Origin: Marsupella aquatica
Lineage: Eukaryota > Plantae > Marchantiophyta
DNA length: 64,000 nt
Assembly: GCA_973895155.1 (NCBI GenBank)
Contig: OZ316897.1
Coordinates: forward strand, 10,253,832-10,317,831
Reading direction: 5' to 3'
A program made the position numbers and the translations under genes. The notes under the pieces are model-generated. The model did not search any database, was not told the origin of the DNA, and saw nothing but the letters and a program-made list of their open reading frames with translations. This document shows positions 1 through 64,000 of the stretch, one piece after another. Each line of letters starts with the position of its first letter. Positions within the stretch are counted from its first letter, which is position 1.

Positions 1-2
1 TA

Positions 3-650
3 ATTTGTTTCCAACATGAACTGGAGAAAGTGCCAATCACCAAGCAAGCAAGGTTTAATTTTGGAATTGAAGATGTAGAAGTGTTTGGTGAACCAAAGAT
101 GCTTCTGCCGAAACCATTAGAAATAAGATGTAAAGGAAAACTAGTTTGGATTGAACTCACCAAGATTTGGCGAAGTGACCAAAATTTGGTCAAAGGATTT
201 ATTTTGAATTCAGTGAAAGGAGGTTATGCTGTAGCAATCGCAGGGTATATAGCTTTTCTCCCCAAGAGTCTTCTCAAAAGTAGAAAAGTATTTTATAGTC
301 AATGGAGAATATTCTCCATTTTGAACATGAAACCAGAAATCAGTAATATCGTGGTAAAAGAGATTGGTGATGGCAAAATAGATTATTTTTCGACGCCAAG
401 ATCGCATCAGGAACGAACAAAGCATTTAGGCGCGAAGCTAAAACACCGGCGAGACGTGGAGAGGAACACGAACGTCAAGAAAAAAAATATTTTTTCCGAG
501 AAAGTTCCTACGACCAAAAGGACCAAACAGAGCTTCAAGCATTTAGGCCCAAAGCCTCCTCTCACCCATACCGAGAAAAAACGTGAAACTACTAAACAAC
601 CCACCAAAAATAACGTATTTCGACTCAAAGACCAAGGCCGGGGCAAATAA
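3..650 (+). CDS. rps1: Mitochondrial ribosomal protein S1, 3' part (5' end outside window)
   Basis: Frame is open from base 3 (ICFQHELEKVPIT...). S1 domain motif VKGFILNSVKGGYAVAIAGYIAFLPKS. Lies upstream of atp8. Confidence 0.9.
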   Translation: MCFQHELEKVPITKQARFNFGIEDVEVFGEPKMLLPKPLEIRCKGKLVWIELTKIWRSDQNLVKGFILNSVKGGYAVAIAGYIAFLPKSLLKSRKVFYSQWRIFSILNMKPEISNIVVKEIGDGKIDYFSTPRSHQERTKHLGAKLKHRRDVERNTNVKKKNIFSEKVPTTKRTKQSFKHLGPKPPLTHTEKKRETTKQPTKNNVFRLKDQGRGK

Positions 651-1147
651 TTAGTTTTTGTTGGTGCGTTAACGCGGTTAAAAACTAGATGCGAAGAGGG
701 GATGTCACGCAAATAATCCAGTAGTGCGACTACAAGCGATGTCTCATCGCCCCAAGCCTCAGGTAATGCGGGGGGGTATGCCCACATGTATACTCAGGAC
801 CTCAGTAATGAAAAGGGGAGGTTGCCTGCGGCCCTTTAGCTAATCACTGAAAAATTATTTTCTTTGCGTTTCCGGCCGGCTTTAAAATTTCCGGCCCATG
901 GCGGAGTACTAGGTTTCGGGCGGGTCCTTTGCGAAGCGAATAAAAGCTCTGCTTTTTCGTTCTGGCCCGATACAGGCATGATTCCCCCGTGTCCTTCGGA
1001 CCCAGACTACGCGCATGGCCTCGGATGATAAAATAATTATCCCCCACCCAGAACGACTCAGAGCGCAAATAAAGTATATATTTTATTTGGCTGGGCGGAG
1101 CGCGATTCAATAAGTATTGGAATCGGTAAAAAAAAAAGTGGAAAAAA

Positions 1148-1666
1148 ATGCCTCAACTAGATCAATTTACGTATTTGACACAATTCGTTTGGTTATGCGT
1201 GTTTTATATGACTTTTTATGTATTATTATATAATGATGGATTACCCAAAATAAGTCGAATTATCAAACTAAGAAAACGACTGGTATCGCAGGAAAAAGTA
1301 GGCGCGAAGCAGAGCAATGACCGTGTAGAACAGGATGTGGTTTTCAAAGAATGTTTTCAAGCCAGTGCAAACTATCTGTACTCAAGTGTATCCGGAGCAT
1401 CTAAGTGGTGTAAAGGAATGGTCCAACTCGCAAATACTAATAAATTGCAACGAATGAATAAAGATTATGTATCTTCTTTGGGAGAGATTAGTGTATCACA
1501 AGTGATCAAAAAGAACGCACTTTCAACCCTGAGTCCTTCTACTTATCAAACAACTTTTCTAGCTTCACGTCAAACCACCGCTCTTAACAAAATCTATGTT
1601 TTACGCGGGCAAAAGAGAACTCTGGCGAAGATAAAGAACGGACCGAGAAAAAAAAAAAATTCATGA
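1148..1666 (+). CDS. atp8: ATP synthase subunit 8 (172 aa)
   Basis: Diagnostic MPQLDQFTY N-terminus and LPKISRIIKLR motif. Confidence 0.95.
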   Translation: MPQLDQFTYLTQFVWLCVFYMTFYVLLYNDGLPKISRIIKLRKRLVSQEKVGAKQSNDRVEQDVVFKECFQASANYLYSSVSGASKWCKGMVQLANTNKLQRMNKDYVSSLGEISVSQVIKKNALSTLSPSTYQTTFLASRQTTALNKIYVLRGQKRTLAKIKNGPRKKKNS

Positions 1667-1729
1667 GATGTAACGAAGAAGGGGAAAGGAAAAAAAATGT
1701 TATGTAGAACTAACGCCCTACATCTCCGG

Positions 1730-1925
1730 CCTCAACTAGATCAATTTACGTATTTGACACAATTCATTCGGTTATGTTTGGTTCATATTACTCCCCATTT
1801 CGTCTTATATTCAGTATTGGTTTTTACCAATACTGAATGGCCGCCCTGTATCCTACTGAGAAAACGACTGGTACCGCAGGAAAAAGTAGGCGCGTAGCAG
1901 AGCAATGACTGTGTAGGGCGGAATG
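1730..1925 (+). pseudogene. atp8: Degenerate tandem copy of the atp8 5' region
   Basis: ctcaactagatcaatttacgtatttgacacaattc and gaaaacgactggtaccgcaggaaaaagtaggcgcg match atp8 at 1152-1320. It lacks the atp8 ATG, has TAG at 1895-1897, and its middle is replaced. Confidence 0.85.
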
Positions 1926-3427
1926 TTCTCACGAGTGAACCAAGTAGGTCCGGGAGTTGGATAGCTCTAAATTTAGTGTACCCGACTTCCATTCGCTCCT
2001 TCCCCATTCTTGGTTTTTTCATCTGAGTCTTAAAAGATCAAGTGGATTTTTGGTATATTCCGTGTGTATTTTGCTACACGTAATTTCTATTTATTTTTTA
2101 CAGTTACAGGAAAAGTCTTTTTACTACGGGTCCCACACTCTGGCTCTAAGATTTTACAAGACCTGTGATTTCGATGTATTTCCATGGATCAATTATTCAA
2201 GGAGTACGTTTTGATGGCCTTATAGAATTTAACTTGGAACAGCTGTTTGGTTCAGTTTTCAAAACTACGGAGGATTTATTTCACCAGGTTCGAATTTATT
2301 GACCGATGCCCTGGAGGGCGAAGGCCTTCCACCCACATGGGGAGTATTCTTCTTCTGGTGCTCGAAGGGTACCTCCGGGCATTTGCTCTACAAGAGCAAA
2401 TAGCTGTTGAGCGACCGCCAAGACCTAACCATTATCCTAACAAATCAGATGTGCTGTTTGGTCACTTTCGTAGCACCAGCCGCCACTCCCATATCCCCAC
2501 GCAAATAAACCTCATGTATGGGGTTATATACTCACTAGGCACTACATTTAATAGTAGCATCAAAAGGGCCGCCCGAGCGCTTCGGGGGGTATCGGTGGCT
2601 GACCGCATCAAGTCTCAACCTATGGAAATAAAGACCGTGCTGGGTACGACAGCCACGGCCGTGGGGAACTACCGAAAAGTCGAATTGAATAAATCGAAGG
2701 CTGCTAACGGGGCAGCTCATACCGCTAATGGCTTGGAATGGCATAAGCTTTAAATAAGCATTTGGAGCCAACGACGCGATTATCTTAATAATAATGTAAC
2801 ACACGCAGAACAGGAACTAAGGGATGTTATACGGCACGATGAGTCCCGGCGCCGCGTAACAAACAGCAGGGGCGGGTGGTTTGGCTCTACAGTGAAATAA
2901 ATACAGGGCCAACAAATTGCAATCTGAGGCTGCTGTACAGTCACATACCAAGGCCTTGGAAGATAATAAGAAAACTTTGGGCGATGGCTGGCAAACCTGC
3001 CACATGTACCTGCTCCTGAAGTTCCTTCAGGCGTCCCACAGCCTTCAACCGCACCGACCCCCCTCCGGCGCCGCCTCTATCACAACGTTTCGCCGCACCT
3101 GCTTCGGATACTTTATAACTCGCTACCACCTTGCATTTAGCTAAAAAGTACGGGGTTCGTGATTTATTATCAAACGAAAAACCGGCGAGAGCAGCTTCAT
3201 ATTTGGCAAAAGGGAAAGATTGGTGCGTGCTGTCGGTTTCTGGAGAATCTCGCGTCTCTTTTTCAGGACGGACTTGGGGCCTATTAAACAATAAGCTTAT
3301 AGTTCTATTGGACACGTAGGTTATCTGTTCACTGGTTTCTCATGCGGAACCATATAGATTTATTAATGACCATTAATGCTTTTGCCATAGTTTTTTTTAG
3401 TATTACGTCGAAACAGTTCCAAACTAT

Positions 3428-3472
3428 GGTTACAGCATTTTCTTCGATTGCACCTAAAATAGCTATTCTTGT
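3428..3472 (+). pseudogene. Short nad2-like fragment in spacer
   Basis: Translates VTAFSSIAPKIAI, matching the Nad2 motif VTAF(F/L)SIAPKIS. Very short. Confidence 0.5.
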
Positions 3473-4032
3473 TTATCTCTCGATTGGTTTCACTCATCAG
3501 GACTTTCAGAGAGGGTGGGAACGAAAATAAATAGATTTTGTCGCGAAACAGAAAGCGTTTATGCGCTTTGCTTATCCCACCGTAGATATTTATGCTATGC
3601 CCTGGGAGGGCTTTTGCCATCAAGACCTAGGGGCTGTGGGGCAAGCACATACAATTGCTCAGACAATTTGGGCTATATCCGAGGCTTGAATGGTAAACAA
3701 TACCAATTAATAAAAAAATAGGTTTACGCTAGCAATCCCTGTCTTTCTCATTAGTTCTTCCTTTCCATAACCGTCTTCCTCGTTTTTAGTTACTCATCAA
3801 ACGGCATTTCGCCTATGTTTATGAGCTTGATAATTTCTCGGGGGACGCATCACAAAAAAATATTTTGTTTTTTCAAAGTATAAATCATTTAGGTTAACAC
3901 GGGCCGGGCGCTTGCGTTTAGCGGAGACATTTATTCCATTAGCAAAGCCGCGCTGGGTGGAGCCCTTGGCCGAGCGCCCCGAAAGGAACGAAAAGAAACG
4001 AATTTCGCGGCTGGAAAAAAAAGGTGAAAGCG

Positions 4033-4293
4033 ATGAAAACTCATAGAGAAACCTTGGGGCATTGGCTTCTTCAAAGAATTACTGCTGCTTTTTCAATACC
4101 TACCATTCTTATAGCAAATGTATCCACTCTGATTCTGCTAAATATCTTGTTATTTTGGCATATTCATGTGGGAATCGAAGAGATTTTGGCAGATTATGTT
4201 CACCATGAAGTAACACGAAATTGGATCTTGATTCTTCTTAGAGTATTCTGTTTAATAATTATCAAATATGTTTTTGTGTTTTTTGTTCTTTGA
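4033..4293 (+). CDS. sdh4: Succinate dehydrogenase subunit 4 (86 aa)
   Basis: HWLLQRITA and [15 protein letters not shown] motifs. ATG at 4033. Confidence 0.93.
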
Positions 4294-4721
4294 AATAATT
4301 AAGAACCAGAGTTCAGATGGCGCCTTGAACCAAAGGTAGGCGCCGAGTAAGTTCCTGTATTACCGTAGGGGGGCGGGTCCGAGCGAGACATGAGACTAAC
4401 GGCCCAAAGGCCACGAGACTCTTGTAGGTAGAGTAGGAACGACTACGTACTCTCCCCTCTCCTTCTAGTCTTCATGCCCGTAAATGAGCCATTTCCGGCC
4501 TCATCGGCCCCTCGGGCGGCCCTTCGAGTACTCAACTATAGGGAGAGGCCCCGGGACTGTCAGACGTGAGAGGGAAAGAAAGGGCTTTGGGAATTATTTA
4601 TTTATCGGGTTGCACGTCCGGTGATTACTCCGGGCCCGGCGCTTCCCCCGGAAAATAGGAAAGAAATATATTTTCCTGGAGCACTTCAATCGAGTTGGCT
4701 TTCGAAACGGAGACTATTATT

Positions 4722-7700
4722 ATGGATCTAGTAAAATATTTAACATTTTCTATGATTCTTTTTCTTTTAGGTATTTGGGGAATTTTATTAAATAGAAAAA
4801 ATATTCTTATTATGTCAATGCGTGCGCCGCGTAGAGTAGAGTGTGCTCGTACGAAACGTACCATGAATATGTTCATCATGTAAAGCATCCCGCTATCCTT
4901 TAGGGGAAATCCCAAGGGGTATTGTAGCATGCCGGGAAAAGGGGAGCGAAACCGAAAAAACCAATTTTTTTGCCCCGAGCTATTAGGTGCTATGGATTCG
5001 TTCCCAAGTTAGCTGGAGGGTGTAACCTCAGTCTGGCAGCGACGACCCGACGATCCTGAGAATATATGCCGCCAGCAGTAAGAGCGGCCTTCTTACAGCC
5101 ACCGCCTCTGGCATTGGGGTTAGTTGAAAGAGTGGAAACATACTGCGGGACAGCTACCACAAAATGTGGGTAATGACTCGAATCCTAAAGAACCTATTTT
5201 GACACACAAACACGAAACGTGGGAATGCCTAAGGTCGGTGACGGCTAATCAATCTACTTAGGGGGTCGGGGGAAGGGCGGCGGCCCCGTCGTGGAAAGGC
5301 ATCGGGTGTTCCGTAGTAGCGAGTATCGCGAAGGGATCAAGAGAGAGATCACTTACCGGGGACGACTGGCTCGTATGAGTTGTATCGCCCGTTGTAGGGA
5401 AGGCTCGCCCCGAACTAACCGGACTCGGGGACGGAAGGGAAGAGATAACCCTGAAATCGTCAAGCCGAAGGGCTAGAGGCACGTAGTGCGCGGGGAGCGT
5501 GTTCGGGTGATATCGTGCGCGGAAATTGTAAAGTCCTTCGGAACCTTCGGCGCTTCCTTCATAAAGCCAAAGAAGTCTCGGTCGGACCCAAGGGGCGACC
5601 AGCGGCCCGGGGACTTTTTCTGTCATTTTATGCCCGTGGAGCGGATACTTGAGGGGTCTTCGTCGGTCCGAAGGACCTAAAGGTCGAAAATAGCTTGTAG
5701 ATTCCCGCACCCTAGCGAGAGAGAGAACTCAGGGCCACAGGCTGGTGGATTTCCGAAAGTAAGAGTTGTGAAAGACACTTGAAGAGGTCGATCCAGCTAC
5801 CTCAGCGACTATCTAGTCATGGTCATTTACGTACGGAGGACTCCGTAAGACCATTGTGTGGGCCTCCGGGTCAGGAGACTCTTTTGGCTTTACAGGGCCT
5901 CCTCTTTTCTATATAGTCGAGTGCCACGCATCTCTCCTCGCTCCGTATGGGCCTTCTCTCGTAGAGGCAGAGAAGTTTGCGGAAATAACTTATTTCCGCG
6001 AACGAGTGCCATAGGGAGAGGTGCATAGCACTTTGTGGGTCCGAAGGACGCTGAACCTATCGGGTCGAGCACTATGTGCCTATCGGGTCTCGCGCCCCTC
6101 GTACCTGCCGGAAGAGGGCGCAACTACCGATACAGGATTTGTTTTTTCATCTCGGAGAGCCGTATGCGGGGAAATCTTGCACGTACGGTTCGGAGGGGGG
6201 CCACCCAAGCATAAAAAATATTTTCTTACCTTACGCAACCCTCCCTTCCCCTGGTCTTCGCACTACGACGTGCTTCTCCCTATGGGTCCGGAGGTGCGTA
6301 AGCACTTACAGACGGGAGACTTACTTTTTCGGCTTTGCGGAAGAAGCGCCGAAAGCCGGAAATGGCTCGATGATTTCCGTGTACGAAGACTAGAAGGAGG
6401 GGGCGGCCAAGTGCCCGAAGGGCTGTAGGGTTCGGGTCTCGTGCCCTTTGGGCCTTTAAACTAAAAAGTTTCTGCCCGCAGGCTCGTAGTGCTCGACAAA
6501 AGGGAGAAGGTCTCTGCTATCGGGCGGGTGGCCCACCCCCTACCAATTGAGTTAATGTTACTTGCTGTCAATCTGAACTTTTTGGTATTTTCTGTTTATT
6601 TGGATGATATGATGGGTCAATTATTTGCTTTATTTGTTTTAACGGTGGCTGCTGCGGAATCCGCTATTGGGTTAGCCATTCTGGTTATTACTTTTCGAAT
6701 TCGCGGTACCATTGCAGTGGAATTTAGGGCGACCGTTCGCGTCGCTTACAGTCATTGTTTAGCCATATGGAGAAGAATTACTATTCTGTGCTCACCATAT
6801 AGCAGCAAACCACGCGAGACCTTATTCCGCGTGCCGGGCATAGAGCTTACCTAAACCCCGTGTAAACGGGTGGGAACCGGAGCATGCTCTAGAAGCGTAG
6901 TTGAGGGGGATAGAAGGGAAGGTTGAACCCTTAGACTACTAAGTCAGCTCGCTATTGTACGAGATGAGAACCAGCTGTGACAAATCGAAGTCTCTTTCGG
7001 TTAAACTGGACCCGCCGCGGTGAACCGTGCGAATGTGGTGACGCGCACGAATACGCGCTGTCAAGCTCTCAGTCTGTCGTTGATAAATTACGGTAAGACC
7101 AGAATGGTAACTTCCGGTCTGCAGACATTGCAGAGCCTCAAGGAGGGAGCAGATTACCCAAACTACTGGGGACAAGAGACTAAACGACATCTCGATACGA
7201 AACGGCCTTGCACGAACAACCGGCCAAGAACTGTAGGCAACACCGGTGAGGTCCACTTCAGTCATCTGGACGGAGGTGGACGTCAGAGAGCCCGTAGTAC
7301 TCGCCTACCCGAAGGGTGAAAAAAGAAAAAAAATATTTTTTCTTTTCCTACTCGGCACAAGGGAAGGGGCTTAAGCGTCTGCTATATCTTAGCAGATCGG
7401 ATTCAACCAAGTCCTCATCAAATAAGGATCCCAAGGACCCCGCCGGACGGGTCGATACGCGGAAAAAGCATATTTGGGCTGACGCGGATCTTTGGATTTT
7501 TAGATTTTGTAAAAAAAATACGCTACGCGCCTCGTTTCGTAAATGCACCATGTTCGGCGGGGTCTCAAGGACGAGGGGGGCTCGTATAAGAGAATGCTTG
7601 GTTTTATTCCTTCCCACCCACTAGAATCGCACATGAGCGCTATAGTGGGAAAGCAAGTTACTTCATGTAACTCACGCCACTTGTAGGCCCACATAGGTCG

Positions 7701-7894
7701 CTGCAAAAACAAGCCAAGACCTTGCGACAGAAGCGAATCCAAAGTAAGGTTGAATCGGAGAGCCGTATGATGGGCGACCATCTCGTACGGTTCGGAGAGG
7801 GCTCGAGTACCAATGCATTCAATATGTGTCTGGGAAAGAACAAATATATATATATATATATTTATCCACTCTATTCAATTGCATGAAGGGTTAA
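4722..7894 (+). CDS. nad4L: NADH dehydrogenase subunit 4L; exons 4722-4821, 6544-6726, 7875-7894 (303 nt)
   Basis: Spliced exons give [10 protein letters not shown]...NRKNIL...[12 protein letters not shown]...[10 protein letters not shown]...GTIAVEFINCMKG*. Junctions are GTGCG/AC and GGGCG/AT. Confidence 0.93.
4822..6543 (+). mobile_element. Group II intron nad4Li100g2 (no maturase ORF)
   Basis: GTGCG 5' end after CDS nt 100. Domain V gagagccgtatgcggggaaatcttgcacgtacggttcgg at ~6155-6193. 3' end ccctac. Confidence 0.9.
6727..7874 (+). mobile_element. Group II intron nad4Li283g2 (no maturase ORF)
   Basis: GGGCG 5' end after CDS nt 283. Domain V gagagccgtatgatgggcgaccatctcgtacggttcgg at ~7758-7795. 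3' end ctctat. Confidence 0.9.
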
Positions 7895-7941
7895 GCACAA
7901 AACATGTGCTTCGCCTCCATTTTTCAAATACGAAGTATACT

Positions 7942-8024
7942 TGGGAGAGACAGGATTCGAACCTACGTAGAAAACCTTCAGCAGATTTACAGTCTGTCGC
8001 TTTTAACCACTCGGCCACTCTCCC
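7942..8024 (-). tRNA. trnY: tRNA-Tyr(GUA)
   Basis: Reverse complement GGGAGAGTGGCCGAGTGGTTAAAAGCGACAGACTGTAAATCTG...GGTTCGAATCC...CTCTCCCA. Cloverleaf with long variable arm. Confidence 0.95.
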
Positions 8025-8170
8025 TATGATGAGTAAGCTTCTATTTTCCGGCGGTGCAATGGGACTCTGACGAAAAATAGGTCAATCCACGCGTGTACCG
8101 TTGTTCCTATGGACTGATCGAACAAGTAGAAGGATGTACCGTTGATATCTATTATTCATTGCACACCTTA

Positions 8171-8244
8171 CGCATCCTACAGGATTTGAACCTGTGACCT
8201 TCAACTTAGAAGGTTGTTGCTCTATCCAACTGAGCTAAGAATGC
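8171..8244 (-). tRNA. trnR: tRNA-Arg(UCU)
   Basis: Reverse complement GCATTCTTAGCTCAGTTGGATAGAGCAACAACCTTCTAAGTTG...GGTTCAAATCCTGTAGGATGCG. Anticodon TCT. Confidence 0.95.
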
Positions 8245-8448
8245 GGCACATTACTAACCATTTCGCAAAAAAAAAGTGAATTCCAGAGAAGAAAGAAGCT
8301 TGCTTCTTTCTCCTCTCCCGCTTTATTCGCATCGCGAATGGAGGCCGAAAGGAGGGAAAGGGTCCGATGGAATAAAACAAACAAAAAATATTTTTTTTTG
8401 CTTTGCGTTTTCCTGGTTTTGATCAGGTTCAACACATGACGAAATATA

Positions 8449-9195
8449 ATGAATTTTGTATTAAAAACTATTTTGGAGGAAGTTCGAATTCGTTTTTTTT
8501 GGATATTGATTTGCTCTAGTTTTACATGGTTTACATGTTATTGGTTCTCGGAAGAGTTCATTTTTCTATTAGCTAAACCCTTTCCTAGTTTGCCTTATTC
8601 AGACTTATCTTTCATTTGTACACAATTAACGGAGGCCTTGAGCACATATGTTACTACGTCTTTAATATCATGCTTTTACTTTCTATTTCCTTTCCTGGGT
8701 TATCAAATTTGGTGTTTTTTGATGCCCAGTTGCTATGAAGAACAGAGACAGAAATACAATAAATTGTTTTACTTAAGTGGTTTTTGCTTCTTTCTGTTTT
8801 TTCTCGTGACTTTTGTTTGGGTAGTTCCCAACGTTTGGCACTTTTTATACGAATTAAATACAACATCAACTAATTTACTTATAATAAAGTCACAACCTAA
8901 GATTTTTGACTATATTATGTTAACCGTTCGTATCTTATTTATTTCATCAATATGCTCTCAAGTACCTGTACTTGTGATTTGTTTGCTGGAATCGAGAGGA
9001 GTGAAAACCCTTATAAAAAATCGTCGTTTTTTCATGGTTTTTTCGCTTTTCGTAGCAGCTTTTTTTACACCTCCGGATATCTGGTGTCAAATCGTCGCTT
9101 GCTTACCTATTTATTTTATAATAGAGTTGACCATTTTTTACGCATCGATTATACGAGTTTATAGGAGGCAACTAGCCCCCTCTAACCAACACTGA
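8449..9195 (+). CDS. tatC: Sec-independent translocase TatC/MttB
   Basis: [26 protein letters not shown] and FTPPDIWCQ motifs. Hydrophobic 248-aa protein. Confidence 0.93.
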
Positions 9196-9295
9196 GCCAT
9201 GGCCAAATTTCGCTCGCTACTACGCAGCTTTAACCATTTCTTTTTTCGTCCAGCAAATTTGTTTTGTCTCCGGGCTATGCATGGGGAAGCGCTGA

Positions 9296-14212
<4,917 letters not shown>

Positions 14213-14306
14213 AAAGCAAACAAAATACCGTCTTCCATTTTGCTTTTCCGTGCGTTTGATCCCCGCCGACTTGCTTGACTGTTTCATCTCTCAAAACCTA
14301 CGCGGT

Positions 14307-14410
14307 GTAACTAATCATGCTTTTATGCCTATTGTCGTAGAAGCTTTTTATTTGAATGATTATGTTTCTTGGGTATCCAATAAATTAGACTAAAAAGCAA
14401 ACAAAATACC
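14307..14410 (+). repeat. Direct duplication of the cox2 3' end plus spacer, immediately before cox3
   Basis: aactaatcatgc.tttatgcctattgtcgtaga...gggtatccaataaatt.gacta.aaagcaaacaaaatacc repeats 14128-14229. Confidence 0.9.
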
Positions 14411-14414
14411 AATT

Positions 14415-16989
14415 ATGAGTGTCTCTCAAAAACATCCTTTTCATTTAGTAGATCCCAGCCCATGGCCTCTTTTGGGTTCACTCGGAGCCTTGGCAAGCAC
14501 TATTGGTGGTGTTATGTACATGCACTCTTTCACGGGAGGCGGAACACTTCTTTGTTTAGGCTTGGGAATGATCTTATATACCATGGTGCGCCCGGAGATA
14601 CATCGTACGACAGGAGGAGCTATCCACTCTTTTCTGTGCCGTTCAGGCTAGCTTATAAGCTAGGACACAGGCTCAACTTGCAGATGAGCCATAGTAACAT
14701 GGCTTACTTGGAAGCAGCAAGTTTCAATCAGAGAACTGTGGGGCTGCCACCGCTAAGATGCTCTGAAAGAGCAGGAGGTAGGGCTAGGATAACTAACTTG
14801 ATACGCAATGCTCGCGTCACATAGCTCCTCCTGTCTCAAGCAGAATATTACGGCAAGAGCACGGTAAGTAGGCCTCGGAGGCTGAAACGGTCCACAATAC
14901 ATGGTGTGTGTACAGTACCTGAAAGACCGTGGGGCACTCCGACAAGGAACTAGCTGAGAGATCAGCTAATTGCGCAGGGGCCTAAACCCTTCTGGATCAT
15001 TGTCTCCCCAAAGACACAAAAATAAGTACTATGTTGAGTCGGGGAAATAACCCATCGGGTGATGGGGTTCGGAGGGCTCGTAATAGCTTCGGATGTGGCA
15101 GTCCAGCCTGGCAGTCAAGGAGCCTAGCTATCGATCGCACTGTTCTACCGTAGAGGTGTTGGATGTCGAGACATTGTCTCGTCTCAGCGGCGCGGCCAAT
15201 CAGCCGCCCATAAAGTCGAATGGTCCGTCCGCGTTCGTATCTCCATTATTCGGAATAGAATCAAGCTTATCCTGGCTGGGAGTAATCCCGGCATTTAGTT
15301 ATGAATCCATCTCAGGTAAGCTAGTAAATTTATGCTACAACGCCTTCGGATGGTCCCTCCCATAGAGATTTGAATCATAAGATTTAAAGTTCATAGTTAT
15401 AAGTGGAGATCGAAGGTGAGAGCTGTTTGAGGTGAAAGCCTCTCGTACGGTTCGGAGGGCAGATGTGTTGAAAGACCCGACTGACCCCTACTTTGTATGG
15501 TGGCGCGATGTCGTACGTGAATCCACCTACGAAGGACATCATACATTTGTGGTCCAATTAGGACTTCGCTATGGTATGATTCTCTTCATCGTTTCTGAAG
15601 TCATGTTTTTTTTAGCTTTCTTTCGGGCTTTCTTCCATTCTTCTCTGGCACCTACGGTTGAGATCGGAGCTATCTGGCCCCCAAAAGGTATTTCTGTTTT
15701 AGATCCTTGGGGAATTCCTTTTCCAAATACCCTTATTCTACTTTCATCTGGAGCTGCCGTAACTTGGGCTCATCATGCTATACTCGCCGGTTTAAAACAA
15801 CAAGCAGTTTACGCTTTAATAGCTACCGTTTTACTGGCTTTAGTCTTTACTGGGTTTCAAGGAATTGAATATATAGAGGCCCCCTCCACTATTTCTGATG
15901 GAATTTATGGTTCTACGTTTTTTTTAGCCACAGGGTTTCATGGTTGTGCGACTTGAAGGACATAAGACAATGCGTATAGCCCACCGGACTATATCGCCAT
16001 CCCCGCCGACGGGATGCTCCTACCTCACCCTGCGCTCCTGGAAACGGAGAGGGCTCGAAGCGTGAGGGACAAAGTAAAAAGTTTATGATATAGCATACAA
16101 CCCGCTGGGAGTGCCAAGGCTACTGATCAACGCAAGTGAACTGTGCAAGGACATTCCGTAAAACCGCACCTACGACGAGTTTTCATTGAGTAGGGGGGCC
16201 GGATGTGATTTGGGACACGGTGAATCGGTGCGTGCCCCGATCGGCAAATGATCACCGGAGTATAGCACGGGATCTGAAACCTTGCATTAGAGTCGAAATG
16301 TCAACAGGGTAAACCCAATGGGCTCCCCGGCGTCGGGAGGTTTGATCGTGAGATCGGATACCGTCCAATGGGCAGAAGACGATTCAAAAAGCCAATCGAA
16401 GTAGGCGGCGGCCCCTACCCCCCCTATCGGGCGCCACACTCTACCCAGGGGGTCGTAGGGCTGACTCTACCGGTCTAGAACAATCTACATTTCGCCTTCG
16501 GTGCTGACCTGAATCCTGAGTGACGAAACACTGAGAAAGCCACTCACCACGCGCAATTCGGGTGAATAACTACGAGCAGTGCGCGTGTAAATATCGGCCA
16601 ATCGCGCAGTTGCGGCATAACCAACTCGCAGAGTTACAGAACACTTTGGTGATAGCATAGTGCATCATGGGCGCAAAGCGCACCAACAGTCGTCGAGTCG
16701 CGGGCCCAGGTTAACCGGGGCCTGAACTAACTCTCCGTTGCTTGAGCCGCATGCGGGGAAACTCGCACGTGCGGTTCTTAGGGGGGGGAAGCTTGAAAGA
16801 GCCTACCTATCTCAATTTCATGTCATTATAGGTACTATTTTCTTAATAATATGTGGGATTCATCAATATCTGGGTCATTTTACCCCGAAGCATCACTTTG
16901 GCTTTGAAGCAGCCGCTTTTTATTGGCATTTTGTCGATGTTGTATGGCTTTTTCCCTTCGTTTCTATATATTGGTGGGGCGGAAATTAG
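14415..16989 (+). CDS. cox3: Cytochrome c oxidase subunit 3; exons 14415-14585, 15492-15945, 16817-16989 (798 nt)
   Basis: [34 protein letters not shown] and [11 protein letters not shown]. Exons splice in frame. Confidence 0.95.
14586..15491 (+). mobile_element. Group II intron cox3i171g2
   Basis: GTGCG after nt 171. Domain V gagctgtttgaggtgaaagcctctcgtacggttcgg at ~15420-15455. Ends cctac. Confidence 0.9.
15946..16816 (+). mobile_element. Group II intron cox3i625g2
   Basis: GTGCG after nt 625. Domain V gagccgcatgcggggaaactcgcacgtgcggttc at ~16744-16777. Ends caat. Confidence 0.9.
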
Positions 16990-18639
16990 GGCGAAGCATA
17001 TAGCTTCGCCCCCCCCTCCTCATGTCGTAGGGAAAGCACGGGGCAGGGATGAAGGTAATAAAATGGACCCGGGGCCGATGTTATGCAAAAAGCTCAACAT
17101 CTCATAAGTTTGGCGCATATATAACAAGGTCATTTGTCTGTTTTAGCCTTAGTCATTACGAAGATTTTTCGCTCTAACTATCTATTATGCTAAAAGTTCC
17201 CGGAGAAGGCCTTGGAAGACCCTAAGAAACGCTTTTTATGGTGGACATACGGATGTTTACCTTATTATGATTCCAATTCCTTGTATCCCTTTTCGATGAC
17301 GGAGAAAATGCCCGCCGATGGTAAGCCAAAATGGACCGATGATCGAGGCCAGCACCGATGAGAAGAACGGATCTGGTAATATTTTCTGACGCTGGCAATT
17401 TTCTACCTTTTCTACCATTCAGGCTCTTAAAGTACCTTATTTTTAATTTTTCCCTGTACAAAACTAAAACACTTTACAAACGCTACGCGCCTTAATTTAA
17501 GAGGTTATGTATTCTCGGAAAGCCCATTTTCGATACTTATTCGCTCACAATCGCTACGTGGGTACGCGATTCAATAACTTGCAGAACATGCCGAAAACGG
17601 CTGAATATGAGGAGGCGCATCGCGGCCGCGATAGTCCACTGTCCCACAGCCCTCCCTGGCCCACAACATCTCATTTACACTAACGTAGTCACTCACAGAC
17701 AAATCAATGAAACTGTTTCCACTCGGCGAGACCTTCGCCACATCAAACACATTTCTAGCCACTTCGTCCTACTCCCAAAGCAAATACATAATGGCATTAT
17801 CACTTTCATAACGCATTATTCAATCTCAAACTAGTGGCTTATATTCCTCCGATAAACATAATAAGTGCGCGGATATCGATCAATGCTTAGAGGCAATAGT
17901 TGCAGACGGAGTATAGAGAAACAATCGAACTTATCAAAACATAGACTCACGTTCTAGCAAATGGCGATAAAGTTGGTGGACGAGCTCGAGAGGAGTCGAG
18001 GCGTTTAATTAAAACTGTATTGCATGCAGTAATACAGCAAAGGCTCCGGGTCCATGGATGATTAATGAAGCACTTCACACTCGCCAATCTATTACTGGGT
18101 TAACGCTTTTTTCTTTCCCGCCCCCGATTAGAAATACTGAATGATATTAGTCAATGGGACGCATAGATTGTAAAATGACGGTACAACAGTATTAATATTT
18201 AATAATTTTGTAAACCATGCCGCATATATACGCTCATTATGCTTTTCTGCAATAAATAAATATATCGATATTTTATTTATTCATATATCTATATGATATT
18301 ATTTACAAAATCGGAGGAAGGGCTAGGACTGTTTGTGTGGGCTCCCGCGATGCTGTTGAGCAAATTTAATTCTTAAGCAAGACCCAGCACTTGGTTCGGG
18401 TCCAACCTGTAAATGGTTGGTAACCCGACACAAAGTATGAAATCCCTAAGTGCGGTTCCATAACAACTCTGCGAATCAATAGCCGTATGAGTGGGGGGGG
18501 GGGGCTCTCCCGCCTTGCCGGAAATGCTGAATTGTGAATAGTTTGACGTGGGAAGGAACAAAGATAAATTTCAATCTGGCTTACAAAAATAAATGAAGTA
18601 ATTTATCTTTGTTTTCGGAATTGCATTCTAATTTTGACA

Positions 18640-20205
18640 TTGCTCAACATAAATCTGGAACAGTGAAACAGTATTAATGAACATTTACATGCATATAATT
18701 TGTATCGAAAACGAAAACACCCAAATTTATCTACCTTATGGCAAAATAAATCTTATTGGACCCTTGACTGTAAATCCACTTTTACGAAGTAAGTGCCACC
18801 GAACTGCCAATGGTCATTGGAATCTCACTCTGGGTAATGCAATCTTCTATTGGAATTCCAATCACTTCATTCTGAACCCGGCGCACCAGATTCGCAAAAG
18901 ATATATAGATTGAAACCAGTTTATTAGCGTCATCCGCAGAATATTTAACATACAAATCGCGCAGTTGCTCAAGCGCGTCTCGGGATTTTTTTTATCGATC
19001 CAAGTCAGATTTATTTATAGGTTCTATACCCACTGAATCGGCAAGATTCTATAATCCCCCAGTTGACAAACCTCCCAAATCTTTTCTTGAAAGATCGTAA
19101 TATAACAAAGTGAAGCACCTGTTTTCGCTCTTGTTCAATCCGTTGGTTAATATACATAGATTGGCAATTGTTCCAGCCTATCGCAAATTCCTAATTTTTC
19201 GGTAAGTCGAACATACATACGGGGTAAACTTTTGAATCCTTTGGAATTCTCAGGAATTCAAAAACCTCTCAGACGAGAAAAAAATAATTTCTAATCACAT
19301 ACATGGACGAGTTACGATTGATTGGCAGTCGGAGATTTTAAACGATGCGGCAGCGGCCCAACTAAAAAAAAAGAAGTGTGTCCAATCCAATGTTGCTATT
19401 CAAATAGCCGCCGCGGCTACAATGGCACACGCCCGTCTTCCTATGTATCCCTGCATTGGGGGTGGAAACTGCCATTATAAAGACACGGATTCCTTTTTTA
19501 CTAGCAATCTTATCCTTGAGGATCCAGTTTCGGATAATATCTATTGATAGGAATCTTTCGAGATTATAGCCATTTCATGGCTCCGTTTGCGGATGAAAAA
19601 ATAAAGAAAATCAATATGAAATTAGACATAAGGGTCCGGCTAAAAATTTTGTTGACCGAGGTTGGTTTGAGCAACGGAATAAAGACCCACGCCGCATCAT
19701 ACGCACCATCGAGAAAAGGTTCAATACAAGCGGTTTGAAGCTGTACGCCGCTTAAATCTCAGGGGTAACGCAAGCTGCCCCCCATCGCGCGGATCTCAGG
19801 AACCCGTGAGTAAAACGTAATATAAAATGAATGTTTACTGGTTTTTCATTTTGCCGAGTCTCGGGCTGTTGCCTGAGATAATCCACGTGTCTCCGGCTGG
19901 TATTTTATCATCAGCCGTGTTTGTTGTGGTTTTGCCCCTAGCAAACCGCTTTGGTTAAAAACGGATTATGCTTTCCAACCTCTTGCAAGACTCGTTTTTT
20001 TCCATTATTATTTGTCCCATTGCCCCGAATGGAATGGTTACGAATGCCCGTAGTTATTTATAACGGATTTCACGAACAGCGATCCCGACCAAATAAGATC
20101 CCTACGAGCTTGTATTTTGGGGATTAATCCGATTAATCGCGCCCAAAAAAGCTTCAATTGAACGAGGAGGCCTGGGGCAACAAAGAAAGCTTGCCCCCTC
20201 TTATA
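18640..20205 (+). pseudogene. Probable highly eroded Ty3/gypsy-type pol relic (protease-RT-RNase H) in the cox3-nad1 spacer
   Basis: Frame-broken fragments in pol order: HFIL..KRYID* (protease end), DELRLI/LNDA, RGYN..ETAI, IFRDYSHFMAPFADE (RT core), FITDF, RPGATKKACPL (RNase H end). Recognised by eye only. Confidence 0.45.
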
Positions 20206-21682
20206 ACATGTATTGGTACAGAAAATACCATTACCACAACTCTCAGGGAGTTGCATACGAGCCCCGAACCCACCCACCTGATCGATCGGTAATCTTATTT
20301 TGATTTCCGACAGTTTACCCTTTATCCACGTTCAAACAGGCAGTCGGGACGACACCGGAAGAACATAATTTAGAAGAGGCTATGTCCGCGGAAATACTAT
20401 GATAGGTAGCCGGTAACGCGCGCTTATTGGCGCTTCTTCCTCCACTGGCGGCTTTAGCCAAAGGATCTTCAACTACATAGCGGACCGGATAGTCGTCCCG
20501 GTTCCCCTGTCAACTCCTGGTGGAGGTTGTGCGGGGCCGGGATATGAAACTGGACACGGCAGAAATGTCTCCGGCGCCAGATATATACTAAAATTTATGG
20601 AGCGGCTGCAAACCTCTCTGGGACCGGTGCCCAGGTCTGAATCCATTGGCCGTGGTCCCAGGACGAGCTGGTAGTAGGTATTGATGCTTGCGTGGGCGTT
20701 CAAGTAAACGCAGCAGGATCCAGAGATGGTCATGACGTTGAACGTCGTAGAGCGCTTTACCCGGCTTATGAGCGTTGGTGTACCCGTCGAAATTTCCCAT
20801 AAGGTGCAAAACTCATCACCTAGAATCATACTCCAAGCCCCGAAAACTCGTTTGGATGCTATTAAGCAGCAATCCGGGACACTAAGGAACTAGGCACCTG
20901 GTTATTAGAACTCGGTTACCGATTGATCCACGCCCGGGTCTTCTGTTTTATGGATATTATGATTGGGTCATATCTATGTAGAAGTTATTCAGTCTGTAGA
21001 CCGAGTACAATCTCGGATCTCATTATCAAACGGATGGAGCACGAAATCAGCGGTGCGAGCTGCCGCTCACTCCGCGTTGGGAGGGGGGGATAGAGATCAA
21101 AGTGAATGACTTCGAGTCTTTGCCCGATTTACATGATAAGCTCGAAAAGGCTAAAGAAGTGGCGGAGTGTCTCACCGGACTTTGATAAGGCTACCAAGGC
21201 CCTGCCTCTACAGTACCTTCAGTTTTACGAATTTTCTATCATAACCGAAGCCCTCGGCTTAGGGGGCAGGTGCGCAGCAAGCACTTGACCGGAGGAACAG
21301 CGCTTGTAGGAAGAAGGGGTCGAGTTTACGAAGGACCGAGAGGTCGGAAATGGCTCGTAGATTTCCGCGCACTTCGCCGAAATGGCTGAGAAGAGAAGGC
21401 GGCGGCACGTAGTGTTTCTTTCGTCGCGCCCTCTAACGGTAAAGCGCTCTCCCTCTGATCGAGTGCTACGCGCCCCCTTTCGCGAAGCGCTCCAATCGTA
21501 AATCCCCAAGGAGTGCGGCCAGTTATCTGTTGAATCAGGACCTTCGTCTTACTCCCTTCGTCTTACTCCCGGTGAGTTTATTATGTAATTTTACGGATAA
21601 TCCAAGATGACCAATCTTTCAGTTATGCCATTACTACGTAATTCATTTCGGTCACAATAAATAAAAGAAAAAGCCAACAAAT

Positions 21683-22669
21683 ATGAAAATTTATCTAATT
21701 GGTCTTGTCGCTAAGATACTTGGAATTATAATACCCCTGTTATTGGGCGTCGCGTTCTTAGTACTAGCAGAACGAAAAGTCATGGCGTCTATGCAAAGGA
21801 GAAAAGGACCGAACGTAGTCGGCATTTTGGGACTGTTGCAACCTTTAGCAGATGGTTTGAAGCTCATGATGAAAGAGCCAATTTTGCCTAGTAGCGCGAA
21901 TATTTTTATTTTTCTAATGGCACCCGTTCTGACGTTTACACTGGCTTTGTGCGCTTGGGCTGTCATCCCCTTCGATTATGGTATGGTTTTTTCAGATCTA
22001 AATGTTGGGGTTTTGTATCTATTTGCGATATCTTCACTCGGAGTGTATGGAATTATTACGGCAGGCTGGGCAAGTAACTCCAAGTATGCTTTTTTGGGAG
22101 CATTACGATCTGCCGCTCAAATGGTTTCCTACGAAGTTTCCATAGGATTGCTTCTGATATCCGTCATACTATGCGCAGGTTCCTGCAATTTTAGCGAGAT
22201 TGTTCTAGCGCAAACACGGATATGGTTTGTTTTTCCCTTGTTTCCTGTGTTTCTCATGTTTTTCATTTCTTGTTTAGCAGAAACAAATCGAGCTCCTTTC
22301 GATCTACCAGAGGCCGAGGCAGAACTCGTGGCGGGCTACAATGTGGAATATTCTGCTATGGGGTTTGCTCTTTTCTTTCTGGGGGAGTATGCTAATATGA
22401 TCTTAATGAGTAGTCTCTGTACATTGCTTTTCCTAGGAGGTTGGCTGCCCATCCTGGATATTCCTATTTTCCGGGTAATTCCGGGCTCTATCTGGTTCAG
22501 TATAAAGGTTCTTTTCCTCTCGTTTGTATATATATGGGTCCGCGCAGCATTTCCACGATATCGTTATGATCAATTAATGAGACTTGGCTGGAAAGTATTC
22601 TTGCCTTTATCATTAGCATGGGTAGTCTTTGTATCTGGTGTTCTAGTAGCCTTCGAATGGCTCCCTTGA
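21683..22669 (+). CDS. nad1: NADH dehydrogenase subunit 1 (intronless, 328 aa)
   Basis: [40 protein letters not shown] and PRYRYDQLM. Confidence 0.97.
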
Positions 22670-23240
22670 GGGGAGTGCTGAAACAAAAATATATATATTT
22701 GGGGCCGGAGGCGCAAAGCGCGGGAAACGCAAAGCGAAAAAAAAATCTATGGATTTTTTGCCTTCAGCTCTCTTCCGGCCCGAAGGGTAAGCCCGAAGGG
22801 TAAGCCCGAAACCAGGACACTCTTTGTTAGTAGGCTCCTCAGAGATTTAATAGAGATTTAATGTGAGGCTGCGCAACTTTATGTATAAAGATATTTCACC
22901 ATAAACGAGTGAAACAAAGATCTAGTGATAGAAAGTGATGCCTAAGTTCGCAATTTACCAATAAAACCAACTTCGGCCGACGAAGATAGAGTCCGTCCCT
23001 ATTTAGGGCTGCCCGGACAGCGCTTTGCGCTTTCTCGGACCTTTCAACAAAAAGCACGCTTGAGGGAGAGGCAAAAAAATAGATTTTTTTGCTATATCCT
23101 CCGCCCACTTCCCCCGCGTTCGCGAAGCGCTGAAAGGACCTAATCTGTTGTGGGGGCGGATAAGAGCAGACTGCTACAACTTAAGCTACGATAGGCTCTG
23201 CCCTCGTTGGACCTAGTTCGTTCGCGCCGTATGTCCTAAG

Positions 23241-23513
23241 ATTATCGTAGAAGCTTTTTATTTGGATGATCATATCTTTCGGGTATTCCATGAATTAGAC
23301 TAAGAAGCAAACAAGGAACCTATTATGCCACATATCCTTTCGAGATTAACTCGATTTAGCCCTTATTTATTACTCTCTCTTGTAGGTGCTACTCTCCCTC
23401 ATCGTGTTACTATTAGACGAATAGCCTCAGTTGGTTTTTTATTTTCTTTTGTTATTATGCCCATGCCTGTCGAAAAATTAGAAGCCAGATCAAGTAATTC
23501 CATTCCTTCCTAA
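23241..23513 (+). pseudogene. Chimeric relic: cox2 3' end/cox3 leader copy joined to a cob C-terminal fragment
   Basis: 23241-23327 aligns to 14331-14417. 23404-23495 (VTIRRIASVGFLFSFVIMP..EARS) aligns to cob 35073-35160 ([23 protein letters not shown]). Confidence 0.75.
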
Positions 23514-26500
23514 TTAATTTGAATTGGGTAAATACTACTGCTGAGTTTTCTATACGCAATCCTACTTGCTTGGATTTTCCCAATTATTCGATGTTTGATT
23601 AGTGGTTTATATGCGCCTCTCACTACGGCTCGCACACTGTATGCAGGACACGGCGGAAAGTAGTCTTCTGCTGAAAGTAGCGAGTTGACTGAATCTGAGC
23701 GTAAACGCGCTCATTCTGAATCCGCTTTAGCTCCTGTCCGGGATGTACCACAACCCAACGGAGGGGGGAGGGGCGGTACCCCTTTATAACTGGCTCCTGG
23801 CTTAGACCGGGGGGCTGACGATAACAGGGTACGTACGAGGCCCAAAACAATAGTTGAAATGGAAATATTAGTTGGTCAGCTTTACTGGTATCTATAGAGC
23901 GACTAACCGACGTGTTTAATACGACCCTACACGGCGCCGCCTTCTTCTCGATTGTAATTTGGTTCGGACTGCCATGCACTGCGAGCCCGTACTCGGAATG
24001 TACCTACTGCAGGAAGATCATTAGTCAGTCGCATGGACTGGTCTTGCTCTAGGGAAGGGGTTAGCAACTATGAACCGGAGGGGCAACACCAGCAAGCCCG
24101 AGACGCTTGGAAATGGCCCGAATTAATAGCGATAATCAGCCATTACAAAACCATCATGACGAGACTATGGCTCTAATAAATAGCGTCCCGACGTGAGGAA
24201 TATCTGGCAATACTACAAAGACGGGCTAGACCGACTAATGATGCTACTGTCCCTACATGATTCCCTCTCCATATGAGGAAATCGGGAATTCCGTTCAATT
24301 TTTGTCGCAAATTTCGGAGCATCCAGAAACCATCGATATCATGACAGCCTCCTATATTTTCTTAGGTTAATTTTTGGTCACTTGTAATTTTTTACTTCTA
24401 TTTGCTCCAAGTTCGCAAATTTTCGGATCGGTCTTTGTCGAAAGAATCCAGGTGATTGTGGCCGAATATAAAACACCCTGACTGCAACGGGCACTGGATT
24501 GGTGGGACTCGAAATGGGGAATCATTTGTTTGAAAAATTATCACAGTTCTACTCCTATATTACGGGTTATCCTTAATCTCAACCACCCAAAAATGGGTTT
24601 TAAGCGCATATTTCATTGTGAGATAGCATGAATCTTTGAGGGACGCCGTGAGAAGCAGGCCGTGTCAGCTCAATGGATCTTGTCAGCATCTCAAGCCGGA
24701 TCGTTATTACGCTCCTGGAAGAAGACACGCTGGCCTGACGTGCTTTCCGAAAAACATAGGCAAGAACAGTGCATTCCGGGCCAAGATGAAAAACTTAAAT
24801 ATAGAAATAAAGAGTGTTTATTTCGTTTGGTTGCGCCCGTAACCAGCCTTTAATCGCATTAGTATATTATAAACAGCGTGAACGAGTCGTTCGAGAAAGC
24901 AAACTACGAGGCAAGAATACCAGAATTTAATTGAGTTTTCTATCGCGTAATGTTACTTATGAATGAAGATCCTAATTCTACTTATGCCAAGGAAAAGATT
25001 TATAAACTAATAGCGGATTACCATGATGGAAGGAGCTCTTGTTTTTTCTCTGGAACCACTTGGTTGATACTGCCAATTCCACATAAATCCTGGTTGATCA
25101 AAAATCTGGAAAAGAGGTTTCATCAATTTTGTCAAATTGGTGGCGCTGCCGGCTCACGGCTTTCGGAATAGAAAGCGGATATATAGAAAAAAGCTTGTCG
25201 ATTTACGGAGATCCTGCGAAAACATCAGGACTTTTGGATAGGATATTTTTTGAGGTGTCATCGGTCGGAGATATTCCCAAGGAACTAGGGCCGGAGTGGG
25301 GCTCTGAGACTCAAAAAACATGGCTCACTAATTGGAAATTGCTCATATTTATGGAAAGATTTCTAAAATATTAGTAATTTTGTAGGGGAAAACTCGCAAA
25401 AAAAAAACGGGATTGGGGTGTTGGCTTTTTACCTAATTTGGTGAAGTAGACTATGCATTCTGTTTTTTCCACGATTCTTACTACCCTGTTCGATTCTTTT
25501 GTAATGGCCCCGTCGGCCCGAGGCATGAACCAGCCAAAGGTGACTAATGGGTAATATGTTGGGCTTGGGGCCAGGGGGGGGGGCATTCGAAATGGCCGGG
25601 AAAGTCCTTCGGAAATACTGATTCGGCTGGGTTCCCTGGCCGACTCGACGAGTTACCCCCCGAAATGCCGGCCTTCGGCTTCGGCCTTGGGCCTTAGGCC
25701 TGCTGTTTGTAGCCCTAGCCGGCCTAAGGCATGTAGCCAGCTGGAGGAGGCTGCCCCTGAATGAATCAGGGTTACAAGCCCTCCAGCACTTTAAGTCAAT
25801 TTTCAGTAATCTCGACAAAAGTTTATATTTTAGTTTTAAATGAAAGCCAAAAGAGGGAGTTTACTATATGAATTTGTACCTTCTTATCCGGTTACTCATT
25901 CCGGTTATATCGCCCAAGCTAATCCCCTGGCCCATCCCTATTTCATAGCCCGGTCACGGCAAGCATGGTTTTATATTTAATAGATCACTGGGTAAACAAA
26001 CACGGATTCCGCCTTTTTGTCCTTTCGCAAAACTAGATTCGTCCAATACTATTTATATTATTATTGCCTTCGTCTGCAGGAATGGTTACGGGACAACTAT
26101 TACGGTAGATTTCTACTCGTTTCTCTGATAGCATATGCCATTACGTCTTTATTTGGTGAACCCGGGGAACGAGATGGAGTTATTTATATATATAGCATCA
26201 GTTTACTATATAAGACTCGGGTATAAAATTGTGAATGATAATCGACTCCAATTTTATATAGCTTATAAGGATTCTTGGGGCGCAGGCGGGTTGAACGATG
26301 CCAACCGCACCCCCTAAAATCGTTCGGATTTGAATGGCAACCGAATACCCAAACGTAACATGGGGAGGAACTGTGGGCTAGCAAACGCAGCGCCCAAACA
26401 TGCCCCGGAAACATTGCCAGCCGCTACGGGTACGGGCAGACTAGCGACAGTTGTGGCTGTAGGGACGGCGGTTGGCGGCATTGCAACCACTAAGACGATC

Positions 26501-27429
26501 GCGGACGCGAACGGATAAATTCAGAAGTCAAAAATGGTGGCGCTGGGGGAAAACAGAATTTGGCGAATATGGTGTGGCATTGGAGCTTAAAATGAACCCG
26601 CCCAAGCACACGACGGCGGGGACAAGTTATCATAATGTGCTTGGGAATACACGGGCAGAGTTGGATATTGCACGCGCGGCACGTAACGGCGCTAGGGCAG
26701 CAAACTGGCAGAGCTTCATCGTATCGCACTTGCAGACACCCGTATCGAGTAAACATTCAAGTCAAGAGCTTTTACTGCCTGCTGAAAAAGCTATTGACGC
26801 CGAAGCGACCTTTGGGCCAGGCGCGACAGTGTAGATATCCGTTTCCCTACCCTTGGCCGCCGGTACTCATGTCCTCCCGAATCCTTTACAGCTATACAAT
26901 GACCCGCTGCATTTTTTTTTTCAAGCTCCTGTCGGATTTTTATATATAAAAAGGGATAATAAAAACGAATCGACCGCGGCTCCGCGCTAACGATCCGATT
27001 TATGTGAGGCTTGGCGGAGGGGGAATCCGATATATACATATAAAACGTAAATTTATCGAATTTGGGAATGCGGCATTAAAAAGAATAAATAGGTAACAGT
27101 AACTACGCCAAGAATCACCGGGCTTCGTTTCAGCGAGGTTTGGAGCGAGAATCCGAATCTTTCTCGTATGGATGCCGGATATAGCAGCCCATGGATTTAG
27201 CACTTCGCTTTACGTGAAAAAAAAAAATGATGACCTCTATTGCCTCCTGCCACCCGGCCCCAAATCCTTACTAATCAAACGCTGCGTCGTTTCGGGCAAG
27301 AAATTAAGTAATGACCTAGTGGACGACCGCGAACAAATAATGACAGAAGTTATTTCCAATCAGATTTAGAAAGAGCCAAGCTATCCCAGCCCGCCATAAA
27401 ATTGCTTACGATAGATATAGTACCCGAAA

Positions 27430-28010
27430 TCTCCCCGCTAACATGAAGGAAGCATTGCTAAATGACTAAATTTCGCTAATATGGCTAAATCCCTAGGATT
27501 TGTAGATAAATATATGTAATTAATATTCTATAAGCCTCATCGCTAATGACACCTTCGCTAAATGACGCATATTTAGCTAATATGACTAAACCTGTTGGGG
27601 ATCTGTAGTATAATACGGAAAGGAATACCCCTTAATTAATATGTAATTAAAGGGTCGGGAGAGGAATATATAATAGGAATCTATATGGGATATGGAAGAA
27701 TTCCATATAATTGGTTAATCAATTGAATTGGAATAAATAGAATGGATTAATAAGTAAGAGAAATTCAAATATATACATATTATATATTTGTGTATAACGG
27801 AGAAAATGCATAAATCAAATAGATTCTATTATTTTATATTATTTATAGGAGAGACTATTAAATTCATGTTTATTCTTTCTCCGCCTATCTTCCAAAATAG
27901 AATGAGCTAGTATTTTTCTTATTCGAGAGAGACGATGAGCTGCAATAGATATCTAGATATATCTATATATATATATATATCTATATATATATAGATATAT
28001 AATTTATAGG
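27430..28010. other. AT-rich non-coding tract with short repeats, palindromes and (TA)n
   Basis: gctaaatgac/gctaatatg repeats at 27457-27590. TA-rich palindromic microsatellite at 27946-28000. Confidence 0.6.
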
Positions 28011-28702
28011 TCAGGGGAGGAGATAGCCTTGACCTCTAACCTTTGAAGATACTAAGGACCTGGATCTTCCCTTACCACGTTCTTGAGATCTGTTACATAG
28101 GCCTCTAGTTTTCCCTTGGGAACGCCCAGAGACTTTGTGGAAGTGACATAGGAACTCCGGGCGGGGATCATGGCACTTCTACTAGAACCTTAGGTACGCT
28201 TTCGCTAGGAGCTCAAACTGGACTGGAGATGGGAAGCATAGATCGGGGGGGGGGGGTTCTTAGGTACTTGTCCCTGATACACCGCTTTACCGAGTTGAAG
28301 GAGTCCTTATATAGTTAAGGGCAGCGCTGATTGCATTGATCGAATAATAGAACCGGGTAACAACAACGTTTTGCATTATCTAATGGACACTTGTAAAGGA
28401 GAAAAGATTTGTGAATTAGACCGCGTAGATTTTTGTATTGATTCCGACTACGATTCGAAGGTCTGGGGACTGTCCGACAAGAGAAGGTGAAATGCACATC
28501 ATCGCCAAAGAATTCTCTTTATTTGCTTTATGGACTCCGTCGATGCTGGCTCAAGTTGGCGTTATAGAACGAAAAAAAAAATATATATCTATTTTTTTCA
28601 ACCTAAGGCCCCGATGGGTCAATCCTGCCCATGATGTATGACGTCAATCATGAAGAACACAAAGTTTCCATGATCCGCGAAAAGGAAAAAGGCACGAAAT
28701 TT

Positions 28703-31700
28703 ATGGCAAGACGACTCTCGATTCTTAAACAACCTATATTTTCTACACTCAACAATCATTTGATAGATTATCCAACTCCGAGCAATATAAGTTATTGGTG
28801 GGGTTTTGGTTCGTTGGCTGGTCTTTGTTTGGTTATCCAAATACTTACAGGTGTTTTCTTAGCTATGCATTATACACCTCATGTGGATTTAGCTTTCTCA
28901 AGCGTAGAACACATCATGAGAGATGTGAAAGGAGGCTGGTTGCTTCGTTATATGCATGCTAATGGAGCCAGTATGTTTTTTATCGTCGTTTATCTCCATT
29001 TTTTTCGTGGTTTATATTACGGAAGTTATGCGAGTCCTAGAGAATTAGTTTGGTGCCTTGGAGTGGTAATTTTAGTGCGCCTAGGAAGTCTCGTTCGAAG
29101 ATGCGAAGGTTGAAAGCGATCGCCCGGATAAGACTCCTAACCCGAGGCGGGACCAGACCGCAGGGAACTAAAGCATGGGGCCTATCCGTTGTTTCGCCGC
29201 ATGGCAAAAAAAATATTTTATTTTCGTACGCAACAGGGTCAAGCCACAGCCCCCCCTCCCAACCACGGGGGTCCGGAAGGCGAGAGGGTCCATGAAATAT
29301 TCTCGCGCGAACAACCCTCCGGAGGTAACTGTAACTAACAGGAAAAGTCGTACATGGTCCTAAACGGCGAGCAAACGAACAAACGTGAAACCTAGGGATC
29401 ACCCAAAAAGACTCTATAAGGACCCTGCTTAGAGAGAAGCAGGAACCAAGTCCAAGAGCACAAAGCTTTGGCCAAGAATGTATGGGTGACAGATCAGCCA
29501 TAAATGTACTCCGAGAGAGACACCGGGCAATTAATGTCGAACATACGACGAAGCCCCGACGAGTGAAATAATGCTCGGGGGAAAGGGCTGTAGATGATAA
29601 AATGCTATGCCGGAAACACACGGAAAGGCTCTCTGATAGTAACTGACCACCCCCCTTCCTCCATGTAGTGAGGGGTGAGCGCCCGCCGCGCCTGGAGAGC
29701 ACGGCGGAATCGGATAAAGCGAAGTAGGAGTAGAGGCTGGCTTACTGGGAATTTCGGTCGAGTTTCGTGTGAGACAAACTAATAGCAAACCTCGAGGTTG
29801 GCTGCGTTTGAGCGTAGGAATTGGCGATGGACTCCAGAAACTGAAAGGGCAATAAACAAAGGTACCTTATGAGGTAGGGAAAGGAAAAAATATGTCTTGT
29901 AATTCTTCCTTCCCTACAACAGCTACAATCCCAACCTGGATGGCGTATAGCAGGTTACGTCCTGTCTGAAAAGGACGACTTACAGGAGACGTGCCACTGA
30001 AATCTGGGTTCCGAGGCGTATGTCCCGGACATGCTTAGTAACTCCAGAATCCGAGGGAACGGCCCCCTTGCCATCTGGGCCGGCCTACCCGGACAGGACC
30101 TGGAGGGGCCTAAAGCCCCAATGTAGCAGACATGATGCTCCATCCTAGATGCTTACGGGCGGCCGGCGGGTTCCAAAAAATCCAATCCGTACACCACGCT
30201 GGATGGCTATTTTGGAGCCGTTAAACAAAGCTTACTACGTCAAAAAGTCCAACCCTGTCAGACAGTCCCGGCGGGGGTCCTGAATGGGGGATGAATGTAA
30301 TAGCTGGTAAGCCGTTAAGCGGCCTTAATTTGGACTTAATTAATAAATATACCCCGAATCAGGATTTAAAATTACGGCGGAATGCCCCGCCGGATGGGAG
30401 ATATTGCTTATACGGGCCGCGAAGGCCGGTAAAACCTGAATAAGTTATCATGGACAAGCCACATGCGGGAAAACTTGCACGTGTGGTTCTGACCGGGGGG
30501 GGAAGAACCCTATCGGTATTTATTAATGATTATAACAGCTTTTATAGGATACGTACTACCTTGGGGTCAAATGAGCTTTTGGGGGGCCACGGTAATTACA
30601 AGCTTAGCTAGCGCAATACCTGTCGTGGGGGACACTATAGTAACTTGGCTTTGGGGTGGCTTCTCCGTAGACAATGCGACCTTAAATCGTTTTTTTAGCC
30701 TCCATTACTTACTTCCTTTTGTAATAGCAGGTGCTAGTATTCTTCATCTGGCTGCATTGCATCAATATGGTTCCAACAATCCATTGGGTATCAATTCCTC
30801 CGTAGATAAAATAGCTTTTTATCCCTATATTTACGTAAAAGATTTAGTAGGTTGGGTAGCTTTTGCAATCTTTTTTTCTATTTTTGTTTTTTATGCACCT
30901 AATGTATTGGGGCATCCCGACAACTATATAGGGCGACCGGTCTAGATCCCGCACGATAAAAAGCACAAGTCCATTTCTGTGCAAAGGCGTTGCACTCATC
31001 CTTGTTCGGCAACGAACACGGAGACCTTAGCATGTGCAAGAAGCTCTGTTGAGGGGGTTTCATTTACCTCCTACCCCGCCGGCCGGGGGGGGTAACCCAA
31101 AAGTATGGAGCAAGCCGGTTCTCTTGTATTTAAGATGAGGTTCTGTACCGGCGAATCGGAGACTCTTTCGGTCCTTGTCAACCAGCAATTAACCATTGGC
31201 ACCTGAGCTCTGCAAATGGTGAAGCGCATGAACGTACGTTGCTCGCTCCATGCCTATTGATGGTATATATCAACCAGGTCACAAATGGTTTGGCCTCTAC
31301 TTACTCTCTCGTGTGGAAGGATAGAGTTCAAGATGGAGCGGATTACCTATACTACTAGGGACAGGAGTCTAAACGACATCTTAAGCACAGGGCGTTCGAA
31401 AGCGAAGGTTTTCGGGCGAGCCGTGTGGGAAACAACGGTGAGGTCCTAGGGGTCGCTTTTATCCCTAGGAAGTCAGAGGGCCCGTATTACCCGCCTACCC
31501 GAAAGGGACCTAGCAATAGGAAAGCGCTTGATAACAAGCAGCGGGGAAGGAGCCTATATACTTACTGGATGGTTACCGTTTGGCAAGTTTCACTTTGACG
31601 CAGTCTATCAATCAGGCCATCTTCCAAGGACCGTGTAATAGGCGCTCGAAAGAGAAGGAATATGCGTTGAATAGACCTTCCGGGTTTGAAGAAGCTCCGA

Positions 31701-34700
31701 AGAAAGTCAGGTTAGAGAGCCGTGTGATGGGCGACTATCTTGTACGGTTCGGAGAGCACTTAAGTAGCCTGGATCGGTTAACGGGGGTAAACCTGGGGCC
31801 ATATAGGGTGGACTCTTGACTCTATCCCGCAAATCCCATGTCAACCCCGGCTCATATAGTGCCGGAGCGCGGTTCGGACCCAGCAATATCCGCTACCGAC
31901 GGAAATCGGTGCCTTGAGGGCGTTAAGGCTAATCCCTACCGAAACTGGGGAGTGAGTGACCTCCTTCCCAGGGCAAGCTCTTTGGATGGGAAAATGCTCT
32001 TTGTGGTTCCTGATACAAACCCAAGCCGCCTTCTTACTATAAGGGGCTGCCGCCTTCGCCCGGGCGGGCCGGCGGTCACGTCGTTTTGCCGGACTCACGC
32101 GAGTACTCCTAATTCCGGGGGAGGAAAGGGCCCCTCTGAGGAAGGACCAAACGAGACGGCGTCGCCAAGTTCGCAGACTGGTAAATGCTTAGGGAGGACC
32201 ACACCGAGTGCTTCAGATTGGTTGGGACCGAAACAAGATTGGCCGGGGGGAACCCCGGAACTGATAAGCGAAGCCTTGAATAAAGCCTTAGGCCTTTATG
32301 AGGTACGGGCCCAAGATGAGGCGAACCCGATCCATGGACAGATGGGTGGATCGATTAAGAATTCGAATCTTGACGTTCCTCTTAACCCCTTGGAGTTTTC
32401 ACATCTGGCCCAACTTGTAGAGAAACAATTCATCGATGGCAAATATCGCCATCTGGTAAGGGAGATTATATCTAAACCGGAAGTGCTACTTACGGCCTAT
32501 AACAACATCAAATCCAACCCGGGGAATATGACCGTAAGTCCAGGGAGCAACACGCTCTTCTTTCGTCGAGCGGCTTCGCCCGGCGGCATAAGCCCGAAAT
32601 GGTTTCATGAAACGGGCCGGAAACTTAGGGAGGGTACATACGAGTTTGAGCCAATTTTGAGGTCCGAACGACCGAAACCGAATGGAGCTGAAAAGTTCCC
32701 CCCAACGATAGCGAACCCGAGAGACAAGATAATACAGGAGGCTTTCCGGATGGTACTGGAAATTATCTACGAACCAAGGTTCCAAGATATATCCCATGGC
32801 TTCCGAAGGAACAAGGGTACTCACTCAGCCCTGAGGGAGATCAAAATGCGGTGGAAGAACCCATCGTGGTGGCTTGAATTCGATATTCGGAAATGCTTCG
32901 ACACTATCAACAAGAAAATACTAGTGTCAATATTAAGCGAAACCATTCAAGATAGTAGACTCGAAAGTACCTTGAACCAGATGTGGAACGCGAAGATTAT
33001 GGATGTCGAATTGGGAGACCCGACGGGGGGGGTTCCCCGGGGGAGCGTTATATCTCCTATCCTGACCAATTTATACCTCGACAGACTTGACAGGGAGATC
33101 CTAAGGATCCGAAAGGAACTCGAAAAGGGCTACCCGAGGCATCGTCGAGCCAATCCCGTATATGAGCGACTGCTGCACATCCCGAAAAACTCGGTAAGGA
33201 AGATGAGACCAGCAGCCGCCTCGCTTCGAGAGAGGGGGGGACGGCTTAAAATTGTCGGAAGGAAGGGTATACCCTTTGCGGCGGATCCCAAGGACCCTAA
33301 ATTCGTGCGAGTCTACGCGTGCCGATACGCCGACAAAATTCTGATGGCAGTTTCGGGGTCGAAAGCTTTGGCCCGCGAAGTCATGGAACGAGTCTCCCGG
33401 TTCCTCGAAGACGTTCTCCACCTGGAGATAAACCCAGAGAAAACCCGTCTGAGACACGTAGTGGAAGAGAAGGCAACCTTCTTGGGTATGAGTCTCTTGG
33501 GTCCGAAACCGAGTCAATTGCACGTGAGGTCAGACAAAGCGACTCGGGCCGGAAAGAAATATCGGGGCCGCGTCCGAAAGGCCGCGTCGGAGCTTTCGAA
33601 TGGATGGGAGAAGGGGCTTAAGAAGCTCGGAGAGAAGTTACTAGTGTGCGCCCTCAAGAAGGCCTCAAAGGAGGCTGGTAGAAACCTTACACTTATTAAG
33701 CCCGACCAAGAAGTGCGGAAAATGCTAGAACAAATTTGTCGAGAAATTGTGAGTGAGGTACAAAGGCCATCGGGGATTCGTCGGGACGCCATGTTACGGT
33801 GGGCACCTGAATTGGGTGAAGGGGACATCTTCACAAATATTATTGAGCGGGATGGACAGGGAGTGGTGAGAGAATTCGACGAATTCGTCGTATCGGTGCA
33901 CGAGCTCTTATACCCGGAGTCCGAGGTTGAGCGGAAAGAAACGGGTCCAGGCCCTGAAAGGAACGCAGAGGATGTCCCCACGAACCAACGCCAGGCGTTC
34001 CGAATACAGATATACGCACCGCTTTCGCGGATACTAGACAAGTTAAGGGCCAGAGGAATAATTAACGCTAAGGGAAGACCAACCTCCGTACCTGTCCTCG
34101 CGACCCAAGACGATGTCACTATCACGCAATGGTACGGAAGTGTGGCGCACGGGTTCTTAAGTTATTACCGATGTTGTGATAACCTCTACAAGGTCAAAAA
34201 GGTGGTAGACTATCAGCTCAGATGGTCCTGCCTACATACTCTATCACACAAGATGAAAGCCAAGGGCGTGGGTAAAGTCATAGACAAATATACCCACGAG
34301 CTGCAGGTGGAAACGGCGAAGGGCCCAAGGTTGTATTTCCCTACACCTACTGAACTGAGGGTTATGGGGAAACAATTCTTGGTGAAGAGCATCAAAGACC
34401 CGGAGAGAATCCTTTGTCTGATGGTCTTACGCACCACTAGGCACCCGGCAGATAGATGCTCGGTTATAGGTTGCCTGGAAAGTAAGATCGAAATGCACCA
34501 TATCCGTGCGCTGAAACGCAGTGGAGCGGGCACCCTGTCGATAGTCAACTCTAGCAGCGACCGAATCAGTGGGCTAGAAGCTCTTCACGCGGCGCTTAAC
34601 CGGAAACAAATTTCCCTATGCAGGGAGCACCACAAGGCGATGCATGCGGGGGATATCAGTCTGCAGGATATAGATGTATCTGTGGTTCTGAACCCGAAAC

Positions 34701-35235
34701 CAAGAAGAGGGCAGGCCTGTGACTCTCGATGATTAGATTCTACAACGAAAAAGATTGGGGGTGGGAGCCGTATGAACGGTAACGTTCACGTACGGTTCTG
34801 TGAGAAGGGTTGGGAACGGAAATGGCCCCATTCCCTTACTCTCGATGGTATTTCTTACCAGTCTATGCGATTCCTCGAAGTATACCTAACAAATTAGGGG
34901 GTGTAGCCGCCATAGGACTAGTTTTTGTGTCATTATTGGCTCTACCTTTCATTAACACTTCATATGTACGTAGTTCAAGTTTTCGACCAATTCACCAAAA
35001 ATTGTTTCGGTTGCTTGTAGCAGATCGCTTGCTTTTAGGTTGGATTGGATGTCAACCCGTGGAAGCACCATATGTTACTATTGGACAAATTGCTTCAGTG
35101 GGTTTTTTCTTCTATTTTGCTATAACGCCCATTCTTGGCAAATGTGAAGCCAGATCAATCAAAAATTTTAATGCTTGCGAGGCGCGTAGCGTCCTAGCAA
35201 GCTTTCTCACTTCTATTGGCTTGCTTCGGTGGTGA
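28703..35235 (+). CDS. cob: Apocytochrome b; exons 28703-29074, 30520-30930, 31826-31866, 34845-35235 (1215 nt)
   Basis: [42 protein letters not shown] and [25 protein letters not shown] after splicing. Confidence 0.95.
29075..30519 (+). mobile_element. Group II intron cobi372g2
   Basis: GTGCG after nt 372. Domain V aagccacatgcgggaaaacttgcacgtgtggttc at ~30456-30489. Ends AT. Confidence 0.9.
30931..31825 (+). mobile_element. Group II intron cobi783g2
   Basis: GGGCG after nt 783. Domain V gagagccgtgtgatgggcgactatcttgtacggttcgg at ~31715-31752. Ends ctctat. Confidence 0.9.
31867..34732 (+). CDS. Intron-encoded maturase of cobi824g2 (RT-X-HNH endonuclease), in frame with cob exon 3
   Basis: [53 protein letters not shown]-terminal EMHHIR...[13 protein letters not shown]-type domain. 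Confidence 0.9.
31867..34844 (+). mobile_element. Group II intron cobi824g2 with maturase ORF
   Basis: Starts GCGCG after nt 824. Domain V gagccgtatgaacggtaacgttcacgtacggttc at ~34765-34798. Restoring GA|A TGG (PEWY) sets the 3' end. Confidence 0.85.
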
Positions 35236-36249
35236 AATCCAAAGCTACCACCAGCCCTCCGGGCCTTACGCAATTCTCCCTTTTTTGGACCAATAATAAT
35301 TAATATACCTTTCCCAAAGGTTATTAGTTGCACCAAGTATATCGCACTTCGATGGGAGCTACCGAGGGAGACGATGAGATCCCCATGAAAAACCTGATGA
35401 TGACAGCACTGGTAAACGTAGTACTAATGACATCAGTATTGGTGACAGCAGTACTACTGCTGAATCCGGGGGCAACGATAAAAAAAGGATGCCTCGCTCA
35501 TCTTCTGGCCTTCCTCTCTACGGGAAAACCGGCGGGGGCGATATGACCGGGAATAAAAGCATTACGGGACTTCGCCCGCCGTTCGTCGTCCCATCTGACT
35601 CCGGATCTGGAGCTGGTGATAAAAGGTTCAGGGCCTTTTGCGAACCGCCGTGTCTAATCCAAGCTTGGTTCCCGAGCATCGTTTGAACGTTTCCTTCCCC
35701 ATTAGATTGAGGAATAGCAATGATGTACTTCCGTAACGTCCCGGGTTTCTTAAATTATTGAAACTGTAGGGGTTCTATACGCTGTGTTATTCCGAAATTA
35801 CCACTTTTCCGTAGGACCGACCCCCCGACCCGGCGGGCGACTGTGAGTTCAGGAATTATCGCCCTCTGGGCCTCGTAGAGAGTGCCAAATGTAGGGTGGT
35901 AAATAAAATATTATGCCCGTTGTCCGGTGAGAAGAGTCTACACCAAGAATTTAACCTTCCAATTCTTATGACTCCTTTTTCGAGTCAAATTGTGTGCGGA
36001 TAAGGCGCTAATTGATCAACAGCGGACGCTTATTAATCAATTACCCGACCCCGAGCCGAGTTTTAGGCGGTTGAGAAGCTCGTCATATGACGCGCAGCGA
36101 AATGCCTGGTATAGGGGACTGGGGTAGCTAGCCTAACGAGCCAGTCCCCGGACTAATTCGGCGGTTAGGTAGTGCCCTCGCTTTGGTACGAAAGGTCCGA
36201 AGGCACGGTCCGAAGGATACTTTACTTCTTTTGAAAAATATATATATGA

Positions 36250-38360
36250 ATGAAAAACAAATATATAACTATCTACCGGTTTTGCGAAAAAAGAAAGATA
36301 CGATTTATGGATAACCAATTGTTTTTCAAATCTCTAATAGCTACTTCACCGAAAAGGACATATAAATGTCGAACGGTATCTAAAGCACCTGAAAACTGCG
36401 CGAAGATGCCCAAGAGCATCCAATTCCGAGCATTCGGTGGAACCGGTGAACCATTTGTACGTTTGGATTTACGAATGGGGCAGAGGGCCTTTAGCTATGA
36501 AAGGCAAAGGACAAGGGCCTTTCTAAGCTTCAGCTCTCCCCGCCCCGGTGGAAGAGGAGGTTCGGCTTGGACCGAGCGTCTTCGTGCCCTCTGGAAACAC
36601 TGTCAGAAAGAGCAGTTCAAGGCAGAAGGCCTGTTTCGGCTCATGAAAGACATAAATCTGTGGATAGCGGCCTATAAGAAGCTGTCACCAGGCTCTAAGA
36701 ACGGTGGTGAAAGACCGAAAGGCACCTTGATCAAAGCACTAGAAACACTGAGAGACTCTGTGATAAACGGGGGGAGCCCTACGGGCCGCCGCCAGAGTTG
36801 GCCCAAGGGGCACGAGACTCGAGGGACAAGGGGCAAAGCCCTGGGTCCGGAGGGTACGAAGGATACTTCTTTGGCTTTGCGAAGGAAGAGCCGAAGACCG
36901 GAAATGGATCGTATATTTCTGCACACTTCTTTGCCCCGTGTCCCGCCGCGGACCCACAAAGTGTCTCGTGCCCTTCGGGTCGTAGATCCTTCAGACGCTT
37001 CTTTAGCTTCACGGCGGGGGCTTACCCGGAAGGACAAAGATATACTGGTACAGGAAGTGATTCGCAGCATCCCAGAGACGGTTTACGAACCGTACTTCCT
37101 TCCGTGTTCTCATGGATTTCGACCGGGCCGCTCCCAACATACCTGCTTGAAGCAGATACGCCGTGACTTCGTGGGTACCGTTTGGTTCGTAGAAGGTGAA
37201 ACGCAATGCTTCAATAAAATAGATAAGCAAGTGCTTATAGGCCTCATGCGGCGAAAAATTCGAGACAACAGATTCTTGAACCTGGTTCAAAAGGAGCTAG
37301 AAACGAGCCTAAGGGCGGTAGGAGCCGAGGTCGCCATCACGGCCAAAGGGGGGGGGGGGTTGCCCCCCTTCTATGCAACATAGTGCTGCATGAGCTAGAC
37401 CTTTTTGTTATGCGATTGAAACGTATCGTTGACAGGGGGCAGCGTTGGGCAGTCAATCTGGAGTCCAAGGAATTGTGGCGTCAATCTGCGCTGGCTCTAA
37501 TCGACCGCACTCCGGTACACATAGCCAGGGTGACCTCCCGGGGGGGGACCGCCGAAGGCACCCCCCCCGGCCACCCGCAAGAAACCCGGCAAATAAACTA
37601 TGTGCGCTTCGCAGATGATTTTCTCATTGGAGTCATTGGTCCAAGAGCTCTGGCGGAAAGGATACGCAGCTTGGTTACACGATTTATTGAAGTGCGGCTC
37701 AAGCTCAGCCTGGATAAGACCCGTGAATCCATTCAATCTCGCTCGAACACGCTACCCGCGCACTACGTGCCTATGGGTCCGGAGGAGGCATGGCCGCCGA
37801 AGGCCGGAAATAACTTTACAATTTCCGCACACGCGGCTACGGGGAAAAGTAAGAAACAAATTTTTTGCATAAGGGGTGGAGCAAAGAAGATTGCTTTCCT
37901 TGGATACCTTATTAGTCGCGATTCGACCTACCTTAGACGGGGACGTAGGTACGGAATACGTAGATATGGTGGGCTTAGTTTACTCGTAGATATGCGGAAA
38001 GTTATAAACCGTCTGGCGGAGAAGGGATTTTGTGATAAATCGGGTCACCCAAAACCTAATTTTGCTTACTTTCAGTATCCCCAAACCTACTCGGTTGCCC
38101 GCATGGCTTCCATTCTACGCGGCCTTGCCAACTATTACCATCTTGCGAACTCCAAACGCCGATGTGTCACACGCTTGAGCTACATACTACGTACGTCATT
38201 GGCCAAAACATATGCCGCCAAATTCAAACTAGGCACAGCAGCTAAGGTTTTTGCCAAGGGCGGCAGGGACCTTTCAAAACCAATTAAGGCTAGGAAGGGC
38301 CTCAACAAGGTCCCCAGGGTGTCCAATCGGGGGGGGGGGGGGGGGCGGGGAGTGTACTAG
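36250..38360 (+). pseudogene. rtl: Free-standing group II RT/maturase-like gene (rtl), frameshifted at G12 (37348-37359) and cut at the junction
   Basis: DILVQEV, SHGFRPGRSQH, then APLLCNIVLHELD in the shifted frame, YVRFADDFLIG and X domain ILRGLANYY...YAAKFKL. Lies downstream of cob as in liverwort mtDNA. Confidence 0.8.
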
Positions 38361-38689
38361 ACAAAAGAGGGGGGAATGGAAACCATGCGTTGTACTGATA
38401 GCAACTATGAGAGGTCCCATCTGTACGTCAAAACCGGGTGCCTTAAGTAGAAGTAAGTAGAAGTAATTCCACGATCAAAGTATGCAAGGATAGATGGCAG
38501 ATCTGTAAAATCTCCAGAAAATATACATTGGATGGAGTCTTGAACTGAAAAAAATTAGCGAAAACTTCCTCGCCATTCCTGAGAAAGGCAACTACGATAC
38601 TAACCCCCTGTAGATAACCCCTCGGACTCTTCGTGTTCTCCAACGTTCACTGTTTTACGGATGATGATGAAAGTAGGGTAACATGAACA

Positions 38690-38830
38690 CGAGTAATATG
38701 AAGACGTAAGGAATGACACATTCACTAAATTTGCCAACGCTGCAAAGATTAACAAAATCGAGTAACATGAAGACCTTAGGAATGACATATATTCACTATA
38801 TTTTGCCAATGCTGCAAAGATTAAAAAAAA
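38690..38830. repeat. Two-copy ~70-bp tandem direct repeat
   Basis: cgagtaa.atgaagac.t.aggaatgaca...attcacta...tttgccaa.gctgcaaagattaa occurs twice. Confidence 0.75.
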
Positions 38831-39345
38831 TTAGACTTGAGTGACAGGACTGGAAGGGGTCATCACGCGCCCTCAACACAACAATTGAACGCGACATGGC
38901 GTTTTTGTCTTCCAACTGTCCTCGAAAGAATTGAGAATACCTAACCAAAACATACCACACATCAACTAGGGCCCGCCTTCATTACCTCGCAGTTGCAATT
39001 TATATTACAGCAGATTGAGCTCCTCAGCACGTTGCCGAGAGGCCTTGACACCATTCATCTCATTGTCTGTGGCTCTCTGTAGGAATGAATGAGCACAATG
39101 ACAACATATTAATTCCGCACCAGTGAGTCCAACATCAGGTGAAATACAAACGAGACATCCAACCAGCCATCAAGACTTACAGGGGCCAAGGTGTGAAAGA
39201 AAACCCACAAAAGAGAAAAGCAGCGTCCATGCGTAATTCACCAGAAGGAAGAGAAAACTCAACAAATACGTTGGATACATCGAAAAGAGGAGTTCTGCAA
39301 GACCAGCTGGGCAAAGTAAACAATCGGGCCATTGCAGGGAAGCGT

Positions 39346-40801
39346 TCACTGCACCTTGTACATAAAGTTGGCGACGGCCAAGTTTTGCTGTAACTCCGCC
39401 ATAACCGCTGCGCCATTCTTGGACGTTACGATAGGGTGCTTCTCCGGGTCTGTGTTGGCCTCCTCAGTCCCTCTCCTCTCCTCATCCTCTGCAGTGGTTC
39501 CTGTTGCCTGCTCATCCTTCCAGCCCAACTCTTTGGCTCGAGCTTCCCACAACGCAGCATTTTTCTTCTCTGCTGCGAGCAATTCCTCGGCTTTCTCTCG
39601 GGCTCCCTCGCTGGTCTCCATGCCAGAGTTACATTTCTCGAACTCTTTCTGAAACTGAGAGGCAATTTTCTTGGCTTCCAGCAACGCTCCGTCTGATTTG
39701 GCCTTGTCCTCTTCTGCCACTTGCTTTTGTACCTTCATCTCCTCTTGAAGCTTTTGATACCTAGTTTTCTGAAGCTCATCTTCCATGTCCCCATCCACCT
39801 TGGGGCATGCTGATCAACACACAACACACAACATGGTCAGGAGGACTGCTACACTTTACCTCTTCGACTTCACGGGTTTTTACAATGGGAGGCATCACAA
39901 GAGCACCAGAACTATATTTCAGCGGTGACCCCAACGGCAAGATGACACCGTAACTTCCATCCCCGAGTCACCATTTCCTCCTAATTCTCACATCCCAATT
40001 CCATCAAAAAAGGTGATCTCTCAGTACACATCCATACTGTGCAACTGCCGAACGAAAGGTAGACAATGTTGCTCAGGAAAGGAATCTGGAGCCTGGCGGT
40101 GGGCTAGAGAGTGTCTGCCTAAGTTCTTTGCGACAAGGATCAAGATTTATTCGTTCCCGATCTGCTGAGGATATCCGGAGACACACCTGGAAGAGTAATG
40201 TTGTGGAGGTCTGCATTTATATCAGTCCACGATCACACGCAAGAAAGTGTTATTAACTCTCACGGGCGAGCAAAGGATCCAGACCTAACTCACAGAAACT
40301 TCCACAAATCAACAGAAAAGGCATACTAGGAAAGCAGCTATCGCGAGATGATGCTGCTTCTATAGACGCCGCCCGAATTCCCATCCATCCTCCCTCTCTT
40401 CCCATGGACGAGTCGGACTAACCACACTGGTACACTTTTTTGCCAGTCCAGAGACCAGTGGTGGAATGGATCTCCCAATCAATCAATCAATCAATCCAGT
40501 ACACACACAAACCTCATGCAATGCTATGCAAATAAACTTCGGACAAACGAATTCTTTGGAACAGATCAGAGAAAACAAATAGACTGATCCGAATGTAAGG
40601 GAGTGTGGTTCGTTTACCAGAGATGGCAGCCTTCGTTGCAATATCGTCAGGGCACTCTGTGTTACAAGGAGGGCACGACCCGCCCGACCCATCGCCAACG
40701 AAATGCCAGTATAACGGAGGCCCAACAATGTACGCGCAAAACCCGAAGGACAGCACCAGGATAAGCAGCTTCACTCCTGAAATGCTCGTGTACTGAGCCA
40801 T
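39346..40801 (-). CDS. Nuclear DUF1068-family protein; exons 40801-40618 and 39809-39346 (215 aa)
   Basis: N-terminal TM then YIVGPPLYW..SCPPC.C. Also LLEAKKIASQFQKEFEKCNSGMETSEGAREKAE...WEARAKELGW. A phase-1 GT-AG intron (40617-39810) joins the exons in frame. Confidence 0.85.
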
Positions 40802-41965
40802 GTCCCCTCTTTCCCTACCTCCCTCCCTTCCCCTTCCCTGAGCCGCCCCCTTCTCCTCCTCCTTTCTTACTTCTCCTGCTGCCGCTGCTCCCGGGACCCG
40901 ATGCTACTCCTCTTGCGAGCCTCCTTCTCCCACCTGGAGACAGACCACCACCAGGTCAATCGACAGGCGCCCCCGACAAGCCTCGAATGTTGGTCCACCT
41001 CAGAGACCAGACAGAGAGGTAAATCAACCGAACAATGGGTGATTCAAGGTATTCCTCACTGGTGTACAATTGCCACAGCCGAGAGATCGAGCAAAGGAAA
41101 GATCCTAGACAGACGAAAAGAGAGAATCCTACTCTGAATCAAATCATTCCTCACTACGATACGACCTGCAAAAGCAGAGAGGGCGACCAAAGAGAGAGGA
41201 AAAAGAGGAGCTGTGCACAGAATCAAGCCACCCATCCCTAGGACGCAATCCGCGATACCTGAGAGAGCTAGCAGAGTAAGAGATCTTACCATAGATCAAG
41301 ATGAAAAACAACCCAGAAAATGATGCAAGTAATTCACAACTCGGATACAATCCGCGAGAGCCGAGAGAGCGAGCAAACTCGCAAAGAGCGATCGTCGTCG
41401 AAGTTGGACGGCACATAAACAGAGACACAAAGAGAGCGATGCGACCACCAGCAGCGATTTCGATCGACAGACTGTCTGCCGAATGATCTCAGTCTGTCTG
41501 CGGAATAAATGCGCACGCAATTTGCGGTGAGTTTTCACAGTAGGAATCGCATCGCATCGCAAGCCGTGGACCTCCAATTACCACCCTGCTCCCGGTCCAT
41601 CGCCCCTCCTCTCGCGAGCTTTCCGCAGTCCGCACCTTGTCAGGTCCCCCCAATGATCAGGCGAGAATTTGCAGCTGGAGAGGAAAAATACTCATTTCCG
41701 CTTACTTTTTCTCCCTTCGTCATCGGTAAACGGAATTGTAATCTACAGTCTACTTTTCCGTCGGAAGTAAATACAGCGTCGTCGCGTCAATACGTCTCCG
41801 CATTCAACACTTCCGTGCGTCCGTCAGCCCGCCTTTGTTTCCTTTCACGTACGTCCGTCCGTCAGTCCGCCCTTCGTTTTCTTTCACATTCGTCCGTCAG
41901 TCCACCTTCTTTTCTCGTTCCACGTCCGTCGGGAGCGCCGTAGATCTGGGCGCTCGCGAGACCAT

Positions 41966-42300
41966 CACGACCAAGCTTTTTTTGGTTATGTACGAATCTA
42001 TATCTAAACTCCCATAGACCACAATGGTTTTTTTCAAACTAGCTTTAGACCACAATGTCTTTATTTTAAAACTAGTTCGAATCAGGACCATGCTTTTTTG
42101 TTATGTACGAAGCTGAATCTAAACTCACATAGACCACATGTTTTGTTTCAAACTACCTATAGACCACAATCCCTTTTTTTCGAATCACGACCATGCTTTT
42201 CTTGTTACGTATGAATCTAAATTTAAACTCCCATAGACCACACTGTTGTTTTCCAAACTAGCTATACATCACAATGTCTTTGTTTTAAAACTAGTTCCCA
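41966..42300. repeat. Three-copy degenerate ~105-115-bp tandem repeat
   Basis: Units start ca(c/g)gacca.gctttt at 41966, 42083 and 42186. Each contains tctaaactc.catagaccac and caaacta. Confidence 0.8.
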
Positions 42301-43864
42301 TACCTTATGCACAGTATGGGCTCCCATACCATCATCGCACACAAGCATTGTTTAAATACAGAAAATTGTTGCTGAACAAGTGAAACTAGCCCCTGCTACC
42401 CGTTTGTTGAAAGTGAATAGACATGAGTACAATACACTGTTGACAAAATATATTCCCTAGTGTAATAGAATAATGTATCAAAACAGAAAATGAAACCCAA
42501 CTTGAGAGATTTCTCCATCAAGAGTAAGGTCCAACATACAAAGTTTCATGGCTAAAATTAGTGGAGCAAGGGTGAGGAAACCGAAACAACTGAATTTAAA
42601 CCAAACTAGCCCGATGACCCATTCCTTGAACATAAATAGATATGAAAGAAAATCTTGCACAATACAATTTACTATTTTGATTAGTTTTGACTCACCCTTG
42701 TTTTTGGTCCAATTTTGTCTTTATTTAGACTCAATGTCACTTTTGTCCATCCTCATTATATATATCATAGTGCCCAAAGGCAGAGAACGCCTAACCGGTA
42801 GACAAGAGCTCATTTAAAATGTTGACCTTATTGAACCTCATTATCAGTTTGTCTATATTGGGAGTTATAGTCTAGAGGCTTTGCTCTAGACCTAGGCCCT
42901 TAAGAGTAGACTTTGGTTGGTGCTTTATAATAAGATTGCAATGCAATTTACCAAACACTTACAGTTTCTTGATGCCCCAATTCCCATTTCCTCTGGGTCA
43001 TACTCTTGTTATGTTCCATTCCTTCTTTTGATAGTTGTAAGAAAAGAAATTAGTATTTTGCTTGTATTCTAAATTTTGTTGGTGTGCACATGAGGCATGG
43101 ATTAGCTGTATCATAAAACCTCCAAAAACTCACCCCACCCGATCCACTTTCTTACTCGCACCCTACATTTTGATTCATGCCCCCTTAGATCGATGAAAAC
43201 CAAAAAAATCTTTGCCAAAATAATAATTCTACCATGTTTCCCTTTCATCTTTGCCCCATCTTTTTGTCCACCATACTTTCAGTTTTGTCTTTACTAAAAG
43301 TCATTGTGGAGTCATTGTGAGCTTTGAAATGATGATAGAAACTATGGTACATATCATCATTTTAACATACATAATTCTCTCCATGCACATCCTTTTTTCC
43401 TTGCACATGAATTTTGGTGGAGCCCTACCTGCACATACATTTGGGGGCTGGGGTGGGGGGCGGGCTAGAGTCACGGTCTAGAGGCTTCACTCTAGTAGCC
43501 TAGACCCCAACTCTAGCTTCCCTTTGCACTTTATAATTAAGATGACATGTCAATGGCTTCCTTCCCTGGAGTAAGTCATGTGTGGTACACTTTGATTACC
43601 AAATGTAATATGGATGATATCAAATTTTGGTAGACATCAATGTCTAGGCTTTTTTCCCTTTTCTCCCAAGCAAATTGTATCCCTTACAAGTATATGTTGT
43701 TTCAATTTTGCCCTTTCCAGCATTAATGTTTTTAGTGTTGAGTAAAGACAACATTCACAATGACAAGCCCATGATAGATCATCCAACGCACAAGTAGTCG
43801 ATACAAAGAGATACATGGTTCATCTCAAGTGAGACTACATTCACGCAAGAACTTTATTGCATTC

Positions 43865-44339
43865 TGTTGGGTATTTACTCTTACGTCTAGGTTAGGTATG
43901 ACGTGGTTGGTACAACAACGTGGGTTGGTACAACTACGTGGTTAGGTACAACTACGTGATTAGGTACAACTATGTGGTTAGGTACAACTACGTGATTAGG
44001 TACAACTATGTGGTTAGGTACAACTACGTGATTAGGTACAACTATGTGGTTAGGTACAACTATGTGGTTAGGTACAACTAAGTTGCACACTATATCATAA
44101 GAGGCATGTGTGCTTGGAGAGGTAGAACCAAGGCTCATTGTTATGGAGCCACTTGAGAGATAGGGAGAGCTTACACTGTGGAGACTCGGTATAGCCGACG
44201 GGCTTAGAGTTCAGTAAAGCTCTCTTGTGTGTTCCCGTGGACGTAGCCTCAAGGAGGTGAACCACGTATCTCTTGTGTCGACTATTGTGCGTTGGATGGT
44301 TCATGGGCTTGCCGTTGCGATCGTCGTCTATGCTCAACA
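43865..44339 (+). repeat. LTR 1 (475 bp)
   Basis: tgttgggtatttactc...ctatgctcaaca, followed by the PBS. Confidence 0.95.
43901..44080 (+). repeat. Ten-copy 18-bp tandem repeat in LTR U3 (also in LTR2 and LTR3)
   Basis: ggtacaac recurs every 18 nt from 43909 to 44071. Unit gtg(g/a)ttaggtacaacta(c/t). Confidence 0.92.
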
Positions 44340-44341
44340 AT

Positions 44342-44353
44342 TGGTATCAGAGC
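44342..44353 (+). promoter_or_regulatory. Primer binding site, tRNA-iMet (second copy at 49710-49721)
   Basis: TGGTATCAGAGC 2 nt after the LTR end. Confidence 0.93.
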
Positions 44354-44910
44354 ATGCTTGGGAGGTGACGTGTGTTCGTGACGGGATTTCATGACGGTTT
44401 TTCCAGCGTTGAGTGTTGGTGGATTTTCCAGAGTTCCATCGCATGGAACTTGGAGTTTATGGGCTCAACGGATAGATCAGGGCAAGAGCTTTCTAACGGT
44501 GTGAAGAAATCGTTGAACGGAGCTCGTGGTGCAGAGAGATCTAAGTTTTCGTCGTTCTGGATTTTGTGAAGAAAGTTGGCAATCGACTCGGAGGGAGAAG
44601 CGTCAAGTGTTTTGACTCAACGGAAAGATTGAGGCAAGACGATTGTTTTTGAGTCCGGGATTGGCTCTTTGATGCAAAGAGGAAGGCTAAGCAAAATCAA
44701 TTACCTTGTTGGACTTGGTGACGGCACCAAGTGCAATTGATCAACATTCGTTGTTGACAAGACGTGGAACTTGAAGCACGAGGATCACCGCGGAGGTTTC
44801 AGGGGCAGAGAGAGGAGCAGGAGGAAGAGCACGTGACACCGATACCATCACTGGTGCGGCGTGTGGTGGAGGAAGCAGTACTACTACCGGAGCTCACGGT
44901 AAAGAAGAAG

Positions 44911-45768
44911 ATGGGGACTTTCAAGCTTGGGGGACCCAAGTATGAAGTGACAAAGTATGATGGGCGCTCTGACTACTTGCTATGGGAGAAGCAGGTGAAG
45001 GGAGTGCTTTATGCGTCAGGGATAGGCCAACTGCTGAGCCCTCGTGAAGACGATGTTGATGAGAAACAATGGGACCGCATGCAGGAGCAGGGAGTGTGGT
45101 GTGTTACACTCTATCTCATGCCTCCCATCATCAAGCAGTTAGGTGCACATAAGGATTGCATGTCCTTGTTTGCGGAATTGCAGAGCAAGTATCACCGCAA
45201 GGAGTTGTCGAACCGGCTCTACACTTCCTACAAACTGATGAGTTTCAGGATGAAGGAATCTGGTACAAAGTTGCAAGACCATGTGGATGCTTTCAACGAC
45301 ATGGTCGTTGACTTGGAAAACCTTGGGGAGACTTTGAATGATGAGACGAAGGCTCTGCAGCTTCTTAGTTCATTGCCTCCATCTTACCAGTCCCTATCAC
45401 GAGTGTTGTTGCATCGTGATAGGGATACCATTTCATACAATGACGTGGTAAGTTCTCTACTTAGTGATGATCTTCAGCAGAAGATGCACATCACGTCACA
45501 GCCTTCATCATCTGGTGCTGCCCTCAATGTTAACCGTGGGAGGAGTATGCAGCGACCAACTAGGGACCGTAGAACCCAGTTTAGATCTAAATCCATATCT
45601 AAGTCCAAGGGTAAATCCCCTCAGAGGAGGCAGGTGACATGTTGGAAGTGCAACCAAGTTGGACACTTCAAGCGAGACTGTAAGGGAAAGGCAGCGGAAA
45701 CTTCATCGGCAAATGTGGCTAGGGCTGATGGAGAAGCTGATTTACTCAATGATGAGTATGTTTTATGA
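44911..45768 (+). CDS. gag: Copia Gag, unit 1 (first in-frame ATG at 44911)
   Basis: KYEVTKYDG..DYLLW, LLSSLPPSY and zinc knuckle CWKCNQVGHFKRDC. Ends TGA. Confidence 0.9.
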   Translation: MGTFKLGGPKYEVTKYDGRSDYLLWEKQVKGVLYASGIGQLLSPREDDVDEKQWDRMQEQGVWCVTLYLMPPIIKQLGAHKDCMSLFAELQSKYHRKELSNRLYTSYKLMSFRMKESGTKLQDHVDAFNDMVVDLENLGETLNDETKALQLLSSLPPSYQSLSRVLLHRDRDTISYNDVVSSLLSDDLQQKMHITSQPSSSGAALNVNRGRSMQRPTRDRRTQFRSKSISKSKGKSPQRRQVTCWKCNQVGHFKRDCKGKAAETSSANVARADGEADLLNDEYVL

Positions 45769-48700
45769 AGCCGGGGGTATGCCCTGTGCACGTCATCTAG
45801 GAGAGCAGATGATGTGTGGATTCTTGATTGTGCTTGCTCTTTTCATATTTGTTACATTCGTGAGTTTTTCAGTTCTTACTCTGTTTCAAACGGTTCAGTT
45901 CTGATGGGAAATGATCACTCCTGTCAAATTGAGGGAATTGGGTCTGTGAAGATTCAAATGTTTGATGGGGCTGTGCGCATAGTGTCCGGAGTCAGGTATG
46001 TACCTGGCATGCGTAAGAATCTGATTTCACTCGGTGTGTTGGATTCAAATGGTCATCAATGGAGCGTTATTGATGGTGAACTTCAAGTTAGGTCGGGAGA
46101 GACAGTGATTTTGAAGGGGAGTAGACAAAAGAATTTGTATGTGTTACAGGGCAATACTGTATGTGAAGAGGCCAATGTAACCAAGTCTCACGAGGAGATG
46201 ACTCAACTGTGGCATTCACGGCTAGGCCACATGAGTGAGAAGGGTTTGGCTATCTTACGGAAGAATGGACTCATTTCTGATTTGCAATCTTGTAAATTAA
46301 AGTTTTGTGAGCATTGCATTCTTGGAAAGCAGCATCGTCGTGCTTTTGGTGTTGGAACTCATCGTTCCAAAGCGGTTCTTGAGTACATACATAGTGACGT
46401 GTGGGGTCCATCCCCGACTCCCTCACACTCTGGAAAGTTGTACTATGTATCATTTATTGATGATTACTCAAGATTTGTGTGGATTTATTTCATGACGCAT
46501 AAGTCTGATGTCTTGTCCATTTTTAAGAAGTGGAAGGCCCAGGTGGAGAATCAGACTGGAAACACGATCAAGTGTTTCGATACAAGGGTGAAGAGTCTGA
46601 GGTCAGACAACGGCGGGGAGTACACTTCAATGGAATTTGAAGAGTACTGTTCAGAACAGGGGATAACTCGCCATCTCACCATAGTTTATACTCCGCAGCA
46701 GAATGGTATCGTTGAGAGGCTCAATCGGACACTGTTGGAGCGGTCACGGAGTATGTTGAGCCAATCAGGTTTACCACAAGAATTTTGGGCAGAAGCTGTC
46801 AATACCGCAGCTTATTTGGTAAATCTTTCTCCTTCTAGTGCTATCAATTTCAAAACGCCGTTTGAGATGCGCTATAAGCGGCAAGCAGACTATCATGGCT
46901 TGGTAATTTTTGGAAGTGATGCATATGCTCTCACACCAAAGCAGAATAGGACCAAGTTGGATCCTACCTCCAGGAAATGTGTTTTTCTTGGGTACCAGAG
47001 TGGTGTGAAAGCCTATAGGCTATGGGATCCTATTGCCTGTAAGCTCGTTGTCAGTAGGGATGTTTCCTTCAATGAATCCAGATTATTGAAGGAGGGGGAG
47101 AATACTCAGGTCTCCCGTACTGACAAAAGAAAATCTCCTATCCCGGATCTCGTTGAGGGGGAGATTGGTTATGAGGTGCATGACCGGAGAGAAGGAGTTG
47201 CTCCAATTATGGAGCTGGTTCCTGTGCCAGAGGAACCAGAGGAGTTTGTTGATGCTGGTGAGCAGCAAGTGGATGCTGTTGAGCTTCAAATTGTACCAGC
47301 ACACGCAGATCAACCGGAGTCATCGGCTAGAAGAACATCTGGTCGCACTGTACGCGCTCCATCAAGGTATGGACAGTGGGTTGATTCATCTCAACTGCAA
47401 GAGGATGATTTTACAGCTGATGATGAGGGTGATGCGTTAATTTTGGAAGAAGGAGAACCTTCTTCATTTCATGAGGCAAGTGCTTCAAAGGAGAAGCAAA
47501 AGTGGACTGCAGCAATGCAAACAGAGATGCAGTCACTAAAGGACAACAAAACTTGGGAGCTTGTTAAGCTGCCTAAGGGTCAGCAAGTGGTGGACAGCAA
47601 GTGGATTTACAAGCTGAAGGATAATTCCATAGGAGGTGGATCGAAGGTCTACAAGGCTAGATTGGTAGCAAAGGGATTCACACAAGAGAAAGGTGTGGAT
47701 TACAATGAGGTCTTCTCACCAGTTGCTAAGTACTCTACAATACGACTATTGTGTGTACTTGTTGTAATGTTTGGTCTGCTCCTAGATCAGATGGATGTTG
47801 TCACAGCTTTCCTCTATGGCACATTGGAAGAGGTGATCTTCATGAGACAACCGCTAGGTTTTGTGAAGAGAGGACAGGAGGAATTGGTTTGCAGATTGCT
47901 GAAATCCTTGTATGGGTTGAAGCAGTCACCAAGACAGTGGAACAAGCGGTTTGACGATTGGATTCGGTCACAAGGTTTTCACAGAAGTGTATTTGACCCT
48001 TGTGTGTATTTGAAACCGGTGAAGAATGTTGTCTTTGGGTTCATTGTTTTAGTACTTTATGTGGATGACATGCTAATTGCAGCCAAGGATAGGTCTGAGA
48101 TTGTTAAGCTCAAGGCACTGCTTAGTGCAGAGTTTAAGATGAAGGACTTAGGGCCAGCTAAGAGGATTTTGGGTATGGAGATCACTAGGGACTTGGAGGC
48201 TGGCAAGCTATGGTTGACGCAGAGCAGTTATGCGAGGAAGGTAATTGCAAGGTTCAACATGGAGAATAGCAAGCCAGTAAGTACCCCGTTGGCTCCACAC
48301 TTCAAGTTATCATCAGCGTTCTGTCCTACGGATGACACAGAGAAGGGGTTGATGTCAAAGGTTCCATATGACAAGGCAGTGGGGAGTCTCATGTATTTGA
48401 TGACTTGCACTAGACCTGATCTTGCCATGGCTATGGGCAAGGTGAGCAGGTACATGTCGAATCCAGGGAAGGTACACTGGGAAGCAGTGAAGTGGATTAT
48501 CAGGTACTTGAAGGGTACCGTGGATCATGGTCTTTTATTTGATGCGAATGCAAAGAATGCTAGATCATTGATTGGCTATGTAGATTCTGACTATGGACAA
48601 GATTTGGACCGAAGGAGATCAACAACAGGATACGTGTTCACACTTGGCGGTGGATGCATAAGTTGGAGGTCTACTTTGCAGAAGTGTATTGCTCAGTCTA

Positions 48701-49041
48701 CTACAGAAGCGGAGTATGTTGCAGCTGCGGAAGCAGCAAAGGAAGCGATTTGGTTGGATAGACTTATCACTGAAATGGGATTGCCACAGGGGAATGTGAA
48801 GCTCCATTGTGATAGTCAAAGTGCGCTCCACCTTGCTGTGAACCAGGTGATGGACAGCAGAGTGAAGCACATTGACGTCAGGTACCATTTTATCAGGCAG
48901 GCTGTGTCTGATAAATTGTTTGAGCTAGTCAAGATTGATGGTAAACTCAACCCGGCTGACGCATTTACCAAAGTGATTCCTTTGGAGAGTTTCTCTAGAC
49001 ACCGTGACGTATTGCAGGTTTTGCAATTGCATCACAAGTAG
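45769..49041 (+). CDS. pol: Copia Pol (protease-integrase-RT-RNase H), unit 1; same frame as gag, open directly after the gag TGA
   Basis: WILDCACSFH, WHSRLGH..CEHC, IHSDVWG, LRSDNGGEY, YKARLVAKG, SLYGLKQSPRQW, LYVDDML and KHIDVRYHFIR. Confidence 0.93.
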   Translation, partial: SRGYALCTSSRRADDVWILDCACSFHICYIREFFSSYSVSNGSVLMGNDHSCQIEGIGSVKIQMFDGAVRIVSGVRYVPGMRKNLISLGVLDSNGHQWSVIDGELQVRSGETVILKGSRQKNLYVLQGNTVCEEANVTKSHEEMTQLWHSRLGHMSEKGLAILRKNGLISDLQSCKLKFCEHCILGKQHRRAFGVGTHRSKAVLEYIHSDVWGPSPTPSHSGKLYYVSFIDDYSRFVWIYFMTHKSDVLSIFKKWKAQVENQTGNTIKCFDTRVKSLRSDNGGEYTSMEFEEYCSEQGITRHLTIVYTPQQNGIVERLNRTLLERSRSMLSQSGLPQEFWAEAVNTAAYLVNLSPSSAINFKTPFEMRYKRQADYHGLVIFGSDAYALTPKQNRTKLDPTSRKCVFLGYQSGVKAYRLWDPIACKLVVSRDVSFNESRLLKEGENTQVSRTDKRKSPIPDLVEGEIGYEVHDRREGVAPIMELVPVPEEPEEFVDAGEQQVDAVELQIVPAHADQPESSARRTSGRTVRAPSRYGQWVDSSQLQEDDFTADDEGDALILEEGEPSSFHEASASKEKQKWTAAMQTEMQSLKDNKTWELVKLPKGQQVVDSKWIYKLKDNSIGGGSKVYKARLVAKGFTQEKGVDYNEVFSPVAKYSTIRLLCVLVVMFGLLLDQMDVVTAFLYGTLEEVIFMRQPLGFVKRGQEELVCRLLKSLYGLKQSPRQWNKRFDDWIRSQGFHRSVFDPCVYLKPVKNVVFGFIVLVLYVDDMLIAAKDRSEIVKLKALLSAEFKMKDLGPAKRILGMEITRDLEAGKLWLTQSSYARKVIARFNMENSKPVSTPLAPHFKLSSAFCPTDDTEKGLMSKVPYDKAVGSLMYLMTCTRPDLAMAMGKVSRYMSNPGKVHWEAVKWIIRYLKGTVDHGLLFDANAKNARSLIGYVDSDYGQDLDRRRSTTGYVFTLGGGCISWRSTLQKCIAQSTTEAEYVAAAEAAKEAIWLDRLITEMGLPQGNVKLHCDSQSALHLAVNQVMDSRVKHIDVRYHFIRQAVSDKLFELVKIDGKLNPADAFTKVIPLESFSRHRDVLQVLQLHHK

Positions 49042-49216
49042 AGTTTTCTTAAACATTCATTGTAATTACTGATATATGCTCTTCCTCATTCCTATGTATT
49101 AGGCTACGGCTTAGTTCTGGTTTGCTCTAGTTAGAGAGGGAAACCGGTTTGGTTTCTGTCCAGAACTTCCCGCTGAGGGATCATATACATTGGCAGTATT
49201 ACTCTCCCCTAGACCA

Positions 49217-49232
49217 GAGTCAAGGGGAAGAT
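49217..49232 (+). promoter_or_regulatory. Polypurine tract (second copy at 54585-54600)
   Basis: gagtcaaggggaagat immediately 5' of LTR2 and LTR3. Confidence 0.8.
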
Positions 49233-49707
49233 TGTTGGGTATTTACTCTTACGTCTAGGTTAGGTATGACGTGGTTGGTACAACAACGTGGGTTGGTACA
49301 ACTACGTGGTTAGGTACAACTACGTGATTAGGTACAACTATGTGGTTAGGTACAACTACGTGATTAGGTACAACTATGTGGTTAGGTACAACTACGTGAT
49401 TAGGTACAACTATGTGGTTAGGTACAACTATGTGGTTAGGTACAACTAAGTTGCACACTATATCATAAGAGGCATGTGTGCTTGGAGAGGTAGAACCAAG
49501 GCTCATTGTTATGGAGCCACTTGAGAGATAGGGAGAGCTTACACTGTGGAGACTCGGTATAGCCGACGGGCTTAGAGTTCAGTAAAGCTCTCTTGTGTGT
49601 TCCCGTGGACGTAGCCTCAAGGAGGTGAACCACGTATCTCTTGTGTCGACTATTGTGCGTTGGATGGTTCATGGGCTTGCCGTTGCGATCGTCGTCTATG
49701 CTCAACA
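49233..49707 (+). repeat. LTR 2 (shared internal LTR)
   Basis: Same sequence as LTR1. Preceded by the PPT and followed by the PBS. Confidence 0.95.
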
Positions 49708-50278
49708 ATTGGTATCAGAGCATGCTTGGGAGGTGACGTGTGTTCGTGACGGGATTTCATGACGGTTTTTCCAGCGTTGAGTGTTGGTGGATTTTCCAGA
49801 GTTCCATCGCATGGAACTTGGAGTTTATGGGCTCAACGGATAGATCAGGGCAAGAGCTTTCTAACGGTGTGAAGAAATCGTTGAACGGAGCTCGTGGTGC
49901 AGAGAGATCTAAGTTTTCGTCGTTCTGGATTTTGTGAAGAAAGTTGGCAATCGACTCGGAGGGAGAAGCGTCAAGTGTTTTGACTCAACGGAAAGATTGA
50001 GGCAAGACGATTGTTTTTGAGTCCGGGATTGGCTCTTTGATGCAAAGAGGAAGGCTAAGCAAAATCAATTACCTTGTTGGACTTGGTGACGGCACCAAGT
50101 GCAATTGATCAACATTCGTTGTTGACAAGACGTGGAACTTGAAGCACGAGGATCACCGCGGAGGTTTCAGGGGCAGAGAGAGGAGCAGGAGGAAGAGCAC
50201 GTGACACCGATACCATCACTGGTGCGGCGTGTGGTGGAGGAAGCAGTACTACTACCGGAGCTCACGGTAAAGAAGAAG

Positions 50279-51136
50279 ATGGGGACTTTCAAGCTTGGGG
50301 GACCCAAGTATGAAGTGACAAAGTATGATGGGCGCTCTGACTACTTGCTATGGGAGAAGCAGGTGAAGGGAGTGCTTTATGCGTCAGGGATAGGCCAACT
50401 GCTGAGCCCTCGTGAAGACGATGTTGATGAGAAACAATGGGACCGCATGCAGGAGCAGGGAGTGTGGTGTGTTACACTCTATCTCATGCCTCCCATCATC
50501 AAGCAGTTAGGTGCACATAAGGATTGCATGTCCTTGTTTGCGGAATTGCAGAGCAAGTATCACCGCAAGGAGTTGTCGAACCGGCTCTACACTTCCTACA
50601 AACTGATGAGTTTCAGGATGAAGGAATCTGGTACAAAGTTGCAAGACCATGTGGATGCTTTCAACGACATGGTCGTTGACTTGGAAAACCTTGGGGAGAC
50701 TTTGAATGATGAGACGAAGGCTCTGCAGCTTCTTAGTTCATTGCCTCCATCTTACCAGTCCCTATCACGAGTGTTGTTGCATCGTGATAGGGATACCATT
50801 TCATACAATGACGTGGTAAGTTCTCTACTTAGTGATGATCTTCAGCAGAAGATGCACATCACGTCACAGCCTTCATCATCTGGTGCTGCCCTCAATGTTA
50901 ACCGTGGGAGGAGTATGCAGCGACCAACTAGGGACCGTAGAACCCAGTTTAGATCTAAATCCATATCTAAGTCCAAGGGTAAATCCCCTCAGAGGAGGCA
51001 GGTGACATGTTGGAAGTGCAACCAAGTTGGACACTTCAAGCGAGACTGTAAGGGAAAGGCAGCGGAAACTTCATCGGCAAATGTGGCTAGGGCTGATGGA
51101 GAAGCTGATTTACTCAATGATGAGTATGTTTTATGA
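50279..51136 (+). CDS. gag: Copia Gag, unit 2
   Basis: Translation identical to unit 1. Confidence 0.9.
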   Translation: MGTFKLGGPKYEVTKYDGRSDYLLWEKQVKGVLYASGIGQLLSPREDDVDEKQWDRMQEQGVWCVTLYLMPPIIKQLGAHKDCMSLFAELQSKYHRKELSNRLYTSYKLMSFRMKESGTKLQDHVDAFNDMVVDLENLGETLNDETKALQLLSSLPPSYQSLSRVLLHRDRDTISYNDVVSSLLSDDLQQKMHITSQPSSSGAALNVNRGRSMQRPTRDRRTQFRSKSISKSKGKSPQRRQVTCWKCNQVGHFKRDCKGKAAETSSANVARADGEADLLNDEYVL

Positions 51137-54100
51137 AGCCGGGGGTATGCCCTGTGCACGTCATCTAGGAGAGCAGATGATGTGTGGATTCTTGATTGTG
51201 CTTGCTCTTTTCATATTTGTTACATTCGTGAGTTTTTCAGTTCTTACTCTATTTCAAACGGTTCAGTTCTGATGGGAAATGATCACTCCTGTCAAATTGA
51301 GGGAATTGGGTCTGTGAAGATTCAAATGTTTGATGGGGCTGTGCGCATAGTGTCCGGAGTCAGGTATGTACCTGGCATGCGTAAGAATCTGATTTCACTC
51401 GGTGTGTTGGATTCAAATGGTCATCAATGGAGCGTTATTGATGGTGAACTTCAAGTTAGGTCGGGAGAGACAGTGATTTTGAAGGGGAGTAGACAAAAGA
51501 ATTTGTATGTGTTACAGGGCAATACTGTATGTGAAGAGGCCAATGTAACCAAGTCTCACGAGGAGATGACTCAACTGTGGCATTCACGGCTAGGCCACAT
51601 GAGTGAGAAGGGTTTGGCTATCTTACGGAAGAATGGACTCATTTCTGATTTGCAATCTTGTAAATTAAAGTTTTGTGAGCATTGCATTCTTGGAAAGCAG
51701 CATCGTCGTGCTTTTGGTGTTGGAACTCATCGTTCCAAAGCGGTTCTTGAGTACATACATAGTGACGTGTGGGGTCCATCCCCGACTCCCTCACACTCTG
51801 GAAAGTTGTACTATGTATCATTTATTGATGATTACTCAAGATTTGTGTGGATTTATTTCATGACGCATAAGTCTGATGTCTTGTCCATTTTTAAGAAGTG
51901 GAAGGCCCAGGTGGAGAATCAGACTGGAAACACGATCAAGTGTTTCGATACAAGGGTGAAGAGTCTGAGGTCAGACAACGGCGGGGAGTACACTTCAATG
52001 GAATTTGAAGAGTACTGTTCAGAACAGGGGATAACTCGCCATCTCACCATAGTTTATACTCCGCAGCAGAATGGTATCGTTGAGAGGCTCAATCGGACAC
52101 TGTTGGAGCGGTCACGGAGTATGTTGAGCCAATCAGGTTTACCACAAGAATTTTGGGCAGAAGCTGTCAATACCGCAGCTTATTTGGTAAATCTTTCTCC
52201 TTCTAGTGCTATCAATTTCAAAACGCCGTTTGAGATGCGCTATAAGCGGCAAGCAGACTATCATGGCTTGGTAATTTTTGGAAGTGATGCATATGCTCTC
52301 ACACCAAAGCAGAATAGGACCAAGTTGGATCCTACCTCCAGGAAATGTGTTTTTCTTGGGTACCAGAGTGGTGTGAAAGCCTATAGGCTATGGGATCCTA
52401 TTGCCTGTAAGCTCGTTGTCAGTAGGGATGTTTCCTTCAATGAATCCAGATTATTGAAGGAGGGGGAGAATACTCAGGTCTCCCGTACTGACAAAAGAAA
52501 ATCTCCTATCCCGGATCTCGTTGAGGGGGAGATTGGTTATGAGGTGCATGACCGGAGAGAAGGAGTTGCTCCAATTATGGAGCTGGTTCCTGTGCCAGAG
52601 GAACCAGAGGAGTTTGTTGATGCTGGTGAGCAGCAAGTGGATGCTGTTGAGCTTCAAATTGTACCAGCACACGCAGATCAACCGGAGTCATCGGCTAGAA
52701 GAACATCTGGTCGCACTGTACGCGCTCCATCAAGGTATGGACAGTGGGTTGATTCATCTCAACTGCAAGAGGATGATTTTACAGCTGATGATGAGGGTGA
52801 TGCGTTAATTTTGGAAGAAGGAGAACCTTCTTCATTTCATGAGGCAAGTGCTTCAAAGGAGAAGCAAAAGTGGACTGCAGCAATGCAAACAGAGATGCAG
52901 TCACTAAAGGACAACAAAACTTGGGAGCTTGTTAAGCTGCCTAAGGGTCAGCAAGTGGTGGACAGCAAGTGGATTTACAAGCTGAAGGATAATTCCATAG
53001 GAGGTGGATCGAAGGTCTACAAGGCTAGATTGGTAGCAAAGGGATTCACACAAGAGAAAGGTGTGGATTACAATGAGGTCTTCTCACCAGTTGCTAAGTA
53101 CTCTACAATACGACTATTGTGTGTACTTGTTGTAATGTTTGGTCTGCTCCTAGATCAGATGGATGTTGTCACAGCTTTCCTCTATGGCACATTGGAAGAG
53201 GTGATCTTCATGAGACAACCGCTAGGTTTTGTGAAGAGAGGACAGGAGGAATTGGTTTGCAGATTGCTGAAATCCTTGTATGGGTTGAAGCAGTCACCAA
53301 GACAGTGGAACAAGCGGTTTGACGATTGGATTCGGTCACAAGGTTTTCACAGAAGTGTATTTGACCCTTGTGTGTATTTGAAACCGGTGAAGAATGTTGT
53401 CTTTGGGTTCATTGTTTTAGTACTTTATGTGGATGACATGCTAATTGCAGCCAAGGATAGGTCTGAGATTGTTAAGCTCAAGGCACTGCTTAGTGCAGAG
53501 TTTAAGATGAAGGACTTAGGGCCAGCTAAGAGGATTTTGGGTATGGAGATCACTAGGGACTTGGAGGCTGGCAAGCTATGGTTGACGCAGAGCAGTTATG
53601 CGAGGAAGGTAATTGCAAGGTTCAACATGGAGAATAGCAAGCCAGTAAGTACCCCGTTGGCTCCACACTTCAAGTTATCATCAGCGTTCTGTCCTACGGA
53701 TGACACAGAGAAGGGGTTGATGTCAAAGGTTCCATATGACAAGGCAGTGGGGAGTCTCATGTATTTGATGACTTGCACTAGACCTGATCTTGCCATGGCT
53801 ATGGGCAAGGTGAGCAGGTACATGTCGAATCCAGGGAAGGTACACTGGGAAGCAGTGAAGTGGATTATCAGGTACTTGAAGGGTACCGTGGATCATGGTC
53901 TTTTATTTGATGCGAATGCAAAGAATGCTAGATCATTGATTGGCTATGTAGATTCTGACTATGGACAAGATTTGGACCGAAGGAGATCAACAACAGGATA
54001 CGTGTTCACACTTGGCGGTGGATGCATAAGTTGGAGGTCTACTTTGCAGAAGTGTATTGCTCAGTCTACTACAGAAGCGGAGTATGTTGCAGCTGCGGAA

Positions 54101-54409
54101 GCAGCAAAGGAAGCGATTTGGTTGGATAGACTTATCACTGAAATGGGATTGCCACAGGGGAATGTGAAGCTCCATTGTGATAGTCAAAGTGCGCTCCACC
54201 TTGCTGTGAACCAGGTGATGGACAGCAGAGTGAAGCACATTGACGTCAGGTACCATTTTATCAGGCAGGCTGTGTCTGATAAATTGTTTGAGCTAGTCAA
54301 GATTGATGGTAAACTCAACCCGGCTGACGCATTTACCAAAGTGATTCCTTTGGAGAGTTTCTCTAGACACCGTGACGTATTGCAGGTTTTGCAATTGCAT
54401 CACAAGTAG
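51137..54409 (+). CDS. pol: Copia Pol, unit 2
   Basis: Translation identical to unit 1 except V>I (G45883 versus A51251). Confidence 0.93.
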   Translation, partial: SRGYALCTSSRRADDVWILDCACSFHICYIREFFSSYSISNGSVLMGNDHSCQIEGIGSVKIQMFDGAVRIVSGVRYVPGMRKNLISLGVLDSNGHQWSVIDGELQVRSGETVILKGSRQKNLYVLQGNTVCEEANVTKSHEEMTQLWHSRLGHMSEKGLAILRKNGLISDLQSCKLKFCEHCILGKQHRRAFGVGTHRSKAVLEYIHSDVWGPSPTPSHSGKLYYVSFIDDYSRFVWIYFMTHKSDVLSIFKKWKAQVENQTGNTIKCFDTRVKSLRSDNGGEYTSMEFEEYCSEQGITRHLTIVYTPQQNGIVERLNRTLLERSRSMLSQSGLPQEFWAEAVNTAAYLVNLSPSSAINFKTPFEMRYKRQADYHGLVIFGSDAYALTPKQNRTKLDPTSRKCVFLGYQSGVKAYRLWDPIACKLVVSRDVSFNESRLLKEGENTQVSRTDKRKSPIPDLVEGEIGYEVHDRREGVAPIMELVPVPEEPEEFVDAGEQQVDAVELQIVPAHADQPESSARRTSGRTVRAPSRYGQWVDSSQLQEDDFTADDEGDALILEEGEPSSFHEASASKEKQKWTAAMQTEMQSLKDNKTWELVKLPKGQQVVDSKWIYKLKDNSIGGGSKVYKARLVAKGFTQEKGVDYNEVFSPVAKYSTIRLLCVLVVMFGLLLDQMDVVTAFLYGTLEEVIFMRQPLGFVKRGQEELVCRLLKSLYGLKQSPRQWNKRFDDWIRSQGFHRSVFDPCVYLKPVKNVVFGFIVLVLYVDDMLIAAKDRSEIVKLKALLSAEFKMKDLGPAKRILGMEITRDLEAGKLWLTQSSYARKVIARFNMENSKPVSTPLAPHFKLSSAFCPTDDTEKGLMSKVPYDKAVGSLMYLMTCTRPDLAMAMGKVSRYMSNPGKVHWEAVKWIIRYLKGTVDHGLLFDANAKNARSLIGYVDSDYGQDLDRRRSTTGYVFTLGGGCISWRSTLQKCIAQSTTEAEYVAAAEAAKEAIWLDRLITEMGLPQGNVKLHCDSQSALHLAVNQVMDSRVKHIDVRYHFIRQAVSDKLFELVKIDGKLNPADAFTKVIPLESFSRHRDVLQVLQLHHK

Positions 54410-54600
54410 AGTTTTCTTAAACATTCATTGTAATTACTGATATATGCTCTTCCTCATTCCTATGTATTAGGCTACGGCTTAGTTCTGGTTTGCTCTAGTT
54501 AGAGAGGGAAACCGGTTTGGTTTCTGTCCAGAACTTCCCGCTGAGGGATCATATACATTGGCAGTATTACTCTCCCCTAGACCAGAGTCAAGGGGAAGAT

Positions 54601-55075
54601 TGTTGGGTATTTACTCTTACGTCTAGGTTAGGTATGACGTGGTTGGTACAACAACGTGGGTTGGTACAACTACGTGGTTAGGTACAACTACGTGATTAGG
54701 TACAACTATGTGGTTAGGTACAACTACGTGATTAGGTACAACTATGTGGTTAGGTACAACTACGTGATTAGGTACAACTATGTGGTTAGGTACAACTATG
54801 TGGTTAGGTACAACTAAGTTGCACACTATATCATAAGAGGCATGTGTGCTTGGAGAGGTAGAACCAAGGCTCATTGTTATGGAGCCACTTGAGAGATAGG
54901 GAGAGCTTACACTGTGGAGACTCGGTATAGCCGACGGGCTTAGAGTTCAGTAAAGCTCTCTTGTGTGTTCCCGTGGACGTAGCCTCAAGGAGGTGAACCA
55001 CGTATCTCTTGTGTCGACTATTGTGCGTTGGATGGTTCATGGGCTTGCCGTTGCGATCGTCGTCTATGCTCAACA
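54601..55075 (+). repeat. LTR 3
   Basis: Same sequence as LTR1. Followed by CATTC. Confidence 0.95.
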
Positions 55076-57932
55076 CATTCTAGGCCCACCGGCCATACCA
55101 AGACTCCACAATACAAGTTCCCCCCATCTCTCAACTGGCTCCGTAACAAGGAACCTAAGTTCCCGTTATCTAAGTAAACACTACTTTGGGATACAATGTG
55201 CAACATGACTAACCTAAACAAATCCGCGACTAAGGTTAGCCCTAACTATGGTTACAATTGTAACTATATACTTAAGAATAAATGCCTAGCATTTAGTTCT
55301 TAAACATTATTTGTTATTTGACGCTTTTCCTTTGTATAGATAAATCCATTTTTCTTGGATGTTCTTTGACATAATTGTTTTTACTTTGTGTGATGAGTAC
55401 ATTCATGAAATCATGTCATCTATCGAGCATATTCCCCAGCGTGTTCAAGCTCTATGGTAGATTATAGATCACTTGTAGTACTGTTCTTCTTTTCTCAATC
55501 AATTCTTCCTTCAATCATTCTTGTTCATGGTTTTATAGTATGGTTGACTCAACAAAGTGAAGTCAATTGTAGTGAGATCTCAAAATTGAAACCTGTATTT
55601 GAGGTCGCACTATATTCCTACTAAAATACTAAAACCTATATTTTAGCCTAAAATACTAGAACCAGATTATTGGTAATGAACAAGCAACACTATAGAGCTG
55701 GGATAGTACAGAGTATTGTAGGAGTAAGGGTGAAAGAATGGTCACTCTAGTCAAAGAGGAGGTATAGAAGAAGATTCATTCAATCTTCATGTGACCAAAG
55801 CACTGACAACCTTGGATGCTTATGTGATTGATTAATAGTTACAAGGTCCTAGTGATCTTCCTTCCAAACCAAGCTTGATCTGTCTTCATTACAAACTTTT
55901 TTTCTCGTATATGTTTTCTAAGTTTCCATGGAAGTCTCAAAATCTATGCTTTGGAAGATTACCTTGTATCTATATAGCACTTTCCTTTCATAAATGCTAA
56001 ACCTTTTCTCGTATCTAAAGGTGTTTAGTAGCACTTTCCTTGCATCAATCTCACCTGTTTGGTCCAGGGGGAGTCTCAAGATTGAATTTTATGGTCCATC
56101 CAAGCATCAAAATCAGAAACCAAATGATGAAGAAGAAACAAACAGAAAAAATATAGAAACAAAGAAGGAAGTAAGCCATGGAGATGATACATCAGATGTT
56201 ACAGCCCATCCAAGCATCAACCTCAGACACAAACATATGTATATCACATTATCAAAGAACAACAGTTCCAAACCTGGAGACAAGATTCCTAATGGGGAAG
56301 GTCTAATAAAGAGGAAAAAACAATGAAAAACCTAGGGAAGACTGCAAAGCCCTGAAGTCCCACACAACAACAAAATAACTAAAGCCCTACCACCAAAGCC
56401 AAAATTAGTCACACACAATAGCAGAAACTAAAACCCTACTCAACAATAAACTGAATAGGCTAGTAAAGCCTATGAATGAATGACCACAAAAAGAAAAGAA
56501 ACAAGGAATGAAATGACCTACTGAATGACCTAATGATGACACTAGCTTCACTCCGGTGAAACTGGAATGGGGAGTGAGAGTGATAAGTTTGAGAGGATTG
56601 CAATGTGAGGCATAAGAATGAAGGTCTCAGGCCGTTATACACAGCATTTTACACTTTTCTAAGTGTGAACTTTGTTCCTTGTGAATGTATAGTTTCATCA
56701 TGTTTTCAAGGTTATGTATCTCAAGGGCTGGAAAGTTTGCTACCCTTGCCCTTGGTTATCCATCACATATGCACTCAGACCTACATACGGAGGAGGTCGA
56801 GGCATAAAAATCTCAGTCAATGTTGGAATGTCACCCCTTCACTTGAGGGCCACAAATTAGAAGTACTGTCCACATGCTACAACCATTCAGGCTCGATTCC
56901 AGTATCTAAACAACGGCTGTTGGAGAGGGTAAGATTAAGTGTGGGTCTTGCCTTGTGCGTATGAATGAAACAATCCAAAGGAAACCACCCTACTACTTAG
57001 TTTTTTTTTTTGTCCTGAACTGAAATGGGGAGGAAATACAATTAGACTCTCCCCACCCCAATGTGACACTTTTTCTGTAGGGAACCCAGACCAGGGTGAG
57101 CCTAAGCCCCAACGGATCTGACAGGGACCCACACCAGGAAAGAGAGAGGATTAAATCAGGGCCACAAAATGGGCAACCAGGTCCGAGTAGATAATCAGAA
57201 CTCCAATGCACTATGCACAAAACCCATCCCACCCACACACATAAACCCTCCACACCCCGGTGTGTGGAGGGGGAATTGAACTTGGGCTAATCCCTAGCCA
57301 ATTGACCTAAGCCAATTGGTTTAGGGTACTACTTAATTCTGAGCCCCCCCTAACTCTGAAAGAAACCACAGTACTACGTATTCTGAGTACCACGTATTTT
57401 GAGTACCACGTAATTATGAATTCTACGTATTTCTCAGTACGTAGAACACCTACGGGGCTCTCTACGGCCTTCCCCATGCCTGGGCTCCCTCCCGTTACCC
57501 TTTTTACTCGTTAGAGGCAGTGCAAGGCAACAGGAGAGCGGAGACGAGAGGAGACGAGAGGAGTCGAGAGGAGTCATCGGAGGAGACATCAGATTCGCGA
57601 TTGAATGAGCAAATCTCATTCGGAGTGCCTATCGCGGATGTCGAATCCTGCACGATTAGCGTGGGAGTGCACTCGCGACTGTTCGGTCGCAGATGTGCGC
57701 TCATCCGAGTCGTGGACGGATTGAAGAAGCTGCCTGAGAGGAGGATTCGTCGAGGCGGGAAAATTGAGAAACGGAGGTTCTCTGTGGCGACGTGCGTTTC
57801 GGGAGAGAGAGAGAGAGTGAGTGAGGTTTTAGGGGTCGGGATGATGGGACGAGGATTACCGTAGTACGAGGAACGGGAGATTGTTGAGCCTTGCCCCTGT
57901 TCGGGCTGAGAGGCGAGGAGGGAGTAGGAATT

Positions 57933-60900
57933 ATGGCGGCATTTGTGTCGGATGAGGAGCTGAAGCTGAAACCCGGGGACGAGGTCGTGGTTTATGTCCA
58001 CGAACTGAGGCTTCAGGTGGAAACTCACAAAGCTCGGGCAGATGCTGCGGTAATTAATGCCGAGCAGGCGTGCTCGCTCATCGAGCAGAAGTTCTTGTCC
58101 CTCACGGAGCAGTTCGGGCAGCTGGAAAATGAAAAGCAGCAGAGTATGGCCACTCTGGAGCGCCGAGCCGGCGAGCTGGCGCAAGCTCAGGGCAAGATTC
58201 ACAAGCTCGAGCTGGATGCTGTAAGTAATCATTGTGTCACTGGAATATTTCCCAACAAAATTTTATTGACCGGAATTTCTTTGTTTTTTTGATTTTTTGG
58301 CTCATGGGCGCCAGTATTGTTTCAAAGAATGCCACCAAAATCTCGATCCTGGGACTGAGTGGGACTAAATCGCTGAGTTCTTCCTTGGATTTTGATGTCT
58401 GTAACTTGTGGGAAAAGGTTTGTTTGAACTGTGCTCATTCACATTGACTCAATCCGATTTCAGCAGCATTTCAGAATGTACTGTCTGAGGTTTTCCTTGT
58501 TCTTTCAGAAAATGTTCATGAACTTGAATTTCCGAGCATGCATTCGGTAGCAGAACGTGGAACATAGAAACTGTACTTAGCGGCTTCTCTGAAAGGACGA
58601 TCTTATACCCCTGGATTCTTGTCTTCGTGACAATCTTGGCAGATCAAACACCACAGTGAGTTGGAGCGGGTATCTTTTGAGCTTGGTGAAGTGCGCAAAT
58701 CTAAACGTGACCTTTTGGAACTAGTGGACCAGAAGAATGCGGAACTGGACGAGAAGAATGCGTCCATCAAGTCATATCTGGAGAAAATTGTGAGTTTCGT
58801 TGATCTGTGGTAATCATTTCAGCTTCTTGCAAGGTGGCAATTGACTTTATTATCATCTGGGAAAATCTTAAAATGGCTAGCATCCTTCAGAGGCACCGAG
58901 GATGCCACAACTTGTTGAAGTGATTCTTCGAGCTGTTTTTTCTGTATATGGAAGCTCTATTATGAAGTGGGTAGTCCCTTGCCCCCGAAGTCAAGTGTTC
59001 CTTCTTTATGCATGGTTTATACCTAATGAAATAATTCATCCTCTGTATTTGAGGAGTTCCAAAACTCAACAATATTTCGACGGTTTTATTTTAATTATTG
59101 CATCCGAATGACCTGTTTGTACTCGCTGGGCGTATGTTAAGGGTTATTGCTGAAATTCAGGCAATTCAGGCAATGACCCAGTTCTGTATGTCTTCTCCGT
59201 CAAATCAGCCTCCTTGGTCACTCTCTGTGCAGGGTCACTTGAACTTTGAAGGGAACTTGAAAGGAAAGTATTAGTCCCAAGGTCTACGACGTCCTACTTG
59301 ATCGCTTGACAGATCAGTGGGCTTCGTCTTATACGTCTGCTACATAGTCGTCAGTATCATAATGGTTTATCAAAGCTGCTTGCTTGTATCACCTCCACGT
59401 TAGGGTTTAGTGTTGGTAGAGTGGTTTACGCCTCTGTGCTCTCACCCTAACATGTAAAGCAGCCGAAACCAGTATGGGTTTCTGCTATTTTGGCTTTCAA
59501 TTTAGAAGTCACCCGTGTTCAACATAAGGAAATTCACAAACCAGGGGTAGATCGCGTGTGTGCTTATGCAGTGTGTGTGATCATCGGGATTGTGGTTGCT
59601 CTACGAAATCGTATATGGATCGGAATTGTGATAATATTGATGGTAAAGAATCTTAGTGATGTAGCCCTTTGACCTCGCCCCTACATGTCGTTCATGGGAA
59701 ACGGTAGAAATGCCATAGGTTGGTATGCCTTAGTTATGTGACACAGTTCAAAGGCAATTTTTCGTACCAATTAAGTCTTGGGAATTTGCAGTTGTTGGAA
59801 AATTTCCGGAAATGCCCAGGGCAGCTGATGTGTGGCTTCTTGTTCAATGTGCTTGGTGGTTAGGTAACCGCTAGATAGTCCTCGTCGTGCTGAGTCTTTA
59901 CTCGAAATTGTGCGAGGATTTTATGCCTGACAGTAAGGCTTTTTGATGAGGAACGATGTTTTGCAGGTTAATTTGACAGATGAACGAAGTGTTCTCGAAG
60001 GTAAAGTTCGGGAGCATGATGCAGACTTAGTTCGGTCCCATTCCATCCAAACACGACTGCAACAAGTAAGATTCTTATGTCTTTTCTGGATAGATCCATT
60101 GTTTCCCGGTTCTGATGCGTTAAAGGGCTTCTAGCACCATGCCAATACTTCAGTCTAAGTTGACTGTCTTGACTTGTAGTTTGTTATCGGTAAACATACT
60201 GGTGCTCCCTGCCCTTCACCCTTGGTCGAGTCAGCTCAAGTAAAGAACAAGAAAGTTTCATTGCAGAGTAACTGGGTCATTTGAGATCGATTGCACAGTT
60301 TTAGCCACGCAATTGGAAGTATTAACCTTTGGCACATAAGGGTAAAGGTTTTAGGAGCACTATCGAGAAAGGATATGCACCTCTGAAGTAATGTGTCCGC
60401 CTGTATCTCTTCAGGAGAAAGAGCTTCTGGAACAGCATAACTCTTGGTTGAACGAGGAGTTGACTGCTAAAGTAAAAGGATTGATGGACGAACGCCACTC
60501 CAGTGCTGAACTTGAGGCTGATCTGCAATCAAAGCTAAAACAGGTGCACTTCAATGCTAAGGGGATCTGTTTTTGACCACCAGTCCGTGTGAAGTGGCCA
60601 GACTTGGCAGTGAAAATAATTTTCTTGGATGGGTGATCGAAAGCTGTAAGGATTTTTCAAATGTTGACAAGTAGGTGACAATGTTTACAATTAAATATGA
60701 AGTTTTTTAACCCATCTTGTCACTGACATTCTCTCTTCGACGGACAATCCTGATAGTGACTTTTCTGCAAACCGATCAGCAATTATAATACAGACAGTTG
60801 GCACGCATTTTCAGTGGCCTTCTGTCAACCGTCATCTGCGTGGGTGCAGCAGTCGTATAATACTTCTATTTTCTTCTGCAGGCTGAGAGGAAATGCAAGG

Positions 60901-63900
60901 AGGCTACTGAGGCACTTCATAGGAGCAAAGAGCGTATTGGAGATTTGGAATCTAAGCTTTCGCAGACCAGAGAGGTGAAGCTATGGGCCTCCCCTTTGGA
61001 GATTTATAGCCTGTCATGGGACAAATGATTGATTTAAGTCCCATCTACACAATGTCATAATAATGGATTCTTTCTTGGACTATTTTGGGCTGATGTATCT
61101 CACGGCAACGAAGAGGAAGAGCCAAAATTTCTGCATTTCCATGTTGCGACACTCTCGAAGAGCTGTACTCACTTCAGATTCAAATGCTTGCAAGTGGTGA
61201 AGTGTGTCCTTTGAAAGCTGATGACTGGTGATTGATGCTCAAGTGCTAATGCCCCGAGCAGGAACTAAGATTTACAAAGGAGCAGGCTGTCCTTCAAGAA
61301 GATCACTTGACGGCTGAAGTTGCTACAGTATGAAATCGACACCTCTTTTACTATCACTCCCGGTTGAAGTTTAGCTACGGGTATCTTGATAAGTTTCCAT
61401 GCAAAACGTTTTCCCTGTTCGTCTCAGGTGAAATCGTCGAGTCACTCATCCCGATTTAGAGCCTTCGGACAGGAACTTCAATATTGTTAACATCTTCCAC
61501 ACTGAATGGTTTCTGATGATGATTCTACAGGCCACTAAGCTCGCAGACTTATACAAACAGAGCTCTGATGACTGGTCAAACAAGTCCAACGAATTGGAGG
61601 GAGTCGTCAAGGCAATTGAGGTAACCTGCCAGAGGGACTAGTCTTATGTTGCAAAAGTGCATATTGCTAGCGATAGAACTATCTTGCGTTGGGAAAGGAG
61701 AACGTTTCATGAAGTATAAGGGTACCAGAATGGAGCGTCAGTTCATGTAGCCCCCATTATTCTTTGTGACTCTTACTACCGTGCAGGATGGTTTCTGACA
61801 AAACATTGTTTGTCTCCGATAGACTCATTTGAACCAAGTAGAATCTGACTATCGAGAGAAGCTTGATAAAGAGATCCACGCCCGAGAAGCTGCTGTGAAG
61901 GTGGGCTGACAAGAATTTGAGTTAATTTTACTTCTGAACAAAATCTCAAAGTAGGTCTACTTGAAGAGCATGTTAGGGAGAATTTTGTGATTTTCTGATG
62001 CCTTCCTGATGCCTTTGCGTTGGACTGTTTCCTGGCTACGGAGAAGTTTCTAGTTTAATTAAATCAGCTGCAGTGTTTTCTTAAAGATGTGTTTGTCGCT
62101 TCAGGAGGCGTCTGATTTAAAGGAGAAGTTAGACAAGGTCCTTTTGGACAGAAACACTGTGTCGGAGACGAATGCAGATAATTTTGCACTTCCTAGCCCG
62201 CCCAAGAGAATTTCTTCAGAATTAATGTACACTCCGCTCCCTTCCGAGGTTTATAGTCAAGATTTTCTGTCGTAGATTCTCTTGCTTCAGATTTTTTGTT
62301 TTCTCAATTTTGGCCACATATGAATTTTGATTACCTGGAATTGAAAACTTTTGGATAACTTGTGTGTAGGGACGGACATCTTGCAATAGAGTTGCATGGT
62401 GAAGGATCGATATTACCCTCAGTTGCGATAGGGATATCAGGGACAGCTCTTGCTGCAGCTCTTTTACGAGATGGCTGGAGTGTGAGTGCTCCTAGGTTTT
62501 GGGAAACTTTGCCGAATAAATAATTTAGACTCTTGCTTAGCTAAGGGAAATTTATATATGTTAACAGTAACTCATTGCTATCGACGTTCTAAGTTTGGAT
62601 CCTGCATGCAGTTATCAACTATGTACTCCAAATATCATGAGGCAGTGGATGCATGGCGGCATGAAAGACATGAACGGAAAAACGCGCAGACTGTACTTGA
62701 TCGGGTGAGTATGAAAGATTTGCGTTGCTAAAACAAGGGTCATTTGGATGCACGTAAGTCCGTTAGAATCTAATTAATGTCAGTCTTTTTTATGGATTCC
62801 AGGTTTTTATTGTGGTTTTGGACGGAGAAGAATGACTCTAAATTCGGAGCTGTCTTTTCCTGTGATCTGTAGGTACTTTATGAAATAGAGCGAAAGGCCG
62901 AACTTATTCTAGACGAGCGAGGTGAGCTATCTGGATTCCACTTTCTCTAGATACATTTGGAACAAATGAAATTTTTGTGTGGTGTACTGATAGCTGCTGG
63001 TTTGGGATGTGAGTAGCTGAGCATCAGAGGATGATTGAAGCCTACCGTAAAATGGAGGCGAAGCTCCACGACTCCATGCAAGACCAAAATTTCATGGATA
63101 GCTCCATCAAAGACTTGAAGGTGTGTGAGTTAAGTCCATTTCAAGCTGGTGACGTACTCTACATTGCGATCGATGAATTGCCTCAGAGGAGGCAAGCTTC
63201 TCTTGGTTTTGATTTTCAACCTTACCTGAAACCTGCAGGCAGATATGAGGAAGAAGGAGAGAGAGTTGAGAGGTAGTCAAAAGGAGATATCAGATCTTCA
63301 GATCCAGGTATTAGCCATGATTTACTAAGATGTAGTCCATTGCTAGTCATTTTTAAGAAGTTGGCAGTTTCACTGGTCGCACTAAAGGTTTGTGGATGGA
63401 TTCAAGTCTGCATCACCTTTTCTATGTTTCCTTGTCTTGTGAGATGTCAAAATCTCACCTTTTGGCTCTGTCCAGGTTCTGGGACCATGTCTAGTCATAG
63501 TAAGCTATCATCACGTTCTGGTCTTTGCGGTATTTAGACGGGAATATTAGATTTGTGGCATATTCATGGGAGACCAGCTAAACTTACAGTCTGAAACATT
63601 CTTTCTGCCCCCAGGTTGCAGGCCTACTCAAAGAATGTGCAGATGTGAAGCAAAGATACGAAGCCGGAGAATGGCAACAAAATGGAGATGACGCACCAGA
63701 TTTTGCCCCTTCAGAGCCAGATACTTCCGCTGCTGATGTTGTGATATCAGAAAAGCTGGTGAGCGGGCTATGAGTGGTCTACCTGTGATTTAGTAAATTG
63801 TCATTTCCCGGTTGGATTTTAAATCAGGAGAGGGTGGTCTTAACAAGCTGAATGTGTAGATATTAGGTCTTGCCTATTGATAACGTCGTTTGTGCATGAC

Positions 63901-64000
63901 AGGTTTCCTTTAGAGACATCAGAGGGATGGTAGAGCAGAACAGTCAACTTCGGATCTTGGTGAGAGATCTTGCTCAAGAGAATGAGCAGAAAGAGATGGA
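57933..64000 (+). CDS. NUA: Nuclear pore anchor NUA/TPR (Mlp1-like coiled coil), 5' part; predicted exons 57933-58220, 58643-58789, 59967-60065, 60415-60543, 60882-60974, 61262-61327, 61531-61620, 61823-61900, 62105-62226, 62370-62481, 62612-62704, 62873-62921, 63017-63120, 63239-63307, 63615-63758, 63903-end
   Basis: Spliced GT-AG exons give MAAFVSDEEL..ARADAAVINAEQACSLIEQKFLSL..IKSYLEKI..EKELLEQHNSWLNEELTAKV..ELEGVVKAIE..SGTALAAALLRDGWSL..VLYEIERKAELILDERAEH, matching plant NUA. The exon 9 donor is the least certain. Confidence 0.9.

Follow-up and report, generated by a model that had tools for sequence, protein, structure and literature searches.

A conserved in-frame UGA between gag and pol suggests programmed readthrough in a liverwort clade of Ty1/copia retrotransposons

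Ty1/copia elements of flowering plants (EVD, BARE1 and Tnt1 type) encode Gag-Pol in one continuous ORF and obtain additional Gag from an RNA that is spliced and ends prematurely (PMC5580714). Where the survey literature touches on this point, plant copia elements are presented as single-ORF elements that are unable to use translational recoding and that rely on splicing for their surplus Gag (PMC5580714, citing Gao et al. 2003). In Moloney MuLV, termination yields Gag and rare readthrough yields Gag-Pol, so that the ratio is set by translation (PMC5580714, PMC2194720). The MuLV stop, located in frame at the gag/protease boundary, is a UAG followed by G, with a pseudoknot ~8 nt downstream. Tca2 (pCal) of Candida albicans is a Ty1/copia-type element with gag and pol in one frame and a single UGA between them; the full-length gag-pol RNA serves as template for its pol proteins, indicating that the stop must be bypassed, yet the junction by itself gave no readthrough in yeast (PMC2194720). 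Plant viruses also read through UGA stops, in the 3′ contexts UGA-CGG and UGA-CUA, and the likely decoders of UGA are the near-cognate tRNAs for Trp, Cys and Arg (PMC2194720).

The window analysed here is a 64,000-nt stretch of the leafy liverwort Marsupella aquatica (GenBank assembly GCA_973895155.1, contig OZ316897.1, forward strand, positions 10,253,832 to 10,317,831). It contains a Ty1/copia LTR retrotransposon that inserted very recently into the nuclear genome and is duplicated in tandem, arranged as LTR-int-LTR-int-LTR with three identical LTRs of 475 bp each and a single 5-bp target-site duplication, CATTC, on the two outer flanks of the tandem. Its features, in window coordinates, are as follows.

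43860–43864, + strand: 5′ target-site duplication CATTC; the same five bases follow LTR 3
43865–44339, + strand: LTR 1, 475 bp, TG...CA, identical to LTR 2 and LTR 3
44342–44353, + strand: primer binding site TGGTATCAGAGC, downstream of LTR 1
44911–45768, + strand: gag of unit 1, 285 codons counted from its first ATG, then the TGA; Retrotran_gag_2 and zf-CCHC
45766–45768, + strand: in-frame gag/pol TGA of unit 1, kept in 11/11 family members
45769–45816, + strand: 16-codon linker from the TGA to the protease Trp codon, with protein-level constraint
45769–49041, + strand: pol of unit 1, in the order PR-INT-RT-RNase H, open for 1090 codons and ending in TAG
49222–49231, + strand: polypurine tract preceding LTR 2 (sequence before 49233)
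49233–49707, + strand: LTR 2, common to both units, identical to LTR 1 and LTR 3
50279–51136, + strand: gag of unit 2, ending in the corresponding TGA (51134–51136)
51137–54409, + strand: pol of unit 2, with one Val to Ile change relative to unit 1
54601–55075, + strand: LTR 3, identical to LTR 1 and LTR 2
55076–55080, + strand: 3′ target-site duplication CATTC, matching 43860–43864

The direct TG...CA LTRs and the 5-bp target-site duplication are those of Ty1/copia elements (Pseudoviridae), as is the domain order gag, protease, integrase and reverse transcriptase/RNase H, which differs from that of MuLV, a member of another superfamily. The element resembles the flowering-plant elements in superfamily, domain order, gag and Pol Pfam families, target-site duplication length and type of primer binding site, and its pol is ~50% identical to theirs. 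The 5′ part of LTR 1 contains 18-bp tandem repeats, and the primer binding site presumably matches the 3′ end of initiator tRNA-Met. Units 1 and 2 (offset 5368) differ at one base over 5843 bp, G at 45883 versus A at 51251, which accounts for the Val to Ile change. A DUF1068 gene adjoins the element, and the context is nuclear.

The gag ORF ends with GAT GAG TAT GTT TTA TGA, and beyond this TGA the frame stays open up to the TAG at 49039–49041; 1090 open codons after a single stop are far beyond chance. The description of same-frame gag and pol split by one TGA, given in the original prediction, is thus confirmed in position and frame. Pfam searches, with gag and pol queried as separate pieces and the stop read as X in alignments, placed Retrotran_gag_2 and zf-CCHC upstream of the TGA and Pol_BBD, gag_pre-integrs, rve, SH3_retrovirus and RVT_2, in that order, downstream. 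Since the gag domains precede the TGA and Pol_BBD (protease) begins at residue 17 after it, the stop lies exactly in the gag/protease linker; the in-frame stop of MuLV is likewise at the gag/protease boundary. The same layout had been reported for unit 2 and is present there, but unit 2 is a tandem copy of unit 1 and its TGA is therefore no independent evidence.

Alignment of the family revealed that the TGA is conserved, whereas the GTATGT and TCTAG sequences proposed to flank it as splice sites are not. In all 11 members with readable DNA, including those of Calypogeia fissa and Marchantia polymorpha, the homologous codon is a TGA that shares its frame with pol. A sense codon in most copies would have refuted the original prediction, and the outcome was the opposite. 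The relatives come from at least two liverwort classes. Among related gag ORFs extending beyond the zinc knuckle, 25 of 31 end at this site, or 26 of 31 when P0141 is included, and the end was confirmed by DNA in L093. In three separate members, the window element and Calypogeia L085 and L087, pol runs on for 1078–1090 open codons past the TGA. Pol terminates in TAG or TAA, never in TGA. The TGA-bearing elements form one clade (SH-aLRT 100) among 51 single-ORF plant copia relatives, and no sense codon was found at the TGA position in any clade member. Around the invariant stop, the preceding Leu codon varies (TTA, TTG or CTA) and the following codon conforms to NGY (AGC, AGT, TGC or CGC). Between-lineage pS values of 0.62–0.72 place synonymous sites near saturation, so an unselected codon would not be expected to stay TGA. 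As a control, 39 copia loci were recovered by a metagenome locus scan with a gag alignment as query, all of them from distant copia lineages (~28% identity); 33 had no stop at the junction and six had one stop, at scattered positions. These comparisons indicate that the conserved TGA is a selected control point, rather than a defect or a tiny intron.

The codons immediately following the TGA are informative about what happens at the stop. The 16 codons after the TGA showed a pN/pS of 0.54, falling to 0.32 at codons +4 to +10, values that resemble those of gag and protease, and synonymous variation was observed at the linker residues Leu +6 and Thr +8. No depression of synonymous rates was seen near the stop. 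This pattern indicates protein-level constraint in frame 0 just past the TGA. In 10 of 10 elements, the frame that follows the TGA contains no ATG until past the protease Asp motif. Because no in-frame ATG precedes the protease aspartate and the post-TGA codons are constrained, pol must be reached by passing the UGA.

We consider programmed UGA readthrough to be the probable source of Gag-Pol in this clade. In these elements, which belong to a liverwort-wide copia clade with gag and pol in one frame and a single conserved UGA between them, normal termination at the UGA would release Gag, which, given the conserved stop, would be the default and abundant translation product. A small fraction of ribosomes would instead use a near-cognate tRNA at the UGA and read on in the same frame to make a Gag-Pol carrying protease, integrase and reverse transcriptase; the efficiency of this translational bypass would be low. 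The Gag:Pol ratio would then be set by translation, as in gammaretroviruses, and not by a spliced gag-only RNA. Readthrough had been offered initially as the alternative to splicing, and the comparative evidence favours it.

The reading that competes best with readthrough, although we regard it as unlikely, is that a minority of transcripts avoid the UGA at the RNA level, by some other conserved splice or by a distinct or subgenomic mRNA for pol in the style of foamy viruses. Plant copia and Ogre elements do set their Gag:Pol ratio by splicing (PMC5580714, PMC6317226), the immediate context of the liverwort UGA is not among the known leaky ones, and the stop bypass of Tca2 is itself still unexplained (PMC2194720). 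Against this stand the protein-level constraint on the 16 post-UGA codons in frame 0 and the absence of an in-frame ATG before the protease Asp. Moreover, the frame-keeping GT/AG columns present in at least 7 of 10 relatives either have no acceptor in three lineages or would take out the zinc knuckle or the active site of the protease, and the 10 aligned relatives yielded no plausible GT...AG pair that is conserved, keeps the frame and spans the stop. The liverwort clade differs from flowering-plant copia elements in having a conserved stop and no detected conserved intron across it.

A specific version of splicing formed the headline of the original prediction, in which a 45-nt GT-AG micro-intron (45756–45800) is removed from some transcripts, so that the TGA is lost and gag and pol become one ORF. 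The positions were accurate: GTATGT starts at 45756, TCTAG ends at 45800, and removal of the 45 nt keeps the frame, with the same segment features in the closest kin, L084 and L090. However, of 10 aligned relatives only four have the donor GT and three the acceptor AG, all of them closest kin, while every one has the TGA, and the segment overlaps the protein-constrained sequence. Working plant introns are also longer and more AU-rich than this 45-nt segment, which has 51% G+C. A micro-intron is therefore very improbable. We find it just as hard to credit a plain nonsense origin for the TGA, in which a defective copy would have been moved in trans by relatives that are themselves intact. One stop in an otherwise intact young element would fit such a copy, and scattered single stops do occur in other copia lineages (6/39), but this earlier suggestion fails on a TGA fixed at the same position in all 11 of the diverged relatives, drawn from two or more liverwort classes and with intact pol frames, in a single clade that has near-saturated synonymous sites and no sense-codon member found. 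Three further candidates were rejected: selenocysteine recoding, as no SECIS element or any other Rfam family was found near the element (38–64 kb searched); organelle-type RNA editing, given the nuclear context with the DUF1068 gene next door; and a variant genetic code, given that pol ends in an ordinary TAG or TAA. Land plants are not known to possess the selenocysteine machinery.

If readthrough operates, its signal would differ from those described. Known leaky stop contexts include UGA-CGG, UGA-CUA, UAG-CAA-UUA and a stop followed by G plus a pseudoknot. None of these, taken for the comparison in part from PMC2194720, is present in any of the 11 members. The base following the UGA (+4) is A in seven members, U in three and C in one; the clade therefore shares with plant viruses a plant host and a UGA stop, but not the CGG or CUA 3′ context, and differs from MuLV in always having UGA followed by A, U or C. 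Two candidate hairpins lie downstream of the stop in the window element.

45772–45786, + strand: candidate hairpin 1, 5 bp, beginning 3 nt past the TGA; weak
45788–45817, + strand: candidate hairpin 2, 11 bp with an 8-nt loop, its 3′ arm ending in the Trp codon

Hairpin 1 has 2–5 bp in relatives by hand count. Hairpin 2 recurs in 7 of 8 lineages with 78% of cells paired, but its covariation was not significant (60 of 500 shuffles were equally good). It starts 19–22 nt past the stop in most members, a wider spacing than the ~8 nt of MuLV-type signals, and at 8 nt only in L002. Compared with the pseudoknot of MuLV, the liverwort clade has at most simple hairpins, at 3–5 and 19–22 nt. In 9 of 11 elements, the post-TGA region has a better fold than its synonymous-codon shuffles, with a z of about −3.4 over eight lineages by our own combination. 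The dinucleotide-shuffle z for the window's 141 nt was −0.6, which is not significant, and RNAalifold on the junction alignment returned a weak consensus (−12 kcal/mol) with a covariation term of ~0. Pairing of the hairpin 2 loop with downstream sequence was no better than in shuffles, and hence no pseudoknot of the kind proposed for Tca2, which is MuLV-like, was found in the clade. The downstream hairpins are weakly supported and may contribute to the bypass.

A broader proposal, which we put forward tentatively and hold to be somewhat less likely than its negation, is that an ancient Ty1/copia clade common to Marchantiopsida and Jungermanniopsida exchanged the single-ORF-plus-splicing strategy for UGA readthrough, using a signal unlike any described (YUR UGA NGY, with A or U at +4 and no pseudoknot). 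If true, this would represent a new class of eukaryotic readthrough signal that is testable in Marchantia polymorpha. Tca2 belongs to a fungal host and is a single family, whereas the liverwort elements constitute a diverged clade. A literature search for liverwort or Marchantia copia elements with a gag-pol stop returned nothing relevant, and the words liverwort and Marchantia do not occur in a large survey of plant LTR elements (PMC6317226). A clade with a selected gag-UGA-pol layout would be a second, translation-based solution within land plants. It would also supply a naturally occurring, multi-copy substrate for readthrough in a group that is genetically tractable (Marchantia), and its non-canonical stop context could reveal a readthrough determinant so far undescribed. 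For annotation, the implication is that the elements of this clade are not dead copies; gene callers split them into "gag-only" and "pol-only" proteins.

The 3′ end of gag reads GAT GAG TAT GTT TTA TGA, with the stop codon at 45766–45768, and 1090 codons are open downstream of it, up to a TAG at 49039–49041. A GTATGT begins at 45756 and a TCTAG ends at 45800, bounding a segment of 45 nt. This re-reading agrees letter for letter with the original prediction, including the coordinates of the TGA and of both candidate splice signals. Pfam assigned Retrotran_gag_2 and a CCHC knuckle to the upstream part and, in order, Pol_BBD (protease, from residue 17), gag_pre-integrs, rve, SH3_retrovirus and RVT_2 to the downstream part. 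The TGA lies 27 codons past the knuckle and 16 codons ahead of the Trp in the W-I-L-D protease motif, and this placement locates it within the short linker that connects the nucleocapsid knuckle to the protease. The protease motif at 45826–45834 reads L-D-C-A-C-S in the window element and its closest kin (L084 and L090) and L-D-S-A or L-D-S-G in other clade members; the catalytic Asp is retained, with an unusual neighbouring residue.

Homologues were searched for with gag and pol as separate pieces. The pol search returned two close partial relatives, at 76% and 65% identity, the remaining matches being single-ORF Gag-Pol proteins of seed plants that are about 50% identical. The gag search returned 45 proteins, including some annotated in Calypogeia fissa and Marchantia polymorpha. 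Among the gag ORFs that continue past the zinc knuckle, 25 of 31 terminate at the same place, their tail being D-L-L-x-D-x-Y-[AV]-L or closely similar, and a 26th ending there (P0141) was confirmed from its DNA. Comparison of the DNA of 11 elements (L001, L002, L084–L087, L090–L093 and the window element) showed that the homologous codon is TGA, with pol onward in the same frame, in all 11. The surrounding codons vary: the Leu before the TGA is TTA, TTG or CTA, the Val/Ala/Ile codon ahead of it takes six forms, the codon after the TGA is AGC, AGT, TGC or CGC, and Leu +6 and Thr +8 each use four synonymous codons. Past the TGA, the Calypogeia copy has 1080 open pol codons and L087 has 1078. The related locus L003 (JGI Ga0654501_0033414, 1–120), which is 53% identical and lies outside the clade, has sense codons throughout the homologous linker; it does carry a stop where the protease motif has its Trp, an ordinary nonsense mutation.

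As a control, we considered 39 distant metagenome copia loci with the knuckle and protease in one frame. No stop was present in the linker of 33 of these, and the other six had one linker stop each, at scattered positions and with a sense codon in sister copies. In a maximum-likelihood tree built from residues 1–330 of Pol (quick search mode) and including 51 single-ORF relatives, the seven TGA-bearing elements tested grouped as one clade (SH-aLRT 100). Because Calypogeia is placed in Jungermanniopsida and Marchantia in Marchantiopsida, two separate classes of liverworts, the trait must either be old or have passed from one to the other. The pS between clade lineages was 0.62–0.72, near saturation, and an unselected triplet could therefore not have remained TGA in every lineage. 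The TGA is thus almost certainly a selected, clade-wide feature.

For the 16-codon stretch that follows the TGA the pN/pS was 0.54, and it was 0.32 over codons +4 to +10, compared with 0.35–0.37 in gag and 0.28–0.34 in the protease, indicating that this stretch is translated in frame 0. In 10 of 10 elements the catalytic Asp motif comes before the first in-frame ATG that follows the TGA, so that internal initiation could not yield a working protease. Together, the controls, the tree, and the pS, pN/pS and ATG results indicate that pol is expressed and selected and, as far as these sequence comparisons can tell, that the ribosome must pass the UGA in frame.

Translational readthrough through a non-canonical signal is probably the means of bypass: ribosomes would read through the UGA in frame to make pol. 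This is the simplest fit to a shared frame, constrained codons on both sides and the use of UGA only, the true pol terminators of the clade being TAG or TAA. The stop signal is not a known readthrough signal. The nucleotide that follows the stop is A, U or C, a CGG or CUA context after the UGA is never present in the clade, and neither a SECIS nor any other Rfam family was found. Two candidate hairpins follow the stop.

45772–45786: candidate hairpin 1, 5 bp in the window and 2–5 bp in relatives by hand count
45788–45817: candidate hairpin 2, 11 bp

The 5′ arm of hairpin 2 lies in Thr-Ser-Ser codons and the 3′ arm in Asp-Asp codons, ending within the Trp codon. It was found again in 7 of 8 lineages; in L002, the most divergent member, it has 13 bp and begins 8 nt past the stop. 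Its cells were paired in 78% of cases, against 16–58% in slid controls, and double changes occurred at two pairs only, a result equalled by 60 of 500 shuffles. The region folds better than synonymous-codon shuffles in 9 of 11 elements (z-score −3.3 in the window, −3.4 in L002), and our own combination of the z-scores over eight lineages gave about −3.4. Because no depression of the synonymous rate was found near the stop and no pseudoknot partner was found, both hairpins are treated as candidates only.

The original prediction had also offered removal of the TGA by splicing of a 45-nt micro-intron. The GT and AG do occur together, in a frame-keeping arrangement, but only in the window element and its two closest kin. 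The proposed comparison of conservation, made on a codon-guided alignment of 10 sequences, found the GT in 4 of 10 and the AG in 3 of 10; one or both signals are missing from the Calypogeia and Marchantia elements and from L087, L001 and L002, every one of which retains the TGA. The segment has a G+C content of 51% and lies within protein-constrained sequence. Where GT and AG columns shared by 7 or more of the 10 sequences gave a frame-keeping pair, either the acceptor was absent from three lineages or the excision would remove the knuckle or the active site of the protease. A micro-intron is thus highly improbable. A plain nonsense mutation, the third reading proposed, is scarcely credible for a TGA that is in frame with pol in every element compared, and real nonsense damage is exemplified, in contrast to the conserved stop, by the decayed Marchantia polymorpha copy L086 (LVLJ01003355.1), where a second, private TGA lies 13 codons past the conserved one (7504–7506) and the sister copy L091 has AGA.

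Ty1 and HIV use frameshifting, and in Tca2 and MuLV a stop separates gag from pol (Oberlin et al., PMC5580714). The gag-stop-pol layout of gammaretroviruses and Tca2 is also that of this plant (liverwort) copia clade. Tca2 pol derives from an RNA that spans gag-UGA-pol, and the Tca2 junction alone gave no readthrough in yeast (Forbes et al., PMC2194720), leaving this one copia-type precedent mechanistically open. Most plant lineages have one ORF (Neumann et al., PMC6317226); the words liverwort and Marchantia are absent from the text of that survey, and our literature search found no description of the liverwort clade or its UGA. Bypass of the UGA is directly testable in Marchantia.

Self-comparison at an offset of 5368 showed that 43865–49707 equals 49233–55075 save one mismatch, and the locus is a tandem LTR-int-LTR-int-LTR array from one insertion.

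43865, 49233 and 54601: starts of three identical LTRs of 475 bp, each TG...CA
Flanking the first and last LTRs: CATTC target duplication
After each of LTR 1 and LTR 2: PBS, TGGTATCAGAGC
Ahead of LTR 2 and LTR 3: purine tract

The internal regions of the two units differ only at 45883/51251 (Val to Ile), indicating that the element is extremely young. The same layout in unit 2 (TGA at 51134–51136), listed in the original prediction, belongs to a duplicate within this array and does not count as a second observation. Unequal recombination between LTRs immediately after insertion could have produced the array, as could the integration of a concatemer; judged from the sequence alone, 43865–55075 may also be an assembly artefact. 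In the 5′ part of each LTR (43883–44100 in LTR 1) there are about a dozen tandem repeats, 18 bp long and of the GGTTAGGTACAACTACGT type, which may be enhancer-like U3 repeats. An inverted fragment at 43736–43845 (minus strand), 20 bp upstream of LTR 1, matches the final 104 bp of the LTR at 79% identity; it is what remains, at the site of insertion, of an older element related to this one.

The first part of the window is of mitochondrial type and adjoins a nuclear gene.

1–38400: mitochondrial-type DNA (about 38 kb), with nine group II intron (domain V/VI) matches
7942–8245: tRNA-Tyr (trnY) and tRNA-Arg (trnR)
8449–9195: tatC
10675–13173: cox2 exon fused to an intron maturase ORF
21683–22669: nad1, unsplit
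31838–34732: maturase ORF
37383–38360: maturase ORF
39346–40801, minus strand: nuclear DUF1068 gene, two exons

Given this adjacency, a large NUMT is the probable explanation of the mitochondrial-type stretch, and a join made in assembly a possible one. The best match of the DUF1068 gene is a Calypogeia fissa protein, to which its second exon is 82% identical, and this places the host among the leafy liverworts, as a species distinct from C. fissa. Since the DUF1068 gene lies between that stretch and the element, the element resides in nuclear DNA, next to a large insert of mitochondrial origin.
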